The position numbers were made by a program, and so were the translations under genes. Below, piece after piece: positions 1 to 64,000 of a stretch of DNA of 64,000 nucleotides. The notes under the pieces are model-generated. The model did no database searches, was not told the origin of the DNA, and saw only the letters and a list, made by a program, of their open reading frames with translations. The DNA is taken from contig JAZRFH010000036.1 of the NCBI GenBank assembly GCA_045661245.1, forward strand, positions 8,928 to 72,927, in the 5' to 3' direction. Position 1 is the first letter of the stretch. Each line of letters opens with the position of its first letter. This DNA is from Eubacteriales bacterium. Lineage in GTDB: Bacteria > Bacillota > Clostridia > Oscillospirales > CAG-272.

Positions 1-364
1 GCTTTGCGCTAAGGAAAACGCAAGAAACAACGGTATTACGAACGCGCACTTTTTTACGGGTGACGCAAAAAGCACAGAAGCTCTCCTTAAAAACGCAGAG
101 CGCGAGCTTGGCAAGAAAATAGAGCCCGACATTATTATACTTGACCCGCCGCGTGCAGGTCTTGACCCTGAGCTTATAAGCTTTGCAAGCTCGCTCTCGC
201 CCCGAAAAATCGTTTACATTTCCTGCAACCCAAAAACCCTCGCGCGCGACGTTAAGGCATTCGCAGAGCTCGGCTACACGGCAAACGAGGTTTTACCTGT
301 TGATATGTTCCCGGGGACAGGGCACGTGGAAAGTTTAGTTTGTCTGAAGAAACAGACAAACTAA
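1..364 (+). CDS. rumA: RumA/TrmA-family 23S rRNA (uracil-5-)-methyltransferase, C-terminal fragment (5' end lies outside the window)
   Basis: Frame 2 is open from nt 2 and reads ...IIILDPPRAGLDPEL...KIVYISCNPKTLARDVKAF...DMFPGTGHVESLVCLKKQTN*. The DPPRAG and YISCNP motifs are typical of m5U RNA methyltransferases. Confidence 0.85.
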   Translation, partial: LCAKENARNNGITNAHFFTGDAKSTEALLKNAERELGKKIEPDIIILDPPRAGLDPELISFASSLSPRKIVYISCNPKTLARDVKAFAELGYTANEVLPVDMFPGTGHVESLVCLKKQTN

Positions 365-365
365 A
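334..365. repeat. Perfect 13-bp inverted repeat (hairpin) covering the last rumA codons and the stop codon
   Basis: TTTAGTTTGTCTG (334-346), loop AAGAAA, CAGACAAACTAAA (353-365). No T-tract follows. Confidence 0.8.
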
Positions 366-591
366 GCGATATAAATCCTCACGGATTTGAGATATTTGCC
401 TTATGGCAAGCGATATACCTACGGCGCGATATGCCGCGAACTGCGCGGCGTGAGGATTTTATAGAGCGTACTTTCAACCACATTCGCCACAGGCGAATAT
501 ATCGCTGTTTCGCATTGCGTAACAATATCGCGCTTGCGAAGCAAGCATATCGCGCACCGAAGGTGCATATCGCTTTCGCCCGCAGGCGAAA
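366..591. repeat. Array of 7 heptamers interleaved with unrelated short palindromes: GCGATAT x3, then the reverse complement ATATCGC x4
   Basis: GCGATAT at 366, 410 and 426; ATATCGC at 499, 525, 547 and 567. Mini-hairpins: TTGCC-TTAT-GGCAA (396-409), TTCGCC-ACA-GGCGAA (483-497), GCTTGC-GAA-GCAAGC (532-546), GCACC-GAA-GGTGC (554-566), TTTCGCC-CGCA-GGCGAAA (574-591). An 11-bp stem pairs 373-383 with 449-459. Confidence 0.85.
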
Positions 592-614
592 CAACTTTAC
601 GAAAGGATAAAGTT

Positions 615-956
615 ATGAACAAGTCTATCAAAGAACTCGCCGTAGAGCTCACCATAGAAATAACCGCATTTTGTGACAACATCAAAGGCAGAGCGGTATT
701 TGTCAATCAACTTTTGCGCTCCTGCTCGTCCATAGGTGCTAACAGTTATGAAGCAAAGTACGCACAAAGCACAGCCGATTTTATAAACAAACTTGAGATT
801 GCGCTGAAAGAATGTTATGAAACAGACTATTGGCTTGAAATCCTATTCAAGGTCGGCTCGATGGATGAAAATACATACAAAGCACTTTCTAACAAATGTG
901 GCGCTATTCGCAGAAAACTCATCGCTTCTATCACGACAGCAAAAGAAAACGCATAA
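615..956 (+). CDS. Four-helix-bundle protein (23S rRNA intervening-sequence protein / Avd-like family)
   Basis: 113 aa from ATG 615, behind an AAGGA ribosome-binding site. The sequence ...ITAFCDNIKGRAVFVNQLLRSCSSIGANSYEAKYAQSTADFINKLEIALKECYETDYWLEIL... matches the characteristic pattern of TIGR02436/PF05635 proteins. Confidence 0.8.
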   Translation: MNKSIKELAVELTIEITAFCDNIKGRAVFVNQLLRSCSSIGANSYEAKYAQSTADFINKLEIALKECYETDYWLEILFKVGSMDENTYKALSNKCGAIRRKLIASITTAKENA

Positions 957-1018
957 GGACAAACGTGATTCCCCCGCAGTAAAGGGTTCGATATCGAGAA
1001 GAATTCAGGAGAAAAAAT

Positions 1019-1552
1019 ATGAGAGTAAAACCTTTGTTGATTTCGTTTTGTCTGTTGCTTGTTTTGAATTTAACCGCATGCTCAGGATATAACAACATTA
1101 TGTACAAACACCTTAGTAATGTTGAAAATTATAAAATATATACGGTTGTAGTTGAAAATATATATGTCTGCAACAAGGAAACGAGAAAACTAGAAAAATA
1201 CGATGAAACTATTCATGATGAAAGTTTTTTAAGCGCCACTGTTTATTTCGCTGTTTCGGAATTGAATGGTTTTTATGCTGGCGAGTATATACTTAGTGAT
1301 GGCACTAGAACTGAAAGTATGGTCTTGTTGGAAGTGTTAACTAAAAACAGCGAAACACTTCTTGAAAATGATTTTTACAAGGATTTCAAACCGGGTAATC
1401 TTATGGAAATTCAATGTTCGGATTTGGTCTATATGGATACAAATTTCTATTATGCTATCGGTATTAAATATGGCGAAATACAATACCTGAACAGCGAAGA
1501 TGGTTTACAAAATATTGTTGATATCATGGATAAAGACAGGAGTGTATTTTAG
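1019..1552 (+). CDS. Hypothetical lipoprotein
   Basis: 177 aa with an AGGAG ribosome-binding site 7 nt upstream. Signal peptide with lipobox LNLTAC. The gene is visibly AT-rich compared with its neighbours. Confidence 0.7.
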   Translation: MRVKPLLISFCLLLVLNLTACSGYNNIMYKHLSNVENYKIYTVVVENIYVCNKETRKLEKYDETIHDESFLSATVYFAVSELNGFYAGEYILSDGTRTESMVLLEVLTKNSETLLENDFYKDFKPGNLMEIQCSDLVYMDTNFYYAIGIKYGEIQYLNSEDGLQNIVDIMDKDRSVF

Positions 1553-1578
1553 TAAATATACCTTTTGTCGTCCCCACC

Positions 1579-1620
1579 CACGTAGAAAGTGCAGTGTGTC
1601 TTGCACGACACAATGAATAA
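1579..1620 (+). pseudogene. Relic 3' terminus of a rumA-like gene (HVESAVCLARHNE*)
   Basis: 42 nt co-linear with rumA 323-364 (HVESLVCLKKQTN*), with the same distance to the stop. 19 of the first 23 nt are identical. The frame is closed upstream by TAA at 1531 and has no start codon. Confidence 0.7.
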
Positions 1621-1626
1621 AAGAAA

Positions 1627-2415
1627 ATGAAACAAACAAAAATTGACCGTATACCGATAGAGCTGCCGGAATGGCTCAAAAAATTGACACGGGGCGCGAA
1701 TATCTTTGACTCGTCATGCTCACCCGAGGCAAGAGTGTATTATATAAAAGCTGACACGGGGTACTACTTAAAGTGTGCAAAGTGCGGCACACTTGAGCGC
1801 GAGGCAGAGATGGACGGCTTTTTTCACAGTCTTGGGCTTGGGCCCGAGGTCTGTTTTTACGACACGGGTAGTGAATTTGACCTTTTGCTGACGCGCGAGG
1901 TTATGGGCGAGGACTGCACGGCAGGTAAATATCTTGACGACCCGGGGCGTCTTGCAGCACTTATGGGGAGCATACTGCACCGGCTGCATTGTTGCGATAC
2001 TCCTGCGTGCCCGAGGCAGGACAGACTAAGCGAATACCTTGCGACGGCGGAAGAAAACTACCGTACGGGGAATTATGACAAGTCGCACTTTCCCGACAGC
2101 TTTGGCTACAAATCAGCCGAAGAGGCGTATCGGGTAACGCAAGAGGGCAAGCATATTTTAGTATCTGATACCCTCGTACACGGCGACTTTTGCTTGCCGA
2201 ATATAATGCTAAACGATTGGAATTTATCAGCCTATATTGACCTCGGTAATGCAGGTGTTGCCGATAGGCACATTGATTTATTCTGGGGTGCGTGGACGCT
2301 TGGGTTTAACCTTGGCACCGACAGATACAGAGATATATTTTTTGACTCATACGGCAGGGAATTTATTGACAAGGATAAGCTCGACGTAATTGCGGCGATA
2401 GAGGTTTTCGGTTAA
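1627..2415 (+). CDS. Aminoglycoside phosphotransferase family protein, APH(3')-like
   Basis: HGDFCLPNIML (HGDxxxxN catalytic loop) and IDLGNAGVADRHIDL motifs. The 262-aa length is typical of APH(3') enzymes. Confidence 0.8.
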   Translation: MKQTKIDRIPIELPEWLKKLTRGANIFDSSCSPEARVYYIKADTGYYLKCAKCGTLEREAEMDGFFHSLGLGPEVCFYDTGSEFDLLLTREVMGEDCTAGKYLDDPGRLAALMGSILHRLHCCDTPACPRQDRLSEYLATAEENYRTGNYDKSHFPDSFGYKSAEEAYRVTQEGKHILVSDTLVHGDFCLPNIMLNDWNLSAYIDLGNAGVADRHIDLFWGAWTLGFNLGTDRYRDIFFDSYGREFIDKDKLDVIAAIEVFG

Positions 2416-2443
2416 GAGCTTACGCACGGAAGGGGCGTTTTAA

Positions 2444-3037
2444 ATGAAAGAAAAGGTTACCCGTTTTTTTGACAGATGCGCGCCTTTTTGGGACGAGCAC
2501 ACAGTAAAGGACACGAAAATAATAAACACTATCCTTGATAACGCAGGTGTCACCGAGGGGAAACGTGTGCTTGACGTTGCAACGGGCACGGGCGTGCTTA
2601 TAGAGGACTATCTTAGCCGCGTTGTTGCATCGGTTACGGCAGTTGACATTTCACCTGAAATGATTAAGATTGCAAAATCAAAGTTTACCGACAAGAGAGT
2701 CGAATTTATTGCGTCTGACGTATTCGATATAATTGCGCCCGAGAGTTACGACTGCATAGTGGTTTACAATGCTTTGCCGCATTTTGCCGACCCCGTGTCA
2801 CTTCTTCGCCATCTTACAGGCATGCTTGCCCCAGGGGGAACACTGACGGTTGCACACGGAATGTCACGCGAGGCACTGACAAAGCACCACTCGGGCAGTG
2901 CTAAGGAAATTTCAATTGATCTCTTACACGAGGACGAGCTTGCAGAGATACTTGCGAAGGAACTGACGGTTACTGTAAAAATTTCAAATAACGAAATGTA
3001 TCAGGTAGCGGCAGTTAAGCTCATTAAAAATAAATAA
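2444..3037 (+). CDS. Class I SAM-dependent methyltransferase
   Basis: VLDVATGTG motif I; 197 aa. Confidence 0.8.
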   Translation: MKEKVTRFFDRCAPFWDEHTVKDTKIINTILDNAGVTEGKRVLDVATGTGVLIEDYLSRVVASVTAVDISPEMIKIAKSKFTDKRVEFIASDVFDIIAPESYDCIVVYNALPHFADPVSLLRHLTGMLAPGGTLTVAHGMSREALTKHHSGSAKEISIDLLHEDELAEILAKELTVTVKISNNEMYQVAAVKLIKNK

Positions 3038-3082
3038 TTAAATAATAACAATGAACGGAATAACCTTTTGAATTGGTAAATT

Positions 3083-4318
3083 ATGAAAACCTCAAGTAAA
3101 AACGCACAACCAAGACCCCGACTTTTAATTGCACTGTGTTGGCTGATATATGCCGCAAGCTACGTTGCAAAGCTTAGCTACAATGCAAACATAAGCCCGA
3201 TTGGCGACGCGTTCGGTGTCAGCTACAAGGAAGCGGGTGAAGTATCCACCTTTTTCTTCTTTGCTTACGGCATAGGTCAAGTGGTCAACGGCTTGCTATG
3301 TAGGAAATACAATCCGAAATTTGTAATATTTATTTGCCTCTTAGGCAGCGCCGGAGTAAATTTTGCGGTGCCGTTTATTACAAGCTTTGAAATAATAAAA
3401 TACGTGTGGCTCTTAAACGGCGTATTTATGTCATTTTTATGGACTCTTATTATACGCCTTTTATCCGAAACCCTGCCAAAGCGCGACATCTCGCGTGCTA
3501 TAGTTATAATGGGAACGACTGTGGCTACGGGCACGTTTGCAGTTTACGGCATAAGCTCACTTTTTGCGGCATTTGCATCATACCGCGTTGTATTTATTAT
3601 AGCGGCGTGCTTAGTTCTTATATCGGCACTTTTATGGATATTTTTATATACTCCGCTTGTCGTGCCCTTAAAGGCAGGACGGGAAAAAGAGGCGGAAACC
3701 GAAAAATTAAGTGAAAAAAAGACACCCGTGTCGTCGCTTTTGCCGCTTATCGTAACACTCTCGCTCTTTGCATCAGCAAATAATTTCGTTAAGGACGGGC
3801 TTACTGCCTGGACGCCGGATATATTAAAATCGCTTTACAATACCCCTGACTGGTTATCTATACTCTTAACCCTGCTCTTACCGATGCTTGCTATTGGCGG
3901 TGTATCGGTAGGTGTGGCATTGCAAAAGAGAACGGGCAATTTCGTTGGCACCTGCACACTATTGTTTACATTCTCAGCTCTTTTAACAGGTGCGGTTATA
4001 CTCTTACTGTCTACGTCGCTACTCCCCGTTACGGTAGGTTGCTTTGCAATTGTAAGCTGCCTTATGGCAGGCGTAAACAACGTTATAACGAGCGGTGTAC
4101 CCTTAAATCTGCGTAACAGGATAAACTCTGGCAAGCTTGCCGGGGTGCTTAACGGCTTTTGCTATCTTGGCAGTACCCTTTCTTTATATATTCTAGGTGC
4201 TGTGGCAGACGAGTTTAACTGGCAGACGGTGTTTTATACTCTACTTGCCGTTATGCTTACAGTTACTTTGGCAGGGTGCATATATCTTGCTGTACATAGG
4301 ATAAAAAACAGAGCTTAA
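3083..4318 (+). CDS. MFS transporter
   Basis: 411 aa, two blocks of about 6 hydrophobic helices separated by a charged loop (GREKEAETEKLSEKK). Confidence 0.75.
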   Translation: MKTSSKNAQPRPRLLIALCWLIYAASYVAKLSYNANISPIGDAFGVSYKEAGEVSTFFFFAYGIGQVVNGLLCRKYNPKFVIFICLLGSAGVNFAVPFITSFEIIKYVWLLNGVFMSFLWTLIIRLLSETLPKRDISRAIVIMGTTVATGTFAVYGISSLFAAFASYRVVFIIAACLVLISALLWIFLYTPLVVPLKAGREKEAETEKLSEKKTPVSSLLPLIVTLSLFASANNFVKDGLTAWTPDILKSLYNTPDWLSILLTLLLPMLAIGGVSVGVALQKRTGNFVGTCTLLFTFSALLTGAVILLLSTSLLPVTVGCFAIVSCLMAGVNNVITSGVPLNLRNRINSGKLAGVLNGFCYLGSTLSLYILGAVADEFNWQTVFYTLLAVMLTVTLAGCIYLAVHRIKNRA

Positions 4319-4358
4319 CCCCTATACGTGTTAAAAATAACAAGAAACGAGGTAGCTT

Positions 4359-5564
4359 ATGCAATCGTTAAGGTATTTATATAGAATAGGAAACGGCCCC
4401 TCGTCCTCTCACACAATGGGGCCGATAGCTGCGGCAAGGAGATTTTTATCAGAATACCCGAATGCTATAAAATATGAGGTGACCCTATACGGCTCACTTG
4501 CCAAGACGGGGCGCGGGCACATGACCGACGAGGCACTTAAGACGGTCTTTTGCGGCCGTGAGCTCAAGATATTATTTGATTATGATACGCCGACGGCAGT
4601 GCACCCTAATACCCTTGACTTTACGGCATATAACAAAGATGGCAAGAGCGAAACCGTGCGTTACTACAGCATAGGCGGCGGCGAGGTTATTATGGACGGT
4701 GAGGAGCCGTCGGTGCACAGAGAGGTTTACCCCTTAAACTCTTTTACTGAAATCTCAGAATACTGCAGAGAACGTGATATTCGTATCTGGCAGTACGTTG
4801 AGGAATGTGAGGGGCCCGAGATTTTTGACTACCTGCTTGAGGTATGGCAGGTAATGCAGGACGCGATAAAGCGCGGAACGAAGGCCGAAGGAATTTTACA
4901 CGGGGGCCTTGGAACCGAGAGAAAGGCGCGCTTTTTATCCCGCCAAAGACATATTGACGAGAATGAGGAAACCAAGACGAACCGACTTATCTGCTCATAC
5001 GCCTTTGCGGTAAGTGAGGAGAATGCCTCGGGCGGTCTTATAGCAACCGCGCCAACCTGCGGTGCGTGCGGAGTTGTACCCGCGGTTTTGAAATTTTTAA
5101 AGCCAAAGCGCAATTTCAGCGACACGGATATAGTGCACGCACTTGCCACTGCCGGAATTGTGGGAAATCTTATAAAGAAAAACGCCTCTATCAGCGGTGC
5201 TGAATGCGGCTGTCAAGCAGAGATTGGAACTGCGTGCGCTATGGCGGCGGCCGCGGCGGCGGAGCTTTACGAGCTTGACCTTGACCAGATTGAATACGCG
5301 GCAGAGATGTCTATTGAGCACCACTTAGGACTTACCTGCGACCCGATATGCGGCCTTGTGCAGATACCCTGCATTGAGAGAAACGCAATCGCCGCAATGC
5401 GCGCGCTGAATGCGGTAAATCTTGCCGACTTTCTGGCAGATACGCGCAAGATTTCTTTCGATATGATAGTTGAAACTATGTATGAAACCGGCAAGGACTT
5501 GAAGGTAATGTACCGCGAAACCGCAGAGGGCGGCCTTGCTAAGAAATACGTGAGGAAGGATTAA
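4359..5564 (+). CDS. L-serine ammonia-lyase, iron-sulfur-dependent (single chain)
   Basis: N-terminal IGNGPSSSHTMGP motif. The alpha domain has the Cys motifs PTCGACG, AECGCQAE and LTCDPICG. Confidence 0.85.
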   Translation: MQSLRYLYRIGNGPSSSHTMGPIAAARRFLSEYPNAIKYEVTLYGSLAKTGRGHMTDEALKTVFCGRELKILFDYDTPTAVHPNTLDFTAYNKDGKSETVRYYSIGGGEVIMDGEEPSVHREVYPLNSFTEISEYCRERDIRIWQYVEECEGPEIFDYLLEVWQVMQDAIKRGTKAEGILHGGLGTERKARFLSRQRHIDENEETKTNRLICSYAFAVSEENASGGLIATAPTCGACGVVPAVLKFLKPKRNFSDTDIVHALATAGIVGNLIKKNASISGAECGCQAEIGTACAMAAAAAAELYELDLDQIEYAAEMSIEHHLGLTCDPICGLVQIPCIERNAIAAMRALNAVNLADFLADTRKISFDMIVETMYETGKDLKVMYRETAEGGLAKKYVRKD

Positions 5565-5565
5565 T

Positions 5566-5991
5566 ATGGAGTTCAGTATAAAAGAGTTTTCCGAGCTTAA
5601 CACACGCGAGCTTTACGAGATAATGAGGGCAAGAGCAGATATATTCACGCTTGAGAAGGGTATGATTTGCCGCGACCTTGACGGCCTTGACTACGAGGCC
5701 CTACACTGCATACTTACAGACGGCGGTAAGCTTATTGCATATCTGCGTGCGCTTGTATATAACACGTCCATAAGGCTCGGCAGAGTTATTACCCGTACGC
5801 ACGGGCTCGGGCACGGAAGAATACTTATGGAAGAGTCGGTATCGGCACTTAAGGCTAAATACCCGAATAAAAAAATAGGTGTGCACGCACAGCACGATGC
5901 GGTTGGCTTTTACGAAAGGTGCGGCTTTACCGTCACGTCAGACGAGTTTTTTGAAGAGGGCGTGCGCCACTTTGAGATGGAGCTTAAATAA
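5566..5991 (+). CDS. GNAT family N-acetyltransferase (ElaA-like size)
   Basis: 141 aa; RTHGLGHGRILM acetyl-CoA-binding-type motif. Confidence 0.75.
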   Translation: MEFSIKEFSELNTRELYEIMRARADIFTLEKGMICRDLDGLDYEALHCILTDGGKLIAYLRALVYNTSIRLGRVITRTHGLGHGRILMEESVSALKAKYPNKKIGVHAQHDAVGFYERCGFTVTSDEFFEEGVRHFEMELK

Positions 5992-6030
5992 ACACTTACT
6001 ATTATTTTTTTAACACGGGGGTTACTTAAT

Positions 6031-6639
6031 ATGAAAAGGACCTTTGAGAGCGAGCTGCCCGAAGGCTACGCTCAGATATTCACCATTGACGCAAAGCAAA
6101 AGAAAACCGGCCTTATTTTAAATGCGGTGTCATTTTTAGTTCAGGGTATACTTTACCTTATCTGTATACCGCTCTTATATATCGGTGGGGAGCCGAATTT
6201 TGACATTACCATACCGGAGCTTATGATTTCGGCTGCGGTCCTTAGTGTATCGTTGCTTTTGTACGTAGTCCTGCACGAGCTTACTCACGGTGCGGCATAC
6301 AAGATATTAACTAAGCAAAAGCTAAGCTTTGGTCTTTCATGGTCATGCGCGTTTTGCGGAGTGCCGAATATATACGTCTACAGAGGAGCGGCGCTTGTTG
6401 CGCTTACCGCACCGCTGATACTCTTTACGCTTATACTCACACCTATTACAGTATGGCTATACTTCGTACACCCCGTCTATTACATTATGTCGCTCATTCT
6501 TTTGGGCGTGCATATCGGCGGCTGCTCGGGTGACGGGTATATGACCCTTTTACTGCTCTTTAAATTTAAGGATAAAACCCTGCTTTTGCGCGACACGGGT
6601 CCGTGCCAAAGCCTTTACATAATGAAAAGCGAGGAATAA
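6031..6639 (+). CDS. DUF3267-like membrane protein (putative zincin peptidase)
   Basis: HELTH (HExxH) motif inside a multi-helix membrane protein of 202 aa. Confidence 0.6.
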   Translation: MKRTFESELPEGYAQIFTIDAKQKKTGLILNAVSFLVQGILYLICIPLLYIGGEPNFDITIPELMISAAVLSVSLLLYVVLHELTHGAAYKILTKQKLSFGLSWSCAFCGVPNIYVYRGAALVALTAPLILFTLILTPITVWLYFVHPVYYIMSLILLGVHIGGCSGDGYMTLLLLFKFKDKTLLLRDTGPCQSLYIMKSEE

Positions 6640-6641
6640 AA

Positions 6642-7598
6642 ATGAACGAAAACAATACCCAGAAAAAGAAGCTTATGCGCGGATTTTTGTTTGACCTGTT
6701 GCGAGGAGTCGGCATAGGCGTTGCATTTATTATCCCCGGCTTTTCCGGCGGGTCGGTTGCCGCGATACTCGGAATTTACGAGAGGCTTATAGGTGCGGTT
6801 GCGGGAATATTCAAGGAGTTTAAAAAGAGCCTCTTTACCCTCTTGCCCGTAGGTATCGGAATGGGCATAGGTGCAGTGTCACTGCTCTTCCCTCTCGAAT
6901 GGGCGCTCGGCAAAATACCGCTGCCGACAGTATCGCTGTTCGTAGGTCTGACGCTTGGGTGCTTGCCCGTGCTTTACAAAGAGGTAAAGGGTAAAATAAC
7001 CTACAAAAACGTGCTTGCCTTTGTACTGCCGCTTTTGCTTGCCGTGTCAATGTGCTTTTTACCAATCGGTGAGGACGTTAATTTATACACTCTGACCTTC
7101 TTTGGACATATTCTCTTGATACTTATAGGAATTATCGGCTCGTCGGCTCTCGTTATACCCGGTATATCGGGCAGCATGCTGTTACTTATGCTCGGCTACT
7201 ACAACCCGACGGTTAGTATGATAACATCATTCTTAGGTACTCTCTTAGATGCGGTATCGGGCGAGGAATTTTTATGGCCGGACCTATATAAGCCGCTGAT
7301 TGTACTATCACTTATGGCAGTTGGTATTGCAATCGGATTTGTTGGAATCTCGGTAATTATGAAGCGTCTGTTTGCCACCTGCCGCCGCGGCACCTACTTT
7401 GCAATTCTCGGCTTTATCGTCGGCTCTTTGCCTACGGTTTACGTTTCGACGGTTAAAGAGGCGGGCTACACCTCGGGCAATTTACCGACCTCACCCTGGC
7501 ACTGGATAGGCTGTGTGGCGGCCCTTCTTCTTGGCTGTGCAATCTCTGTATCTCTCGTTATATATTCAAATAAAAAATCAAAGGCTAAATCGGAATAA
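6642..7598 (+). CDS. DUF368 domain membrane protein
   Basis: Duplicated IPGFSGGSVAAILGIYERL and IPGISGSMLLLMLGYY motifs. Start moved to ATG 6642, directly after the upstream stop. Confidence 0.75.
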   Translation: MNENNTQKKKLMRGFLFDLLRGVGIGVAFIIPGFSGGSVAAILGIYERLIGAVAGIFKEFKKSLFTLLPVGIGMGIGAVSLLFPLEWALGKIPLPTVSLFVGLTLGCLPVLYKEVKGKITYKNVLAFVLPLLLAVSMCFLPIGEDVNLYTLTFFGHILLILIGIIGSSALVIPGISGSMLLLMLGYYNPTVSMITSFLGTLLDAVSGEEFLWPDLYKPLIVLSLMAVGIAIGFVGISVIMKRLFATCRRGTYFAILGFIVGSLPTVYVSTVKEAGYTSGNLPTSPWHWIGCVAALLLGCAISVSLVIYSNKKSKAKSE

Positions 7599-7650
7599 AA
7601 ACTACCCCTTCATAATATACTTGACTAACAAAGTATTGTGGAGGGGCTTT

Positions 7651-8139
7651 ATGTTTATATATTCGATAAGGGCATCGACGCTTAAGATAATCGCGCTCGT
7701 TTGCGTGTGCCTTACCGTGCTTTTTACAATTTCCGCGCTTGACAGGGGCACGACGGTATACGCATCTGTCGGCGGCAGGACGGTAAACTACGGCGGAATT
7801 AAAACCGAAGAGGACAGAATAAAATTTATTGAAGGCTTTGGGCTTAAGGTAGCGGCAGAGCCGACAGAGGTAGAGGAATTTGCTATGCCGCGCGACCTTG
7901 ACAGAGTTTTGCTCGGATATAACGAATTACAAAAATCGCAGGGCCTTGATATTTCAAAATACACACGCAAGCGCGTGACCCACTACGCCTACGAGGTAAC
8001 GAACTACGACTGTGAGGGCAAGGTCTACGTAAACCTACTTATGTACCGCGACAGAATTATAGCCTGCGATATATCCAGCGGCGACCCCGAGGGCTTCGTT
8101 TTGCCCTTATCAAGGCTTGACGCGGAAAAATTAAAATAG
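7651..8139 (+). CDS. DUF4830-like protein with an N-terminal membrane anchor
   Basis: Start at ATG 7651 behind GGAGGGG. The ...EVEEFAMPRDLDRVLLGYNELQKSQGLDISKY... pattern is recalled from clostridial DUF4830 proteins. Confidence 0.6.
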   Translation: MFIYSIRASTLKIIALVCVCLTVLFTISALDRGTTVYASVGGRTVNYGGIKTEEDRIKFIEGFGLKVAAEPTEVEEFAMPRDLDRVLLGYNELQKSQGLDISKYTRKRVTHYAYEVTNYDCEGKVYVNLLMYRDRIIACDISSGDPEGFVLPLSRLDAEKLK

Positions 8140-8217
8140 CAGTAACACAAATCAGGGTTATTCATACTATGTAAATAGGCGGCTACGGTCGCAGAAAATC
8201 TTCTTAGGAGAACACAT

Positions 8218-8316
8218 ATGAATAACAACTGCTTCTGCCATCTTTTCGACGATAACTGCACTTGGATTATAATCCTTGCTATTATAGTTGTTCTTTGCTG
8301 CTGCTGCAATAACTGA
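8218..8316 (+). CDS. Tiny Cys-rich hydrophobic peptide, 32 aa (MNNNCFCHLFDDNCTWIIILAIIVVLCCCCNN)
   Basis: Not in the ORF track because it is under 60 aa. An AGGAG ribosome-binding site lies 7 nt upstream of ATG 8218, and an intrinsic terminator follows. Confidence 0.5.
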   Translation: MNNNCFCHLFDDNCTWIIILAIIVVLCCCCNN

Positions 8317-8330
8317 TAAGCACAAAAATG

Positions 8331-8375
8331 CCCCTGTAGTAGAATTAAGCCTCTATTACAGGGGTTTTATTATTT
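8331..8375. terminator. Bidirectional intrinsic terminator between the tiny ORF and topB
   Basis: CCCCTGTAGTAG ... CTATTACAGGGG stem, flanked by an A-run and a T-run. Confidence 0.7.
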
Positions 8376-10485
8376 ATCCAAAGTCGAATCCAACCTCGCC
8401 GTCCTTAAGGACAAGCTTAGCCTCGAAAAATTTACCCTTTTTGGAGATAAATCTGTTAAGCTTTGCAGTTTCACCCGTGGCAAGCAGCCTTCTTACCTCG
8501 GATATGGGAATATCGCGCTTGCAGATATTTATGCCCATTTTGAATTTACAGCCGTCGTTATATCCCATACAGCCGTAATTGAATTTACCTCTTACTATAT
8601 TGCGGCCGCAAACGGGACAGGCGCCGACTATCTCACCATACTTGCCCGTGTCGACTAAAGGCATCTCTGGGTTATTCGCCTTATTGTTAAAGATTGCGGC
8701 AATCTCGCCCTCTGCAAGCTTCACTGCACTGTCAATCGACATCTGCCCGTGATATACCTTTTTGAGCGCCTTGCCAAGCTCGCTCGTTTTGTATTTATCC
8801 ATCACGATACCGAGCCTTGCTATAGTTTCAATAAGGTATTCGCCGCCGTCAAGAATGGTGTAAACGTCCTTTTTAAGGTCTATATATCCGCTCTTTTTTG
8901 CGTTGTCTATAATACCCGTTCTCGTTGCCTCGGTGCCAAGCTCAAGACCCTCAAATATCGCCTTGTAATCCTCGGCGTCGTCAACCTCGCCCTGCTCCTC
9001 AAGCTCCTTGGCCTTTGCCTTATCGTCCTTGAAGGGATTTTTTAGATATTTATTTAAGGTTTCAATGGTGTAGTGCTTGGGGGGCGTAGTTTCCTTCTCT
9101 TGGGGCTTAAAGTTAACGTTTACACGCTCACCAACCTCAAGGCGCGGCAAAACCTTATCCTTTACTGTATAATCGTCGTACTTCGTCCAGCCGGGCTCTC
9201 TTATAACAGTGCCCTTAAGCGTAAACTCCTCAAAGTCACCGACCTTTATCCTTATCTCGCTCTTGTCAGCCTTACATTCCTCACTGCAGAAAACAGCGAC
9301 AAAGCGGCGGAATACGGTTGAGTAAACCTGGTTCTCCTTCTCGGAAAGCTTATCCTTCGGCGGAATTTTATAGGTGGGCGTGAGAGCCGAGTGTGACTCA
9401 ATCTTAGAGTCGTCGAAAATATACTTAGAGTCCTTGAATCTTACGGGATAGCCGAGCTTTGACACGTTTGCAATAATCGCGCGCATCTTATCCTTTTCAG
9501 CCGTTGCAAGATACTCGGAGTTTGTTCTCGGGTAGGTAAGATAACCCTCCTCGTAGAGCTTTTGAATTATCTTCAAGCTCTCAGCCATACTCATTTTATA
9601 CTTTTTACCGAGCACGTTCTGAAGAGTGGAGAGCGAATACAGCTTACCCGGCAGAATTACGTCCTCACGGCTGTTAACGTAGGTCACTACAGCGCCCGCA
9701 CCGTTGTAGGCAAGGGCGGTTTGCTTTGCCTTGTCCTCCTCGTCCTTTGTAAACCTTTCTTTACTTACAAGCTCAACCTTTTCACCGTGTGTGACAGCAG
9801 AGCTTGCGAGTGAGAAATATTTCTCGGGCACGAAGTTGCGTATTTCCATATCCCTGTCGTAAATAGCCTTAACTATGGGCACTATTACTCTGCCCACGCG
9901 CAAGAGCTTATCCGACTTAATAGTAGCATACCGTGTTAAATTAACGCCATATAACCAGTCAATGTACGTGCGTGCAAGACCCTCTGATGCGAGGTTATCG
10001 TACTCACTCTCGTCCTTCATTTCAGAGAGTGCGCGGCGCACGGTTTCGGGCGTCTGGTCGGGCAGCCAGAGTCTTAGCTGCCTTTTGCTTGCGGTAAGTG
10101 CGTTTTCAACGCAAAGCCTTACTATAATTTCACCCTCTCTGTCAGCATCACCCGCGTTTACCACGGTATCAACGTCAGAGCGGTTACAAAGGCGCTTGAT
10201 TATCTCAAACTGGCGCTTAACACCCGAGTCGGTAGCCTTCTTGTCTGCACTGCGCTTAAGCTCAAAACGGAATTTCTCGGGAAAGCAGGGTAAGTTATCA
10301 AGCGTCCACTTACCGCCCGAGGAGCTGCCGTATGCCTCAATATCCACGAGGGAAAAGAGGTGACCGAACGCCCAGGTTACTATATATTCGGAGTTTTCAA
10401 AAAAACCGTCTTTTTTATCCATCTTACCGATGCCTGCGACTATGTTGCGTGCAAGGCTCGGCTTTTCAGCAATAATAAGAACCAT
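8374..10485 (-). CDS. topB: DNA topoisomerase III
   Basis: 703 aa. Toprim N-terminus MVLIIAEKPS, EGYLTYPRT active-site Tyr region, C-terminal CPVCG...C zinc ribbon. Confidence 0.9.
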   Translation of the reverse strand: MVLIIAEKPSLARNIVAGIGKMDKKDGFFENSEYIVTWAFGHLFSLVDIEAYGSSSGGKWTLDNLPCFPEKFRFELKRSADKKATDSGVKRQFEIIKRLCNRSDVDTVVNAGDADREGEIIVRLCVENALTASKRQLRLWLPDQTPETVRRALSEMKDESEYDNLASEGLARTYIDWLYGVNLTRYATIKSDKLLRVGRVIVPIVKAIYDRDMEIRNFVPEKYFSLASSAVTHGEKVELVSKERFTKDEEDKAKQTALAYNGAGAVVTYVNSREDVILPGKLYSLSTLQNVLGKKYKMSMAESLKIIQKLYEEGYLTYPRTNSEYLATAEKDKMRAIIANVSKLGYPVRFKDSKYIFDDSKIESHSALTPTYKIPPKDKLSEKENQVYSTVFRRFVAVFCSEECKADKSEIRIKVGDFEEFTLKGTVIREPGWTKYDDYTVKDKVLPRLEVGERVNVNFKPQEKETTPPKHYTIETLNKYLKNPFKDDKAKAKELEEQGEVDDAEDYKAIFEGLELGTEATRTGIIDNAKKSGYIDLKKDVYTILDGGEYLIETIARLGIVMDKYKTSELGKALKKVYHGQMSIDSAVKLAEGEIAAIFNNKANNPEMPLVDTGKYGEIVGACPVCGRNIVRGKFNYGCMGYNDGCKFKMGINICKRDIPISEVRRLLATGETAKLNRFISKKGKFFEAKLVLKDGEVGFDFG

Positions 10486-10684
10486 CCTTCTGTCCCTTCA
10501 AATCAATCTGCCCTATATTCTAGCACATTTCTTTTGCCTTTTCCATAGGTTTTGCAAATTTTTTATTTTTCCTCTTTTGCCTCTTGAAATTTTTGGGGTT
10601 TTGAAATACCCTCTTTACTTTTATTTAATTTTATGATAAAATTAAGCTGACAACACGCGCACTCTGTGCAGAATGGAGAATTTT

Positions 10685-11269
10685 ATGGCAAAGCTCTATT
10701 TCAGATACGGTGCTATGGGCTCTTCTAAAACCGCCCAGGCTCTGATTACCAAGTTCAACTACGAGGAAAGAGGCATGCGAGTATGGCTCATAAAGCCTGC
10801 TACCGACGTGCGTGACGGTGAGATTATCCTGCGCTCGCGCATCGGTCTTACGGCAGAATGCACACCCGTAGACTGCGAGCTTGACGTCTTTGAGGAATTT
10901 ATGGACAAGCACGCTGACTGTGACGTTGTAATTGCCGACGAATGTCAGTTTTTTACCGAGGAGCAGATTGACCAGATGCGCCGCCTTGTTGACGAGCGCG
11001 GTATACCCGTACTCTGCTACGGCTTGCGTACAGACTTTTTGACGAAGATGTTCCCCGGCAGTGCACGGCTCTTTGAGGTTGCAGACTCAATAACCGAAAT
11101 AAAGACGATTTGCGAATGCGGCAAAAAGGCGATAGTCAACGCGAGAATCGACACACTCGGCAACGTTGTAACCGAGGGCTCGCAGATAATGCTCGGCGGT
11201 AACGACAGCTATATTGCAATGTGCCACCGTTGCTACAAGAAAAAAATAAAATCACAATCAAGCATATAA
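10685..11269 (+). CDS. tdk: Thymidine kinase
   Basis: GAMGSSKT P-loop; C-terminal CECG...CHRC zinc motif. ATG 10685 lies 5 nt after GGAGA; an upstream ATG at 10673 is also possible. Confidence 0.9.
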   Translation: MAKLYFRYGAMGSSKTAQALITKFNYEERGMRVWLIKPATDVRDGEIILRSRIGLTAECTPVDCELDVFEEFMDKHADCDVVIADECQFFTEEQIDQMRRLVDERGIPVLCYGLRTDFLTKMFPGSARLFEVADSITEIKTICECGKKAIVNARIDTLGNVVTEGSQIMLGGNDSYIAMCHRCYKKKIKSQSSI

Positions 11270-11286
11270 GAAAAGAGGACTGAAAA

Positions 11287-11952
11287 ATGGATATTAAGGA
11301 AATACTTACTAAATGCGACCACACCCTGCTTGACAGATGCGCTAAGTGGGACGATATTAAGGTTATACTTGACGACGGTATTAAGTACGGCACGGCAAGC
11401 GCGTGCATACCTGCGTGCTACGTTAAGGACGCAAAGGAATACGTTGGCGACAAGCTTAAGATTTGTACAGTTATAGGATTCCCTAACGGATACAGCACTG
11501 CGGGCGCTAAGGCCTTTGAGGCGCGCGAGGCTATAGAGAACGGCGCTGACGAGATTGACACGGTTATCAACACCTGCCATCTTAAGGACGGCAAATACGA
11601 GCTTATCCTTGACGAGCTTAAGGCTCTCAGAGAGGCGTGCGGCGACAAGATACTCAAGGTTATTATTGAAACCTGCTTACTTACCGACGAGGAAAAAATT
11701 AAGATGTGCGAGGTTGTAACAAAAAGCGGTGCTGACTTTATCAAGACCTCGACAGGCTTCTCTACCGCGGGCGCAACACCCCACGACGTAGCGCTCTTTG
11801 CCGAGCATATCGGAGAGGGCGTCGAGATTAAGGCCGCGGGCGGTATTTCCTCTATTGCCGACGCAGAGGAATTTGTAAGACTTGGAGCTACCCGCCTTGG
11901 CACCAGCCGCATTGTAAAGATAGTTAAAAACGAGCAGGGCCACGGCTATTAA
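11287..11952 (+). CDS. deoC: Deoxyribose-phosphate aldolase
   Basis: [14 protein letters not shown] and FIKTSTGF motifs. Confidence 0.9.
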
Positions 11953-11996
11953 GCCACCCGTGTCGCAAAAACAGGATTTTTGAAAGGAATACAGAT

Positions 11997-12716
11997 ATGA
12001 ACGCTTACCCCACCCCACATATAAACGCAACCCCCGCAGATTTTGCAAAAACCGTGCTTATGCCCGCCGACCCCCTGCGCTCAAAGTTTATAGCAGAGAA
12101 CTTTCTTGAGGGCGCAAAGCTTGTCAACAACGTGCGCGGAATACACGGCTACACGGGCACGTACCGCGGTGAGCGCGTTTCGGTAATGGCAAGCGGTATG
12201 GGTATGCCCTCGATAGGCATTTACTCGTACGAGCTTTACAATTTCTTCGGTGTTGAGAATATTATGAGAATAGGCTCTGCAGGCGGTATCAGCGAGAAGG
12301 TTAAGATGCGCGACATTGTTATAGGTATGGGAGCTTGCACCACGTCAAGCTATGCCGTACAGTTCGGCCTTGAGGGCACTTATGCACCGATTGCAAGCTA
12401 CAAAATGCTTAAAACTGCCGTTGAAGAGTGTGAAAAGCTCGGAGCAAGCTTTGCTGTAGGCAATCTTCTCTCCTCCGACATATTCTATAACGCAAATCCC
12501 GACGCACGCGAGAAATGGACGCGTATGGGCGTTCTCGCCGTTGAGATGGAGGCGGCGGCGCTTTATATGAACGCGGCATACGCAGGCAAAAATGCGCTTG
12601 CTATCTGCACGGTTTCCGACCATCTTCTGACGGGCGAGGCGACAACCTCTCTTGAGAGGCAGAACTCATTTACCGAAATGATGGAGGTAGCGCTTAACAC
12701 CGCTATCAGACTTTAA
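11997..12716 (+). CDS. deoD: Purine-nucleoside phosphorylase, DeoD type
   Basis: TPHI...VLMPADPLR...SVMASGMGMPS...VEMEAAALY. Confidence 0.9.
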   Translation: MNAYPTPHINATPADFAKTVLMPADPLRSKFIAENFLEGAKLVNNVRGIHGYTGTYRGERVSVMASGMGMPSIGIYSYELYNFFGVENIMRIGSAGGISEKVKMRDIVIGMGACTTSSYAVQFGLEGTYAPIASYKMLKTAVEECEKLGASFAVGNLLSSDIFYNANPDAREKWTRMGVLAVEMEAAALYMNAAYAGKNALAICTVSDHLLTGEATTSLERQNSFTEMMEVALNTAIRL

Positions 12717-12734
12717 TTTGAAGGATTTTACTTT

Positions 12735-13910
12735 ATGAAAAACAGGATAAAGCGCGTATTCGTTATCGTGCTTGACTCTCTCGGTATAGGCTACGAGCCC
12801 GATGCCGATTTGTTCGGTGACGTTGGCGCAAATACGCTAAAAAGCATATCCGTGTCGCAAAAATTCGCCATTCCGAATTTGCTTTCGCTTGGAATTGGCA
12901 ATATAGACGGCGTGGATTATCTCGAAAGGAATCCCGCACCCAGTGCGGCGCACATAAGACTGCGCGAGCTTAGCATGGGCAAGGACACGACAGTTGGCCA
13001 CTGGGAGCTTATGGGTCTTGTTTCCGCTAAGCCACTACCCACATACCCAAACGGTTTTCCGAAAAGAATTATTGACGAGTTTGAAGAAAAAACAGGCAGA
13101 GGCGTGCTTTGCAACAAGCCCTACTCGGGAACAGACGTTATACGCGACTTTGGCGAAGAGCATCTTAAGACGGGTAAGCTTATCGTTTACACCTCGGCAG
13201 ACTCGGTTTTCCAGATAGCGGCACACGAGGACGCGGTACCCGTAGAGGAGCTTTACCGCTACTGCAAGATAGCGAGAGATATGCTTGTGGGCGAGGACGG
13301 TGTAGGCAGAGTTATTGCGCGCCCGTTCCATACCGACACGGACGGCAGCTACAAGCGCAGTGACAAGCGGCACGACTACTCGCTTTTGCCCCCGAGAGCA
13401 ACCGCTATGCGTGCAATCTCCGAGTGCGGCCTTGACGTATTTGGAATAGGAAAGATTAACGATATTTTTGCATCTGACGGAGTTACCGACAGCGTTTATA
13501 CTAAGGGTAACGCTGATGGAATTGACAGGACCCTCGATGCTATGGCACGCGATTTTAACGGTTTGTGCTTCACTAATCTCGTTGACTTTGATATGGTTTA
13601 CGGGCACAGACAGGACGTTGACGGATATGCCGCGGCACTCTCATACTTTGACAGCCGCCTGCCCGAGATAATCGGTGCTATGAAAAAGGGCGATATGCTT
13701 ATAATAACCGCAGACCACGGCTGTGACCCTGCCGACCTGAGTACAGACCATACGAGAGAATATATACCTGCGCTTATATACGGAGAAGGCATTTGCCCCA
13801 AAAACCTCGGTACTATAGAGGGCTTTGGCACTGTAGGCCAGCTTGTATGCGATGCGCTTGGCGTGGATTTTGCCGCAGAGGGCGCAGAGAAAATAATTGA
13901 TTTAATTTAA
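12735..13910 (+). CDS. deoB: Phosphopentomutase
   Basis: VIVLDSLGIG, TTVGHWE and ITADHGCDP motifs. Confidence 0.9.
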   Translation: MKNRIKRVFVIVLDSLGIGYEPDADLFGDVGANTLKSISVSQKFAIPNLLSLGIGNIDGVDYLERNPAPSAAHIRLRELSMGKDTTVGHWELMGLVSAKPLPTYPNGFPKRIIDEFEEKTGRGVLCNKPYSGTDVIRDFGEEHLKTGKLIVYTSADSVFQIAAHEDAVPVEELYRYCKIARDMLVGEDGVGRVIARPFHTDTDGSYKRSDKRHDYSLLPPRATAMRAISECGLDVFGIGKINDIFASDGVTDSVYTKGNADGIDRTLDAMARDFNGLCFTNLVDFDMVYGHRQDVDGYAAALSYFDSRLPEIIGAMKKGDMLIITADHGCDPADLSTDHTREYIPALIYGEGICPKNLGTIEGFGTVGQLVCDALGVDFAAEGAEKIIDLI

Positions 13911-13939
13911 GTAAACAACAGTTTACATTTTGGAGCAAT

Positions 13940-14368
13940 ATGGAGAGAACCGAAAAAGAGTTATACAACGAGCTTTTCAAGCTTGCCAATGCGGCGCGTG
14001 CCGCGTCTTACTGCCCTTACTCCGGCTTTTCGGTCGGGGCGGCACTGCTTACAAAGAGTGAAAAAATCTACACGGGTGTGAATATTGAGAACTCGTCCTT
14101 CACCCCCACCGTCTGTGCGGAGAGGGTTGCCTTCTTTAAGGCTGTATCTGACGGGGAACGCGAATTTGCTGCTATAGCAATTGCAGGCGGCAAATTTGGC
14201 TGTGACCCCAACGAAAGCACCCCGCCCTGCGGCGTTTGCAGACAGGTTATGGGTGAGTTCGCGGATTCTGATTTAAAGATTATTCTCTCGGGCGGTGACA
14301 CACCGCTTGTATATACCCTTGGCGAGCTTTTACCTATGGGCTTTGACAAAGCAAGCCTTGGGCAATGA
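13940..14368 (+). CDS. cdd: Cytidine deaminase
   Basis: CAERVA and PCGVCRQ zinc-binding motifs. Confidence 0.9.
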   Translation: MERTEKELYNELFKLANAARAASYCPYSGFSVGAALLTKSEKIYTGVNIENSSFTPTVCAERVAFFKAVSDGEREFAAIAIAGGKFGCDPNESTPPCGVCRQVMGEFADSDLKIILSGGDTPLVYTLGELLPMGFDKASLGQ

Positions 14369-14377
14369 GGTGATGCT

Positions 14378-15682
14378 ATGAAAATGTATGATATAATCAC
14401 GAAAAAGAAGCACGGGCAGGCACTTACGAAAGAGGAGATAGAGTTTTTTGTTACGGGCTACACCGCGGGCGACATTCCCGACTATCAGGCCTCGGCTCTC
14501 ACAATGGCGATATGCCTATGCGGTATGAACGACGAGGAAACCTGTGCTCTTACAATGGCTATGGCACGCTCGGGAGATATGGTTGACTTATCCGAATTTG
14601 GCGAGCTTACGGTTGACAAGCATTCTACTGGCGGTGTAGGTGACAAGACGACGCTTATCGTTGCACCCATCGTTGCCTCTTTAGGTGCAAAGGTTGCAAA
14701 AATGAGCGGCCGCGGTCTAGGTCATACGGGCGGTACTGTTGACAAGCTCGAATCCTTTCCCGGCTATGACGTTGCTCTTTCACCCGCGGCATTCTCCGAG
14801 CAGGTAAGAAGAATAGGAATTGCGGTTATAGGCCAATCGGGCAATCTCGCCCCGGCCGACAAAAAGCTTTACGCCTTGCGTGACGTTACCGCAACGGTTG
14901 ACTCGATACCTCTTATTACCTCAAGCATTATGAGCAAAAAGCTTGCCGCAGGCACCAAATCAATAGTTCTTGACGTAAAATGCGGCTCCGGAGCCTTTAT
15001 GTCAACACCCGAGGACGCAAGGACGCTTGCGGAGAATATGGTTAAAATCGGCCGTGCGTCGGGCAGGCGTGTTTCGGCCTTGATTACGGATATGGATAGA
15101 CCCCTCGGCCACGCAGTAGGCAATATCCTTGAGGTGCTTGAGGCTCTTGAGGTGCTTTCGGGCGGCGGACCCGAGGATTTGAGAGAGGTGTGCTTAGCGC
15201 TTGCTACAGAAATGACAGCACTCTCACTTGATATTCCGCACGAAAAGGCACGCGAGCTTTGCACCGATGCAATAAAGAGCGGTGGGGCGCTTGCCAAATT
15301 CAAGGAGTGGATTGGCACCCAAGGCGGTGACACTAGATATATTGACAATACCGAGCTTTTCCCGAGGGCAAGCTTTGCGCGCGAGGTCAAGGCTAATGCT
15401 GACGGTTATATTACGGGAATGAATACCGAGAGAATAGGCTCTGTTGCTGTGACACTTGGAGCGGGCAGAATTACAAAATCCGATGCGATAGACTACTCGG
15501 CAGGCCTTAAAATTCACAAAAAAACGGGCGATTACGTGACACGGGGTGAGGTTATAGCGACTCTGTACACGAATAAGGAGCTATCTCTTGACACGGCAGA
15601 GGCGGCATATCTTGACGCACTGGAAATAGCCGGTGAAAAACCCAAAAGCAACCCGACAATCTTTGATATAGTGCGTAAATAA
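14378..15682 (+). CDS. pdp: Pyrimidine-nucleoside (thymidine) phosphorylase
   Basis: 434 aa; DKHSTGGVGDK and SGRGLGHTGGT motifs. Confidence 0.9.
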   Translation: MKMYDIITKKKHGQALTKEEIEFFVTGYTAGDIPDYQASALTMAICLCGMNDEETCALTMAMARSGDMVDLSEFGELTVDKHSTGGVGDKTTLIVAPIVASLGAKVAKMSGRGLGHTGGTVDKLESFPGYDVALSPAAFSEQVRRIGIAVIGQSGNLAPADKKLYALRDVTATVDSIPLITSSIMSKKLAAGTKSIVLDVKCGSGAFMSTPEDARTLAENMVKIGRASGRRVSALITDMDRPLGHAVGNILEVLEALEVLSGGGPEDLREVCLALATEMTALSLDIPHEKARELCTDAIKSGGALAKFKEWIGTQGGDTRYIDNTELFPRASFAREVKANADGYITGMNTERIGSVAVTLGAGRITKSDAIDYSAGLKIHKKTGDYVTRGEVIATLYTNKELSLDTAEAAYLDALEIAGEKPKSNPTIFDIVRK

Positions 15683-15696
15683 TATAACTGAAGTTA

Positions 15697-15748
15697 AAAT
15701 CAGCTGACAGAGTTATCTGCAAGGTAGTCTTTATCAGCTGATTTTTTT
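15697..15748 (+). terminator. Intrinsic terminator of the nucleoside salvage operon
   Basis: AATCAGCTGA ... TCAGCTGATT stem followed by a T7 run. Confidence 0.7.
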
Positions 15749-15792
15749 ACTTTCCGTAATATTACGTTAATTTATTAACTTTTTAAATTATA

Positions 15793-15835
15793 TTGATTTT
15801 ATTTCGGGCGTGTGGTAAAATATTTCTTGTATAAT
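15793..15835 (+). promoter_or_regulatory. Candidate atp operon promoter(s)
   Basis: TTGATT (15793), 17 nt, TAAAAT (15816). An alternative extended -10 TGTATAAT lies at 15828-15835. Confidence 0.45.
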
Positions 15836-15855
15836 GTTATTGGAGGGCGGTATTT

Positions 15856-16122
15856 ATGAAAGCATACAGTGCACTTTACGTTATAAATATCGTCTTACAG
15901 TCAATATTCACCCTGCTTTTTCAGGTAGGCGTTTGTACGCTTGTTGCCTGGCTTGCGGTAAGTAAGCTTGACGCACCCGAATGGGTGTATGTCCCTGCGG
16001 TGCTTTTCGGGGTGTTTACGGGAATTTTTACAATGATACGGTTTGTAATAAGCTCTATGCAGGCGCTTGAAAGGCTTGAAAAGCAAAAGGAAGGAGATAA
16101 CGGGCAAGGGCCCGCGAGGTAA
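15856..16122 (+). CDS. AtpZ/AtpI-family small membrane protein
   Basis: 88 aa with 2 hydrophobic helices; first gene of the atp operon. Confidence 0.5.
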   Translation: MKAYSALYVINIVLQSIFTLLFQVGVCTLVAWLAVSKLDAPEWVYVPAVLFGVFTGIFTMIRFVISSMQALERLEKQKEGDNGQGPAR

Positions 16123-16123
16123 T

Positions 16124-16585
16124 ATGGATAAGTCACTTAGAAAAGAAATTTTGTTTCTTGCACTTGGTGAGTGCGCGGTTGCAATTCTCACCGTGCTTGG
16201 CTTTTTAGCCGTGCATTTTATTGCCCGTGACAAAGTGATTTTTGATTACACAGTTGTCACAGGTGCCGCGCTTGGCGCAGTTACGGTAATTATAAATTTT
16301 CTTATACTCTCCCTCTCAACCTCACGCGCGATAAACGCATACGTTGCCGAGATAGGCGACAGGGTGCTGACTGACGAGGAGGCAGAGGAATTTGCAGGGA
16401 CGCATAAGGCAAAGGTGCAGCTTGCCTTCACTCGCTCCTACCTTATAAGAACCGCGACCACTCTTGGCGTGCTTGTGCTTGCCTTTGTTTTGGAGTGGTT
16501 TAACCCGATAGCAACAGCTATACCGCTTTTGATGTACAAGCCCGTGCTTTACGTAATTCAGCTTATTAAGAGAAAAGGGGGGTAA
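16124..16585 (+). CDS. atpI: ATP synthase subunit I
   Basis: ATG 16124 behind GAGGT. Hydrophobic protein positioned just before atpB. Confidence 0.6.
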   Translation: MDKSLRKEILFLALGECAVAILTVLGFLAVHFIARDKVIFDYTVVTGAALGAVTVIINFLILSLSTSRAINAYVAEIGDRVLTDEEAEEFAGTHKAKVQLAFTRSYLIRTATTLGVLVLAFVLEWFNPIATAIPLLMYKPVLYVIQLIKRKGG

Positions 16586-16592
16586 GTGTTAA

Positions 16593-17480
16593 TTGCTTTC
16601 TTTTACCAAAACGGCCCTTCTAGACCTTGACCTTTCGGTAACCGGGCCAAAGATAATTTTAAGAATCAAGGCACTATGGGAAATGCTTACCGGCGGTGCT
16701 GAGGACCCCGACACACTGACGCAAATGATAGGCGGCACGCTTGCAAACCCGATAACTCATACGACCGTTTCGCTTTTCGTTGTCACGCTCATTCTGATTG
16801 TGGGTGCATTTGCCGTAACGCGTAAAATCACAAAGCGCCCCGGGCGAATCCAGGTGCTTGTCGAAAAGCTTGTTACTATGCTATACGGCCTTGTCAGCGA
16901 TACGATGGGCAAGCACAACCTTAAGTTTGCGCCTTATATCGGCACACTTTTTCTCTCGTCAATCGTCGGCACGCTTATCGGAATGACGAAAATCTTCCCG
17001 TCAACCACTGCCGACCTATCCGTAACGCTTGCCTGGTCGCTCGTTACCTCGGCTATGGTATGGTATAACAATATCAAAAACTTCGGCTTTTTCAAATGGC
17101 TTAAGGGCTTTACCGAGCCGATTGTGGTAATGACGCCTATGAACCTTGTCAGCGAGGTGGCACAGCCGATATCTATGGCATTCCGTCACTTCGGAAACGT
17201 AGCGGGCGGCGGAGTTCTGACGTCACTTATTTACGGTGCATTGGCACTTGTATCCCAGCTTTTATTCAGACAGCTGCCGATGGCGGCCCTTGAGGTTATG
17301 CCCCCGATATTCCAGATTGGTATACCGGCTGTACTGTCAATCTACTTCGACCTGTTCTCGGGCTTTGTACAGGCGCGTGTATTCTCGCTTTTAACAATGG
17401 TGTACGTAAGCGCTGCTTGCCCGCCGCCCGAGGAGCTGCCCGAAAAGAAGCGCAGAGTGAAAAGGGCAAAAACAAACTGA
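16593..17480 (+). CDS. atpB: F0F1 ATP synthase subunit a
   Basis: Multi-helix membrane protein containing FRHFGN with the essential Arg. TTG start. Basic C-terminal extension. Confidence 0.85.
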   Translation: MLSFTKTALLDLDLSVTGPKIILRIKALWEMLTGGAEDPDTLTQMIGGTLANPITHTTVSLFVVTLILIVGAFAVTRKITKRPGRIQVLVEKLVTMLYGLVSDTMGKHNLKFAPYIGTLFLSSIVGTLIGMTKIFPSTTADLSVTLAWSLVTSAMVWYNNIKNFGFFKWLKGFTEPIVVMTPMNLVSEVAQPISMAFRHFGNVAGGGVLTSLIYGALALVSQLLFRQLPMAALEVMPPIFQIGIPAVLSIYFDLFSGFVQARVFSLLTMVYVSAACPPPEELPEKKRRVKRAKTN

Positions 17481-17489
17481 AATTATTAA

Positions 17490-17783
<294 letters not shown>

Positions 17784-17825
17784 TAGAGAGGAAAAAATCC
17801 CTAAAACAAACAAAAGGAGAGCCCC

Positions 17826-18338
17826 ATGGAGTGGTTTTTAAATGAATTTGAAACCTTTGTCGGAGTTAATTTCTGGACAATGCTTTTCGCATGGTGCAAC
17901 CTGTTGATACTTTATTTCGTGCTGAGAAAAATCCTCTTCCGCCCTATCAAAAATATGATAGACTCACGCCAGAGTGAGATTGACGGAATGTATTCGGACG
18001 CTGAGGGTGCTAAGGCGGGTGCCGAGGCCTTGAAGGCGGAATACGAGAAAAGGCTTGAGGCGGCACGCGACGAGAGCGAGGAGATACTCAAATCTGCACA
18101 AAGGCGTGCACAGCTGCGCGAGGAAGCTATTATTGCTGATGCAAAGGCAGAGGCAGACAGAGTGCTTGCACGCGCTGACGAGCAGATAGCACTTGAGAAA
18201 AAGCGTATTGCCAACGAGGTTAAGGACGAGGTTTCCAAGATGGCTATAGATATAGCCCGTGCGGTAATTGAGCGCGACGTATCGGAGGACGAGCACCGCG
18301 AGCTTATCGACAGCTTTATAGACGGGGTGGGTAAGTAA
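17826..18338 (+). CDS. atpF: F0F1 ATP synthase subunit b
   Basis: N-terminal transmembrane helix followed by a long charged helix; operon position. Confidence 0.85.
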   Translation: MEWFLNEFETFVGVNFWTMLFAWCNLLILYFVLRKILFRPIKNMIDSRQSEIDGMYSDAEGAKAGAEALKAEYEKRLEAARDESEEILKSAQRRAQLREEAIIADAKAEADRVLARADEQIALEKKRIANEVKDEVSKMAIDIARAVIERDVSEDEHRELIDSFIDGVGK

Positions 18339-18339
18339 T

Positions 18340-18873
18340 ATGACTTCTGCCAGAAATTACGGCGAGGCATTATTTTTGCTTGCCAGCGAAGAAGGCACGG
18401 AAGAAAAAATGCACACAGATGCCGAGTGCCTCTCACTCGCCATAAAGGAAAACCCCGATTATGTAAAGCTCTTGAACACCCCTGCAGTTTCAAGAGAAGA
18501 GAGGCTGGCGCTTATAGACCGAGCCCTTCTCGGTATGGACAAAAATCTTATAAATCTTGTGAAGCTCCTATCAGACAAGCATCTTGCACACAAGATACCC
18601 GAGGCTCTCTCAGGCTTTTTTGACACTTACGACGAGGCTATGGGAATATGCCACGCAGAGGCTATCAGCGCGCGGCCGCTTACAGACAGAGAGCTTGACA
18701 GGCTGAAAACAAACCTTGAGGCCCAAACGGGTAAGACGGTTATTATCAAAAACCTGACCGACCCTACCCTGCTTGGCGGTATGAAGCTGCGCTATATGGG
18801 CCGCGAGATTGACGGAGCGCTGAAAACTCGGCTTGACAGCTTTGAAAAGAAGCTGAAGGATACAGTAATTTAA
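18340..18873 (+). CDS. atpH: F0F1 ATP synthase subunit delta
   Basis: 177 aa; operon position; C-terminal [18 protein letters not shown] motif. Confidence 0.85.
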
Positions 18874-18892
18874 GTATAAAGTTGGTGAACAA

Positions 18893-20410
18893 ATGCAATC
18901 AAGAATTGATGATATAAGCAAGATTATCAAGGAGCAGATAAAGCATTACGAGAACAGAACCGAGCAAAACGAGGTTGGCTACGTTATTTCGGTCGGTGAC
19001 GGTATTGCAAAGGTACTGGGACTTGATAAATGCCGTTCTAACGAGCTTGTGGAATTTGCAAACGGCTCGTTCGGTATGGCACTTAACCTTGAGGAGTCGC
19101 TTGTCAGCTGCGTTCTGCTTGGCACGGACGTAGGTATCAGCGAGGGCAGTATCGTTAAGCGTACGGACAGAGTTGTTTCCGTACCCGTAGGCGAGGCCCT
19201 TATCGGCAGAGTAGTAAACGCACTCGGTCAGCCTATCGACGGCTCGGGACCGATTGATACCGACACTTACAGCCCGATAGAACGCCGTGCTTACGGTATA
19301 ATTGAGAGAAAGTCGGTATCCGTGCCCTTACAGACGGGTATTAAGGCAATAGACTCTATGATACCCATCGGACGCGGTCAGCGCGAGCTTATAATAGGCG
19401 ACAGGCAGACGGGTAAGACGGTTATTGCAACAGACACTATTATAAACCAAAAGGGCAAGAACGTTATTTGTATATACGTTGCTATAGGCCAAAAGCAGTC
19501 TACCGTAACGGGCGTTGTTGAAACGCTTAAGGCAAGCGGCGCTATGGACTATACTATCGTTGTTTCGGCAACCGCGTCTGACCCTGCGCCCCTACAGTAC
19601 ATCGCACCCTATGCGGGTTGCAGTATGGGTGAATATTTTATGGACCGCGGGCGTGACGTGCTTATCGTTTACGACGACCTTTCAAAGCACGCTGTAGCTT
19701 ACAGAGCGCTCTCACTCCTTATCAGACGCCCCCCGGGCCGTGAGGCATATCCCGGCGACGTATTCTATTTACATTCCAGACTGCTTGAGCGCGCGGCAAG
19801 GCTTAGCGACGAGCTCGGCGGCGGCTCTCTTACAGCACTGCCGATTATCGAAACACAGGCAGGTGACGTATCGGCGTATATTCCTACAAACGTTATTTCT
19901 ATAACAGACGGTCAGATATTCCTTGTAACCGAGCTCTTTCACTCGGGTGTCAGACCTGCTGTAAACCCCGGTATCTCGGTATCGCGAGTTGGCGGTAACG
20001 CGCAGATTAAGGCTATGAAGAAGGTATCGGGAACGCTTAAGATACTTTACTCACAGTACAGAGAGCTTGCAGGCTTTGCACAGTTTGGCTCTGACCTTGA
20101 TAAGGACACTAAGGCAAGGCTTGAGCAGGGTGCGAGAATAGTTGAGGTTTTAAAGCAGGACAGAAATTCGCCTATAGCGGTTGAACTACAGATTGCGATT
20201 ATCTACTCCGTTGTAAACAACCTCTTGAAGGACGTTAAGGTTGAAGATATCAAGAGCTTTGAAGAGGAGCTTTTTGAATATTTGAGTGCTACAAAGGAGA
20301 GCTTGCTTGAAACCATTCGCGTATCGGGAGTTCTCACAAGTGAAAGCGAAGCCGAGCTGAGAGATGCCATAATTGCCTGCCGTGACAAGTTTTTAGGACT
20401 TAAGGGCTAA
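18893..20410 (+). CDS. atpA: F0F1 ATP synthase subunit alpha
   Basis: GDRQTGKT P-loop; 505 aa. Confidence 0.95.
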
Positions 20411-20421
20411 GAGGTATAAAG

Positions 20422-22678
<2,257 letters not shown>

Positions 22679-22680
22679 TT

Positions 22681-23082
22681 ATGAGAAGCTTTCATATTGA
22701 CGTTGTAACGCCCGACGGGCTTATCTATTCGGGTGAGATTGAGAGCCTGCTTGTACGCACCGACGCGGGTGACGTTGAATTTCTCGCAGGCCACATCGAT
22801 TATATCGCGGCACTCGGTACGGGCAGAGCCAGAATCAAAGAGGGCGGCCGTGACAGGTATGCCTCAGTTTCCGGCGGCACTGTAGCGGTAAAGGACGGTA
22901 AAGTCAGACTCGTTGCCGTAACCTTTGAATTTAAAGAGGACATTGATATTGAAAGAGCACGCAGTGCGATGGCGCGCGCCGAGGAAAAAATAAAGGCGGC
23001 AAGGAGCGAGCGTGAGCTGACCCTTGCTAAAGCAAGGCTACAAAGAGCAATTGCCAGAATAAGAGTCTGGGAGCTCAAATAA
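22681..23082 (+). CDS. atpC: F0F1 ATP synthase subunit epsilon
   Basis: 133 aa; last gene of the atp operon. Confidence 0.9.
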   Translation: MRSFHIDVVTPDGLIYSGEIESLLVRTDAGDVEFLAGHIDYIAALGTGRARIKEGGRDRYASVSGGTVAVKDGKVRLVAVTFEFKEDIDIERARSAMARAEEKIKAARSERELTLAKARLQRAIARIRVWELK

Positions 23083-23111
23083 TCAGATAGCAATACGGGA
23101 AAAGGACTAAA

Positions 23112-24371
23112 ATGTATTACGGATATAAAATAAGTGACTATACCAAGAGCCTTGCAGAAAGAGCCGAGGCTGACTGCCGTGAGGTATTTAAAAAAATTGA
23201 CGAGAACGCACTTCTTTGCTCTGCAAAAATACTGAACGCCTTTCAGAATCAGCGCGTTTCAACCTCAGATTTCATAGAAATCACGGGCTACGGCTATACG
23301 GACGACGGCAGGGACAAGCTTGAGAGAATTTACGCAGAGGTTTTCGGTGCAGAGGACGCGCTTGTAAGACCGCAGATTATGTCGGGCACGCACGCACTTG
23401 CAATAACGCTCGGTGGCTTACTTAAGCACGGAGATACACTCGTTTACGTATCGGGTGAGCCGTACGACACCTTAAGGAGCGTTATCGGTACGGCGGGAGA
23501 TAGCAGAAACTCGCTTATCAAGTGCGGTATAAAATACGAGGAAATCAACCTTGTGGGTGACGAATTTGACCTTGATGCAATAAAAGAGCGCTTTAGTAAA
23601 GATTTTGTAAAGGTTGCGGCAATACAGCGCAGCCGCGGTTATTCGCAGAGAAAAAGCCTTGTAATTGATAAGATAGCCGAAGCTATAAAGGTTATAAAAG
23701 AGGTGTCACCCGATACTATAGTTATGGTAGACAACTGCTACGGTGAGTTTACAGAGGACCGTGAGCCCTGCGAGGTTGGTGCTGACGTTTTTGTCGGCTC
23801 AATGATGAAAAATCTCGGTGCGGGCTTTGCAAAGAGCGGCGGCTACTGTGTAGGCCGTGCTGATATAATCGAGGATATTGCCGAAAGGCTGACTGCCCCC
23901 TGTGTTGGTAAAAGCCTTGGTGCAAACTTTAATCAGCTTGCTGATTTTTACAAGGGATTTTTTATGTCACCGACGACGGTTGCGGCAACGCTTAAATCAA
24001 TGGCGTTTGCGGCAAGAGTGCTTGAGCTTGCAGGCTTTGAGGGTGTGTCACCGAGATATGACGAGAAACGCACCGACATTGTGCAGACTATAGATTTCTG
24101 CGACCCCGACAAGCTTATAAAATTCTGCAAGGGCATACAGATGGGCTCGCCCGTTGAGTCATACTGCATACCCGAGCCGGGCGATATGCCGGGCTACCCC
24201 CACCCCGAGATAATGGCGGCGGGAACGTTTATTACGGGTGCTACAAACGAGCTCTCGTGCGACGGACCCCTTTGCCCGCCTTACACGGCGTATATGCAGG
24301 GCGGCCTTACCTACGACTACGGCAAGCTTGGCGTAATGCGCGCGCTTGACGAAATGCTGGATTTATCATAA
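23112..24371 (+). CDS. Methionine gamma-lyase family protein (YnbB / aluminium-resistance family, PLP-dependent)
   Basis: ITGYGYTDDGRDKLERIYAEVFGAEDALVRPQIMSGTHA matches the pattern I recall for this family; 419 aa. Confidence 0.7.
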   Translation: MYYGYKISDYTKSLAERAEADCREVFKKIDENALLCSAKILNAFQNQRVSTSDFIEITGYGYTDDGRDKLERIYAEVFGAEDALVRPQIMSGTHALAITLGGLLKHGDTLVYVSGEPYDTLRSVIGTAGDSRNSLIKCGIKYEEINLVGDEFDLDAIKERFSKDFVKVAAIQRSRGYSQRKSLVIDKIAEAIKVIKEVSPDTIVMVDNCYGEFTEDREPCEVGADVFVGSMMKNLGAGFAKSGGYCVGRADIIEDIAERLTAPCVGKSLGANFNQLADFYKGFFMSPTTVAATLKSMAFAARVLELAGFEGVSPRYDEKRTDIVQTIDFCDPDKLIKFCKGIQMGSPVESYCIPEPGDMPGYPHPEIMAAGTFITGATNELSCDGPLCPPYTAYMQGGLTYDYGKLGVMRALDEMLDLS

Positions 24372-24402
24372 GCAAATAATTATTTACATACAGGAGCACA
24401 GA

Positions 24403-25011
24403 ATGAACAAGTGCTATTTAGTGGGTGCAGGTGATTTTTTTGGTATGCCGACGCCCGACGGGGGCGACCTTGTAATTGCCGCAGACGGCGGATATAACCA
24501 TTTAATCTCACACGGGTTGCGGTGCGACCTGCTTATAGGCGACCTCGATTCCCTTGTCGGTGGGCCACCCGAAATAGAGCTTATACGCCACCCCGTAAAA
24601 AAGGATATGACGGATATGTACCTCGCATATCTTGAGGGTGTGCGCCGCGGATACACGGAGTTTGAAATATACGGTGCATCGGGCGGCAGAGAGGACCACA
24701 CGCTTGCAAACTACTCGCTTTTGCTGTATGCAAGGGAGCAGGGTAACAGTGCGGCTCTCTACAGCAAAAATGCCTGCGCACGTGTTATAAAAAACGAAAG
24801 TGTAATTATTACGGGTACGTGCGGTAAAACTCTCTCGGTTTTTGCTTTTGGCAAGGACGCTTTGGGAGTTGATATTATAGGTGCGGAGTACGAGGCCCTT
24901 GGAGTAAACCTCTCAATGTCATTCCCCCTTGGGGTATCAAACAGCTTTAAAGACGAGCCTGTTACAATTAGTGTGCGTGATGGGGCTTTACTGATAATTT
25001 CAGAAATTTAA
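24403..25011 (+). CDS. thiN: Thiamine diphosphokinase
   Basis: ATG 24403 behind AGGAG. IGDLDS and KKDMTDM motifs; 202 aa. Confidence 0.8.
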   Translation: MNKCYLVGAGDFFGMPTPDGGDLVIAADGGYNHLISHGLRCDLLIGDLDSLVGGPPEIELIRHPVKKDMTDMYLAYLEGVRRGYTEFEIYGASGGREDHTLANYSLLLYAREQGNSAALYSKNACARVIKNESVIITGTCGKTLSVFAFGKDALGVDIIGAEYEALGVNLSMSFPLGVSNSFKDEPVTISVRDGALLIISEI

Positions 25012-25020
25012 GTTTTTCAC

Positions 25021-25049
25021 TTGACAACGCAAGTTTCACTTGCTATAAT
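25021..25049 (+). promoter_or_regulatory. Consensus sigma-A-type promoter for the thiT leader
   Basis: TTGACA (25021-25026), 17 nt, TATAAT (25044-25049). Confidence 0.75.
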
Positions 25050-25069
25050 ACTCTTGAACCGAACAGAAT

Positions 25070-25150
25070 AAATATCAGGGGTGCTCTCGGGCTGAGATAG
25101 CGTTTAGCTAAACCCTTTAACCTGATACGGATAATGCCGTCGTAGGAAGA
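25070..25150 (+). promoter_or_regulatory. TPP (THI-box) riboswitch aptamer
   Basis: GGGGTGC...CTGAGA...ACCC...AACCTGAT..GGATAATGCC...GGAAG conserved blocks appear in the correct order upstream of thiT. Confidence 0.9.
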
Positions 25151-25180
25151 TTATAAGTGGTTTTTTCCATTATATTTAAC

Positions 25181-25218
25181 ACCGCACGGATATCTATCCT
25201 GTGCGGTATCTTTATTTT
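25181..25218 (+). terminator. Riboswitch expression-platform terminator (attenuator)
   Basis: ACCGCACGG ... CCTGTGCGGT stem followed by ATCTTTATTTTT, immediately before the thiT ribosome-binding site. Confidence 0.7.
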
Positions 25219-25230
25219 TGGAGGTTTGTT

Positions 25231-25824
25231 ATGAGAAACAAACAAATTACCACTCTTTCAGAGTGCGCGGTAATGATTGCACTCGCCTTTGTGCTGAGCT
25301 GTGCCAAGCTTTACGAGATGCCCCTTGGCGGCTCAATTACCGTCGCAAGCATGCTGCCTATTATGCTAATCAGCATCAAATACGGCACACTTTGGGGTTT
25401 AGGCTCAGCATTTCTTTACTCCGGCACGCAGGCACTGCAGGCTTTAGCCGCCGGCAACGTATTTCCCTACTGTGAAACCGCACCGACGCTTATACTCTGC
25501 GTTCTTTTCGACTACTTAGTACCCTTTACGCTTATAGGTCTTTCGGGCGTATTTATGAAGAACGTGAAAATCAAGAGCACCGAGGCGCGCGCGTATATCG
25601 GTATGACACTGACTGTAGCACTGCGCTTTGTATGCCACTATATCACGGGCGTTGTAATATGGGGTCAGTGGGCACCCGACGGAATGGGTAAATTCCTTTA
25701 TTCCTTGCTTTACAACGGCGGATTTTTGCTGCCCGACCTTTTAATTTGCATAGCCGCCGCGGTTTTGATGTTCAGAAAGAGCGAGATACGCAAGCTTTGC
25801 TGTCTTGATAAATACAAGGCATAA
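25231..25824 (+). CDS. thiT: Energy-coupling-factor thiamine transporter S component ThiT
   Basis: 197-aa, 6-helix membrane protein directly behind the TPP riboswitch. ATG 25231 behind GGAGG. Confidence 0.8.
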   Translation: MRNKQITTLSECAVMIALAFVLSCAKLYEMPLGGSITVASMLPIMLISIKYGTLWGLGSAFLYSGTQALQALAAGNVFPYCETAPTLILCVLFDYLVPFTLIGLSGVFMKNVKIKSTEARAYIGMTLTVALRFVCHYITGVVIWGQWAPDGMGKFLYSLLYNGGFLLPDLLICIAAAVLMFRKSEIRKLCCLDKYKA

Positions 25825-25835
25825 ATAAAAAACAA

Positions 25836-25871
25836 AGGGAACAGAGCCGAATACTCTATTCCCTATTTTTA
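25836..25871. terminator. Bidirectional terminator between thiT and the exonuclease gene
   Basis: AGGGAACAGAG ... CTCTATTCCCT stem followed by ATTTTTAT. Confidence 0.55.
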
Positions 25872-26834
25872 TTTCTCGGTCTGCCTGCGCGGTCCGCGCG
25901 GCTTTCTCTGCCGTATCTTTCTTCTCGCAGCCGTGCGCACAAGCGCGTCTTTAAATTCGGCCAGCTGCTCCTCTGTTGCTTTGGAAACCGTACGGCGTGC
26001 GCGCCAGGTTTCATTAAAATTCTTATGTAGCTTAAGAGATAATAGCATATCTCCGCACTTTTCGCATTTGTAATGAAGCGTGTATCTCTGCCCCTTTGAG
26101 TGCAGAACCTTGCCGTCGCTTATAAGCTTGCCCTTGCATATCGGGCAGAGGGGATTTGCCACCGCATCGTCTGATAGCATCTCGCCTATCGTAACGTATC
26201 CGTCGTCGCCTGCGTCAGCGTCACCTATAACGCCCTCTTCAAGAAACTCGCCCCCCCTCTCATTGTAGGTGCGAATACCGAGGGCAATATCAAGCTTTTG
26301 CGCCACGAGGGCGGTGAAATACGCATCGTTGAGCGCATCGTGAGCCGGCAGGTTCATTGGAATACCGTAGTAATCCATCGCGTATTCAAGCGCGCGCTGC
26401 TTTGAGAGGCCGTCGGTCTGCCTTGAGAACATCAGCTGTAGGTCGTAGGTGTTGTTAAGCCAGCTCTGGTCAATGGAATTGACATGAAAATTCTCTTTCA
26501 GCATCGGTATATCGTCAGGGCCCCAGGTGAGAAAAGCAAAATCCTCACCGCACCACCGCCTGAAGCTCTCTGCCGCCTCGGTAAGCGGTGTGCCAACGTC
26601 CATCTGCGCCTGCGTAATACCCGTAAGGCTTGATACGTGACTGTGTAATTTTTTAAAATACTTCGGTTTTACTATTATTTGATACGAACCGCATATACGG
26701 AGCTTTGAATCGAGCTTTACAGCGCCGATTTGAATAACCTCGCCCCTAAGTCTTGCCGAAAGCTGCCTTTGCACGGCAAGTGCCTTTTGTGCGTATGCCT
26801 GGTTCCATTCAAGGTCCAGAGTTATATAATACAT
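25869..26834 (-). CDS. DEDDh 3'-5' exonuclease with a C-terminal zinc ribbon and basic tail
   Basis: ITLDLEWN (ExoI), QIGAV and HDALNDAYF (ExoIII H-x4-D) motifs. C-terminal CPICKG...CEKCG. Start is ambiguous: ATG 26834 is preferred, and the longest ORF starts at 26879. Confidence 0.75.
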   Translation of the reverse strand: MYYITLDLEWNQAYAQKALAVQRQLSARLRGEVIQIGAVKLDSKLRICGSYQIIVKPKYFKKLHSHVSSLTGITQAQMDVGTPLTEAAESFRRWCGEDFAFLTWGPDDIPMLKENFHVNSIDQSWLNNTYDLQLMFSRQTDGLSKQRALEYAMDYYGIPMNLPAHDALNDAYFTALVAQKLDIALGIRTYNERGGEFLEEGVIGDADAGDDGYVTIGEMLSDDAVANPLCPICKGKLISDGKVLHSKGQRYTLHYKCEKCGDMLLSLKLHKNFNETWRARRTVSKATEEQLAEFKDALVRTAARRKIRQRKPRGPRRQTEK

Positions 26835-26926
26835 TTTTATGTCCTTGATTACTTTTTTACAACACATTGATTTTACCATATAGGAGAGGGAAAGTCAATA
26901 GATAAAGACTGCTATATCAAAATATC

Positions 26927-26955
26927 TTGACAAGTAATATAAGTTAAGCTATAAT
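26927..26955 (+). promoter_or_regulatory. Consensus promoter upstream of glnN
   Basis: TTGACA (26927-26932), 17 nt, TATAAT (26950-26955). Confidence 0.7.
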
Positions 26956-26993
26956 ATACGTATTATTTTGAAATTTGTCGGAGGCTCACGAAA

Positions 26994-29093
26994 ATGGAAA
27001 AAGAAATAATATCGGATATATTTGCCTCCTGTGTCTTCAGCGAGGACGTTATGAGGGAAAGACTGCCCAAAGAGGTATATAAATCCCTGCTTAACACCAT
27101 AGCTACGGGCAAGGAGATTGACACCGGAATTGCCGACATCGTGGCAGGAGCTATGAAGGATTGGGCAGTTGAGCACGGTGCTACACACTTTACCCATTGG
27201 TTCCAGCCTCTGACAGGCGTTACCGCGGAAAAGCACGACGCATTTTTAACACCCGTAGGCTCGGGTAAGGCGATAATGGAGTTCTCGGGCAAGGAGCTTA
27301 TCAAGGGCGAGCCCGATGCATCAAGCTTTCCCTCAGGCGGCTTACGAGCTACCTTTGAGGCGCGCGGATATACTGCGTGGGACCCGGCATCTTATGCGTT
27401 TATAAAGGACCAGTCACTTTACATACCCACGGCGTTCTGCTGTTCCACGGGCGAGGCGCTTGATTCGAACACACCCCTTTTCCGCTCTATGGACGCGATA
27501 AGCGCAGAGGGCTTAAGAATCGTAAGGCTCTTCGGTGACACTACGGCTAAGCGCGTTACCTCAACCGTAGGTGCTGAGCAGGAGTATTTCCTTATTGACG
27601 AGGGTGACTTCAAGGCAAGGCGCGACCTATTTTATTGCGGACGCACGCTTTTCGGAGCGCCTGCTGTTAAGGGTCAGGAGCTTGAGGACCACTATTTCGG
27701 TGTTTTGCGCCCTCGCGTTTCGGCATTTATGCACGAGCTTGACACCGAGCTTTGGAAGCTTGGCATCAGCGCAAAAACAAAGCACAACGAGGCAGCCCCC
27801 GCACAGCACGAGCTGGCGCCCATTTACTGTACTACTAATATTGCGGTTGACAACAACCTTTTAACTATGGAGGTTATGAAGACCATAGCCCCGAAATACG
27901 GAATGGCCTGCCTGCTTGCCGAAAAGCCCTTTGCAGGTATCAACGGCTCGGGTAAGCACAACAACTGGTCGCTCGGCACAGACACGGGTATAAACCTTTT
28001 GCGCCCGGGTAAAACACCTGCACATAACAAGCAGTTTTTACTTATGCTTGCCGCGGTTGTACGCGCGGTTGACGAATATCAAGACCTTTTGCGTATTTCA
28101 AGCGCAACCGCAGGCAACGATTGCCGTCTTGGCGGCGGCGAGGCACCGCCCTCTATAGTGTCAATATTCCTTGGCGACGAGCTTGATATGATTATTGATT
28201 CCATCATAGCGGGTTCGGATTATTCGGACGAAAAGAACAGCAAATATATGTCACTTGGCATTCCGTCGATACCCAATATCAGGCGCGATACCGCTGACAG
28301 AAACCGCACCTCGCCCTTTGCATTTACAGGCAACAAGTTTGAGTTCCGTATGGTGGGCTCGTCGCAGAATATCGCACTTGCGAATATAGTTATCAACACC
28401 TCTGTTGCAAGTGTTTTGCACGATTTTGCAGACGAGCTTGAGGCGGCAGGCGATTTCGAGGCAACCTTAACCGAAATTATTGCGCGCACCTTTAAAAATC
28501 ACAAGCGCATAATATTCTCGGGCAACTCTTATTCTGAGGAATGGGTAAAGGAAGCTGAGGCGCGCGGTCTATCCAACTTCCGCACCTCTCCCGAGGCTTA
28601 CGCACATTTTACCGACGAGAAGAACGTTGAGCTCTTTGGTAAATTCGGTATTATGAGCGAGTCGGAAATGCGCTCGCGCCGCGAGATATTCTTTGAGAGC
28701 TACAGAAAGATAAAGAATATTGAGGCAAAGACGATGCTCGAAATGACGATACGCGATTACATACCTGCCGTTACGAAATACGTAGGTGCGCTCTCAAGCA
28801 GTGTTGTCAGCACCAAGGCCGCCCTGCCCACAGCAAACACTTCGGCAGAGAGTGACCTTATCGAAAAGCTCTCAGACCTCTTAGCAAGAACCTATACTGC
28901 GTACAACGAGCTTATGCGTGTAGAAAATATTGCGGTTAAAAAGACCTGCGACGAGGAAGCCGCCTTCTACTACAAGACGAGCGTTATACCGAAAATGGAT
29001 ACGCTGCGCCGCGCGGTAGACGAGATGGAAATCCTGTGTGCCCGTGAGTATTGGCCCGTGCCTACCTACGGCGACATCACGTTCAGAGTATAA
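26994..29093 (+). CDS. glnN: Glutamine synthetase type III
   Basis: 699 aa, the length class of GSIII. FTHWFQPLTG and NGSGKHNNWS motifs. Confidence 0.85.
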   Translation: MEKEIISDIFASCVFSEDVMRERLPKEVYKSLLNTIATGKEIDTGIADIVAGAMKDWAVEHGATHFTHWFQPLTGVTAEKHDAFLTPVGSGKAIMEFSGKELIKGEPDASSFPSGGLRATFEARGYTAWDPASYAFIKDQSLYIPTAFCCSTGEALDSNTPLFRSMDAISAEGLRIVRLFGDTTAKRVTSTVGAEQEYFLIDEGDFKARRDLFYCGRTLFGAPAVKGQELEDHYFGVLRPRVSAFMHELDTELWKLGISAKTKHNEAAPAQHELAPIYCTTNIAVDNNLLTMEVMKTIAPKYGMACLLAEKPFAGINGSGKHNNWSLGTDTGINLLRPGKTPAHNKQFLLMLAAVVRAVDEYQDLLRISSATAGNDCRLGGGEAPPSIVSIFLGDELDMIIDSIIAGSDYSDEKNSKYMSLGIPSIPNIRRDTADRNRTSPFAFTGNKFEFRMVGSSQNIALANIVINTSVASVLHDFADELEAAGDFEATLTEIIARTFKNHKRIIFSGNSYSEEWVKEAEARGLSNFRTSPEAYAHFTDEKNVELFGKFGIMSESEMRSRREIFFESYRKIKNIEAKTMLEMTIRDYIPAVTKYVGALSSSVVSTKAALPTANTSAESDLIEKLSDLLARTYTAYNELMRVENIAVKKTCDEEAAFYYKTSVIPKMDTLRRAVDEMEILCAREYWPVPTYGDITFRV

Positions 29094-29099
29094 AAATAA

Positions 29100-29160
29100 A
29101 AGCAAGAATAAAAGGAAATTTCAGTTGCGAAAAAGCCTTAATATTCTTGCTTTTTTATTT
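29100..29160. terminator. Bidirectional terminator between glnN and azlD
   Basis: AAGCAAGAATA ... TATTCTTGCTT long stem flanked by A-runs and T-runs. Confidence 0.5.
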
Positions 29161-29166
29161 TTGTTT

Positions 29167-29502
29167 TTAGCTTAAATACGGTATTACGTATCTTATTACA
29201 CACTCAGAGATAAGGGCCGTGCCAGCACCGCCAAGAGCAACCAGAACCATTCCCCGCTCAAAATAAGCCAGCACGAGGCACACGGCAAACGCCAATATTC
29301 CCGATACTATATTACCCGTAGCATATATGACGGTGGGAAAGGTCATAACCGTGAGCACAACGTACGGCACGTAAAAAAGAAACGAACGAATAAACGTGCT
29401 TTTGATTTTGCGCTTTATAAAAAGAAGCGGTAAGAGCCTTATAAGGTACGTTGTGAGCGACATAAGAAAAAGGCACACGAAAAATCTGATTTCGGGATTC
29501 AC
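29167..29502 (-). CDS. azlD: AzlD family branched-chain amino acid transport protein
   Basis: 111-aa hydrophobic protein overlapping the end of azlC by 4 nt. Confidence 0.75.
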   Translation of the reverse strand: MNPEIRFFVCLFLMSLTTYLIRLLPLLFIKRKIKSTFIRSFLFYVPYVVLTVMTFPTVIYATGNIVSGILAFAVCLVLAYFERGMVLVALGGAGTALISECVIRYVIPYLS

Positions 29503-30212
29503 GCTTCACCCACCCCGCTTTCCTTAATAGGTGCCGCGATGGCAAAGACGGCACTTACAGTCACAGTACATATAACTATAACAAAGCCCGAGGGCACTTT
29601 ATTTAACACGGGTATGTAGTAAAAGGCAGAGGAAAGCGCCATAGCACAGAGAACGCAGATAAGCGTTTTAATACTCCGCTTAGCCGCAGGCAGAACTATA
29701 GCAACGAACATCGCGTAGAGCGAGATTGACAGTGCCGTTACGAGCACGCTCGGCAAAATACTGCCTGCCGCTGAGCCAAGGAGCGTGCCAAGCGTCCACC
29801 CAAGGTAGGGTAAAAGAATCAAGCCCTGCATATATCTTCTGCCGAGCATTTGCTCTTTGCCTATAGCAACCGCAAAGATTTCGTCGGTATTGGCAAAGCC
29901 AATGAGAAGCCTATCCCTAAGTCTTACGCGGCGGCCGAGCCTTTGAGTTAGTGAAACTGACATCAGGGCGTACCTTGAATTTATAACGAGCTGAGTAGCT
30001 ACGAGCTCAACAAACGCACCGCCGCCGGCTATTATCGGCACTGCCGCAAGCTGACCTGCCGAGGTAAGGTTAAACATTGATATAAAGAGCGCCTGATACC
30101 AGGTAAGCCCCTCTGCAACCGACAACAGACCAAAGCCGAATGACACTGCAAAATATCCAAGGCAGATAGGAAACCCGTCGCGCAGGCCCATTTTAAAATT
30201 ATTGTTTTCCAT
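29499..30212 (-). CDS. azlC: AzlC family transporter permease
   Basis: GLRDGFPICLGYFAVSFGFG N-terminal motif. ATG 30212 lies 1 nt after the upstream stop. Confidence 0.8.
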   Translation of the reverse strand: MENNNFKMGLRDGFPICLGYFAVSFGFGLLSVAEGLTWYQALFISMFNLTSAGQLAAVPIIAGGGAFVELVATQLVINSRYALMSVSLTQRLGRRVRLRDRLLIGFANTDEIFAVAIGKEQMLGRRYMQGLILLPYLGWTLGTLLGSAAGSILPSVLVTALSISLYAMFVAIVLPAAKRSIKTLICVLCAMALSSAFYYIPVLNKVPSGFVIVICTVTVSAVFAIAAPIKESGVGEA

Positions 30213-30213
30213 T

Positions 30214-31938
30214 TTATTCCTTAAACTGATATGCGTAAAGCTTGCTGTACTCACCGCCAAGGCCTATAAGCTCGTCGTGAGTGCCGCTTTCAACTATGCC
30301 GCCGTCGTCTATTACCATAATTCTATCGGCATTTTTAACTGTTGAGAGTCTGTGCGCAACCACTATAACCGTTCTGCCGCGCGAGAGCTCCTCAAGAGAT
30401 GCCTGTATCTGCATTTCTGTAGCATTGTCAAGCGCGCTCGTAGCCTCGTCAAGAATTAAGAGCTTGGGGTTTTTGAGGAATACCCTGGCTATTGAAATTC
30501 TCTGCTTCTGCCCGCCCGAGAGCTTAACTCCGCGCTCGCCTACCTGTGTATCGTACCCGTTCTCAAGCGTCATAATATAGTCGTGTATATTTGCGCGCTT
30601 TGCGGCAAGAATAAGCTCCTCGTCGGTGGCGTCGGGGTTACTGTATGCGATATTCTCCCTTACTGTGCCGTCAAAGAGAAACACGTTCTGCGACACTATA
30701 CCTATATTGCGCCTAAGACTCTCAAGAGTTATATCCTGAACGTCAACGCCGTCTATCGTAATTCTGCCGGATATGCAGTTATAAAAACGCGGTATAAGGT
30801 TACAAAGGGTACTCTTTCCGCCGCCCGACGGGCCGACGAGAGCCAAGGTCTCACCCCTGCCTATATTCATAGAGAGGTCCGAAATAACCATTCTTTCGTG
30901 CGCGCCGCCGTCACTCTCATAGCCGAAGGTTACGTTTTCAAAGGCGACGTCGCCCTCTATATCCTCAATCACGACAGTGCCGTTATCCGCCTCTGACTCA
31001 AGGTCCATAATCTCGGTAAAGCGCTCAAAGCCCGATATACCGTCCTGCATCTGCTCAACGAGCGTTACTATGCGGCGTATGGGATTTAAGAACATCGAGA
31101 TGTAAAGTAAGAACGCGGCAAACTCACCGGGGTTAATCTCACCGTATATAAGAAACAGACCGCCGGCGAAAACTACGAGCAGATACAAAAGGTCGGTCAA
31201 AAACTCAACCACCGCGGAGAATGAGCCGAGCGAGCGCATAGCATCGCTTCTGTAACGGGCAAATATTTTGTTTACGCCGAAGAACTTTTTAATCTCGTGG
31301 GGCTCTGAGGCATACGCCTTAGTTTCTCTGATACCCGTAATGGAGTTTTCAAGCGTTGTGTTTATCTCGGACATTTGCTTACGCGAGGCACGCATCGCAC
31401 GCATCATTGAGCGCCTTGAAATTACCGTAAAGATAATTATAAAGGGGATAACCGAGAACATTATAAGCGTCAGCCGCCAATCAATGCCCACAAGCACTAT
31501 GAACGAACCGACAAACATAAGGGCGGCAAGAAAAATATTCTCAGGGCCGTGGTGGGCAAGCTCTGAAATATTCTGCAGGTCGTTCGTAAGCCTTGAGAGC
31601 AAATCTCCCGTCTTATGCTTATCAAAATAGGTAAAGGGCAGTCGCTCATACTTAATAAACAGGTCGCGGCGCATATCTGCCTGCATTCTTACGCCTACAA
31701 CGTGGCCAAGATACCCGACTATATAATTGCACACCGCCTTTAAAATGTAGACAAGTAACAGCACAACAGCACCTATAACTATAGGTGTTACGGTATCTCT
31801 GTAGGCGTAGTCGTTTATCATTTCCTTTGCTATAAAGGGATAAACCAAGTTACATGCCGCAAGCACTACTGCGGCAACCATATCAAGCACGAAAAGCCCA
31901 AGATGGGGCTTATAATAGCTTATAAATCTTTTAATCAT
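30214..31938 (-). CDS. ABC transporter ATP-binding protein/permease (exporter type)
   Basis: N-terminal 6-helix domain; GPSGGGKST, LSGGQKQRISIARV and LILDEATSALD motifs. Confidence 0.9.
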   Translation of the reverse strand: MIKRFISYYKPHLGLFVLDMVAAVVLAACNLVYPFIAKEMINDYAYRDTVTPIVIGAVVLLLVYILKAVCNYIVGYLGHVVGVRMQADMRRDLFIKYERLPFTYFDKHKTGDLLSRLTNDLQNISELAHHGPENIFLAALMFVGSFIVLVGIDWRLTLIMFSVIPFIIIFTVISRRSMMRAMRASRKQMSEINTTLENSITGIRETKAYASEPHEIKKFFGVNKIFARYRSDAMRSLGSFSAVVEFLTDLLYLLVVFAGGLFLIYGEINPGEFAAFLLYISMFLNPIRRIVTLVEQMQDGISGFERFTEIMDLESEADNGTVVIEDIEGDVAFENVTFGYESDGGAHERMVISDLSMNIGRGETLALVGPSGGGKSTLCNLIPRFYNCISGRITIDGVDVQDITLESLRRNIGIVSQNVFLFDGTVRENIAYSNPDATDEELILAAKRANIHDYIMTLENGYDTQVGERGVKLSGGQKQRISIARVFLKNPKLLILDEATSALDNATEMQIQASLEELSRGRTVIVVAHRLSTVKNADRIMVIDDGGIVESGTHDELIGLGGEYSKLYAYQFKE

Positions 31939-31971
31939 TTTCTTTCCATTCCGTCACTCGGGACAAAAAAA

Positions 31972-32556
31972 TCAAAACTCCCTGTAGCCGTATTTATACG
32001 CAAGCGCACGGCGCGCCTCGGGGTCTGAAGTACCCGTTTTCTCTGCTAAGAGCTGAAAGCTCCTTTTAAAATCTATTTCTCCGCTCTCACAAAGCCCGTG
32101 TATTGCCGTGTCAATATCTTGAGCGCTGTATCCCTTACCCATAAGGCTCTGCTTTATATACATAGGGCCGCGCAGCTTGGAGTTTGCGAGCACAGACACA
32201 AGGCGCATAAGCTGCTCCCTCTCATTTATATATCCGTGCGCCACACAGTCCTCTACCGCAAAGCGCACCGCACTGCGCGAAAATCCTGCACGCAAAAGCT
32301 TAAGTGTGAGCGTGCGCTCGCTGTTGTCTGCGTAGGATAAAAGCGAAAGGGCGCGGCGCAGGGCACGGAAGCGCTCGTCGTCCTCTGCAATCACCTTAAC
32401 AGTATCACTGTCAAGCCCGTCACCCTTAATCGGTGAGCCTATGTTACTGTAGACCTCGCCGGTCACGGTATAGCACTCGCGCTTACCGTCTATAACAAGG
32501 CCTATAGAAATATATCCCTTTTGCCGTGACTCTTTTACGTATATAACCTTATACAT
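31972..32556 (-). CDS. recX: Recombination regulator RecX
   Basis: Lies downstream of recA. Three-repeat helical protein; ...RALSLLSYADNSERTLTLKLLRAGFS... Confidence 0.8.
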   Translation of the reverse strand: MYKVIYVKESRQKGYISIGLVIDGKRECYTVTGEVYSNIGSPIKGDGLDSDTVKVIAEDDERFRALRRALSLLSYADNSERTLTLKLLRAGFSRSAVRFAVEDCVAHGYINEREQLMRLVSVLANSKLRGPMYIKQSLMGKGYSAQDIDTAIHGLCESGEIDFKRSFQLLAEKTGTSDPEARRALAYKYGYREF

Positions 32557-32644
32557 AAATTCTCCTTGTGCAAAGGCCGCCTATTTAAAGAGAGGGCGAA
32601 GTATGTAAAACCCCGCCCTAACCTTTGCCGTATTGACTTAGAAA

Positions 32645-33739
32645 TTAAAGCTCCTCGTCAAAATCCTTAATCTCAAAATCGTCGTCTGAAAGCGTATCTT
32701 CACCGGTAGAGCCGAGGCTTGCAACCTTCTCCTTAATCTGTGCCTCAAGCTTAGCCATAAACGCAGAATCGGACTCGATAAACTTACGCACGTTGTCCTT
32801 ACCCTGGCCGAGCCGGTCGCCCTCGTAGTAGAACCAAGCGCCGCTCTTTTCAACTATCTCAAGCTTGATAGCCATATCTATAATTTCGCTGGCCTTTGAG
32901 ATACCCGTGCCGTAAAGAATATCAAACTCGGCAATCTTGAAGGGGGGCGCAACCTTATTTTTAACAACCTTACACTTTGTATGCGCACCGTATGCCTCGG
33001 AGCCGTTCTTAAGCGTTTCAACACGGCGCACGTCAATACGCACAGACGCGTAGAACTTAAGCGCCTTACCGCCCGTAGTAACCTCGGGGTTGCCGTACAT
33101 AACGCCAACCTTGTCACGGAGCTGGTTTGTAAATATAACTATACAATTAGACTTTGCAATAGAGCCCGAGAGCTTACGCATAGCCTGCGACATAAGCCTT
33201 GCCTGCACGCCTACGTGAGATGCGCCCATATCTCCCTCTATCTCCTGTCTGGGAACGAGGGCGGCAACAGAGTCGATAACTATAATATCAATAGCACCCG
33301 AGTTTACGAGCGTTTCGGCAATTTCAAGCGCCTGCTCACCGCAATCGGGCTGTGAAACCAAGAGATTATTGATATCAACGCCAAGGTGCTTTGCGTAGAT
33401 GGGGTCAAGCGCGTGCTCTGCATCTATGAAAGCGGCCTCACCGCCCTGCTTCTGCACCTCTGCGATAACGTGCAGTGCAATAGTGGTTTTACCAGAGGAC
33501 TCGGGGCCGTAGATTTCGGTAATTCTGCCCTTGGGGATACCGCCGACGCCCAGCGCGAAGTCAAGCGAGAGCGAGCCTGTTGACACAGCCTGAACGTTCA
33601 TAGCAGCATTCTCGCCAAGGCGCATAATCGAGCCCTTGCCGCACTCCTTTTCAATTCTTGAAATGACGGTTTCAAGCGCCGCCTTTTTATCGGATAATAC
33701 CTTCTTTTCGCCCTCTTGAGCGGTTTTCTTAGCTGCCAT
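32645..33739 (-). CDS. recA: Recombinase RecA
   Basis: [10 protein letters not shown]-loop, [10 protein letters not shown] and other canonical RecA sequence. Confidence 0.97.
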
Positions 33740-33776
33740 ATTTATATCTCCTTCATTTTATCAAATCAAAATCAGA

Positions 33777-35051
33777 CTAAAACAGTCGCGTTGCGCCTAC
33801 AGGGCGGATATTAAGCGGCATTGCCGAGCCCTTGCCGAATACACGGTCCATAAGCTCACAGTATGCCTTAAGCTCGGTCTTGGGTAAAAACACCTGGATA
33901 GTACCTGCAAAGCCGCCACCGTGTACGCGGCATGCGGCCGCCTTACCCGAAAGAAATCCGTCGGTAATTGAAAGAGCAAGCGAGAGCCCCTGCTCCTTGA
34001 CGTTAATATTAGTGTATACGTTCTGCAAATACTTAAACGACGAGGTGCCCGACTCATTGATTACAGCGAGGAACTTATCAATTTCACCCGACTCAATAGC
34101 GGCCTTTGCCTTCTCAACTCTGCCATTTTCGCGAATAAAATGAATCGCACGGAGAATTGCCCTGTCACCAACCATCTCTCTAAGCTCGGGAATTTTAGAG
34201 GTCAGCTCCTCTTCTTCTATACCGCGAAGAACCTTTTTGCCAAAGCAAGCCGCTACAGCACGCATCTCAGTGGGAATTGACGCATAGTCGTCGTTAAGAT
34301 TTGCGTGGTTGCCGCCCGTATTTACGATACAAAGCGAATATCCCGCATCCGAAAGCGAGAAATCTATAGGTTCAACCACAGGCTGTGCCTCATTCTCAAA
34401 ATCTATGTATACAAAGCCGCCTACAGCACAAGCCATCTGGTCCATAAGTCCACAGGGCTTGCCGAAATATACATTCTCGGCATACTGAGAGAATTTCGCA
34501 ATCTCCTTATTGTCAACTCTGCCGTCGTTATAGAGGTAGTTAAGTATATTTCCAATCATAACCTCGTACGCCGCGCTTGAAGAGATACCGCTGCCCTTTA
34601 ACACCTCTGTATTTGAGTAAGCGTCGTAGCCGCCGATATTAAGCCCATGCTCGCGGAAAGCATTCGCAACGCCCGCGATAAGCGCTGAGGAGGTGTAGTT
34701 TTCAAATCTGTCACTGTCGGTAATATTCATAAGCGAAACCGTGTCCTCAGCATAGCCATCGGACAAGAACCTTATAACGTTGTCGTCATTCTTGGCAACG
34801 ACTGCGATTATATCTCTGTCAATAGCACCGGCAAATACGCACCCGCGGTTATGGTCTGTATGGTTACCGGATATCTCGCTTCGGCCCGGTACCGAGAGAA
34901 TATACAGCTCTCTGTTATCGCCGAAACGTTCTGTAAATTTATCAATGGCCGAAATCAGTCTCTCTGTCTGTGCCCTTACGTTCTGGTAAAGGTGTGCGTA
35001 GCGCTCAAGGCCGCCGCTGTGTAATAGTCTTTTAAGCTCGTTTGCATTCAT
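33777..35051 (-). CDS. Galactokinase-family GHMP kinase
   Basis: VPGRSEISGNHTDHNRG (galactokinase-type signature) and GSGISSSAA (GHMP motif). Confidence 0.75.
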   Translation of the reverse strand: MNANELKRLLHSGGLERYAHLYQNVRAQTERLISAIDKFTERFGDNRELYILSVPGRSEISGNHTDHNRGCVFAGAIDRDIIAVVAKNDDNVIRFLSDGYAEDTVSLMNITDSDRFENYTSSALIAGVANAFREHGLNIGGYDAYSNTEVLKGSGISSSAAYEVMIGNILNYLYNDGRVDNKEIAKFSQYAENVYFGKPCGLMDQMACAVGGFVYIDFENEAQPVVEPIDFSLSDAGYSLCIVNTGGNHANLNDDYASIPTEMRAVAACFGKKVLRGIEEEELTSKIPELREMVGDRAILRAIHFIRENGRVEKAKAAIESGEIDKFLAVINESGTSSFKYLQNVYTNINVKEQGLSLALSITDGFLSGKAAACRVHGGGFAGTIQVFLPKTELKAYCELMDRVFGKGSAMPLNIRPVGATRLF

Positions 35052-35058
35052 TGGGATT

Positions 35059-36021
35059 TCACCTATTCTTTTTAAATTTATTTTTTAATTCATTTGCACA
35101 TCCGGTAACCTCAGAAAGGAGTACACTGTACGGCTTTATCTGCCCGTCCTCAGTATCAACAAAAACCCTTACCGCATCCCTCTCGTGGCGGAACCAGGTA
35201 AGCTGACGCTTTGCATATCTGCGTGAGGAGAGTTTAATTTGCTCTATTGCAAGAGGCAGCGTCGTCCTGTTTTCAAGATACTCTATTATTTCCTTATAGC
35301 CTATAGCAGATGCCGCCGTGGTGCCCGCCTTGAGCATTCCCTGCCTCCAAAGGTCCTCTACCTCAGCAAGCAAGCCCTCGTCAAGCATTACGTCAACCCT
35401 TGCATCAACTCGTTTATAAAGATTTTCTCTGTTGTGGAAATCAAGTGTTATCATGCCGATTTTGATATCCGGCTGTGCTATGCGCGAAAGTGCGTCAAAA
35501 TAGCTCTTAGGTTTACCTGTAAGCTCGTAAATTTCAAGCGCTCTTACTACGCGTTTTACGTTGTTTTTATGCGTTGCAGCAGCACTTTCCGGGTCGGCGA
35601 GCTCAAGCTTTCTATAAAGCTCGTCGGCTGTGTATCGGCTGAGCAGCTGCTCTCTCAGCTCCGCATCGGATGGCGGTGAGCCAACAGCCTCGCCGCGCAT
35701 AATAGTGTCAATATAAAGCCCCGTACCGCCTACAAAAAGCGGTGTTTTACCCCTTGACGTAATATCCTTCACCGCCGCCATAGCGTCAGCGCGGTAAGCT
35801 TCTGCACTGTAGCACTCAAGTGGAGATAAAAAATCAATCAGATGGTGGGGCACTGCCGCACGCTCCGCAGCCGTTGCCTTTGCGGTACCGATATCCATAC
35901 CGCGGTAAATCTGCATTGAGTCACAGGATATAATCTCCATTCCCGACTCCCGCGCGATGTCTATAGACAGTGCCGTTTTACCCGATGCTGTAGGGCCTGT
36001 TATGGCAAGAGCGTAAGTCAT
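35059..36021 (-). CDS. miaA: tRNA dimethylallyltransferase
   Basis: GPTASGKTALS P-loop; DSMQIYRGMDIGTAK. Confidence 0.9.
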   Translation of the reverse strand: MTYALAITGPTASGKTALSIDIARESGMEIISCDSMQIYRGMDIGTAKATAAERAAVPHHLIDFLSPLECYSAEAYRADAMAAVKDITSRGKTPLFVGGTGLYIDTIMRGEAVGSPPSDAELREQLLSRYTADELYRKLELADPESAAATHKNNVKRVVRALEIYELTGKPKSYFDALSRIAQPDIKIGMITLDFHNRENLYKRVDARVDVMLDEGLLAEVEDLWRQGMLKAGTTAASAIGYKEIIEYLENRTTLPLAIEQIKLSSRRYAKRQLTWFRHERDAVRVFVDTEDGQIKPYSVLLSEVTGCANELKNKFKKNR

Positions 36022-36953
36022 AGCGACACTCCGTCAAGCCACTTTTTCATATCAAGGAAAATCTCGTCCCTATTAGTTTCGTTAAATAACTCGTGCCGTG
36101 CACCCTCGTAAAGCTTGATTTCAAGGTCCTTTGCGCCGAGGAGCATAAGCCTTCTGTAAACCTCTTTTATACCCTTGCCGTAATTGCCGACAGGGTCATC
36201 CTCTCCGCTCATAATAAGAGTACGCATATCCTTGGGATAATTACTGAACCAGCCGCGGCTGTTGCACTCCTCCAGCATTCTGAATAAATCACAGTATCCC
36301 GATGCGGTAAAGTAAAATGATGCCAAAGGGTCATTCTTTTTGCCCTTTATAGCCTCTGTATCACGCGAGAGCCACGCATTTCTGCCCTCGCTTTTATCAA
36401 ATCTCTTGTTATAGCTGCCGAATGCGAGCGCCAGAATAAGCTTGCTCCTGTTTCTATCGCCCTTAATGAGCGCGACCGTGCGCGCAAGAAATCTGCCCAT
36501 CGGTGCCAATGGATTTTTACCGCCCGTGCCGTGTATGATAACCGCACGCATACTGTGAGGATGGCGAACCACGTAGAGCCTAGTGATAAACGAGCCCATG
36601 CTGTGGCCGAGCACTACAAGCGGCAGGGTCGGATACGCTTCACGCAGGTATTTATTCATGGTGTGCATATCTTCAATTAAGTAGTCAATACCGCCCTTTT
36701 TTGCAAAGTAGCCAAAATCCTCCTCGCACTTAGCACTTCTGCCGTGGCCAAGGTGGTGGTTGCCTGCAAATATATACCCCTCACCTGTGAGAAACTCTAT
36801 AAGATTAAGGTATCTGCCCGGGTGGTCTACCATTCCGTGCGCCAGCTGAATTATGCCGCGCGCGGTTTTATTCTTCGGTGTGTATATATCCGCGTGAATA
36901 GTATTTACGCCATCACTCGACGGATATGTAATTTGTTCGTAGTTATAGTTCAT
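36018..36953 (-). CDS. Alpha/beta hydrolase (lysophospholipase / monoacylglycerol lipase-like)
   Basis: GHSMGS nucleophile elbow; 311 aa. Overlaps the miaA start by 4 nt. Confidence 0.75.
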   Translation of the reverse strand: MNYNYEQITYPSSDGVNTIHADIYTPKNKTARGIIQLAHGMVDHPGRYLNLIEFLTGEGYIFAGNHHLGHGRSAKCEEDFGYFAKKGGIDYLIEDMHTMNKYLREAYPTLPLVVLGHSMGSFITRLYVVRHPHSMRAVIIHGTGGKNPLAPMGRFLARTVALIKGDRNRSKLILALAFGSYNKRFDKSEGRNAWLSRDTEAIKGKKNDPLASFYFTASGYCDLFRMLEECNSRGWFSNYPKDMRTLIMSGEDDPVGNYGKGIKEVYRRLMLLGAKDLEIKLYEGARHELFNETNRDEIFLDMKKWLDGVSL

Positions 36954-36972
36954 TGCAAAATTCCCTCAAAAA

Positions 36973-37899
36973 TCAGCTTGTGTACTTTTCAAGAAAATCT
37001 ATTACCTCGGCCTCTGTAGGTACCGATACGTGAGCACCGCGCTTTGTTATCGCTATACCTGCGACTACAGAGCCGTACTGAACGGCGCCCTTAATATCAC
37101 CGCCGCTTATAAGATACCTCAGCACAAGGCCCGCGTTAAAGGCATCGCCCGCGCCCGAAGTATCAGCAGGCTTACCCGCATTTATCGGGGGTATCATAAA
37201 ATAATGCTTGCCGTCGTATATAAACGCGCCGCGCTCACCCTGCTTTATAACGAGGTACTTGCACTTAACGCGCCTATAGAGGCTGACCGCCGCACGCAAG
37301 GAGTCCTGCGCACCGATAGGCAAAATGCCAACGAGCTTTTCGGTTTCCTCTTCATTCGGTGAGAATATCTCAACGGGCGGCAAGCTCTCAAGAGGATAAC
37401 CGTCCTCAGCGTGGGCAGCGTCAAGAAAAACGGGAATACCGCGCGCCTCAGCACAGGCCAAGGCATAAATTGCAAGCTCAACGGGAAGGTCAAGCGAAAG
37501 CACAAGCGCATCGGCAGAGGTGGCAAAGGCATCTCTTATGTTGTCTTTAGTAAGACACGCACCCTCGTAAATCACACGGCGCACGCCGCCCTCGGTCTTT
37601 ATATTTGCGTATAGAGCGGTAGAAAGGCTTGCATCAACCTTAACGCCCGAGGTATCAACACCGCCCTCGCGCAGATAAGTATATAACTGCTGACCGTGAA
37701 GGTCGCGGCCGAGCTTTGTGGTAAGCGTAGCCTCTGCACCAAGGCGCGAGAGGGCAAGAGCCCAGCCGATACCCGAGCCGCCCGGTATATATGCAACACC
37801 GCCGTCGTCCCTAATCGTTTCACCCTCGTCGGGTATTTTATACATATTCATAGTAAGCTCCATGTGCGAGCCGCCTATGACGAGAATTTTTTTCTTCAC
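36973..37899 (-). CDS. PfkB-family carbohydrate kinase
   Basis: DTSGAGDAFNAG ribokinase-family signature near the C-terminus. Confidence 0.8.
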   Translation of the reverse strand: MKKKILVIGGSHMELTMNMYKIPDEGETIRDDGGVAYIPGGSGIGWALALSRLGAEATLTTKLGRDLHGQQLYTYLREGGVDTSGVKVDASLSTALYANIKTEGGVRRVIYEGACLTKDNIRDAFATSADALVLSLDLPVELAIYALACAEARGIPVFLDAAHAEDGYPLESLPPVEIFSPNEEETEKLVGILPIGAQDSLRAAVSLYRRVKCKYLVIKQGERGAFIYDGKHYFMIPPINAGKPADTSGAGDAFNAGLVLRYLISGGDIKGAVQYGSVVAGIAITKRGAHVSVPTEAEVIDFLEKYTS

Positions 37900-37939
37900 T
37901 TAAAAAACCTCACTTCTGTGAATTTTTAAGAAATCTCGG

Positions 37940-40249
37940 TTAAATCTCACTTATAGGTGAGAGCTTGAAGATACCTGCACCCGGAGCAAGCTCGTCTGCA
38001 AGCGTTGCCTCTCTTGCACGGCAGGTGAATACAAAGCTCTGATATCCCTCGCCTGCAAGGTGCGAGAGCGATTTCATCATAGAGCGGGCACGCAGATTGT
38101 CCTGATGTGCAAAGCTCTCGTCAAAGCAAATCGGCGGCTTTTCGGTATAGAGCATATCTATTAAGGCCATTCTGACCGCAATATAAGCGAGGTCGCGCGT
38201 GCCGCCCGAAAGGAAGTCAACCGATTTCTGCTCTCCAAGCTCGGAAAGATAGCTAACCTTAAGACCGCCCGACACGTCAAAGTCGCGATACTTTTTATCG
38301 GTCATAATACCCATAAGCACGGTCGAATACTCGCCAAGGCGAGGGGATATACCCGCACGTAGATTATCCGACGCACTCTCGATAGCCTTTTGTGCGACAA
38401 AGTATGCCTTATGCTTATCCTTAAGCTCCTTAATGCGTGACTCCAGCATATCAAGCCTTGTATGTATCTGTGCAGGGTCGCCCGCACGGCTCTTAAGGAG
38501 CACAAGCTCATTTTCAACCGCAAGAGCAAGCTTATCCTGCTCTACGATTTTAGCCTTATACGCTGCGATGCCCGTGATAATCTCGTCGTGGTTTATCTGT
38601 GAGAGAGCCTTTCTCTTAAGCGGAGAAACCTGAGCTCTAATATCAATCTCATTTTTATCCGAGAGGGTGCGTCTTATCTCTCTTACGGTAAGCTCGATTG
38701 TATTCTTCTCTTCAAGCAGCACCCTTTTGCGTTCAAGGAATGCGCTGACACGCGCCTCAAGCTTATTAAGCAAGGGAGCAAGCTCGCCATCGGGCTCCTC
38801 GCCCCACCTTGACATAACGCGCATAAGCTCTGCCTTAGCATTATCGTGCGCTATTCTCGCACTGCCCTCGGCAATACGCGCCTCTTCGGTTGAATTACGC
38901 ATACTGTCGCGCTTTTCTCTTGCCTCTTTTATAACGGTAAGCTTACCCTTAAGATTTTCAAAGCCCTCTTGCGAGAATTTTGCGGCAAGGGCGTCAATTG
39001 ATTTTTTGCTTTTCAGGAAACGGTAAACGCACATAGCGCTGAGCGCTACCGTGCACACTCCGAGCGCAGCGAATGCTATCTTTGCAAACGTCTCGGAAAG
39101 CATTATAAGACCCACGACCGATACAAGGCAGGCAAATGCCGAGCTAACGGCAAAAGCTATATTCTTCAGCGAAGAGCGCCTATGCGCAACAGCATCAGAA
39201 AGCAGCTTATCCTCACCGCCAAGCTCGTCTGCCAGAGCAATGTTCGCCTCTGTTTCCTTAGTAATACCGATAGCGCATCTTTCGCGCTCGTAATCAGCCT
39301 CGGCCTCCGAAAGCGCTCTTGACGTTTCTTCTTCCTGCCTGCGGGCGGATATAAGCTCCGCAAGATACTCGTCGGTCGGCACGTATCCGCCCCTTGTGCT
39401 TTCGGCTATAAAGCCGTTATAGGCATCTGTCTTGGCGTTACACTCCTCTTCAAGCTCGTGCAGCTTATCAAAGGTCTGTATAAGCATAACGTTCTTGTAA
39501 CAGCTGTCAAGGTCGTAGAGCTTGTTGAGCTTATCCTCAGCATCAAGCCTCTCGTGCTTAATACCGAAAAGCTCGGTTTCCTTAACGAGAATCTGCTTGT
39601 TATCCTCGTCGGATATTCTGAGCTTTTCTTCAAGCTCGTCTCTTTTTTTCACAAGGTCGAATATAACTCCGCCCTGGCCGCCCTTATGAATAAGGGACTC
39701 CATTTTATCCGAAATTTTAGTGATAGCGCGCTGATTGTTAATTCTCTCACTGCCCGAGAAAAGAATATTCTCAATAGACTCCCGCACCGAGCCCTCGTTT
39801 ATAGCTGCGTCGCCTATCTGACCGACAAATGCGGTATTCTCAAACAGCTCACGCGTAACCCCGAAGAATACCTCGCCCGCGGGGAGCTTGCCGAATGCGG
39901 TAGCGCCCGTTTCCATATCAATTATCGACGAGTCCTCTTTATAAGCCGCCTTGCCCGTAACCGAGGTGGTCGGCACGGTTGTACGGTTAATAAGATAGCG
40001 CTTACCGCCGACGAGCACGGTCATTGAGCCTTCTGCAAGTCCCGTTGTCCAGTTTATCCTCTTCTCGCGCTCTGAAATGCCCTCAACCTCTCTCGTATCA
40101 AAGCCAAAGAGCATATACTTGATAAATGCGGCAATGGTGCTTTTGCCCGTTTCGTTCTGACCCTCGATAACGTTTATCTTATCGGAAAATTCTAGCGTAA
40201 CGTCACGCAGTGCGCCAAAGCTTTTGATGTCAATTCTCTCAATAATCAT
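37940..40249 (-). CDS. SMC/ABC-type AAA ATPase with central transmembrane hairpin (SbcE/YhaN-like)
   Basis: Walker A GQNETGKST (aa 30-38). Long charged helical arms. Two hydrophobic helices at about aa 363-411. C-terminal LSGGTRD signature, ICFDESF Walker B and HQD. Confidence 0.75.
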   Translation of the reverse strand: MIIERIDIKSFGALRDVTLEFSDKINVIEGQNETGKSTIAAFIKYMLFGFDTREVEGISEREKRINWTTGLAEGSMTVLVGGKRYLINRTTVPTTSVTGKAAYKEDSSIIDMETGATAFGKLPAGEVFFGVTRELFENTAFVGQIGDAAINEGSVRESIENILFSGSERINNQRAITKISDKMESLIHKGGQGGVIFDLVKKRDELEEKLRISDEDNKQILVKETELFGIKHERLDAEDKLNKLYDLDSCYKNVMLIQTFDKLHELEEECNAKTDAYNGFIAESTRGGYVPTDEYLAELISARRQEEETSRALSEAEADYERERCAIGITKETEANIALADELGGEDKLLSDAVAHRRSSLKNIAFAVSSAFACLVSVVGLIMLSETFAKIAFAALGVCTVALSAMCVYRFLKSKKSIDALAAKFSQEGFENLKGKLTVIKEAREKRDSMRNSTEEARIAEGSARIAHDNAKAELMRVMSRWGEEPDGELAPLLNKLEARVSAFLERKRVLLEEKNTIELTVREIRRTLSDKNEIDIRAQVSPLKRKALSQINHDEIITGIAAYKAKIVEQDKLALAVENELVLLKSRAGDPAQIHTRLDMLESRIKELKDKHKAYFVAQKAIESASDNLRAGISPRLGEYSTVLMGIMTDKKYRDFDVSGGLKVSYLSELGEQKSVDFLSGGTRDLAYIAVRMALIDMLYTEKPPICFDESFAHQDNLRARSMMKSLSHLAGEGYQSFVFTCRAREATLADELAPGAGIFKLSPISEI

Positions 40250-40269
40250 AAGACCTCCCGTAATCGACG

Positions 40270-40989
40270 CTACTTAAGCTCTTCGCCAAAGCAGCCGCCG
40301 AGGAATTTTATACCTCTGTTTACAGAGCCCTTCGCGTTATACCACGGCTCTTCGTCATATCTGTAGTCAAATTTTTTGCAAAACCAGCTTACGTCACCCG
40401 CAAGCTCGTTTAAATATCTCTCCTCAATTGCATACGCCCTGTCATAAAACTCGGCATAGTTCTTTTTTGACATTTTCTTTGATGCGTAAGCTATCATTCT
40501 GCGGTAGTGTGGCAGGCAAAACCACGGCTGCCGGTCAAATTTCTTTTGAAACTCGGGGTCACTCTCCCATAAATACGTAACGGTTGCAATCATAGCCGAG
40601 AGGTTTTTCTCAATCCTTGAGCATATGTAGCAATCCCCCTCAAGCTTACCGAGTGCCGCCTCTGCCGCGGCTCGCCTATTACCGATAAGCGTCGGCCCCT
40701 TCAAAAGCTTTTTTACCTCCGCGAGGTGGCTCTCCATCATAAGCCCCATACCGAGCATACGCTTTCTGCCAAGCATCATATTATAATGAGTCAAGCAAAA
40801 GCCCATCTCATTTGTTTTTATTCTGATATCCGGCTCCATCATAGATGCGCCGAGAATTATATCAATCTCATTCTCCTGCAGCTTTTTATAAAGCCTGCAT
40901 AAAGGACAGCCGCATTCCGGGGTTGTTATACATTCGTCAAACGCCTCGTTTACGGGTATGGTATAAATCTGCTCCACAAGCTCCTCCAT
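40270..40989 (-). CDS. Cys-rich hypothetical protein with two CxxC...FCLxHY modules (possibly DUF6062-type; not verified)
   Basis: 239 aa. C26/C28/C31...C65-x2-H68 and C120/C123...C158-x2-H161. A 20-nt gap separates it from the downstream ATPase gene. Confidence 0.6.
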   Translation of the reverse strand: MEELVEQIYTIPVNEAFDECITTPECGCPLCRLYKKLQENEIDIILGASMMEPDIRIKTNEMGFCLTHYNMMLGRKRMLGMGLMMESHLAEVKKLLKGPTLIGNRRAAAEAALGKLEGDCYICSRIEKNLSAMIATVTYLWESDPEFQKKFDRQPWFCLPHYRRMIAYASKKMSKKNYAEFYDRAYAIEERYLNELAGDVSWFCKKFDYRYDEEPWYNAKGSVNRGIKFLGGCFGEELK

Positions 40990-41019
40990 AATTTACCGCA
41001 GAGCAAGGAATGAACACAC

Positions 41020-41048
41020 TTGCAAACTGCCGCGGTTTATGCTAAAAT
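41020..41048 (+). promoter_or_regulatory. Candidate promoter for ogg
   Basis: TTGCAA (41020-41025), 17 nt, TAAAAT (41043-41048). Confidence 0.5.
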
Positions 41049-41072
41049 AGATATAAGTACACTTTTAGCATT

Positions 41073-41101
41073 ATTATACAATAAATTGCGCGCGTTTGCA
41101 A
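41073..41101 (-). promoter_or_regulatory. Candidate promoter for the Cys-rich/ATPase operon
   Basis: On the minus strand: TTGCAA (41101-41096), 17 nt, TATAAT (41078-41073). Confidence 0.45.
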
Positions 41102-41115
41102 GAGGTAAATGTAAG

Positions 41116-42066
41116 ATGTTTGACAAAAAAAGAGTGAAAATAAAAGACAGAGAGGCAATACTCATATCGGGTCTTGGTGAATACGACCTTGAAAAAACGA
41201 TGGAGTGCGGGCAGTGCTTCCGCTACGAGAGAATACCGGCGGACGAAACTGTTAAGGCGTATCAGACGGTAGTTGGCAATTTACTTATTGAGGTTTGGCA
41301 ACAGAAACCGGGCGAGCTTATCTTCTTTGACCTTACCGACGAAGACTTTGAAGGAGTTGCCGCGCCCTATTTCGCCCTGACACACAACCTTTCGGAAATT
41401 AAAGAAAACATTAAAGCCCACACCGATTCGCAGTGGCTTGGTGAGGCGGCAGATGCCTCGGCAGGTATAGCTATACTTAAGCAAGACCCGTGGGAAGCGC
41501 TCGTATCGTTTATAATCTCGCAGAATAACAATATCCCACGTATCAGAAAGATAGTGCGCGAAATCTGTGCCGAGTACGGTGTAAATCTTTGTTTACAGAA
41601 AGAAAATGCGAGCAAATGCCCGCTTGGTATAATAAGTGACACCCCGTGTGAAGAAAAGTGCAAGAAATGCGGCAGATGCTACACCTTCCCGACACCGAGC
41701 GATATACTTAATAATCCCGAGGGGATTTTGCCGTCGCGCCCTGGCTTTCGCTACGGATACATTCTCGACGCGGCAGAAAAGGTGTATAGCGGTCAGTGCG
41801 ATTTAGAGAAAATCAGAAAAAGAGCCTCTTACGAATATACAAGAGAGGAGCTGAAGAAAATCAAGGGCGTTGGCGATAAGGTTGCCGCATGCGTTGCACT
41901 CTTTGGCTTTAGCAATCTCGAGGCATTCCCCATTGACGTATGGATGAAGCGCGCGATTGACACCTATTTTAACGGTGAGCTGGACCCCGCCACCCTCGGC
42001 CCGTATGCAGGTATCGCACAGCAGTACATATTCAATTACATACGTTACCTAAGCAATAAAGATTAA
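41116..42066 (+). CDS. ogg: 8-oxoguanine DNA glycosylase (OGG1-type, HhH-GPD) with a Cys-rich insertion
   Basis: ECGQCFRY N-domain motif, IISQNNNIPRI, and the HhH-GPD segment IKGVGDKVAACVALFG...FPIDVW. ATG 41116 behind AGAGG. Confidence 0.8.
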   Translation: MFDKKRVKIKDREAILISGLGEYDLEKTMECGQCFRYERIPADETVKAYQTVVGNLLIEVWQQKPGELIFFDLTDEDFEGVAAPYFALTHNLSEIKENIKAHTDSQWLGEAADASAGIAILKQDPWEALVSFIISQNNNIPRIRKIVREICAEYGVNLCLQKENASKCPLGIISDTPCEEKCKKCGRCYTFPTPSDILNNPEGILPSRPGFRYGYILDAAEKVYSGQCDLEKIRKRASYEYTREELKKIKGVGDKVAACVALFGFSNLEAFPIDVWMKRAIDTYFNGELDPATLGPYAGIAQQYIFNYIRYLSNKD

Positions 42067-42072
42067 AAAAAC

Positions 42073-42119
42073 AAAAGAGCAAGAAGAGAAAAACTCTCAA
42101 CTCGCTCTTTTTTTGTTTT
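42073..42119 (+). terminator. Intrinsic terminator after ogg
   Basis: AAAAGAGCAAG ... CTCGCTCTTTT stem (one mismatch) followed by a T-run. Confidence 0.6.
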
Positions 42120-42134
42120 CAAAATCGGTTATTC

Positions 42135-42150
42135 AATGCAATTTTGCATT
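42135..42150. repeat. Inverted repeat AATGCAA-TT-TTGCATT
   Basis: 7-bp arms read directly in the convergent intergenic region between ogg and infB. Confidence 0.7.
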
Positions 42151-42169
42151 CTCGTAACTCTCGTCTTGA

Positions 42170-42199
42170 TTTTGCATTTTGCATTTTGCATTTTCTTGC
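42170..42199. repeat. Tandem heptamer repeat: (TTTTGCA)x3 plus a degenerate fourth unit
   Basis: TTTTGCA at 42170, 42177 and 42184, then TTTTCTTGC. Confidence 0.85.
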
Positions 42200-42283
42200 T
42201 GCGGCTCGGTCACGCTCAGGGTCTGACAGCCGTTTAGGCTGTCATTCAATACCTTCGCGCCGCTTCGCTACATTTTCTTGCAT

Positions 42284-45118
42284 TTATCTTGCTACTTCTT
42301 CCATTATAAACGCCTCAAGCGTATCGCCCTCGCGTATATCGTTGAACTTTTCAATGCCGACACCGCACTCGTAGCCCTCGTGAACTTCCTTAACGTCGTC
42401 CTTAAACCTACGGAGTGAGGAAATCTTATCCTCGAATATAACAACACCGTCGCGAACTATACGGATAGAGGACTGCCTTGTAATCTTACCGTCCTGTATA
42501 TAACAACCCGCGATAATACCGACACCGGGCACCTTGATTGTCTGACGCACCTCAGCGTGGCCGAGAAGAACCTCTTTATAGGTAGGCGCAAGCATACCCT
42601 TCATAGCCGCCTCAACCTCGTCTATTATCTCGTAAATGATACGGTGTGTACGGATATCAACCTCGTTACGCTCTGCCGAATCAAGCGCGTTCTTATCGGG
42701 TCTTACGTTAAATCCCGTGATAATAGCACCCGATGCCGCGGCAAGCATAACGTCACTCTCTGTAATGCCGCCGACAGCAGAATGAATTACGTTAACCTTA
42801 ACCTCGTCGTTCGAGAGCTTAAGGAGTGATGCCTTTACTGCCTCTGCCGAGCCTGCAACGTCTGCCTTAACAATAATATTGAGAGTCTTAACGCCCTCGG
42901 ATATACGGCTGAACAGGTCGTCAAGGTTAATGCGCGAGTTAGCGGCAAGAATATCCTGCCTCTGCTTTTCACGCCTTTGCTCTGCAAGGCTTCTAGCCAT
43001 TCTCTCGTCCTCAACACCGTTCATTTCGTCACCCGCCTGGGGCACGTCGTCAAGACCTATAATCTCAACGGGCACCGAAGGGCCTGCCTCTTTAACGGTT
43101 CTGCCCTTATCGTCTACCATCGCTCTTACTCTGCCCGTTGCGTTACCTACGATTACATAGTCACCCTGGTGAAGAGTTCCGTTCTGCACGAGAACCGTAG
43201 CAACAGGACCGCGGCCGCGGTCAAGCTTAGACTCAATAACGAGTCCGCGTGCGCGCTTGCGGGGGTTGGCACGAAGCTCCTTAACCTCTGCAACGAGAAG
43301 CACGCTCTCAAGCAAATCCTCAATACCCATACCCGTAAGTGCCGAAACGGGAACTGTAATTACGTCACCGCCCCAGGACTCGGGAACAAGCTCATACTGA
43401 GTAAGCTGATTGAGCACGTTATCGGGATTTGCGTGCTGCTTATCCATTTTGTTTATAGCTACTATAATGTCAATGCCTGCGGCCTTGGCGTGATTGATCG
43501 CCCCAACCGTCTGGGGCATAACGCCGTCGCCTGCGGCAACAACGAGTATTGCAATATCGGTAGACTGTGCACCGCGCATACGCATAGCGGTAAATGCCTC
43601 GTGGCCGGGGGTATCAAGGAAGGTGATATCCTTACCGTTTATTTTAACACGGTATGCACCTATTGCCTGTGTAATACCGCCTGCCTCACCCCTGGTTACG
43701 TTAGTGTGGCGTATAGCGTCGAGTATCGAGGTCTTACCGTGGTCAACGTGACCCATAACGCAAACTACGGGTGCACGCTCTACAAGGTCCTCTTCGTTAT
43801 CCTCAGCCTCGGTAAAGAGCTTTTCCTCAATTGTAACGACAACCTCTTTGGTTACCTTAGCACCGAACTCGTCTGCAACAAGCTCTGCGGTAGCAAAGTC
43901 TACAACGTCGTTCATACCCTTCATTTCGCCCATAAGCATAAGCTTTTTGATAACCTCAGCCGAGGTCTTCTTAAGCCTTATTGCAAGCTCGGAAACGGTA
44001 ATCTCGTCGGGAACGGTAATCTCAAGCTGCTTGTTTCTGGCGCGCTCAGCTTCCATTCTCTTGATTTTTTCCTGTGCCGCTCTTTCCTTATCCTTAGCGG
44101 TTTTAGCGTTCTGACCCTTATTATCCTGCTTTTTTAGCTTGGTTTTTGAGCTCTTATTGTCCGTGCCGTTTGCGATAGCGTAATACTGGTCGTTATAACG
44201 GTCGTCATACTTTGAGAGGTTGACGTCGGACGTTCTCATATCAACTACGCGCTTACCGAGGTTATTGTCGTGGCTATACTCGCCGCCGATGTTAACTCCG
44301 CCGCGCACGTTGCTCTTGTCAATCGTGGGGGTAATGGTGCGGAACTGCTGCTTTGCGGCGCGCTTTTCTTCCTTTTTGGGAGCCGCCTGCTGGGGCTGTG
44401 CCGCCTTTTGCTGCTGCTTTTGCTTTTTCTCAGCCTGCATAGCAAGCGCCTGCTGTGCGGGGCGCTGTGTACTTTGTGCCGCGGGCTTAACCTCGGCTAC
44501 AGGTGCCTTGGGCGCGGGTGTCACAGGGCGCTGAGCGGGTCTTTGCTGTGCATCTTGGCCGTCGCGGCGCTTAAAGCCGCTTGCCTGCGCGTTCATATTC
44601 TCGCGGCGCTTTGCAAACGGGTCGTCAGACGGTCTTGCTCCGTAAGGGCGGTTATCACGTCTGAAATCCTTATTCTGTCCGTCCTGGCGGCGCGCACCCT
44701 GCTGCGAGTCACGTCTATCCTGCCTCGGCTGCTCGGCCCTTGCGGGCGCGGGTCTTGCCGCTGTGGGCTTAGGTGCCGCCTTCGGTGCAGGTGCAGGTGC
44801 TGGTGCAGTCTTTGCCTCAGTCTTTACCTCAGGCTTTACCTCTGCCTTTACCTCAGGCGCGGGCTTGGGTGCGGGCGCCTTCTTCTCCTTTTTGGGAGCT
44901 GTTACTGTTATCTTGCCCTCTCTGTATGCCTCAAGGTCGTGTATCTGGCGTGATAAGGTAAGATGCTGTAAGAACACCTCAAACTCTGCGTCAGACACCG
45001 AGCCGCCGCTGTTTTTATCAATATTAACAGCACGGAAGGTATCGATAACGTCCTTCGACTTCATAGCAAAATCTCGGGAAAGCTCAGAAATCTTCATTGT
45101 TTTTGCCATATAATTCAC
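42284..45118 (-). CDS. infB: Translation initiation factor IF-2
   Basis: [10 protein letters not shown]1 motif, [15 protein letters not shown]-rich low-complexity N-terminal region. The longest ORF starts at GTG 45118; ATG 45109 ([10 protein letters not shown]) is an alternative. Confidence 0.95.
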
Positions 45119-45148
45119 TTATCTCCTCTAGAGATTTCCTTTCATAAG

Positions 45149-45439
45149 TTATGGTGCGACACACTTAACAATCTCGTTTGCAAAGCTATCGCTTGTAAGC
45201 GCGGCGCACGCAGGCCCATAGGTTTTACCAAGTATTCTGCCAAGGGCGCCCGTGTCAAGACTTATTTCCACACAGGGTGTAGAATAAAACTCGCACTTAG
45301 TTACAATTTTCTTTTTGGTAGCGGGTGAGGAGTCGGCCGCGTAAACCACAAGCCTTACCTTACCGCGCTTTGCCAGCGCCTGACACACCGATTCTGTGCC
45401 CACTATAACCTTACCGGCTCTCATAGCAAGGCCAAGCAT
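45149..45439 (-). CDS. ylxQ: L7Ae/YlxQ-family RNA-binding protein
   Basis: LGLAMRAGKVIVGTESV...VRLVVYAADSS; located between ylxR and infB. Start is ambiguous: ATG 45439, or upstream GTG 45472 / TTG 45478. Confidence 0.75.
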   Translation of the reverse strand: MLGLAMRAGKVIVGTESVCQALAKRGKVRLVVYAADSSPATKKKIVTKCEFYSTPCVEISLDTGALGRILGKTYGPACAALTSDSFANEIVKCVAP

Positions 45440-45461
45440 ACCGCACAGACGTGTATTACCG

Positions 45462-45743
45462 TCATTCTGCACTGTCAAGCTCTTTTTCAAGCCTGTCGTA
45501 AATAACAGAGGAAATACTGCATTCAAGCGATGCCTCAAGCCTTGACGCGCGCCTTGCCTTCTTTAAGCACTCGCGCTTTTTGCATATATAAGCACCTCTG
45601 CCCGACCTTTTACCCGTGGAATCAAGAACAATCTCGCCCTCGGGGGTTCTCACTACTCTTATAAGAGTATTTTTTGGGAAGTGCTCACCGCAGCCCGTGC
45701 ATCTGCGTATCGGCAGCTTTTTCTCTTTTTTTACTTCAGCCAT
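45462..45743 (-). CDS. ylxR: YlxR (DUF448/RnpM) family protein
   Basis: RRCTGCGEHFPKNTLIRVV...GRGAYIC. Confidence 0.85.
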   Translation of the reverse strand: MAEVKKEKKLPIRRCTGCGEHFPKNTLIRVVRTPEGEIVLDSTGKRSGRGAYICKKRECLKKARRASRLEASLECSISSVIYDRLEKELDSAE

Positions 45744-46774
45744 TATGCCTTGATATCTATCTTACAGCCCGTAAGGCGCGCAACGAGCTTTGCGTTCTGA
45801 CCTTCCTTACCGATAGCCAGAGAAAGCTGGTCGGGGGAAACCGTAACGCGGCAGGAGCGCTCACCGTCCATAACGACGGAGATTACCTTTGCGGGAGAGA
45901 GAGCCTCAGCAATATATTCTTCAATTACGTCACTGTACTTTATAATATCTATCTTCTCGTTTCCGAGCTCGGCGAGAATAGCACCTATTCTCATACCGTT
46001 TCTACCTATACAAGAGCCTATTGCGTCAACGTTCTCGTCCCTTGACTCAACGGCTATCTTAGTCCTGCTGCCTGCCTCACGCGATACACCCTTGATTACG
46101 ATTGTACCGTCGGCAATTTCGGGAATTTCAAGCTCGAAAAGACGCTTTACAAAATGCGGGTGAACTCTTGAAAGAGTTACGATAGGACCGCGTGTTTCGC
46201 CCGAATTTACCTCGGATACGAACACCTTAAGTCTGTCACCAACGTCGTAAACCTCACCGGGAATCTGCTCGGACTTCATAAGAGTTGCATATCCTGTGCC
46301 GGTGTCAAGAATAAGGTTGCCCGAAATCATATCAACCTTATCAACCACCGCGGTGATAATTTCCTCGCGCTTTTCCTCGTACGCCCTCGTCTGATTCTCG
46401 CGCTCTGCGGTACGGATAGCCTGTATAATCATTTGCTTACCCGTCTGAGCCGAGAAACGGCGGAAGGTCTTTGTCTTAAGCTCTGTTTCAACAACACCGC
46501 CAAGCTTATGACGGCGGGAGAGTGCCTTCGCCTCGGAAAGCGAAATCTCACACTTGGGGTCAACTACCTCTCCGTCAGGCACAACGTTGCGCTGCTGATA
46601 TACCTTCATATCACATTTAACAGGGTCAAGATTTACCCTTATCTGTGCTGTAGCACCAACTTCCTTTTTACATGCGTTTGCAAGTGCCTCTTCAATTTTT
46701 GCAAGCATATATTCCTTTGAAATACCGCTTTCCTTTTCAAGTAAGTCAAGCGCGTTAAAAAGCTCTGCGTTCAT
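45743..46774 (-). CDS. nusA: Transcription termination/antitermination factor NusA
   Basis: 343 aa. S1 domain plus two KH domains (GSCIGRNGMRI, AIGKEGQNAKL). Confidence 0.95.
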   Translation of the reverse strand: MNAELFNALDLLEKESGISKEYMLAKIEEALANACKKEVGATAQIRVNLDPVKCDMKVYQQRNVVPDGEVVDPKCEISLSEAKALSRRHKLGGVVETELKTKTFRRFSAQTGKQMIIQAIRTAERENQTRAYEEKREEIITAVVDKVDMISGNLILDTGTGYATLMKSEQIPGEVYDVGDRLKVFVSEVNSGETRGPIVTLSRVHPHFVKRLFELEIPEIADGTIVIKGVSREAGSRTKIAVESRDENVDAIGSCIGRNGMRIGAILAELGNEKIDIIKYSDVIEEYIAEALSPAKVISVVMDGERSCRVTVSPDQLSLAIGKEGQNAKLVARLTGCKIDIKA

Positions 46775-46827
46775 TTTTTCCTTTTACCGATAACCTTTGT
46801 TTTTAAAAACTCGGTTATTTCCTTTCT

Positions 46828-47295
46828 TTATATGTTAATTTGTTTATAAACCGTTTGAAGCTTTGAGATTCCCTTTACTTCAAGTGAAACCTCTTTACCG
46901 TCGGTGCTTATCACTACCGCACCGTCAGAGTAGGACTTAAGCACGCCCTCGACAGACTTTGCACCGTCCTTTGCAACGTAAAGCTTTGCAATCACCTCAC
47001 AGCCAAGACAAGCAAGTATATGCTCCTCAGTACGCAATTCGCGCTCTATGCCGGGAGAGGACACCTCAAGATAGTAAAACCCCTCGATTGGGTCAACCTC
47101 GTCAAGTATCGGGTCTATTGCCCTGTGTACCCGCTCGCAGTCCTCGATATTAACGCCCCCATCCTTATCAATGGTGATTTCAAGGTGGTAGTCTGCGCCG
47201 ATTTTCGAATAAGTAACGTCCCAAAGCCTGTAGCCAAGCTCCGCAACGGTTGGTAAAATAGCCTCGCTTACCGTATCTCTTACGTTCTTCCTCAT
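46828..47295 (-). CDS. rimP: Ribosome maturation factor RimP
   Basis: ATG 47295 behind AAAGGAGGGG. ...GYRLWDV...LEVSSPGIEREL... Confidence 0.85.
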   Translation of the reverse strand: MRKNVRDTVSEAILPTVAELGYRLWDVTYSKIGADYHLEITIDKDGGVNIEDCERVHRAIDPILDEVDPIEGFYYLEVSSPGIERELRTEEHILACLGCEVIAKLYVAKDGAKSVEGVLKSYSDGAVVISTDGKEVSLEVKGISKLQTVYKQINI

Positions 47296-47318
47296 AGCCC
47301 CTCCTTTTACAATAACAG

Positions 47319-47340
47319 AGAGTGACCTCGCGGTCACTCT
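47319..47340 (-). promoter_or_regulatory. Leader hairpin in the rimP-nusA 5' UTR (possible attenuator)
   Basis: AGAGTGACC-(4 nt)-GGTCACTCT, a 9-10 bp perfect stem between the predicted promoter and the rimP ribosome-binding site. A U-rich stretch TGTTATTGT follows on the minus strand. Confidence 0.45.
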
Positions 47341-47368
47341 CACTTTCTCTCTTATTCATTATACTATA

Positions 47369-47396
47369 ATTATAGCATAATAATAATAAAAATCAA
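47369..47396 (-). promoter_or_regulatory. Candidate promoter of the rimP-nusA-infB operon
   Basis: On the minus strand: TTGATT (47396-47391), 16 nt, TATAAT (47374-47369). Confidence 0.5.
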
Positions 47397-47414
47397 TAGC
47401 TTACGGAAAATTTT

Positions 47415-47624
47415 TCAAATATTTTTGCCTATACGCCTTCTCTTGCGTCTTGCAAGGCGGCGCTTTCCGCTCTCCTCGGCTATATCGGCAAGAATTTCTT
47501 CAAGCTGATACACCGAAGCTTCTCTCTCTCTTTCAAGCTCACCGGTATGCCGGCCTTTCTCCTCGCTTTTGAGATTGGAAACGGTAATTTCCGCTAAATC
47601 GCGCTTTCTCTTAAGAAATCCCAT
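47415..47624 (-). CDS. Hypothetical small basic protein (69 aa)
   Basis: Its start overlaps the stop of the upstream 751-aa ORF (TAATG). C-terminal RRKRRRIGKNI. Confidence 0.5.
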   Translation of the reverse strand: MGFLKRKRDLAEITVSNLKSEEKGRHTGELEREREASVYQLEEILADIAEESGKRRLARRKRRRIGKNI

Positions 47625-49879
47625 TATACACCCCCACCGTAAACACTTGAAATATAAGCCGTCAAGGGCTCCCAGAATGCATAAGCAAGCACACCGAGTG
47701 CGATAATGCCGAGAAGCACTGCCCAGCCGATAATCATTTTGCGCTTAACCTCTCGTCTATCCTCTGCTTCAAGGATTGCGCGCCTCTCGTAATATTCTAT
47801 ATGGTCGCTGACACGCACGAGCTTGCGCTTAAGCTTGCGGCGCTCCTTTTTCATATCCCGTCTGACAGTACGCAAAAGCTTTTCCTTCCTAAGCGAATAT
47901 TCAAGCCTTGCTATATCTCCCGAGAGGGATACGTATTCGTCCATAAGCGCATAAAGTCTTTTGCTGAACGAGTAGCTGATATGATATTTTACTATTTCGC
48001 GGTCAAGCCTTCTCTGACGTCGGAACGCGCGGCGCTTAGCCTTCATTTCTGCCATAACGCGCCCCTCAAAGTGAGCGCGCCTGCCATCCTCCTTACCCGT
48101 GTAAAGAGAAAGCAGCCTTGCGTTTATCTCGTCGCGCCTTGCAAGCTCGTCAAGCAAGTCGGCGCGCTTTTGTATAAGCAGCTCGCGGTTAGCCCCGCCC
48201 CTAAGCTTTACCGTAGAATAATCGGTAAGCACCGGTGCGTAATAGCGCTCGTTATCAGCCTCTGCCTCTTTTAGGGCACGCCTTTGTTCCTTTTCGAGCC
48301 TTTTTATATCCTTTTGCACGTCTCTTGCCGTTCGCTCGTCCTTGTCTTTCTTTCTGCCAAAGCGCAATTCCTTGCTCTGCAATTCAAGTCTGAGCTCTCT
48401 TAAGCGGCTCTCGTACATCTGTTCAACGCATAGAATATCAAGTGCACGGCTCTTTTTGACAAGCTTTTTTAGCTCGCGCTTGTTGAATACGGGAGCTTCG
48501 CTGTGCTCGTCGCCGCCCTCTATATCTACTCGCTCCTTGCCGTAGAAATCGTGGTACTGTAAAAGCGCCTCGCGCTCACGTTCCTTTGACACGGGGTCAC
48601 CCCCCGCATACAAAACCGGCTCGTCTGTTACGTAGTCGGGGTCGGGGTAGATAGAACCCGGAATATCCTCTCCGTAATCCTTGTTCTCATCTTCGATTGG
48701 GTTAAAATGCGCGGTCGTGCGGCTCTCGCGCTCAAACCTCAGCATATCCTCACGCTCAATCTCACGCATAGCACGCGCGTGCTCACGCCTTTGCCTGTGT
48801 GTCAGCTTAGGCTCATTTTTAGGCACGTCGGGCAACGGGTCCATAAGCGCGTCGTCTATATGCATATCCAAATCGTTATGCTGGGGCGCCTCGGGGTCGG
48901 GATAAGCCGTAAGGCCCGTTACCGTATCAAATAAAGCTATGTCGGTTTCCTTATCAAATGCAGTGGGCTTAACCGCACCGCCGCGTGCTATGTACTCACG
49001 ACCTGCCTCGGGGTATGACGAGCTTATATCAAGGCCGCCGTCTACCAACAGCTCTCCAACGTCGTCAGTGTCGGTGTATACACGCGATTGCGCCTTATGG
49101 CTCTTGGTAATGAGCTCTCTTTCGTATTCACCGTCACCGAGGGCCGGCGGTATGTCCGTATTCCTACGTGAAATAAGCTTCGGCTCACCCATTTGTGCCA
49201 CGCTGTCAGCACTGCTATATCTGCCCTCCGGGTAAACAGCATCTGGAGCGCAGTTCTCTGCCACCACGGTGTTGCCAACCTTTATTTCACCGAGATTTAT
49301 GCCGTCGATATGCAAAACCTCGCTCTTTATGTCCATATCAATGCTTATGAGGTTATCCTCTGCCGCATCACTCTCGCACTGCAAGTCCTCTTTATGCGGC
49401 TTTGTGATAGGCGTAAACTCCTCCGTGTCGCCCTCGCTCGCACTCAAATCCTCGGGAGTCATATCCTCGCTCGGCAAAGCATCGGCCTCGGGCGCGCCGT
49501 CCTCCGCCTGCCCGTCGGAGCTTTTATCAAGGCGCATAAGCAATTCGCGCACCCTATCCGAATCCTCACGTGCGCGGTCTATCTCCCTTTGGCGCTCTGC
49601 GTTCAGCACACTCTCGCGCTCAAGCCTCGCATCTCTTTGCCTCTCCTCTTTTTCAAGGTCGGCACGCGAGCGCCTCGCCTCTTTTTCAAGACGGAGCTTT
49701 TGCCTATAGGTTTCCGCATATTTCAGCGCCTCAAGGCGCTCTGTCCTTATCTTATCGGTATTTACACTCTTAGCCTTGCCGATAAGAGCGTGACCGTCAC
49801 TTATGGCGGCAGATTGTGTGCCGCTATTATCGGTATCTATTTGCTCCCTGTCAAAGAGCTTATCGTTTTTCTCCGCCAT
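47624..49879 (-). CDS. Hypothetical highly charged, tail-anchored protein (751 aa)
   Basis: E/R/K/D-rich helical segments and an acidic middle region. One hydrophobic helix at the extreme C-terminus (MIIGWAVLLGIIALGVLAYAFW). No catalytic motif recognised. Confidence 0.6.
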   Translation of the reverse strand: MAEKNDKLFDREQIDTDNSGTQSAAISDGHALIGKAKSVNTDKIRTERLEALKYAETYRQKLRLEKEARRSRADLEKEERQRDARLERESVLNAERQREIDRAREDSDRVRELLMRLDKSSDGQAEDGAPEADALPSEDMTPEDLSASEGDTEEFTPITKPHKEDLQCESDAAEDNLISIDMDIKSEVLHIDGINLGEIKVGNTVVAENCAPDAVYPEGRYSSADSVAQMGEPKLISRRNTDIPPALGDGEYERELITKSHKAQSRVYTDTDDVGELLVDGGLDISSSYPEAGREYIARGGAVKPTAFDKETDIALFDTVTGLTAYPDPEAPQHNDLDMHIDDALMDPLPDVPKNEPKLTHRQRREHARAMREIEREDMLRFERESRTTAHFNPIEDENKDYGEDIPGSIYPDPDYVTDEPVLYAGGDPVSKEREREALLQYHDFYGKERVDIEGGDEHSEAPVFNKRELKKLVKKSRALDILCVEQMYESRLRELRLELQSKELRFGRKKDKDERTARDVQKDIKRLEKEQRRALKEAEADNERYYAPVLTDYSTVKLRGGANRELLIQKRADLLDELARRDEINARLLSLYTGKEDGRRAHFEGRVMAEMKAKRRAFRRQRRLDREIVKYHISYSFSKRLYALMDEYVSLSGDIARLEYSLRKEKLLRTVRRDMKKERRKLKRKLVRVSDHIEYYERRAILEAEDRREVKRKMIIGWAVLLGIIALGVLAYAFWEPLTAYISSVYGGGV

Positions 49880-49918
49880 AGCTATCCTTCCTGTATCTTA
49901 AGTAGATATATTTTGTTC

Positions 49919-50758
49919 TCAGTCGTCACTGCTGAGCGCACAGCCTATTACTGTAGAATACTCCGAGAGGTCGGGAATTATGAAGTTAACCCCGTATCCC
50001 ATACCGTTTATTTCGCGAAATTTTTCGTGCGCAAAGCCCAGGCGTGTTAAATTCCCCGTAAGAACGATGTCACCAACACCGCAGTGGCGGGACGCGAATA
50101 CAGAAACCATACCAACCGTTTCAAACACCATATTCATAACGCCAAGCGCAATATCCTCTTTGCTTGCGATATCCGACACGTTGCCGAAGTTCGCCGCCGT
50201 CATATCCTGATTTAAGCCCTCAATTGCGCTCTTTGCGGTAATATCCTTAATTCTTAAATCAATATTCTCAAGCCTGCCGCCCTCGGCAAACTCGCATATA
50301 TGGTCAATACCCTCAGCACCGACCAGCAGCTTTGATAGGCCGACAAGCGTACCGCCGCCAACACCCGTGCCGCCAAGGTAGGTCATAGCACCGCCCGAAA
50401 CTGCGTGAACGAGTGCCGTACCCGTGCCCATGCTTACGATAAGAGCCTTATCAAGACCAGAGAGGTAAAGACCGCCCTTGCCTATGCAGTTAAACTCCGG
50501 CACTCTCTTGCACTTAATGCCGTAGAGGTCGTGCTTTACGTATGACGCGCCAACACCCGTCATAACTACCTTTTCAATCTCTGAAATCGGAATATTATTC
50601 TCGTCAGTAAATTTACCCAAAGCGCCGTAGGTCGCGGTCACGGGGTCATTTGCCCTTATAAACTGGGGCTCTATCATTTTTTTGCCGCCATTTGCGTTAT
50701 CAAAGCCAACTATCTTGGTGGTACTGCCGCCTACGTCAATTCCTATAATAATTCCCAT
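49919..50758 (-). CDS. coaW: Type II pantothenate kinase (CoaW-like)
   Basis: IGIDVGGSTTKIV, MGTGTALV, GGTGVGGGTLVGL and DMTAANFG resemble the Staphylococcus/eukaryote-type PanK. Confidence 0.75.
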   Translation of the reverse strand: MGIIIGIDVGGSTTKIVGFDNANGGKKMIEPQFIRANDPVTATYGALGKFTDENNIPISEIEKVVMTGVGASYVKHDLYGIKCKRVPEFNCIGKGGLYLSGLDKALIVSMGTGTALVHAVSGGAMTYLGGTGVGGGTLVGLSKLLVGAEGIDHICEFAEGGRLENIDLRIKDITAKSAIEGLNQDMTAANFGNVSDIASKEDIALGVMNMVFETVGMVSVFASRHCGVGDIVLTGNLTRLGFAHEKFREINGMGYGVNFIIPDLSEYSTVIGCALSSDD

Positions 50759-52359
50759 TATGCTTTACCTTTCATAAGATTGTCAAAAGTAAGACCGTAT
50801 TTATCCGCAATATCTCTTGCATAAGACTTGCCGTCGGGCTTCATTCTGTGAATCTTGAACGACCTCTCGCCCTCTTCAATTCCCGCAACGAGAGTGTCTA
50901 TAAGCACGCCCCCGTGTGAAGCCGAGCGCTCGTTAATCTCGCTTACCTGTGCCGCAAGCTCGTGCAAGTGAGTTGAGAAGATGCCCCTGCAGCGCCTTGT
51001 GGCAAAGGCCGCAAGAATTTCAGCCGCGATAAACGCCGCCTCGTACGCACCGGTAGAGGAGAGCGACTCGTCAAGCAGTATCATACTGTTTTCACTTACC
51101 GCATCGAATATCTCACGCAGTCTTGCACATTCCTCACCAAGTCGACCCTTATCAATAGTGTCCTCTGCCCCCTCGGGAAAATGAGTATAAATCGCATCTA
51201 CAGGTGAGATTTCAGCATACTCCGCTGTCACGGGCATACCGAGCTGGCACATAGCCTGCGCCGCACCCATAGCAACGGTTATAACCGACTTACCGCCGCG
51301 GTTGGGGCCCGTAAGCACGTAGAGCCTTGCCTTATCGTCAAATTCAATATCGTTTGTAACTATCCTGCCGTCCGAGGCAAGCGCAATACGTGGGTTATAT
51401 AGCCCGCGCGCTGAAAAGGTCTTGTCTGACATCGGGCAAAGCTTAGGGTAACAGGTCTTCACCCCGCGCTCAGAAAGCCTCCTCACAAGCTCCGCCGCAC
51501 GTGAGATAAACTCTATCTCGGGCAAAAGGCGAAGAAGAAAATCGGTATTCTCAAGCACGTACTCGGCAACGATATTTCTCCAGCCGCGCACCGACGAGCG
51601 GAACACGTCCTCAATAGCTGTATTAAACGCCCCTATCAAGGCTTCCTGCTTATTCTCACTCTGCCCCTTACCGAACGGAGTAAGCTCTGCTATAGCGGTA
51701 AACGCATCGTTTCTAAACGAAAGACGCAGAATTTTATCAAGCACGCGGCCCGACTTGAATTTTTCGGAATTTACCGAAATAACCGCCGCGCTCTCGGGTC
51801 GCATCTCGCGGTCAAGGTTAACACCTACGGTAATGCTCTTAACCTCGCTTACCCTCTCGGTCAAGGCCTCAAGCCTTTTGTTAAGGTCGGTATAATACTC
51901 CGACTCGGCAAGCTCGTCAACGTAGCTGCAAAGAGACAGGCACGCGGTGCTTTTTATCTTATCCGTAACACCTGCAAAGCCGCGGCGCATAGTCTCGATA
52001 CAGCTTACGTATAGCTCAATCTCGGTGATACTGTAAAGGTATGAATCGGCAGAAGTGAGCCCCTCGTTATCAAGTCGGCGCAGCTCCCTTATATCGTCAA
52101 GCATCGGATGTATTGCCGACAGAGTTTTTAAAAGCTCTGGGCAATTAAGCAGGTCGGACAATGCGTCCTGCCTATATTTAATTACAGCCTCGTCAGAGGT
52201 GAAAAACTCGGAAAGCGAGGCGCTCGAAAGCTTAAAAAGCTCGTCAAATCCGAGCTCGCCGAGAACGTCCTCTGATATATTTGGCAGGTTATCCCTGCTT
52301 GAATGAAACGTACGTGACTCGTCTGTAGGATACAAAAGACTTACGAATTTATTATTCAT
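50758..52359 (-). CDS. MutS-family ATPase paralog (domain V only)
   Basis: GPNRGGKS Walker A, ILLDESLSSTG, STHLHEL. No N-terminal mismatch-recognition motif seen. Confidence 0.75.
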   Translation of the reverse strand: MNNKFVSLLYPTDESRTFHSSRDNLPNISEDVLGELGFDELFKLSSASLSEFFTSDEAVIKYRQDALSDLLNCPELLKTLSAIHPMLDDIRELRRLDNEGLTSADSYLYSITEIELYVSCIETMRRGFAGVTDKIKSTACLSLCSYVDELAESEYYTDLNKRLEALTERVSEVKSITVGVNLDREMRPESAAVISVNSEKFKSGRVLDKILRLSFRNDAFTAIAELTPFGKGQSENKQEALIGAFNTAIEDVFRSSVRGWRNIVAEYVLENTDFLLRLLPEIEFISRAAELVRRLSERGVKTCYPKLCPMSDKTFSARGLYNPRIALASDGRIVTNDIEFDDKARLYVLTGPNRGGKSVITVAMGAAQAMCQLGMPVTAEYAEISPVDAIYTHFPEGAEDTIDKGRLGEECARLREIFDAVSENSMILLDESLSSTGAYEAAFIAAEILAAFATRRCRGIFSTHLHELAAQVSEINERSASHGGVLIDTLVAGIEEGERSFKIHRMKPDGKSYARDIADKYGLTFDNLMKGKA

Positions 52360-52391
52360 ATTTTGCCCTTTCTTGACAATTTCTCATTATG

Positions 52392-52420
52392 AGTATAGCA
52401 TACATAAAAGCTAAAGGCAA
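52392..52420 (-). promoter_or_regulatory. Candidate promoter for the mutS-paralog operon
   Basis: On the minus strand: TTGCCT (52420-52415), 17 nt, TATACT (52397-52392). Confidence 0.45.
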
Positions 52421-52477
52421 GAAAAATAATAAAAACTCGCGCAAAATCTTTTATAGACCAAAGAAAAAGGCTTTTTG

Positions 52478-52506
52478 TTGCATTTTCAATAGGCGTTGTG
52501 TATAAT
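52478..52506 (+). promoter_or_regulatory. Candidate promoter for the flavoprotein gene
   Basis: TTGCAT (52478-52483), 17 nt, TATAAT (52501-52506). Confidence 0.55.
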
Positions 52507-52535
52507 GTATATGTAAACGGTTTTGAGAGGTGCTT

Positions 52536-53171
52536 ATGAAAAAAGAAATACTCGGCAGGATAATGATACTTAACGGCAGTCCGCACGAAAAGGGGACTAC
52601 AAGGCGCGCTATTGACGAGGTAGCCGCAGTGCTGACAGACGAAGGCTTTGAGGTTAAGATACATACCCTCGGTGCTCTTGGTGCAGAAGGATGCCGTGCA
52701 TGCGGCGGCTGTGCCAAGCTTGGAAAATGCGTAATAGACGACGTAGTAAACGAGCTTGCCGAAGAAATGTGCGAGGCTGACGGCGTAATTCTTGCGTCAC
52801 CCGTATACTACGCCGCGCCAAACGGTGCTTTTCTCGCAATTTTAAACAGGCTCTTCTACAGCACGAGGTTTGATAAGACAATGAAGGTCGGTGCATCTAT
52901 AGTAGCGGCGCGCCGTGCAGGGCTCAGCGCAAGCTTTGATGTGCTAAACAAATATTTCTCCATCAGCGGTATGCCGGTTGTATCCTCGTATTACTGGGAC
53001 CAGATACACGGCAAAAGCTATGACGAGGCAGAGGGCGACCTTGAGGGTCTTGACACTATGCGCTCGCTTGGCAAAAATATGGCATTTCTTATAAAGGCAA
53101 TCAAGGACGCAAAAGAAAAATACACCTGCCCGGAAAAACCAAGCAAGGTGTATACAAATTTTATCCGTTAA
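52536..53171 (+). CDS. NAD(P)H-dependent FMN reductase / iron-sulfur flavoprotein family
   Basis: ILNGSPH, CRACGGCAKLGKC and ILASPVYYAAPNG motifs. ATG 52536 behind GAGAGG. Confidence 0.75.
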   Translation: MKKEILGRIMILNGSPHEKGTTRRAIDEVAAVLTDEGFEVKIHTLGALGAEGCRACGGCAKLGKCVIDDVVNELAEEMCEADGVILASPVYYAAPNGAFLAILNRLFYSTRFDKTMKVGASIVAARRAGLSASFDVLNKYFSISGMPVVSSYYWDQIHGKSYDEAEGDLEGLDTMRSLGKNMAFLIKAIKDAKEKYTCPEKPSKVYTNFIR

Positions 53172-53183
53172 GGCAAGTGCCTG

Positions 53184-53888
53184 TTAAGAGCGCGATTTAT
53201 GCGCTCTTATTTTTTTAACCATGCCGTATATCACAAACGCAAGAGATAGAATTATCACCGACGTGCCGATAAGCGCCGCACAGCTCATAAAAAACTCCTC
53301 GGGCATAGCCAGAATAATTTTGTCCGTGCGGGCGTCAAAGAGCCAATTGCTTTTGCCCGGGAAAAACACGGTATGAAAAACGTAAAATGCAGTATCAAAG
53401 TCGATAAGCACCAAAGCACCGAGTGTGGCAAAGACAAAAAGCGTAACAGCACCCGACCAGAACGCGGGGCAAAGGCCAAGGAAATACGTTGGCTTTAAAG
53501 CATTAAACCGCACAAGCAACAGCCAAGCACATATTATAATGGCAGAGAGAATATAAACTGTAGCATTTAGTGTAAACAATGCTTTACAATCTCTGAAATG
53601 GTCCGCACCGCTCTCGGAATACGCAAACTGCCCTGCACTAAATTCACCCCCGGGGCGTGTTAAAAAATCAAGTACCTCGTCATATCCCTCGATAATGGTT
53701 TCTCGGTCAAAGCCCGTGCTTTTCTCAATACCGAGAGGCTCTATCTGCATATAGTAAAATCCGCGAGCATATATTGGTAAGCCTATGGAAAAGCTAACTG
53801 TAAAGAAGATAAGTGCTGCTATAAATATCACCGTTAGAATAGATGCGAGGGTGCTGTTTTTATTTTGGTTTACTCTACTATCCATCAC
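53184..53888 (-). CDS. TIGR01906/DUF1461-like integral membrane protein (Lit family?)
   Basis: N-terminal transmembrane helix, an extracytoplasmic segment with ...ETIIEGYDEVLDFL...HFRDCKALF..., then 4 helices and FHTVFFPGKSNWLF. Family assignment is from memory. Confidence 0.5.
   Translation of the reverse strand: MMDSRVNQNKNSTLASILTVIFIAALIFFTVSFSIGLPIYARGFYYMQIEPLGIEKSTGFDRETIIEGYDEVLDFLTRPGGEFSAGQFAYSESGADHFRDCKALFTLNATVYILSAIIICAWLLLVRFNALKPTYFLGLCPAFWSGAVTLFVFATLGALVLIDFDTAFYVFHTVFFPGKSNWLFDARTDKIILAMPEEFFMSCAALIGTSVIILSLAFVIYGMVKKIRAHKSRS
53186..53216 (+). terminator. Intrinsic terminator of the flavoprotein gene (lies inside the 3' end of the convergent gene)
   Basis: AAGAGCGC ... 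GCGCTCTT stem followed by ATTTTTTT. Confidence 0.6.
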
Positions 53889-54499
53889 TTTTCAAGCTCT
53901 CGCTTAATTCTTGCCGCAACAAGGTCAAGGGCGGTTTTATTACGGCCGCCGTTTATGATAATATCGGCATATTTCTTCGTAGGCTCAACGTAGATGCCGT
54001 GCATTTCCTTTACCGTTGTAAGATATTGGTGTATAACACCCTCGATATCTCTGCCGCGCTTTGTAACGTCGCGCCTGAGTCTTCTTAAAATACGCTCGTC
54101 AGCATCTGCATCGGCAAATATCTTTATATCAAACATCGACCTCAGAGCCTCGTCGTGAAAGGTAAGTATACCGTCAACGATTATTATGGGCGTGCACTTT
54201 AGATGCAGCGTTCTGTCAGTGCGCGTATGCTTTACAAAATCATACACGGGTATATCTACCTCACCGCCCGATTTAAGCACAGAAAGATGCTTAACAAGCA
54301 GGTCTGTTTCAAGCGCGTCGGGACAGTCGTAGTTAGTTTTTACACGCTCTGCCATCGAGAGATTATCCTGCGCCTTATAGTAATTGTCGTATGCTATTAT
54401 CGTAATACTGTCGCCAAACAGAGATTTTAAGCCGTGTGCAAAGGTAGATTTACCGCTGCCCGTGCCGCCTGCTATTCCTATAAGCAATGGTGAAGCCAT
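53885..54499 (-). CDS. udk: Uridine kinase
   Basis: IGIAGGTGSGKST P-loop. Start placed at ATG 54499 behind GGAGG, because the upstream in-frame ATG-TAT-AAT is itself a -10 box. Confidence 0.85.
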   Translation of the reverse strand: MASPLLIGIAGGTGSGKSTFAHGLKSLFGDSITIIAYDNYYKAQDNLSMAERVKTNYDCPDALETDLLVKHLSVLKSGGEVDIPVYDFVKHTRTDRTLHLKCTPIIIVDGILTFHDEALRSMFDIKIFADADADERILRRLRRDVTKRGRDIEGVIHQYLTTVKEMHGIYVEPTKKYADIIINGGRNKTALDLVAARIKRELEK

Positions 54500-54526
54500 A
54501 ACGCCCTCCATAAGTTTATTGATTAA

Positions 54527-54555
54527 ATTATACATTACCTCGCGTATTTTGTCAA
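54527..54555 (-). promoter_or_regulatory. Consensus promoter for udk
   Basis: On the minus strand: TTGACA (54555-54550), 17 nt, TATAAT (54532-54527). Confidence 0.65.
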
Positions 54556-54570
54556 CGGGATAAAATACTA

Positions 54571-54599
54571 TTGACTTTATTATATAAAAGAACTATAAT
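54571..54599 (+). promoter_or_regulatory. Promoter for cysK-cysE
   Basis: TTGACT (54571-54576), 17 nt, TATAAT (54594-54599). Confidence 0.65.
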
Positions 54600-54626
54600 A
54601 AATAAAAAACTGAAAAGGAAAAAACC

Positions 54627-55556
54627 TTGAAAGTATATAAATCGTCTAATGAAATTATCGGCAACACACCTCTGTGTGAGCTTACAGGCCTTGCAAAGTC
54701 ACTCGGCTTATCTGCGGGGATACTTGCAAAGCTTGAATATTTAAACCCGCACGGCTCGGTTAAGGATAGAGCCGCACTTTACATTATAAACGAGGCAGAG
54801 CGCGAGGGCAAGCTTAAGTGCGGCTCCGTGATAATCGAGGCCACAAGCGGTAACACGGGCATAGGTCTTGCGGCGGTCGGTGCCTCGCGCGGATACCGCA
54901 CCGTGATAGTTATGCCCGACACTATGTCGCGCGAGAGAATCGAGCTTATGCGTGCATACGGTGCCGAGGTTGTCTTGACCGACGGTGCGCTCGGTATGCC
55001 CGGCGCTATTGCTAAGGCAGAAGAGCTGCACAGAGAAACAGAAAACAGCTTTATTGCAGACCAGTTTAACAACTCGGCAAACAAGAAAGCGCATTTTGAA
55101 ACCACGGGTCCCGAGCTTTACCGCGATACTGACGGAGAGATTGATATTTTTGTTGCAGGCGTAGGCACGGGCGGCACTGTTTCGGGTGTAGGTGAATATC
55201 TTAAGAGTAAGAAAAGCGATATAAAAATTGTTGCAGTCGAGCCCTCGCGCTCGGCAGTGCTCTCGGGTAAGGAAAAGGGCGCGCACGGCCTGCAGGGCAT
55301 CGGTGCCGGCTTTATTCCCTCAATTCTTAACACCGAGATAATAGACGAGGTGCTGACCGTTACAGAGGACGAGGCGTACTCAATGGCGCGCGAGCTTGCG
55401 GCTACAGAGGGCGTGCTTGTAGGAATCTCGTCCGGTGCGGCGCTTGCGGGTGCTGTAAGACTTGCAAAGAGAGAAGAAAACCGCGGCAAGACAATAGCCG
55501 TTATTTTGCCCGACGGCGGTGAGAAATATATGTCTTGCGGCTTATTCAATAAGTGA
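54627..55556 (+). CDS. cysK: Cysteine synthase A (O-acetylserine sulfhydrylase)
   Basis: GSVKDRAA PLP-lysine motif; TSGNTGIGLA. TTG start. Confidence 0.9.
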   Translation: MKVYKSSNEIIGNTPLCELTGLAKSLGLSAGILAKLEYLNPHGSVKDRAALYIINEAEREGKLKCGSVIIEATSGNTGIGLAAVGASRGYRTVIVMPDTMSRERIELMRAYGAEVVLTDGALGMPGAIAKAEELHRETENSFIADQFNNSANKKAHFETTGPELYRDTDGEIDIFVAGVGTGGTVSGVGEYLKSKKSDIKIVAVEPSRSAVLSGKEKGAHGLQGIGAGFIPSILNTEIIDEVLTVTEDEAYSMARELAATEGVLVGISSGAALAGAVRLAKREENRGKTIAVILPDGGEKYMSCGLFNK

Positions 55557-55568
55557 AGGAGAGGTCTT

Positions 55569-56513
55569 ATGCCACAGAAGATTAAAAAGGACGTAGAGCA
55601 CCTTGTGGATATGCTTGAAAATGATTACAAGGGCGGCCGAGATATTGATATAAAGGATACCTTCGTGCACCCGGATAAGAACACTGTAATCAAGCTTTTA
55701 TCGAGAATACGCGGCCTTATTTTCCCGAGCTATTTCGGCAGTGAGGACTATCACGTTTATACTAAGCGCACAGAGCTTTCTATGCAGCTTGAGGACGTAC
55801 TGTATAACCTTACAAACCAAATAGCACTTGTGCTTAAGTATTTGCCTAAGTACGAAAATGCCGACGAGAAGGAGCTTTGCGACGAGGCAGAAAAATTAGC
55901 TCTTGAATTTTTGTCAAGGCTCCCAAAGATACGCGCGCTTATAGACAAGGACCTTGACGCGGCATATCACGGCGACCCTGCGGCATTCAACAAGCCCGAG
56001 ATTATTTTCTCCTACCCCGGCCTGTTTGCAATCACCGTCAATAGAATAGCGCACGAGCTACATACCCTCGGCGTACCGCTTATCCCGAGAATTATGACAG
56101 AATACGCGCATACCGAAACAGGTATTGATATCCACCCCGGTGCGACCCTTGGCGAGTATTTCTTTATCGACCACGGCACGGGTATCGTTATAGGTGAAAC
56201 CGCAGTAATAGGCGACAGAGTTAAGATTTATCAGGGTGTTACGATAGGCGCACTTTCAACACGCGGCGGCCAGAAGCTGAACGGCAAAAAGCGCCACCCC
56301 ACAATCGAGTCGGGCGTTACCATATACGCAAACGCCTCTATCCTCGGCGGTGACACGGTTATCGGCCACGATTCGGTAATAGGCGGCAACGCGTTTATCA
56401 CCTCGTCAATTCCGCCCTGCACCCGTGTAAGAGTAAAGAGCCCCGAGCTTGAATACAGGCAGAGCTCAAGCTGTATCGAGGCTAATAAATGCGGCGTTGA
56501 GGAATCGGTATAA
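55569..56513 (+). CDS. cysE: Serine O-acetyltransferase (long form)
   Basis: Hexapeptide repeats: DIHPGATLGEYFFIDHGTGIVIGETAVIGDRVKIYQGVTIG. Confidence 0.85.
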   Translation: MPQKIKKDVEHLVDMLENDYKGGRDIDIKDTFVHPDKNTVIKLLSRIRGLIFPSYFGSEDYHVYTKRTELSMQLEDVLYNLTNQIALVLKYLPKYENADEKELCDEAEKLALEFLSRLPKIRALIDKDLDAAYHGDPAAFNKPEIIFSYPGLFAITVNRIAHELHTLGVPLIPRIMTEYAHTETGIDIHPGATLGEYFFIDHGTGIVIGETAVIGDRVKIYQGVTIGALSTRGGQKLNGKKRHPTIESGVTIYANASILGGDTVIGHDSVIGGNAFITSSIPPCTRVRVKSPELEYRQSSSCIEANKCGVEESV

Positions 56514-56535
56514 AATCAACCAAAGCCACTTATGC

Positions 56536-56565
56536 GAGGTGCTGAATAAGCACCTCTCTTTTTAT
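56536..56565 (+). terminator. Intrinsic terminator after cysE
   Basis: GAGGTGCT-GAATA-AGCACCTC stem-loop followed by TCTTTTT. Confidence 0.75.
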
Positions 56566-56669
56566 ATAAAACACGAAGCGCACACTCTTTAAAGCCGCCC
56601 ACACGAAACCTACTTTATATCGCATAGAATAATCTTACAAATCACTCACAAAATATTTGTACAAACTAC

Positions 56670-56698
56670 TTGACTTTTAGAAACCTTTGTGTTATAAT
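56670..56698 (+). promoter_or_regulatory. Promoter of the tRNA pair
   Basis: TTGACT (56670-56675), 17 nt, TATAAT (56693-56698). Confidence 0.7.
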
Positions 56699-56726
56699 AT
56701 CCAAGCGAGTTTAACGAGCACTACAC

Positions 56727-56803
56727 GGCGGATTAGCTCAGTTGGCTAGAGCGTCCGGTTCATACCCGGCAGGTCGTTGGTTCAAATCCGACATCCGCTA
56801 CCA
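56727..56803 (+). tRNA. tRNA-Met (anticodon CAT, elongator-like)
   Basis: Cloverleaf folded by hand: acceptor GGCGGAT/ATCCGCT, D arm GCTC-AGTTGGCTA-GAGC, anticodon loop TTCATAC, T arm GTTGG-TTCAAAT-CCGAC, encoded CCA. tRNA-Ile2(CAT) cannot be excluded. Confidence 0.85.
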
Positions 56804-56809
56804 CACTTT

Positions 56810-56884
56810 GGCTCGTTGGTCAAGCGGTTAAGACACGGCCCTTTCACGGCTGTAACAGCGGTTCGATTCCGCTACGAGTCACCA
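56810..56884 (+). tRNA. tRNA-Glu (anticodon TTC)
   Basis: GGCTCGTTGGTCAAGCGGTTAAGACACGGCCCTTTCACGGCTG...TTCGATTCC...CGAGTCACCA. Anticodon loop CTTTCAC. Close to the Bacillus tRNA-Glu pattern. Confidence 0.9.
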
Positions 56885-56889
56885 AAGAA

Positions 56890-56969
56890 AAGCACCCCTA
56901 TGTTACGGGGTGCTTTTCTTTTTTGGTCGACTCTACGCGGTCGACCGCCTCGCGCACCGCGCGAATGCG
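56890..56969 (+). repeat. Direct repeat copy 1: 80-bp triple-hairpin module
   Basis: Terminator hairpin, then GGTCGAC-TCTACGCG-GTCGACC hairpin, then TCGCG-CAC-CGCGA hairpin. Repeated at 57060-57140. Confidence 0.85.
56891..56924 (+). terminator. Intrinsic terminator of the tRNA operon (first hairpin of repeat copy 1)
   Basis: AGCACCCC-TATGTTAC-GGGGTGCT stem-loop followed by TTTCTTTTTT. Confidence 0.8.
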
Positions 56970-57059
56970 GTTCGTGTACGCCGTGCAGAGCGCGTTGAGC
57001 TTGCTCATAAGCGGCAAACGTGCGTTTCTTGATGCTTCAGCATCAAATTCCGATACTTT

Positions 57060-57140
57060 AAGCACCCCTATGTTACGGGGTGCTTTTATTTTTTTGGTCG
57101 ACTCTATGCGGTCGACCGCCTCGCGCACCGCGCGAATGCG
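57060..57140 (+). repeat. Direct repeat copy 2: 81-bp triple-hairpin module
   Basis: Differs from copy 1 only by C to A plus one extra T in the T-run, and C to T in the second loop. Confidence 0.85.
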
Positions 57141-57187
57141 ACACAAATCATGCCATGAGATGGTTTGTAAAATACAACTAGCTTAAG

Positions 57188-57213
57188 CGGTGCCAATTTT
57201 GGCACCGTTTTTT
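57188..57213 (+). terminator. Intrinsic terminator with no assigned gene
   Basis: CGGTGCC-AATTTT-GGCACCG stem-loop followed by a T6 run. Confidence 0.7.
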
Positions 57214-57217
57214 ACCC

Positions 57218-57246
57218 TTTACATTTTTGACTTTATGTGCTATAAT
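57218..57246 (+). promoter_or_regulatory. Promoter for gpsA
   Basis: TTTACA (57218-57223), 17 nt, TATAAT (57241-57246). Confidence 0.6.
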
Positions 57247-57278
57247 GTATGGGTGTTCTGCAAAAAGGAGTTAATCTT

Positions 57279-58238
57279 ATGAAAATAACAGTTATCGGAT
57301 GTGGGCGCTGGGGTAGCTTTATTGCCAATTACTTATCGGGTATTGGGCACGACGTATACCTTTACGGACCGAGCGACACTCAAGATATGCAATGCTTTCT
57401 TAAGAATAGAAAAAATAGCTTTATTACCCTGCGCGACGAGGTTACGCTTTCGTGCGAGCTTAAGGGGGCGCTTGAAAGGGCTGACGTTGTAATTATCTCC
57501 ATTCCCTCGCAGAGCTTGCGCGGGCTTATGGGCGAGATGCGCGAGGCCGGCTGGCACGGCGGTAAAATCGTGCTTTGCATGAAGGGGCTTGAAATAGAGA
57601 GCGGAAAGCGCCTGTCGGTTATCGTAGACGAGGAGCTGGGAGATAGCACCGAATGTGCTGTATGGATTGGACCCGGGCACGTACAGGAGTTCTCAAACGG
57701 TGTGCCTAACTGTATGGTAATTGACAGCAAAAGCGAGGAGCTGAAGCGCCTTTTGGTAAATGAGTTTTCAAGCAGTCTTATCCGTTTTTATTATGGAACA
57801 GACCTGATAGGCAACGAGATTGGCGCCGCGGCAAAGAACGTTATCGGTATCGCGGCCGGTATGCTTGACGGAATGGGGCTTTCAACACTTAAGGGTGCGC
57901 TTATGTCACGCGGTACACGTGAAATTGCAAGACTGATTAAGGCTATCGGCGGCAACGAGCTTTCGGCTTACGGCCTGTGCCACCTAGGTGACTACGAGGC
58001 AACCGTGTTCTCAAAATTCAGCCACAACCGTTCGTTTGGCGAGGCGTTTATCAAGGGCGAGAGCTTTGAAAGACTTGCCGAGGGCTATTACACCGTGCGT
58101 GCAATTACCACGCTGGCAAACGAATACGGCGTTGACCTGCCAATCTGTAAGACGGTTGAGGACGTGCTCTATAACGGTGCTTCCCCAAAGGACGCACTTA
58201 CACAGCTCTTTGAAAGAGCTCTTAAATCCGAGTTTTAA
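57279..58238 (+). CDS. gpsA: NAD(P)H-dependent glycerol-3-phosphate dehydrogenase
   Basis: MKITVIGCGRWGS Rossmann start behind AAGGAG; NEIGAAAKNVIGIAAG; LGDYEATVFS..SHNRSFG. Confidence 0.85.
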   Translation: MKITVIGCGRWGSFIANYLSGIGHDVYLYGPSDTQDMQCFLKNRKNSFITLRDEVTLSCELKGALERADVVIISIPSQSLRGLMGEMREAGWHGGKIVLCMKGLEIESGKRLSVIVDEELGDSTECAVWIGPGHVQEFSNGVPNCMVIDSKSEELKRLLVNEFSSSLIRFYYGTDLIGNEIGAAAKNVIGIAAGMLDGMGLSTLKGALMSRGTREIARLIKAIGGNELSAYGLCHLGDYEATVFSKFSHNRSFGEAFIKGESFERLAEGYYTVRAITTLANEYGVDLPICKTVEDVLYNGASPKDALTQLFERALKSEF

Positions 58239-58252
58239 TTGATTTCAAATAA

Positions 58253-58308
58253 AAAGCACCTATGATATACGGGAAAACTACCGCGTACCAAAGGTGCTTT
58301 TGTTTTTT
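58253..58308. terminator. Bidirectional terminator between gpsA and the HTH gene
   Basis: AAAGCACCT ... AGGTGCTTT stem flanked by an A-run and a T-run. Confidence 0.55.
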
Positions 58309-58510
58309 ACTTTTTACTATACTCTTCAAAGAGGTCGTTTGGAGTACACTCAAGTATGTCGCATAAAGCCTTTAGATTTTCAAACTTTATTGCGCGAGTT
58401 TCACCCTTAACAAGTTTATTAAAATTTTGATAGCTAAGCCCTAGCTGCATATAAAGCCAATATTTCGTCTTACCCTTTTCCTCTAAGATGTCAAGTATTC
58501 TGAGTTTCAT
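58307..58510 (-). CDS. XRE-family helix-turn-helix transcriptional regulator (67 aa)
   Basis: MKLRILDILEEKGKTKYWLYMQLGLSYQNFNKLVKGET... Cro/C1-type HTH. ATG 58510 lies 2 nt after the pepF stop. Confidence 0.8.
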   Translation of the reverse strand: MKLRILDILEEKGKTKYWLYMQLGLSYQNFNKLVKGETRAIKFENLKALCDILECTPNDLFEEYSKK

Positions 58511-58512
58511 TT

Positions 58513-60273
58513 TTATCCTTCTTTTACAAGCTCGCAATACTGCTCGATTTTCTTAGCAATACCGGCAAGACCTGCGCGCCAGAAATCCGCGCTTGTGAGG
58601 TCGGCGCCTGCGATTTTTGCCGCATCCTCAACGTCACAAAGGCTGGTTGCGCGGAGCATCGCTTTATAGGTAGGCACGAAATCCTTGCCCTCGTTTTTAT
58701 ACTTCTCATAAAGACCTCTTGCAAAAAGGCCGCCAAAGGCATAGGGGTAATTGTAGAAGCTAAGGCCGCCGCTGTAATAGTGACCCTTGCAAAGCCACAT
58801 AAACGGGTGCTTTAAATTGTTGTCTAAGCCGTCGCCGTAGCCAAGCTGCTGTGCTTCGAGCATAAGCTCTGAAAGTCTATCGGCATTCATAAACTCCTCG
58901 GGGCGGTGCTCAAACACGGACGCCTCAAATCTATAACGCGAATAAATATCGCAGATAATCTGGCAGGTTTCCATAAGCTCGGACTCTAAGAGTGCGAGCC
59001 TTTCTTCACGGGATTTTGCATCAGCAAACGCAGTTTCCATAACCAATACCTCGTTAAAGGTGGACGCGGTTTCGGCCACGGGCATAGTATAGTCCTGATT
59101 GATTATTGAGTGAGAGCTCACCATTCTGTCGTGGAAGGAGTGGCCAAGCTCGTGCGCGAGGGTGAGTACAGAGGAAAGTGAGCCGTCGAAGTTGGTGAGG
59201 ACTCTGCTCTCACACGCGGTAGGTATACCGCAGTCAAATGCGCCGCCAACCTTATTCTCACGGGGATAAAAATCAATCCACTTATTATCAAACGCACACT
59301 TTATAAGGTCATGCATCTCGCTGTCAAAGCGCGAGAATATATCAAGAAGATAATCTCTCGCCTCAGTAACCGTAAAGGTCTTATCCATCTTGCCCATAGG
59401 GGAGAAGAGCTCGTACCAAGGCAGGCCTCCCTCGTAACCAAGAGCCTTGGCCTTAGCAAGCAGATATTTATGGAATACGGGCAGATACTCCTCAATAGCG
59501 CCTATAAGCGCGTCAAGCGTTGCGCGCTGCATTCTTGAATTGTAAAGGCTCTTTGCAAGCGGTGACTCAAAGCCGCGCAGCTCACACTCCGAGAGCACCT
59601 GCAGCTTTATACTGTTAAGCGCAAAGGCAACCGACTCTTTAATGCCCTCATACGCCCTAAGCTCTGCCTCGTAGGCCTTTTTTCTTACCACGGGGTCGGG
59701 GTCATAAGCAAGATTACGCACAGCGGAAAGGGTGATTTCGCCGCCGTCATACTCCACCTTTAAGCTGCTTGTCAATGAGCTGTGCAAATCACTCCACGCG
59801 CCTGCACCCGAAATATCAAGCTTAGCAAACACTGCCTCTTCACCGTCGCTAAGCAGATACTTACTGTCGCGCTTTATATTTTTGAGGTAGTAATCATATT
59901 CGACGAGTGAGTGGTCACTCATAATAAGCTCGTCAAGGTCGGGGTAGCCTGCGATAACCTTTGACATTAAAGCAGACGGGCCTGCTACGGCACTTGTAAG
60001 CGACATTATCTTGCCGAGAGCCGATGCACTCTTAACGTCGGCAGTATTTGCAGAATAGGAAAGATTGCAGAATATAGCAAGCTTAGATACAAGTGTATTA
60101 AGCTTTACGGTACGGTCGATATATTCTCGCAAAAATTCAGCACGGGGTGCGTCATTTGCCCTTTGTGAGAGTGCCGAATACTCGCTTATCTCTTCTTCAA
60201 GCGATTGGATATCGCGCGCAAATGCGGGGTCGTCAAGCCCCGAATAAAGTATAGATAAATCCCATTTTCCCAT
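58513..60273 (-). CDS. pepF: M3-family oligoendopeptidase F
   Basis: HELGHSFH zinc motif. 586 aa from ATG 60273, behind GGAG. Confidence 0.85.
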   Translation of the reverse strand: MGKWDLSILYSGLDDPAFARDIQSLEEEISEYSALSQRANDAPRAEFLREYIDRTVKLNTLVSKLAIFCNLSYSANTADVKSASALGKIMSLTSAVAGPSALMSKVIAGYPDLDELIMSDHSLVEYDYYLKNIKRDSKYLLSDGEEAVFAKLDISGAGAWSDLHSSLTSSLKVEYDGGEITLSAVRNLAYDPDPVVRKKAYEAELRAYEGIKESVAFALNSIKLQVLSECELRGFESPLAKSLYNSRMQRATLDALIGAIEEYLPVFHKYLLAKAKALGYEGGLPWYELFSPMGKMDKTFTVTEARDYLLDIFSRFDSEMHDLIKCAFDNKWIDFYPRENKVGGAFDCGIPTACESRVLTNFDGSLSSVLTLAHELGHSFHDRMVSSHSIINQDYTMPVAETASTFNEVLVMETAFADAKSREERLALLESELMETCQIICDIYSRYRFEASVFEHRPEEFMNADRLSELMLEAQQLGYGDGLDNNLKHPFMWLCKGHYYSGGLSFYNYPYAFGGLFARGLYEKYKNEGKDFVPTYKAMLRATSLCDVEDAAKIAGADLTSADFWRAGLAGIAKKIEQYCELVKEG

Positions 60274-60298
60274 AACAAATCTCCTTTTTATGTAAAAA

Positions 60299-60802
60299 TC
60301 AATAGCCGCTGATGGGCAGGCTCTCGTCGTCCTCACCGCTCTCAAGCTTTAAAATCTTAACGTAATAGCTCATACGCTCGTTAACCGTAATAAGCACCCT
60401 ATCGCCTACTCTATGCCCCATAATGGCAGAGCCGAGGGGCGACTCCTTGCTTATATATCCCAAGAGGGCATTCTGGCGCAGAGTAGTTACCAGCTGTATC
60501 GTACGCTCCTCACCCGTGCGCTCGTTAAGCAGTGTTACCTTATCAAAGAGGCCGACTGTGCCCTCTTCCGTACCCGTTTCAATCACACGGGCGGTTCTAA
60601 TCATATTTTCAAGGTATCGTATACGCCCCTCGTTGCGCCGCTTTTCCCTCTTTGCTTCCTTATACTCCGCATTCTCGGACAGGTCACCGAACTCGCGGGT
60701 GCGCTTCATTTCAGCAAGGAGCTTAGGCCCAAGCTCAACGCGGCGGTAGCGTATCTCCTCTTCCATCTTTTTTATATCAACCTCTGTAAGCTCGTCGTAC
60801 AT
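60299..60802 (-). CDS. greA: Transcription elongation factor GreA
   Basis: Coiled-coil N-domain with DLSENAEYKEAK; C-terminal domain SPLGSAIMGHRVGD. Short acidic C-terminal extension. Confidence 0.9.
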   Translation of the reverse strand: MYDELTEVDIKKMEEEIRYRRVELGPKLLAEMKRTREFGDLSENAEYKEAKREKRRNEGRIRYLENMIRTARVIETGTEEGTVGLFDKVTLLNERTGEERTIQLVTTLRQNALLGYISKESPLGSAIMGHRVGDRVLITVNERMSYYVKILKLESGEDDESLPISGY

Positions 60803-60828
60803 ACCGTGCCTCCTCTTAAGTTCACTCT

Positions 60829-60857
60829 ATTTTACCATTTTGACGTGGCTTTTACAA
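60829..60857 (-). promoter_or_regulatory. Candidate greA promoter
   Basis: On the minus strand: TTGTAA (60857-60852), 17 nt, TAAAAT (60834-60829). ATGCAAA repeats lie directly upstream. Confidence 0.5.
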
Positions 60858-60922
60858 TACTTTTTTGCATTTTGCATAAAAAACGAGCCGAAAATTTGCA
60901 TATATAAATTATTCAGGACATA

Positions 60923-60951
60923 TTGATTTATAGATGTAGTTTTGATATAAT
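60923..60951 (+). promoter_or_regulatory. Candidate promoter for the small membrane protein gene
   Basis: TTGATT (60923-60928), 17 nt, TATAAT (60946-60951). Confidence 0.5.
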
Positions 60952-60999
60952 TACATTGTAAGGGCACACGCCCAATAAATTACTAAGGAGATACACACC

Positions 61000-61251
61000 A
61001 TGGCAGAGAATCAATCCATCATCGCTCAGTTTAACGCACTTGACAAAATCGTTAAGGTTCTTATTCTCTTTTTTGTAGGTTGGCTTGTAAGCCCTGTATA
61101 CCGTATTCTGCGCTATACCGAAACTAAGAACAACACTACCCTTATTATCGGTATTCTTGCATTTGTTACCGGCGCATTCTTCGGTATTCTTGCTATTATC
61201 GATATTGTTACCGTAATAACCGATAACAAGATTTCCGTGCTTGTTGACTAA
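61000..61251 (+). CDS. Hypothetical small membrane protein (83 aa, 2 helices)
   Basis: AAGGAG ribosome-binding site; two hydrophobic segments. No family recognised. Confidence 0.6.
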   Translation: MAENQSIIAQFNALDKIVKVLILFFVGWLVSPVYRILRYTETKNNTTLIIGILAFVTGAFFGILAIIDIVTVITDNKISVLVD

Positions 61252-61333
61252 TACATAGGCATAGCAAAACAGGTTGGGGCTAAACAAAAAGCGGCCCCGA
61301 CCCTTTTGTTTTATGGGATAACCCCCGCTGTAC

Positions 61334-61362
61334 TTGACATTTTTGAAATAATATATTAGAAT
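61334..61362 (+). promoter_or_regulatory. Promoter for ppa
   Basis: TTGACA (61334-61339), 17 nt, TAGAAT (61357-61362). Confidence 0.6.
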
Positions 61363-61383
61363 ATAAAAAAAGGAGGTGTGCTT

Positions 61384-61917
61384 ATGTCTAACATCTGGCA
61401 CGATATATCACCCAAAAGAATAACACCCGAGGATTTTATTTGCGTAATAGAAATATCCAAGGGCAGCAAAAAGAAATACGAGCTTGATAAGGAAACAGGG
61501 TATATTATCCTTGACAGAATCCTTTACACCTCTACCCACTACCCTGCTAACTACGGCTTTATACCGCGCACGTATGGCGACGATAACGACCCGCTTGACG
61601 TTTTACTTTTGTGTGCAGAGCCGCTTGAGCCAATGTCGCTTGTAAGGGCGTATCCAATAGGCGTTATTACAATGATAGACAACGGCAGACAGGACGAAAA
61701 GATTATCGCAATACCCTTTGACGACCCCAACTACAATATGTACACCAACATAGACGAGCTGCCTAAGCATATTTTTGACGAAATGACCCACTTTTTCAGC
61801 GTTTACAAGAGTCTTGAGCATAAGGAAACTGCGGTAAACGAGGTAAGGCCGAGAGAGGACGCTGTTAAAATTATCGAACAATCTATAAACACCTATATTG
61901 ACTGCTTTTGTAAGTAA
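61384..61917 (+). CDS. ppa: Inorganic diphosphatase (family I)
   Basis: EISKGSKKKYELD, YPANYGFIP, DNDPLDVLLL. ATG 61384 lies 7 nt after AGGAGG. Confidence 0.9.
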   Translation: MSNIWHDISPKRITPEDFICVIEISKGSKKKYELDKETGYIILDRILYTSTHYPANYGFIPRTYGDDNDPLDVLLLCAEPLEPMSLVRAYPIGVITMIDNGRQDEKIIAIPFDDPNYNMYTNIDELPKHIFDEMTHFFSVYKSLEHKETAVNEVRPREDAVKIIEQSINTYIDCFCK

Positions 61918-61942
61918 ATTATATAACTTGGCGGTATGAGAA

Positions 61943-62308
61943 ATGAAGCTACTTGAATCGGGAGAGATGTATCTCGAAACAATTTACGTATTAAAAAAAG
62001 AAAAGCCACACGTGCGCTCTATAGACATCTGTGAGCATATGGGATTTTCAAAGCCGAGCGTTTCACGCGCAGTGGGGCTTTTACGCACGGGCGGATATAT
62101 TATCACAGACGAGAGCGGATATATCAGCCTGACCGACAAGGGTCAAGAGGTTGCAGAGAAGATATACAAGAGGCACAACGTGCTTACGGAATTTCTCACG
62201 GGTATAGGGGTAAGCGAAAAAAACGCCGCGCTTGACGCCTGCAAAATCGAGCACCATATAAGTGACGAAACCTTTTTGGCTATTACAGAATACCTAAAGA
62301 ATAAATAA
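61943..62308 (+). CDS. DtxR/MntR-family metal-dependent transcriptional regulator (DNA-binding plus dimerisation domains only)
   Basis: SGEMYLETIYVL...RSIDICEHMGFSKPSVSRAV...HNVLTEFL...CKIEHHIS. Confidence 0.8.
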   Translation: MKLLESGEMYLETIYVLKKEKPHVRSIDICEHMGFSKPSVSRAVGLLRTGGYIITDESGYISLTDKGQEVAEKIYKRHNVLTEFLTGIGVSEKNAALDACKIEHHISDETFLAITEYLKNK

Positions 62309-62324
62309 ATTAAATCAAATATTA

Positions 62325-62357
62325 AAGGCACTGTTAAAACGCAGTGCCTCTTTTTTT
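62325..62357 (+). terminator. Intrinsic terminator after the DtxR-family gene
   Basis: AGGCACTG-TTAAAACG-CAGTGCCT stem-loop followed by CTTTTTTT. Confidence 0.8.
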
Positions 62358-62359
62358 GT

Positions 62360-62390
62360 ATAAAAAACACTCCCCCGTTGCCGAGGGAGT
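62360..62390 (-). terminator. Intrinsic terminator after nifJ
   Basis: On the minus strand: CACTCCC-TCGGCAACGG-GGGAGTG stem-loop followed by TTTTTTAT. Confidence 0.7.
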
Positions 62391-62406
62391 GCCGTATAGA
62401 TTTAAA

Positions 62407-64000
62407 TTATACGTTGTAGAAATCTACAAACTTCTTAAGACGCTCGTACTTAGCCTTTGCAGCGTCCTCTGCCTTAGCAAAGAGCTCGCCTGCACGCTCA
62501 GGAAACGCCTGTGCAAGTCTGGTATATCTAGCCTCGTTACCGATAAACTCCTGGTAAGAGCCTGTGGGCTCCTTGGAATCAAGGGAGAAGGGATTCTTGC
62601 CCTCTGCCTTGAGTGCAGGGTTGTATCTGAAGAGGTTCCAGTAACCGGTATCTACAGCCTTCTTCATTTCAGCCTGGCAGTTAGCCATACCGCCCTTGAT
62701 GGAGTGCATCTCACAAGGAGCGTAAGCGATAATGAGAGAAGGTCCGTTATATGCCTCAGCCTCGGCAATTGCCTTAAGAGTCTGGTTCATATCAGCGCCC
62801 ATAGCAATCTGAGCAACGTAAACGTAGCCGTAGGACATTGCAATCTCAGCAAGGTTCTTCTTGTTGATAGCCTTACCTGCTGCTGCGAACTGAGCAACCT
62901 GACCGATGTTAGATGCCTTAGATGCCTGGCCGCCTGTGTTAGAGTAAACCTCGGTATCGAATACGAAGAGATTTACGTCCTCACCCGATGCAAGCACGTG
63001 GTCAACACCGCCAAAGCCGATATCGTATGCCCAACCGTCGCCACCGAAAATCCAAACTGCCTTCTTGGAAAGGAATTCCTTCTCAGCAAGGATAGCCTTA
63101 GCATCCTCGCAGCCGTCAGCAGCCCACTTCTCAAGCAGCTCAACAAGTGCCTTGGTTGCAGCCTCGTTTGCCTTACCGTCGTTAAGAGTGTTAAGATACT
63201 CGTCAACGATAGCCTTGCAAGCCTCACAAGGAGTATTGAGTGCGCGAACCTTAGCGATAAGCTTCTCACGAATGGTCTTCTGACCGATATACATACCAAG
63301 ACCGTGCTCAGCGTTATCCTCAAAGAGGGAGTTAGCCCAAGCAGGACCTCTGCCGCTCTCGTTGTTTACAGTGTAAGGAGTTGCAGGTGCGGAGCCGCCC
63401 CAAATGGACGAACAACCGGTTGCGTTGGAGATATACATTCTCTCACCGAACAGCTGAGTAACGAGTCTAGCATAAGAGGTTTCTGCACAGCCTGCACAAG
63501 AGCCTGAGTACTCAAGAAGGGGCTGCTTGAACTGGCTACCCTTAATAGTAAGGTTAACAAGCTCTGCCTTCTCAGATACGTTAGCAACAGCATAATCGTA
63601 AGCTGCCTGCTGGTCAAGCTGAGTAGCGATAGGCTTCATTTCAATTGCGGGTGCCTTACCTGTCTTAGCAGAGTTTGCGGTAACAGGACAAGCCTTAACG
63701 CAAAGAGTACATCCCATACAGTCAAGGGGAGATACTGCCATTGTGAACTTATATGCCGTCTTAGCAACGGGGTTCTTTGTAAACTTGGTAACTGCGGGTG
63801 CTGCTGCAGCCTCTTCCTCTGTCATAGCAAAGGGACGAACACAAGCGTGAGGACATACGAAAGCACAGTTGTTACACTGGATACAGGTCTCGGGATTCCA
63901 CTGAGGAACTGTTACGGCAACGCCGCGCTTCTCATAAGCTGCTGAGCCCTGGGGGAAGGTACCGTCAACGTAAGGAGTAAATGCGGAAACCTTAAGAGAG
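62407..64000 (-). CDS. nifJ: Pyruvate:ferredoxin (flavodoxin) oxidoreductase, C-terminal part (5' end lies outside the window)
   Basis: The frame stays open to the window edge. Ferredoxin-domain CIQCNNCAFVCPH and CMGCTLCVKACP motifs, plus the TPP-binding domain GGDGWAYDIGFGG. Confidence 0.9.
   Translation of the reverse strand, partial: SLKVSAFTPYVDGTFPQGSAAYEKRGVAVTVPQWNPETCIQCNNCAFVCPHACVRPFAMTEEEAAAAPAVTKFTKNPVAKTAYKFTMAVSPLDCMGCTLCVKACPVTANSAKTGKAPAIEMKPIATQLDQQAAYDYAVANVSEKAELVNLTIKGSQFKQPLLEYSGSCAGCAETSYARLVTQLFGERMYISNATGCSSIWGGSAPATPYTVNNESGRGPAWANSLFEDNAEHGLGMYIGQKTIREKLIAKVRALNTPCEACKAIVDEYLNTLNDGKANEAATKALVELLEKWAADGCEDAKAILAEKEFLSKKAVWIFGGDGWAYDIGFGGVDHVLASGEDVNLFVFDTEVYSNTGGQASKASNIGQVAQFAAAGKAINKKNLAEIAMSYGYVYVAQIAMGADMNQTLKAIAEAEAYNGPSLIIAYAPCEMHSIKGGMANCQAEMKKAVDTGYWNLFRYNPALKAEGKNPFSLDSKEPTGSYQEFIGNEARYTRLAQAFPERAGELFAKAEDAAKAKYERLKKFVDFYNV

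Follow-up and report, generated by a model that had tools for sequence, protein, structure and literature searches.

A probable gene-cassette block at the 3' end of rumA in a member of the Eubacteriales, with related recombinase-less cassettes behind rumA in gut Clostridia

The window, the whole 64-kb stretch of DNA analysed here, opens within the 3' part of a rumA gene, which is followed on the same strand by a repeat array, a gene for a four-helix-bundle (4HB) protein, a lipoprotein gene and a phosphotransferase gene, aph (Table 1). Profile scans agree with the assignments of these four genes in an earlier note on the same DNA. Specifically, the rumA product matches PF05958 at 54 bits (cut-off 23) in an alignment that runs to the end of the model and takes in the catalytic domain with its HVE motif, and it covers positions 331-432 of the 432 in TIGR00479, again reaching the model end at the HVE motif; the full-length cut-offs of NCBIfam are out of its reach because the window edge cuts the gene. 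The 4HB product is a clear member of the 23S rRNA IVS protein/Avd family (TIGR02436, 87 bits against a cut-off of 24; PF05635, 75.5 bits against 33.8) and matches the five-chain PDB entry 2rld at E = 1e-20. The lipoprotein ORF has no match in Pfam or NCBIfam, and exact-protein look-ups of the aph and 4HB products matched no record.

Table 1. Features of the rumA-aph interval in window coordinates
Feature	Position	Strand	Remarks
rumA/RlmD-type 23S rRNA (uracil-C5) methyltransferase gene, 3' part	2..364	+	window edge cuts gene; stop 362-364
CACGT core, left junction (attL side)	323..327	+	within His-Val codons of catalytic HVE motif
Replacement rumA tail carried by insert (HVESLVCLKKQTN, stop)	323..364	+	same tail joined to cassette right ends elsewhere
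Tail hairpin, 13-bp perfect stem	334..365	+	5' arm formed by rumA terminal codons
Heptamer/hairpin array	366..600	+	heptamer positions, RNA fold, compensatory changes
4HB gene, 23S rRNA IVS protein/Avd family	615..956	+	TIGR02436, PF05635, PDB 2rld
4HB-lipoprotein junction/leader	957..1018	+	shortened form of conserved linker ..TTTACAGCAGT..TAACATATCGAAAGGAG
Lipoprotein ORF, cassette cargo, 177 aa, LTAC lipobox	1019..1552	+	no known family
siteC, conserved cassette right end AAATATACCTTTTGTCGTCCCCACC (AAATATACCTTTTG..ACC)	1554..1578	+	one occurrence in window
Displaced ancestral rumA terminus (relic; HVESAVCLARHNE, stop), right junction (attR side)	1579..1620	+	native rumA stop position of empty sites
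APH(3')-like phosphotransferase gene (aph)	1627..2415	+	PF01636 83 bits; NF033068 129 bits, below its cut-off

The last 13 codons of rumA (HVES.VCL to the stop) are present twice in frame, as the earlier note had claimed, once as CACGTGGAAAGTTTAGTTTGTCTGAAGAAACAGACAAACTAA at the end of rumA and once as CACGTAGAAAGTGCAGTGTGTCTTGCACGACACAATGAATAA shortly before aph. The identity of 19 in 23 nt that it had given for the start of the copies is correct (19/24 with one more position; 27/42 nt at full length). When the first 24 nt of copy 1 were scanned over both strands of the window, the best second match was that at 1579, with a runner-up of 15/24, and in six-frame translation the pattern HVE[ST].V.L occurs only in these two copies. 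Copy 2 had been said not to be a gene, and indeed it possesses no usable start, is closed off by an in-frame TAA at 1531, and is covered by no ORF of at least 30 aa in its frame. The hairpins proposed over the two copies fared differently: the 13-bp stem at 334-346/353-365 is real (inverted repeat I9; DNA fold z = -5.8, 0 of 200 shuffles), and the 6-bp stem over copy 2 is at chance level (z = -1.9, equalled by 11 of 200 shuffles). Of the limits first drawn for the insert (365-1578), the left one needs correction. The inserted DNA begins at the shared CACGT core, the only sequence common to all rumA ends, cassette junctions and the relic, and codons 323-364 belong to the incoming DNA.

Relatives free of the insert, which the earlier note had proposed to look for, exist in loci L005, L027, L039, L054 and L056, where 13-23 nt separate the end of rumA from the start of aph. 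The aph gene is the ancestral downstream neighbour of rumA, which lies at most 6 kb upstream of it in 29 of 80 loci, and the relic, 6 nt upstream of aph, stands where the native rumA stop would sit. An orthologous relic, 39 of 42 nt identical and also placed before aph, is found in the sister genome L101, which is collinear with the window at 87-94% nucleotide identity except for window 971-1559 against L101 3144-3668. The homology stops at 970, inside the 4HB-lipoprotein junction, and the swapped stretch holds unrelated ORFs, the 177-aa lipoprotein in the window and a 129-aa ORF in L101. The insertion is old, since the sister species has the same one, and the ORF cassette has been exchanged in the sister species since then. 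The nearest relative (aph 89% identical) has the insertion already. Between the window and L013, the 4HB proteins are 90% identical, with 65% for rumA and 58% for aph. MAGs and short metagenome contigs supply most of the evidence, and many of them belong to the single assembly JAEIGA01; neither a polymorphic empty/occupied pair within one species nor an excised circle was seen.

The earlier note had also suggested a search for further copies of the insert ends, and siteC was found about 70 times in MAGs and metagenomes, always on the strand of rumA and always abutting CAYGT and an in-frame HVE..VCL tail. Twenty-two distinct occurrences, all on the rumA strand, fall among loci L001-L102 and the window, and true siteC sites are present in about 50 of 65 metagenome stretches. 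Each siteC is followed by an HVE[ST]xVCL tail with a stop within about 10-16 codons, and usually by a ribosome-binding site (RBS) and an ORF 12-60 nt beyond. In relatives, siteC is usually preceded by a paralogous siteV, and the pair forms about 70 nt of phased T-tracts ending ACC/CAYGT (the slash marks the junction); siteV may be a second recombination site or an accessory arm only. The composite of siteV, siteC and tail folds like its shuffles (z = -0.77), and on the rumA side of the core the nucleotide sequence shows little conservation. Tandem junctions, in which a right end is joined to CACGT, tail hairpin and array, are seen in L003, L061, L081-L083 and L152, and in L003, L081-L083 and L152 the replacement tail adjoins the right end of a cassette instead of rumA. 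As a family-wide rule, each cassette ends with a siteC-type site and starts with a RumA-compatible tail. Synonymous variation among the tails, including Ser written as AGT and as TCC/TCG, indicates that they evolved while acting as the RumA C-terminus. The units are compact (0.3-2.4 kb, with one ORF or at most two), the RBS lying just after the tail and the site just after the stop, and recombinase-less cassettes of the same kind recur behind rumA in many gut Clostridia. Given this recurrence of siteC with its tails, the insert in the window is therefore best described as part of a cassette array entering at the HVE codons of rumA.

In the window, the lipoprotein ORF cassette is preceded by a leader module that comprises the replacement tail with its hairpin, the heptamer/hairpin array and the 4HB gene, and these two make up the block. 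The linker TTTACAGCAGT..TAACATATCGA takes the place of siteC/tail between them, so that both genes may instead belong to a single cassette. In all array-type cassettes, the equivalent of the tail hairpin begins at or just past CAY/GT. The array of the window carries GCGATAT heptamers at 366, 410 and 426, with GAGATAT near 390, and ATATCGC heptamers at 499, 525, 547 and 567, and each array heptamer adjoins a variable hairpin. Its RNA fold has a z of -6.85, compensatory changes are found in 10 of 29 pairs across five orthologous arrays, and left and right heptamers co-vary across subfamilies. Homologues of the 4HB protein number 5513, and those whose context was sampled all lie directly downstream of rumA. 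The 4HB module follows rumA directly even where the neighbourhoods are unrelated and the upstream genes are those for AraC, GtrA, ThiI or CarD-like proteins. Despite its family membership, the 4HB gene differs from the 23S rRNA IVS and Avd genes in that it lies neither inside an rRNA intervening sequence nor beside a reverse transcriptase. A limited search of the literature on IVP mobility, PF05635/TIGR02436 and integron-like systems in Clostridia, where another name may be in use, gave nothing relevant.

At the gathering threshold, Rfam has no match in the insert. The covariance model of Gut-1 (RF01706) gives the window array 29.4 and 30.6 bits, against a gathering score of 50, and the array of L117 52 bits; the window array is thus regarded as a relative of Gut-1 and not as a scored member. 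Gut-1 was described as an orphan non-coding RNA from human gut sequences only, without context (Weinberg et al. 2010, PMC2864571). The likeness lies in three to four repeats of a unit in which a variable hairpin comes after a conserved heptamer, and each half of the window array matches the model over its whole length; in L117, the match above threshold comes directly after a siteC/tail hairpin. On the other side, the window, below the threshold, uses GCGATAT rather than GUGAAAU, and the arrays at rumA form an inverted pair on opposite strands between the rumA tail and the cassette gene. The heptamer and hairpin units also resemble REPs. Elements of the IS200/IS605 and REP/RAYT kind are characterised by a Y1/HUH transposase and by conserved end hairpins beside a fixed cleavage motif; here, the hairpins of one array differ in sequence, no transposase was seen nearby, and the cassette right end is without a hairpin. 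A bridge-RNA-like role was considered for the array, whose central segment is complementary to the start of the tail, and was left as a low-probability idea because no IS110-type recombinase was seen and the complementarity is missing in some subfamilies.

The cargo of these cassettes is diverse, including TIR and patatin proteins, a likely restriction-modification pair, acetyltransferases (GNAT), lipoproteins, membrane proteins and many products of no known kind. A WapI-like, immunity-type ORF is also among them. Homologues of the window lipoprotein occur only behind rumA, in four arrangements (rumA-lipo, rumA-4HB-lipo, rumA-DUF4097-lipo and lipo-GIY-YIG), and one 168-aa ORF is found behind two different 4HB subfamilies, in L001 and L079. 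PADLOC returned no meaningful match for the 4HB protein, the lipoprotein, a GIY-YIG protein or the L101 ORF. Over 135-2312, the + strand shows no promoter-like site, and neither gene is followed by a terminator.

The insert had been described as carrying no recombinase, and a Pfam scan bears this out, with no integrase, transposase or reverse transcriptase in it or in the 20 other window ORFs scanned. Pfam scans of the cargo of relatives gave no recombinase domain, no serine recombinase (ccr-type) was seen in any locus, and about 70 junction-bounded units with flanks of up to 10 kb hold no integrase, relaxase or remnant of either. When ORFs of at least 120 aa from 56 site-bearing loci were clustered, the only families spread over many loci were rumA, 4HB/array and aph. 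Viral contigs of IMG/VR matched neither the siteC patterns nor the 4HB protein, the phages of INPHARED did not match the insert, PLSDB returned one fragment only, and no element bearing these att sites, as a parent would, turned up in any of the three collections. As no linked recombinase was seen, we infer one that acts in trans; since it was not found, it is the anatomy of the junctions alone that points to site-specific recombination. The insertion proposed in the earlier note is supported, and of the three origins that it had offered, the best match is the unrecognised small insertion module or mobilisation in trans, and the poorest the decayed element, taken as an ICE.

Taken together, window 323-1583 is probably a promoterless gene-cassette block that was put in by site-specific recombination at a CAYGT core within rumA. 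The entry point would be the CAYGT inside the His-Val-Glu codons, 13 codons upstream of the rumA stop. The incoming DNA carries its own copy of the last codons, so that RumA stays full length, and the original last codons have been pushed downstream to their present place before aph. Cassettes would enter at rumA, with later arrivals pushing earlier ones distally in the manner of an integron, and their genes would be read through from the rumA promoter. The recombinase would act from a gene at another place in the genome or on a separate element. Hairpin and array could serve as accessory structures in recombination or in RNA processing, and the 4HB protein may bind the array heptamers, which co-vary with the module subfamily.

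Several known systems invite comparison. Like integrons and CALINs, the rumA cassettes are promoterless, lie in one orientation, mostly hold one ORF, and each bear a 3' recombination site; they are stacked behind one entry point downstream of a promoter, and their arrays occur without a nearby integrase. The attC site of integrons, with its R''/L''-L'/R' boxes and GTTRRRY core, is imperfectly palindromic and takes its fold as single-stranded DNA. The rumA-cassette site has no such palindrome (fold z = -0.8), and what is conserved in it is the sequence, not the structure. Its identity with attC was rejected, as it shows no fold beyond that of shuffles and has a CAYGT core with a variable next base instead of GTTRRRY. 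The rumA cassettes also differ in the absence of intI, or of any recombinase domain in insert, cargo or flanks up to 10 kb, and in an entry point inside the last codons of a housekeeping gene, for which every cassette brings replacement codons. To our knowledge, integrons are essentially unreported in Clostridia. SCCmec and other SCC elements integrate into the last codons of rlmH (orfX), a 23S rRNA methyltransferase gene, and preserve its ORF; they generate direct repeats of the terminal codons at their junctions and form tandem composites, and recombinase-less pseudo-SCC elements rely on Ccr in trans. The rumA cassettes share the end of a 23S rRNA methyltransferase gene as target, the preserved ORF, the terminal-codon repeats and the tandem composites. 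They differ from SCC and pseudo-SCC elements in target (rumA and not rlmH), in size (0.3-2.4 kb against 20-60 kb), in end sequences and in the lack of CcrAB/CcrC or any other serine recombinase seen. Streptococcal IMEs employ serine recombinases at an internal rumA site, disrupting the gene (PMC5704250). CIMEs resemble the rumA units in being att-flanked DNA without genes for integration or transfer, in tandem accretion, and in the rumA target (PMC5704250). CIMEs are, however, decay products of large elements, whereas the rumA units are uniform and compact, and no decay remnants were seen in them.

Such an origin was nonetheless weighed for the rumA units themselves, in which an ICE, IME or prophage at the rumA 3' end would have decayed to its att-flanked ends, with accretion at the att sites thereafter. 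The geometry of attL, attR and tandem junctions is that of the accretion model, rumA is a known streptococcal IME target (PMC5704250 for both), and a rumA fragment with tail hairpin and half array does travel with resistance genes in a Phocaeicola record. We consider this unlikely, however, in view of some 70 units and flanks in which no integrase or relaxase was seen, of one- or two-ORF units unlike the products of random decay, of the clean one-ORF swap between sister species, and of the failure of siteC and the 4HB protein to match IMG/VR or INPHARED, with one fragment in PLSDB. Rather less probable still is a shuffling of genes in a variable stretch behind rumA by homologous recombination or gene conversion at the boundary of about 100 nt formed by siteV, siteC and tail, without a dedicated recombinase, as in the orphan C-terminal modules behind polymorphic toxin genes. 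The boundaries are long and similar enough to recombine, a WapI-like ORF is part of the cargo, and displaced 3' ends are typical of toxin/orphan arrays too. This would leave unexplained the first entry beside a native rumA end, with which only CAYGT and about 20 degenerate nt are shared, and a junction that falls exactly at ACC/CAYGT every time. Moreover, the non-coding arm keeps its nucleotide sequence across genera in which housekeeping proteins share 50-60% identity, which argues for a site recognised by a protein.

The remaining readings concern the duplication itself and were rejected. That copy 2 is a chance similarity, or is left over from a tandem rumA paralog that was deleted and has nothing to do with the DNA in between, had been named beforehand as grounds for abandoning the insertion, and tandem rumA-type paralogs are present in some relatives (L169-L172). 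Both are very improbable: the match at copy 2 (19/24) exceeds the window-wide maximum of 15/24 found elsewhere, and the relic occupies the native stop position known from the empty sites. It begins exactly at CAYGT and is never accompanied by more rumA sequence, being always preceded by siteC, a non-rumA sequence that in each of its roughly 70 places is joined at CAYGT to an HVE..VCL tail. A diversity-generating retroelement (DGR) or its relic would make the rumA tail the variable repeat, copy 2 the template repeat and the 4HB protein Avd. An Avd-family gene does lie between two copies of one gene's 3' end, and a hairpin follows copy 1, just as hairpins follow the variable repeats of DGRs. This reading is scarcely credible, however: only 4 of 15 mismatches have A in the putative template copy, and no reverse transcriptase turned up when the insert, 20 other window ORFs and the surroundings of related loci were scanned. 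In addition, the 42-nt repeat spans the catalytic, invariant HVE motif, and empty sites account for copy 2.

Beyond the recombination event in the window, it is possible, and put forward here as a tentative generalisation, that gut Clostridia (Oscillospiraceae and relatives) have an undescribed cassette-capture platform analogous to the integron. Its primary site would be the CAYGT in the HVE codons of rumA, each cassette would open 5' with codons for a substitute RumA C-terminus and close 3' with a conserved T-tract site, and the recombinase would be unlinked and of no known family. The commonest first cassette would combine a hairpin that mimics the target, inverted Gut-1-like arrays and an IVP/Avd 4HB protein. 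Integron-like capture has been viewed as mainly Gram-negative and dependent on IntI and attC; in gut Firmicutes, a comparable architecture docks at a housekeeping gene, uses other sites and shows no recombinase. If the proposal is true, gut Clostridia would have a new route for exchanging small accessory genes, and the search for the missing recombinase would become tractable. Gut-1 RNA and the very large non-DGR IVP 4HB family, both orphans so far, would gain a first functional context, and the assembly breaks behind rumA in these organisms would be explained. Finally, the Phocaeicola record mentioned above has its rumA fragment, tail hairpin and half array beside erm(G)/msr(D)/mef(A), which suggests possible contact of the cassettes with resistance-gene traffic.

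The insert between the rumA and aph (APH(3')-like phosphotransferase) genes is a member of a widespread cassette family, promoterless and recombinase-less, whose docking site is rumA. In the window, the last 42 nt of rumA (323-364, HVESLVCLKKQTN) are present again at 1579-1620 (HVESAVCLARHNE), with an identity of 27/42 overall and 19/24 at the start. Elsewhere in the 64-kb window, with both strands scanned, a 24-mer of the rumA end matches at no more than 15/24, and six-frame translation of the window confines the peptide pattern HVE[ST].V.L to the two copies. The duplication that the earlier note had described is therefore real, as is its claim that the second copy, or relic, cannot be a gene, since the frame carries an in-frame TAA at 1531 and has no available start codon. 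Only 6 nt separate the relic's end from the aph ATG. Of the hairpins that the note had placed over both copies, the 13-bp stem at the first stop codon reaches significance (z = -5.8) and the 6-bp stem over the relic does not (z = -1.9; equalled in 11/200 shuffles). The duplication, whose first copy is the replacement tail, is the attL/attR signature of an insertion into rumA at a CAYGT core within its HVE codons.

Features of the window (window coordinates)
Feature	Position	Strand	Remarks
rumA/RlmD-type methyltransferase gene, 3' part	ends 364		PF05958, TIGR00479; window begins inside gene
Gut-1-like left half of array	364-437	+	
Heptamer/hairpin array	366-600		between the two rumA-end copies
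Gut-1-like right half of array	502-575	-	
Four-helix-bundle (4HB) gene	615-956		TIGR02436 87 bits, PF05635 75 bits
Lipoprotein gene	1019-1552		no family
APH(3')-like gene	1627-2415		
TPP riboswitch (74.5 bits) and adjacent tRNA-Met + tRNA-Glu genes	25067-25165; 56727-56884		ordinary chromosomal features, unrelated to the finding

The earlier note had proposed looking for insert-free relatives, and scanning the aph protein against GTDB species representatives yielded 80 loci from gut Clostridia MAGs, with rumA no more than 6 kb upstream of aph in 29. In five of the loci (L005, L027, L039, L054 and L056), no insert is present and 13-23 nt separate the rumA stop from the aph start; in L005, for instance, the sequence is ...DLFPGTGHVESVVCLTRK*, then 20 nt, then ATG. 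This short spacing places the relic at the position of the native rumA end. The closest relative found, the ENA metagenome scaffold L101 (aph 89% identical), matches the window in three collinear blocks (1-970 at 87.5%, 1560-3049 at 90.8% and 4342-9000 at 94%). Because L101 shares the replacement tail, the array, the 4HB gene and the relic (CACGTGGAAAGTGCAGTGTGTCTTGCACGAAACAATGAGTAA, a 39/42 match), the insertion is older than the split of the two lineages. Between the 4HB gene and the relic, L101 carries an unrelated 129-aa ORF instead of the window's lipoprotein gene, and one ORF-sized unit has thus been cleanly exchanged since that split. Elsewhere in the otherwise collinear L101, a single gene between the methyltransferase and serine dehydratase genes, encoding an MFS transporter (3083-4318), is missing (gap, 3050-4341); a short ACCTTTTG string lies just upstream of it, at about 3063-3070, possibly by chance.

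The right end of the insert is conserved, and window 1554-1603 was found again in other loci. A relaxed pattern for siteC (window 1554-1578; consensus AAAATATACCTTTTGGAGTCTTGACC|CAYGT) gave 22 distinct sites, counting the window and loci L001-L102, and every one has the same orientation as rumA and aph. siteC usually follows a paralogous unit, siteV (..CCTTTTGGCTTTACAACCCCCGT|TTTTGGCAC..), the pair spanning ~70 nt in which the T-tracts have a phase of roughly 10.5 or 21 nt. Scanning metagenomes with ACCTTTTG-N8-ACCCAYGTNGA returned 65 stretches, of which about 50 are true sites. All true sites are followed by an in-frame HVE[ST]xVCL... tail with a stop within about 10-16 codons, and in most, an RBS and ORF begin 12-60 nt after the tail. 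Since the tails vary synonymously (GTC/GTG/GTT, GAA/GAG, Ser as AGT or TCC/TCG) around a conserved peptide, they evolved under selection as a real RumA C-terminus. siteV also houses small ORFs for GIY-YIG nucleases, each with a structured, GC-rich leader (L061, 130-700; L082, 3450-4101) and with siteV copies of about 35 nt on both sides, and may itself be a second target for insertion that follows its own logic of duplication.

At the left end, all four parts of a leader module were present in the 11 loci compared: the tail, its codons making up the 5' arm of a hairpin that begins right after CAY|, at GT, in most subfamilies; about four units of heptamer plus variable hairpin; a spacer; and about four units of variable hairpin plus reverse-complement heptamer. 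The heptamer is subfamily-specific (GCGATAT/ATATCGC, TCGATAT/ATATCGA, GTGATAT/ATATCAC, ATGAATT/AATTCAT and GTGAAGTT/AACTTCAC), its left and right copies changing together, and compensatory changes keep the hairpins paired (10/29 pairs, five orthologous right halves). Compared with shuffles, the whole array region has a much stronger fold (z = -6.85). Arrays are not exclusive to 4HB genes, since they also stand ahead of PHP, MBL-fold and TIR genes; those of the GTGAAGTT type, with the tail hairpin, precede PHP-domain, MBL-fold and TIR-methyltransferase genes rather than 4HB (L040, 2190-2480; L081, 4101-4390; L105, 620-845). The central spacer reads ACTTTCAACCACAT, or ACTTTCCACCACGT among relatives; it complements the tail start, GTGGAAAGT (window 469-477 and 326-334), and then repeats the CACRT core. 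The pairing is maintained via G-U wobbles in L013 but was not found in every subfamily.

Rfam Gut-1 (RF01706) aligns end to end with both array halves at 29-31 bits, below threshold, and with a related array in L117 (118-190), directly after siteC|tail hairpin, at 52 bits, above the gathering score. Weinberg et al. published Gut-1 as a probable non-coding RNA of the "human gut only", without function or genomic context (PMC2864571). The inverted placement of the motif on the two strands fits a possible DNA-level role somewhat better than a conventional RNA.

The cassettes also occur in tandem. In L003, L061, L081-L083 and L152, "siteC + CACGT + tail hairpin + array (+ 4HB)" joins the right end of one cassette to another module's tail instead of a native rumA tail. 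For example, the order in L083 is def gene - siteV - siteC | tail hairpin + array (4HB gene deleted) - WapI-like ORF - siteV - siteC | native-like tail - 130-aa ORF - siteV - siteC | tail hairpin + array + 4HB, and in L082, a longer homologue, this is followed by an FAD enzyme, siteV, a GIY-YIG ORF, siteV - siteC | tail hairpin + array and an MBL-fold gene. In L143 and L163 the arrays begin at rumA, the first unit of L163 comprising two genes, the first of which encodes a product with DNA methyltransferase motifs. Each unit would enter at the rumA CAYGT with its own tail, the next arrival displacing the earlier unit distally, and the tandem pattern is that expected from such entry.

The lipoprotein family is small (37 clusters, 49-96% identity) and its homologues occur only just downstream of rumA-type genes, arranged as rumA-4HB-lipoprotein (window, L174/L175), rumA-lipoprotein (L176/L177), rumA-DUF4097-lipoprotein (L178-L180) or lipoprotein-siteV-GIY-YIG (L061). 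Likewise, one 168-aa ORF stands behind two different 4HB subfamilies (L001, L079), and the 4HB module directly follows rumA in neighbourhoods with nothing else in common (upstream gene AraC, GtrA, ThiI or CarD-like). Between the window and L013, identity is 90% for the 4HB protein but only 65% for rumA and 58% for aph, which points to horizontal movement of the module. By Pfam, cargo includes TIR-methyltransferase, DUF4268/PD-(D/E)XK-like, patatin, SF0329, DUF3267, ASCH, beta-lactamase fold, NIF3, PHP, GNAT and ICMT proteins. In one lineage, L169-L172 (about 8466-11891 in L169) carry rumA (TRAM domain) - 4HB - ASCH ORF - a second, TRAM-less U5-methyltransferase paralog, and in the P0107 context (L091) the 4HB gene lies behind a 393-aa TRAM-less paralog, so more than one rumA-type paralog may serve as a dock.

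As the earlier note had claimed for integrase, transposase and relaxase, the insert contains no recombinase. None was found in 20 other window ORFs (recA, nusA, ATP synthase, tdk and further housekeeping genes), in the cargo ORFs or in the DNA flanking 4HB and lipoprotein homologues, covered out to as much as 10 kb. When all ORFs of at least 120 aa from 56 site-bearing loci were clustered, only rumA, 4HB/array-related ORFs and aph recurred in many loci, and neither siteC nor the 4HB protein was found in IMG/VR or INPHARED. The + strand lacks promoter-like sites from 135 to 2312 and neither of the two genes is followed by a terminator, which is compatible with transcription reading through from rumA.

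Site-specific recombination is the most likely mechanism; the enzyme responsible would be unlinked and would recognise the conserved T-tract arm, core and tail. Its rivals are the accretion of decayed ICE/IME remnants (CIMEs; PMC5704250) and cassette shuffling through nothing but homologous recombination. The relic's native rumA-end position (cf. the empty sites), the recurrence of siteC and the 19/24 versus 15/24 match reject both a decayed rumA paralog and chance similarity. A DGR is likewise rejected, with A in the putative template copy at only 4/15 mismatches and no RT among the ORFs scanned. The architecture works like an integron or CALIN, but without the defining intI and attC; the composite site folds no better than shuffled sequence (z = -0.8) and is therefore not attC-like. 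It also works like SCC/pseudo-SCC at rlmH, but without ccr and at a target other than rlmH. No description of this system was found in a limited search of the literature.

Finally, L103 (OY726012.1, labelled a Phocaeicola massiliensis plasmid) holds two short rumA-end fragments, the tail hairpin and the left GCGATAT half-array at 4560-4850, 84% identical to window 323-433. Upstream of them, at a distance of about 100-400 nt, is erm(G) of a mef(A)-msr(D)-erm(G) block, which suggests that this resistance block once sat behind a clostridial rumA.

Follow-up and report, generated by a model that had tools for sequence, protein, structure and literature searches.

A conserved heptamer-hairpin element, apparently related to the Gut-1 RNA motif, upstream of a four-helix-bundle gene in Clostridia

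Between the end of a rumA-type gene and the start of a gene for a four-helix-bundle (4HB) protein, a Eubacteriales contig (JAZRFH010000036.1) carries a short segment crowded with one heptamer in both orientations and with small palindromes of unrelated sequence. The question that this locus raises is what such an array is, and whether it belongs with the gene that follows it. We analysed a 64,000-nucleotide stretch of the contig (the window), in which the segment occupies positions 363-591. An earlier note, made from the letters alone, had judged the architecture to be unlike anything recognised and had offered several readings, among them a multi-site protein-binding platform. As a whole, that interpretation survived in part: the array is non-random and a protein-binding platform is the reading favoured here, but the architecture is not an unrecognised one.

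Architecture and recurrence of the element

The heptamer GCGATAT occurs on the + strand at 366, 410 and 426, and its complement ATATCGC at 499, 525, 547 and 567. These seven exact copies in 229 nt compare with about 0.04 expected by chance, and the earlier note was thus right that they are not random. A degenerate heptamer, GAGATAT, at 389-395 makes the element one of four plus four units. When both orientations were counted over the 64-kb window, 23 copies were found (shuffles, 11.5 ± 3.5), 7 of them inside the 229-nt stretch and the other 16 scattered outside 363-591 at about chance density; a compositional artefact, which the earlier note had named as one way for its claim to fail, is therefore excluded. 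Each interval between heptamers was found to be a hairpin. The flagged segment is a real and conserved element in which two mirrored arrays, each of four 7-base units, have variable hairpins between the units, as the description of a constant unit alternating with variable palindromes had held.

The upstream gene is a rumA-type RNA (uracil-5) methyltransferase gene, of which the 3′ end is present (2-364, + strand; PF05958, E = 1.7e-14) with its stop codon TAA at 362-364. The flanking genes in the window comprise rumA, a lipoprotein gene, an APH-family kinase gene and a methyltransferase gene, and the window contains no rRNA. A perfect 13-bp hairpin, H0, lies at 334-365 (arms 334-346 and 353-365, TTTAGTTTGTCTG and CAGACAAACTAAA; not assigned to a strand). 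It encodes the last rumA residues SLVCLKKQTN together with the stop codon, abuts the first heptamer directly and belongs to the element. The Gut-1-like half, here class I, extends over 366-449 on the + strand and reads GCGATAT (366), H1 (373-388, AAATCC-TCAC-GGATTT), GAGATAT (389), H2 (396-409), GCGATAT (410), H3 (417-425, a weak hairpin), GCGATAT (426) and H4 (433-449). A distal copy of the 3′ arm of H1, CGTGAGGATTT, follows on the + strand at 449-459; it is complementary to 373-383, and this alternative long-range pairing closes the class I module. The junction between the modules (460-498, + strand) contains the hairpin TTCGCC-ACA-GGCGAA (483-497) and, when aligned with loci L086, L241 and L242, is about 35 nt longer than the canonical junction ...GGATTTATATC/ATATCGC. 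The class II module (499-591, + strand) then reads ATATCGC (499), H5 (506-524), ATATCGC (525), H6 (532-546, GCTTGC-GAA-GCAAGC), ATATCGC (547), H7 (554-566, GCACC-GAA-GGTGC), ATATCGC (567) and H8 (574-591, TTTCGCC-CGCA-GGCGAAA). All four hairpins that had been named in the earlier note (the junction hairpin, H6, H7 and H8) are present, whereas H5 was absent from its list, and the three complementarities reported there were recovered at 363-372 with 567-576 (10 nt), 424-434 with 545-555 (11 nt) and 373-383 with 449-459 (11 nt). The minimum-free-energy fold and the sequence further indicate a hairpin AACUUUA/UAAAGUU at 593-614 (+ strand), the loop of which presents a Shine-Dalgarno sequence, AAAGGA (602-607), just ahead of the 4HB start codon ATG at 615.

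Other genomes were scanned with three GCGATAT copies as the criterion. Clusters beside palindromes, for which the earlier note had proposed a search, amounted to 76 modules of the hairpin type, spread over 55 loci (the window and 54 from the genome scan), and all 54 scan loci were labelled Clostridia or Clostridia subgroups. Matches from Proteobacteria, Actinobacteria, cyanobacteria and other groups were clusters not of the hairpin type and were set aside as unrelated. The crude ORF caller gave noisy flags for position inside an ORF, and only long ORFs ending at H0 were used. Exactly four heptamers were present in 60 of the 76 modules. When modules were paired, F-then-R order was seen 17 times and the reverse order once. 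The same composite as in the window, namely H0, four units of GCGATAT plus hairpin, a conserved junction and four units of ATATCGC plus hairpin, was present on at least 24 Clostridia contigs from gut and rumen. The junction ATATC/ATATCGC was common to 23 composites, homologous class I modules were found in 28 loci, and nearly all composites had a strong hairpin of variable sequence, the equivalent of H0, ahead of the first heptamer. Many modules, solo and paired, had no adjacent 4HB gene. Solo modules lacked the partner array and kept four perfect heptamers; in L060, four of them lie within 8 kb, upstream of housekeeping genes.

Between loci, the hairpins differ in sequence and retain their pairing, and compensatory changes were detected in them by RNAalifold. 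For class I, MAFFT with RNAalifold aligned the length-variable hairpins poorly and called two helices, and a slot-wise arm-swap control was relied on. Over seven slots in 15 composites, the arms paired within a locus at 79-97% of positions, but at only 37-61% when they were swapped between loci; the exception was slot H1 (82%), the sequence of which is conserved. The hairpins are selected for pairing rather than for sequence. H1 and the distal segment also co-vary across loci (AAATCC, AAATTCC, GGATCC, GAATTC), as GAAAT/ATTTC in the GTGAAAT-type elements. Both strands of 330-615 were far more stable than shuffles (z = -7.6 and -8.1), and the minimum-free-energy fold of the window element pairs the heptamers of the two halves over long range.

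The element is asymmetric between its strands. On the ATATCGC strand the loops take the form C-GNA-G or C-GNNA-G, with 21 GAA loops and GNNA in 33 of 63 tetraloops, compared with none on the opposite strand; G·A stem mismatches numbered 47 on the ATATCGC strand and 1 on the other. Wobble pairs were rare (16 of about 1030 stem positions) and about half of all loops were triloops, features no less expected of DNA hairpins than of RNA. C-GNA-G triloops are classic extra-stable DNA mini-hairpins, as in d(GCGAAGC). The 9-nt hairpins were predicted to be unfolded under both RNA and DNA nearest-neighbour parameter sets, a comparison that is uninformative; neither set carries a GNA bonus. In class I, the favoured ATATCGC strand is antisense to the upstream gene, which is awkward for a function on a rumA-4HB mRNA. 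In agreement with the earlier note, a + strand scan found no convincing promoter between rumA and the 4HB gene, and promoter signals inside the element (window, L379, L335 and L250) did not exceed those of shuffles; a promoter-like site, TTGTTA-18-TATATT, lies on the - strand of the window at 525-496. The window hairpins have no trailing U tracts, and H0 of GCGATAT-type loci usually lacks one on either strand.

Relation to Gut-1 and to other repeat systems

Among Rfam families, only Gut-1 (RF01706) matched; a SAM-III match in L043 (15.6 bits) and a mir-2831 match on H0 were rejected as noise. Gut-1 aligned to 502-575 on the - strand (30.6 bits) and to 364-437 on the + strand (29.4 bits), both under the gathering score of 50, with E-values of 0.0026 and 0.0052 in a 3-kb search and of 0.056 and 0.11 in the 64-kb search. 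Other GCGATAT-type composites also fell under the gathering score, the overall range being 26-31 bits, and Rfam would therefore not annotate the element. Both halves nevertheless align full-length to the 77-nt model, and the element has at least three variable hairpins on the conserved 7-nt linker G[U/C]GA[A/U]AU, with a strong hairpin ending ...CA ahead of the first linker, as Gut-1 does. Both are found in gut Clostridia-type contigs. The Gut-1 seed of 2010 holds GCGAUAU and GUGAUAU linkers and an inverted second array (AUAUCAC), and in L120 some 270 nt separate a true Gut-1 match (57 bits) from a composite of the GCGATAT type. These alignments indicate that the window element is a sister, or relative, of the Gut-1 family. 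The claim of an unknown architecture thus fails, an Rfam match being among the outcomes that the earlier note had listed against it. The two differ in that the linker of the window element is uniformly GCGAUAU. The Rfam model is confined to one half, of which it takes in three hairpins, and runs on the other strand from the one that shows the GNRA/GNA loop bias; neither the second half nor the junction nor the link to the 4HB gene figures in the published description (PMC2864571). A literature search returned no description of Gut-1 beyond the 2010 study and no mention of the heptamers or of the Bacteroides repeats described below. The element remains of interest because no function has been assigned to Gut-1 and the link between array and 4HB gene appears not to have been described before.

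The view that the segment is unlike CRISPR arrays, REP/BIME elements, attC sites and iterons was borne out on all four counts. CRISPR arrays have repeats of 23-50 nt and unique, non-palindromic spacers, whereas the window has a 7-nt repeat in both orientations with palindromic intervals of 9-19 nt. Iterons are repeats of 17-22 bp, helically phased and near a replication gene; the heptamers here are spaced 13-35 nt apart with no preferred phase, and a rep gene is absent. With REP, BIME and REPIN sequences the element shares an intergenic position, often right past stop codons, an arrangement in inverted pairs, a short conserved single-stranded motif beside a hairpin, strand-specific hairpin features and, in some genomes (L060), multiple copies. 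REP palindromes, however, are conserved in sequence within a genome, start with GTAG and go with RAYT transposases, whereas the hairpins of the element all differ and have no GTAG head, what stays constant is a 7-mer in four copies, the 64-kb window has a single element, and it lacks a linked RAYT-like gene. With the attC cassettes of integrons it has in common small promoterless ORFs, a site made of structure plus 7-nt core sites that is functional on one folded strand (a feature of attC), and direct site repeats flanking cassettes (L250 and L335). It differs from them in having no RYYYAAC/GTTRRRY cores, since GCGATAT or ATATCGC is present as four direct copies per module and not as one inverted pair; long cassette arrays were not seen, and no integrase was found among the best 25 of 102 Pfam families in the window.

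The four-helix-bundle gene and its arrays

The 4HB gene (615-956, + strand) encodes a protein of 113 aa with an Avd-like fold that belongs to PF05635 (E = 4.4e-21) and TIGR02436 (87 bits). This family, annotated as "23S rRNA intervening sequence protein", is very large: gut metagenomes by themselves contribute thousands of clusters at 90% identity. The AlphaFold model (pLDDT 95) gave TM-scores of 0.86-0.90 to 2RLD, 0.87 to 2GSC, 0.83 to Avd (4DWL) and 0.80 to the chains of 8UB7. The deposited entries of 2RLD and 2GSC contain five chains each, from which we infer that the protein is pentameric. With the Avd protein of diversity-generating retroelements (DGRs; PDB 4DWL, 8UB7) it shares the fold (TM-score 0.80-0.84) and the position of its gene just past the 3′ end of another gene, with a hairpin alongside; a further likeness would be the pentameric barrel that binds structured RNA, which is a feature of Avd (10.1101/2023.10.23.563531). 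Sequence identity between the two is only about 15%, and the window protein, with a pI of 7.6, is close to neutral where Avd is strongly basic. The locus would thus have the Avd-like pentameric accessory protein of a DGR (the fold by model, the pentamer as above), but neither a reverse transcriptase (RT) nor a template/variable repeat lies beside the window 4HB gene, and no RT was found beside a 4HB gene among related loci.

The association between array and 4HB gene is tight. A class II array lies directly upstream of every close 4HB homologue examined (window, L013, L045, L057, L080, L086, L092 as a remnant, L242 and L250), and the 4HB genes of these loci are 76-95% identical. In database versions of 4HB proteins that were over-called at the N terminus, 19 of 19 translate three to four heptamers. 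The order rumA, composite, 4HB gene recurs in L080, L092, L013 and L250. Among the array-bearing loci rumA is only 42-45% identical, as against 76-82% for the 4HB gene. Composites of the GTGATAT and GTGAAAT types (Gut-1 proper) stand ahead of 4HB homologues with 53-57% identity to the window protein (L335, L340, L378 and L379), and the junction co-varies with the heptamer type (ATTTC/ATTTCAC). Heptamer type and protein subfamily change together, which could simply reflect shared descent.

This association generalises across phyla, with other heptamers in the arrays of the more distant relatives. In Bacteroides, genes of the 2RLD clade, which sit within araD-araA and aminotransferase-DAHP-synthase operons, have four copies of TTGACAA upstream and four of TTGTCAA downstream. 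In Xanthomonadales, genes of the 2GSC clade between accB and accC have four GGGAATC-type heptamers upstream and four complements downstream. The arrays bracketed the 4HB ORF in 6 of 6 Bacteroides and Xanthomonadales loci and were free of hairpins. Judged from these repeats, the pattern in three phyla appears to be four lineage-specific 7-mers on one side and four complements on the other. Inverted repeats bracketing the window 4HB ORF were looked for and none was found; here, as in most Clostridial loci, the two arrays precede the ORF, and among Clostridial loci a complementary array downstream was seen only in L250, L335 and L109.

A related arrangement is known from the intervening sequences (IVS) of 23S rRNA in Coxiella and Leptospira. 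The Coxiella IVS has inverted repeats at its termini, with an ORF of the same family (S23p/PF05635) between them; the repeats pair into a stem of 28 bp, which RNase III cleaves (PMC4990558). An array of four heptamers is just as long (28 nt), and in both cases complementary sequences accompany the ORF (4 × 7 nt here and in the other phyla). Both can be regarded as selfish, horizontally acquired and inserted where interruption is tolerated. The window element differs in lying between protein genes (rumA and the lipoprotein gene) and not in helix 9, 25 or 45 of a 23S rRNA gene, in the periodic, hairpin-interrupted heptamers of its repeats, and in having both arrays upstream of the ORF instead of around it.

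Copies of the element are dispersed to unrelated sites, and similarity between loci is limited to the element. H0, preceded by some 13 nt of rumA, is also present at the non-rumA sites L241 and L242, the latter having two copies with a rumA remnant on each, and on a plasmid-database record a rumA remnant with H0 and class I adjoins erm(G). In L250 and L335, class II and the 4HB gene are bracketed by direct class I repeats. L144 has an 18-bp flanking direct repeat and L045 a 10-bp match; target-site duplications were not general, with 1 clear case in 24 composites searched. Whole hairpin units have been exchanged between relatives, and several genomes have GTAG-type REP sequences beside or within modules. 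None of the copies had a transposase or recombinase gene next to it. One true copy came from the plasmid collection. A phage origin was rejected, since only 1 of 120 viral-contig pattern hits (L144) was a true composite, the others being tandem or coding repeats. Orientation relative to the flanking genes is strongly fixed, which suggests a link to gene expression.

A proposed explanation and its alternatives

We tentatively propose, at somewhat under an even chance, that 334-613 supplies the repeats acting in cis for a small, selfish, IVS-like cassette that carries the 4HB gene (615-956) as cargo. The arrays are probably its terminal repeats, acting as single strands and read by the pentameric protein. 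In this scheme the element would work single-stranded, most likely as RNA, and its hairpins would fold aside to expose a row of identical heptamers. These might dock one by one onto the repeated sites of the 4HB pentamer, or zip with the heptamers of the complementary array to give a segmented stem, by which the rumA-4HB transcript would be punctuated or processed, or do both. A precedent is the DGR ribonucleoprotein, in which the Avd pentamer binds an RNA stem-loop and holds flipped-out bases in the crevices between protomers, with the same residues reused (10.1101/2023.10.23.563531). We infer that the heptamers are read by the 4HB protein, that the active form is RNA and not DNA, and that the unit is mobile as a cassette. 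The comparative data favour, among the options of the earlier note, a protein-binding platform tied to the adjacent 4HB protein. Counted against the cassette are the pI of 7.6, not basic as in Avd, the mismatch between four heptamers and the five chains in crystals of the protein family, the position of both arrays upstream of the gene, the modules without a 4HB gene, the chance that shared descent ties heptamer type to subfamily, the antisense direction of the favoured class I strand, the rare wobble pairs and frequent triloops, and promoter scores no better than those of shuffles.

If the arrays instead paired on a polycistronic transcript and were cut by RNase III, with no part for the protein, the 7-nt period would have arisen incidentally through slippage. 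The 28-bp Coxiella stem is such a substrate, the 28-nt perfect inverted arrays of the Bacteroides and Xanthomonadales 4HB genes would form one, the minimum-free-energy fold of the window joins heptamers of the two halves, and read-through from rumA is likely as no + strand promoter precedes the 4HB gene. We nonetheless consider this unlikely: solo modules have no partner yet keep four perfect heptamers, the 7-bp segments of Clostridial elements are broken by two hairpins at each step and would suit RNase III poorly as a substrate, the recurrence of exactly four copies across four heptamer families that are unrelated points to a repeat that is counted when read, and the strand-specific loop bias is left unaccounted for. 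Similarly unlikely is that the modules are single-stranded DNA ends of a non-autonomous mobile element of the REP/REPIN, MITE or attC kind, with the 4HB gene as passenger and an unlinked transposase or recombinase (HUH or tyrosine type) reading hairpin and heptamer. The C-GNA-G triloops that make up about half of the loops, the very few G·T pairs, the 9-nt hairpins predicted to be unstable as RNA, the dispersed copies with similarity confined to the element, the remnants of a target gene 3′ end, the direct repeats around some copies, the swapped hairpin units and the neighbouring GTAG-type REP sequences all suit such ends. They would predict poorly the lack of a transposase or recombinase gene beside any copy, a clear target-site duplication in only 1 of 24 composites, the single true copies among 120 viral-contig hits and in the plasmid collection, the strongly fixed orientation and the 4HB gene in particular as the constant partner across phyla.

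Class I on the ATATCGC strand might be a stand-alone structured sRNA, as in Rfam's view of Gut-1, with the 4HB gene incidental; Weinberg et al. (2010, PMC2864571) considered Gut-1 to be RNA with certainty, and without a cis-regulatory role. The class I RNA would be about 110 nt long with five hairpins, run from the junction toward H0, and could be a decoy or sponge. GNRA/GNNA loops and tandem G·A pairs are found on this strand, H0 would stand at its 3′ end, and in Gut-1 proper (L335, L340 and L379) H0, with A and T tracts on its flanks, is a terminator in both directions. The conserved junction reads GCGA-TATGATATAAAT on this strand, resembling an extended -10 element, and the promoter-like site of the window lies on it as well. 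Promoter-like matches score no higher than in shuffles, however, and H0 of GCGATAT-type loci usually has no U tract; class II, the fixed pairing of the classes, the association with 4HB genes and the hairpin-free 4 × 7 arrays around 4HB genes of other phyla would all be left unaccounted for, and we regard this alternative as improbable. To chance, composition or an ordinary cluster of terminators we assign practically no probability: nothing speaks for it except that hairpins are generally abundant in intergenic DNA, and it is refuted by the heptamer statistics, by the identical architecture in dozens of genomes, by the hairpin covariation in the arm-swap control and, for terminators, by the missing U tracts.

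The cassette reading can be extended, in a form that we consider possible but doubtful. PF05635/TIGR02436 genes, including the S23p ORFs of IVS, would be cargo of one ancient class of selfish cassettes in several phyla, with ends of four 7-mers and four complements. The pentamer would bind its own arrays, one heptamer per protomer interface, and so drive or control excision, processing or mobility; Gut-1 would be the hairpin-expanded form of the Clostridial ends, and solo Gut-1 modules relics after cassette loss. The association suggests that the Gut-1 motif and the TIGR02436 family, both long without a known function, are two halves of one system, and it yields a concrete hypothesis, namely that four repeated heptamers are read by an Avd-like pentamer. 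If true, this would account for small genes inside conserved operons (araD-araA, accB-accC) and rRNA and for the use of an Avd-type scaffold outside DGRs, and would give a role to a widespread intergenic repeat of gut Clostridia. It would also correct the strand and extent of the Rfam model of Gut-1.

The heptamer array and the Gut-1 motif

GCGATAT at 366, 410 and 426 and its complement ATATCGC at 499, 525, 547 and 567 were found where the earlier note had placed them, and every palindrome and long-range complementarity that it named was present in the sequence. Across the 64-kb window these heptamers occurred 23 times, whereas shuffles that preserved dinucleotides gave 11.5 ± 3.5. A stretch of 229 nt contained seven of the 23 copies (chance expectation ~0.04), and density in the remaining window was at chance level, so compositional bias does not explain the cluster. 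A degenerate eighth heptamer (GAGATAT) was located at 389. Hairpins occupy 373-388, 396-409, 417-425 and 433-449 in the first half, and an additional one lies at 506-524 in the second. Moreover, a perfect 13-bp hairpin, H0 (334-346/353-365), abuts the first heptamer and holds the last codons and stop codon of the upstream methyltransferase gene rumA. Folding of 330-615 was much better than that of shuffles on both strands (z = -7.6 and -8.1).

A permissive Rfam scan, as the earlier note had proposed, matched both halves to Gut-1 (RF01706) along the full model length, at 29.4 bits (364-437, + strand) and 30.6 bits (502-575, - strand); the gathering score is 50. The 2010 description of Gut-1, drawn from human-gut metagenomes, gave it neither a function nor a cultivated host (PMC2864571). 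The Gut-1 seed alignment includes members whose linkers read GCGAUAU or GUGAUAU, with an inverted AUAUCAC array after each, the same two-part layout as in the window. Given these sub-threshold full-length matches and the shared layout, the architecture can no longer be called unrecognized. The Rfam model spans just three hairpins of one half. We conclude that the segment is a real feature and a variant of Gut-1, a known kind of element without explanation. Two heptamer types can share a genome: in locus L120, a GCGATAT-type composite has a true Gut-1 composite of the GTGATAT type (2763-2888, 57 bits) ~270 nt away.

Recurrence, hairpin pairing and strand bias

When genomes were scanned for three spaced GCGATAT copies, at least 120 matches were obtained. 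Among the matches listed, hairpin-type modules were present in 54 loci, every one of them labelled as Clostridia or one of its subgroups (Oscillospiraceae, Acutalibacteraceae, Ruminococcaceae and others), giving 76 modules in 55 loci with the window included; 60 of the 76 had four heptamers, spacing was 13-35 nt with no helical phasing of heptamers, and paired modules ran GCGATAT×4 (class I) then ATATCGC×4 (class II) in 17 cases and in the opposite order in one. The remaining matches, unrelated tandem or coding repeats, were rejected as relatives. Read along the window's + strand, the canonical element has H0 first, then class I (a heptamer, hairpin H1 of the form AAATYCC-loop-GGRATTT, and three more heptamer/hairpin units), a distal repeat of the 3′ arm of H1, and class II (four heptamers with hairpins that contain tandem G·A pairs at many loci). 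The junction ...GGRATTT-ATATC|ATATCGC was common to 23 composites, that is, elements with both classes; the window's junction is expanded relative to this canonical form, as it is in L086, L241 and L242.

Several loci showed further peculiarities. H0 is made from the final codons of the upstream gene in the window (334-365), L013, L080 and L097. At some loci the upstream ORF runs through H0 and ends at a TAA formed by GCGATAT plus AA, and the element therefore provides the host gene's C-terminal residues and stop codon. L060 (Clostridia MAG RGIG2985, 1650-8000) contains four solo ATATCGC modules inside 8 kb, with GTAG-type REP hairpins directly upstream and hairpin units that appear shuffled between arrays. 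Three of these modules could be followed to a start codon, from which they are separated by 25-40 nt; the proteins that follow begin like PyrF, RNase PH and YhbY, an assignment by N-terminal sequence only. GC-rich REP-like hairpins with a GTAG head also lie beside modules or within the class I/class II junction in L020, L022, L078, L089 and L108.

Pairing in the hairpins is under selection. Across 15 composites, the sequences in seven hairpin slots almost always differed between loci, yet 79-97% of arm positions were paired within a locus; when arms were swapped between loci, just 37-61% were paired, except in the sequence-conserved slot H1 (82%). RNAalifold also reported compensatory changes. 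The segment distal to the fourth hairpin, H4, co-varies with H1 (AAATCC, AAATTCC, GGATCC, GAATTC; GAAAT/ATTTC in GTGAAAT-type elements), which indicates an alternative closing helix. Read on the ATATCGC strand, loops took the form C-GNA-G or C-GNNA-G (GAA 21, AAA 12), and GNNA made up 33 of 63 tetraloops, compared with 0 on the opposite strand. Stem mismatches were likewise biased toward the ATATCGC strand (G·A, 47 versus 1; G·T, 11 versus 5). Because of this bias in loops and mismatches, the element probably works as a single strand. This holds in both halves, and the Rfam model is drawn on the strand opposite to the favoured one. In class I, the favoured strand thus runs antisense to rumA, which fits poorly with a role on the rumA-4HB mRNA.

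The four-helix-bundle gene and dispersal of the arrays

The ORF at 615-956 (+) encodes a PF05635/TIGR02436 four-helix-bundle (4HB) protein. Its model (pLDDT 95) gave TM-scores of 0.86-0.90 to 2RLD and 2GSC, each of which has five chains, and 0.80-0.84 to Avd of diversity-generating retroelements (DGRs). Close homologues formed 5522 clusters, the best 120 of which were all at least 78% identical. A class II array lay directly upstream in every close homologue inspected (genome-scan loci L013, L045, L057, L080, L086 and L092; contexts of P0007 and P0107), and over-called protein versions translate 3-4 heptamers at their N-termini in 19 of 19 cases. At loci sharing rumA, the 4HB gene was 76-82% identical, compared with 42-45% for rumA. 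Gut-1-type arrays of GTGATAT or GTGAAAT in metagenomes and viral contigs precede 4HB homologues 53-57% identical to that of the window, and their junction shifts in step (ATTTC|ATTTCAC). Downstream of the gene, the window has a small fused half-site, CGATATCG (989-996), with counterparts GATATAACATATCG in L086 (about 606-619) and, slightly degenerate, TATAACATATTG in L242 (about 2217-2228); these could be relics of a right-end heptamer pair.

Arrays without hairpins, of four tandem heptamers and four complement copies, were found in other phyla around more distant members of the family. In Bacteroides (L380, L383, L386, L387), 2RLD-clade genes inserted within araD|araA and aminotransferase|DAHP-synthase operons have TTGACAA×4 upstream and TTGTCAA×4 downstream (4/4 loci). 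In Xanthomonadales (L389-L392), 2GSC-clade genes between accB and accC are flanked by four GGGAATC-type heptamers and four of the complementary GATTCCC type. Our literature search found no paper describing such heptamer arrays, and 4×7-nt inverted arrays on Avd-like 4HB genes in three phyla appear to be undescribed so far. This pattern makes two old unknowns directly testable.

Similarity between composites of different genomes ends at the element edges, and close relatives exchange whole hairpins. L241 (OY726012.1, 4665-4774; plasmid collection, labelled Phocaeicola massiliensis plasmid 38) carries a rumA 3′ remnant, H0 and class I, 82.7% identical to the window. Although rumA is not adjacent, both L241 and L242 retain ~13 nt of its 3′ sequence with the window's H0, and so resemble integrating elements that carry their target gene's 3′ end. 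In L241, erm(G) and msr(D) lie ~210 nt upstream of this copy, and two degenerate rumA 3′ fragments further upstream still; the Clostridial segment seems to have travelled together with this macrolide-resistance region. Comparison of the two composites of L242, one with and one without the 4HB gene, places the insertion point directly after the last ATATCGC. In L250 and L335, class II and the 4HB gene are bracketed by direct repeats of class I, and in L144 a direct repeat of 18 bp flanks the element. Gut-1-type composites with a 4HB gene directly follow a tRNA gene and its bidirectional terminator in L340 and L379, a classic type of integration site. From these arrangements we infer that the cassette is mobile.

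Possible function and other features of the window

The earlier note had listed a multi-site platform for the adjacent 4HB protein among its options, and the comparative sequence data favour it. Our leading, still tentative, reading takes the segment for the cis-acting repeat apparatus of a 4HB cassette, selfish and similar to the 23S rRNA intervening sequence (IVS). Four heptamers amount to 28 nt, and the Coxiella 23S IVS, which has the same ORF, carries terminal inverted repeats whose 28-bp stem is cleaved by RNase III (PMC4990558). The window element would act as a single strand, presumably RNA rather than DNA; once its hairpins had folded, the identical heptamers between them would be presented in a row, to be read by a pentameric 4HB protein and/or zipped against the complementary array. 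By analogy, the DGR ribonucleoprotein offers a precedent: all five Avd protomers touch one RNA stem-loop, and the same residues hold flipped-out bases in crevices between protomers (10.1101/2023.10.23.563531). Against this reading count the four heptamers for five subunits, the near-neutral protein (pI 7.6), the position of both window arrays 5′ of the ORF, the many modules without an adjacent 4HB gene, and promoter scans of the array element that gave no signal.

Three other readings are compatible with the cassette. That the arrays serve only as an RNase III stem is unlikely. Ends of a single-stranded DNA transposon, or REP-like ends, are rather improbable, although frequent triloops, rare wobble pairs and the predicted instability of the 9-nt hairpins keep a single-stranded DNA reading alive. 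A stand-alone sRNA seems quite improbable.

Elsewhere in the window, GC skew is positive over 1-28 kb and negative over 28-56 kb, and gene orientation flips at about 29 kb from mostly + to mostly -; the 24000-32000 interval may be a replication terminus region. A TPP riboswitch (25067-25165, +, 74.5 bits) and two adjacent tRNA genes (56727-56800 and 56810-56881, +) were also identified, together with sub-threshold Rfam matches to the SpF01 sRNA (42066-42142, -, 40.3 bits versus 55) and an L20 leader (53107-53222, +, 29 bits versus 58.7).
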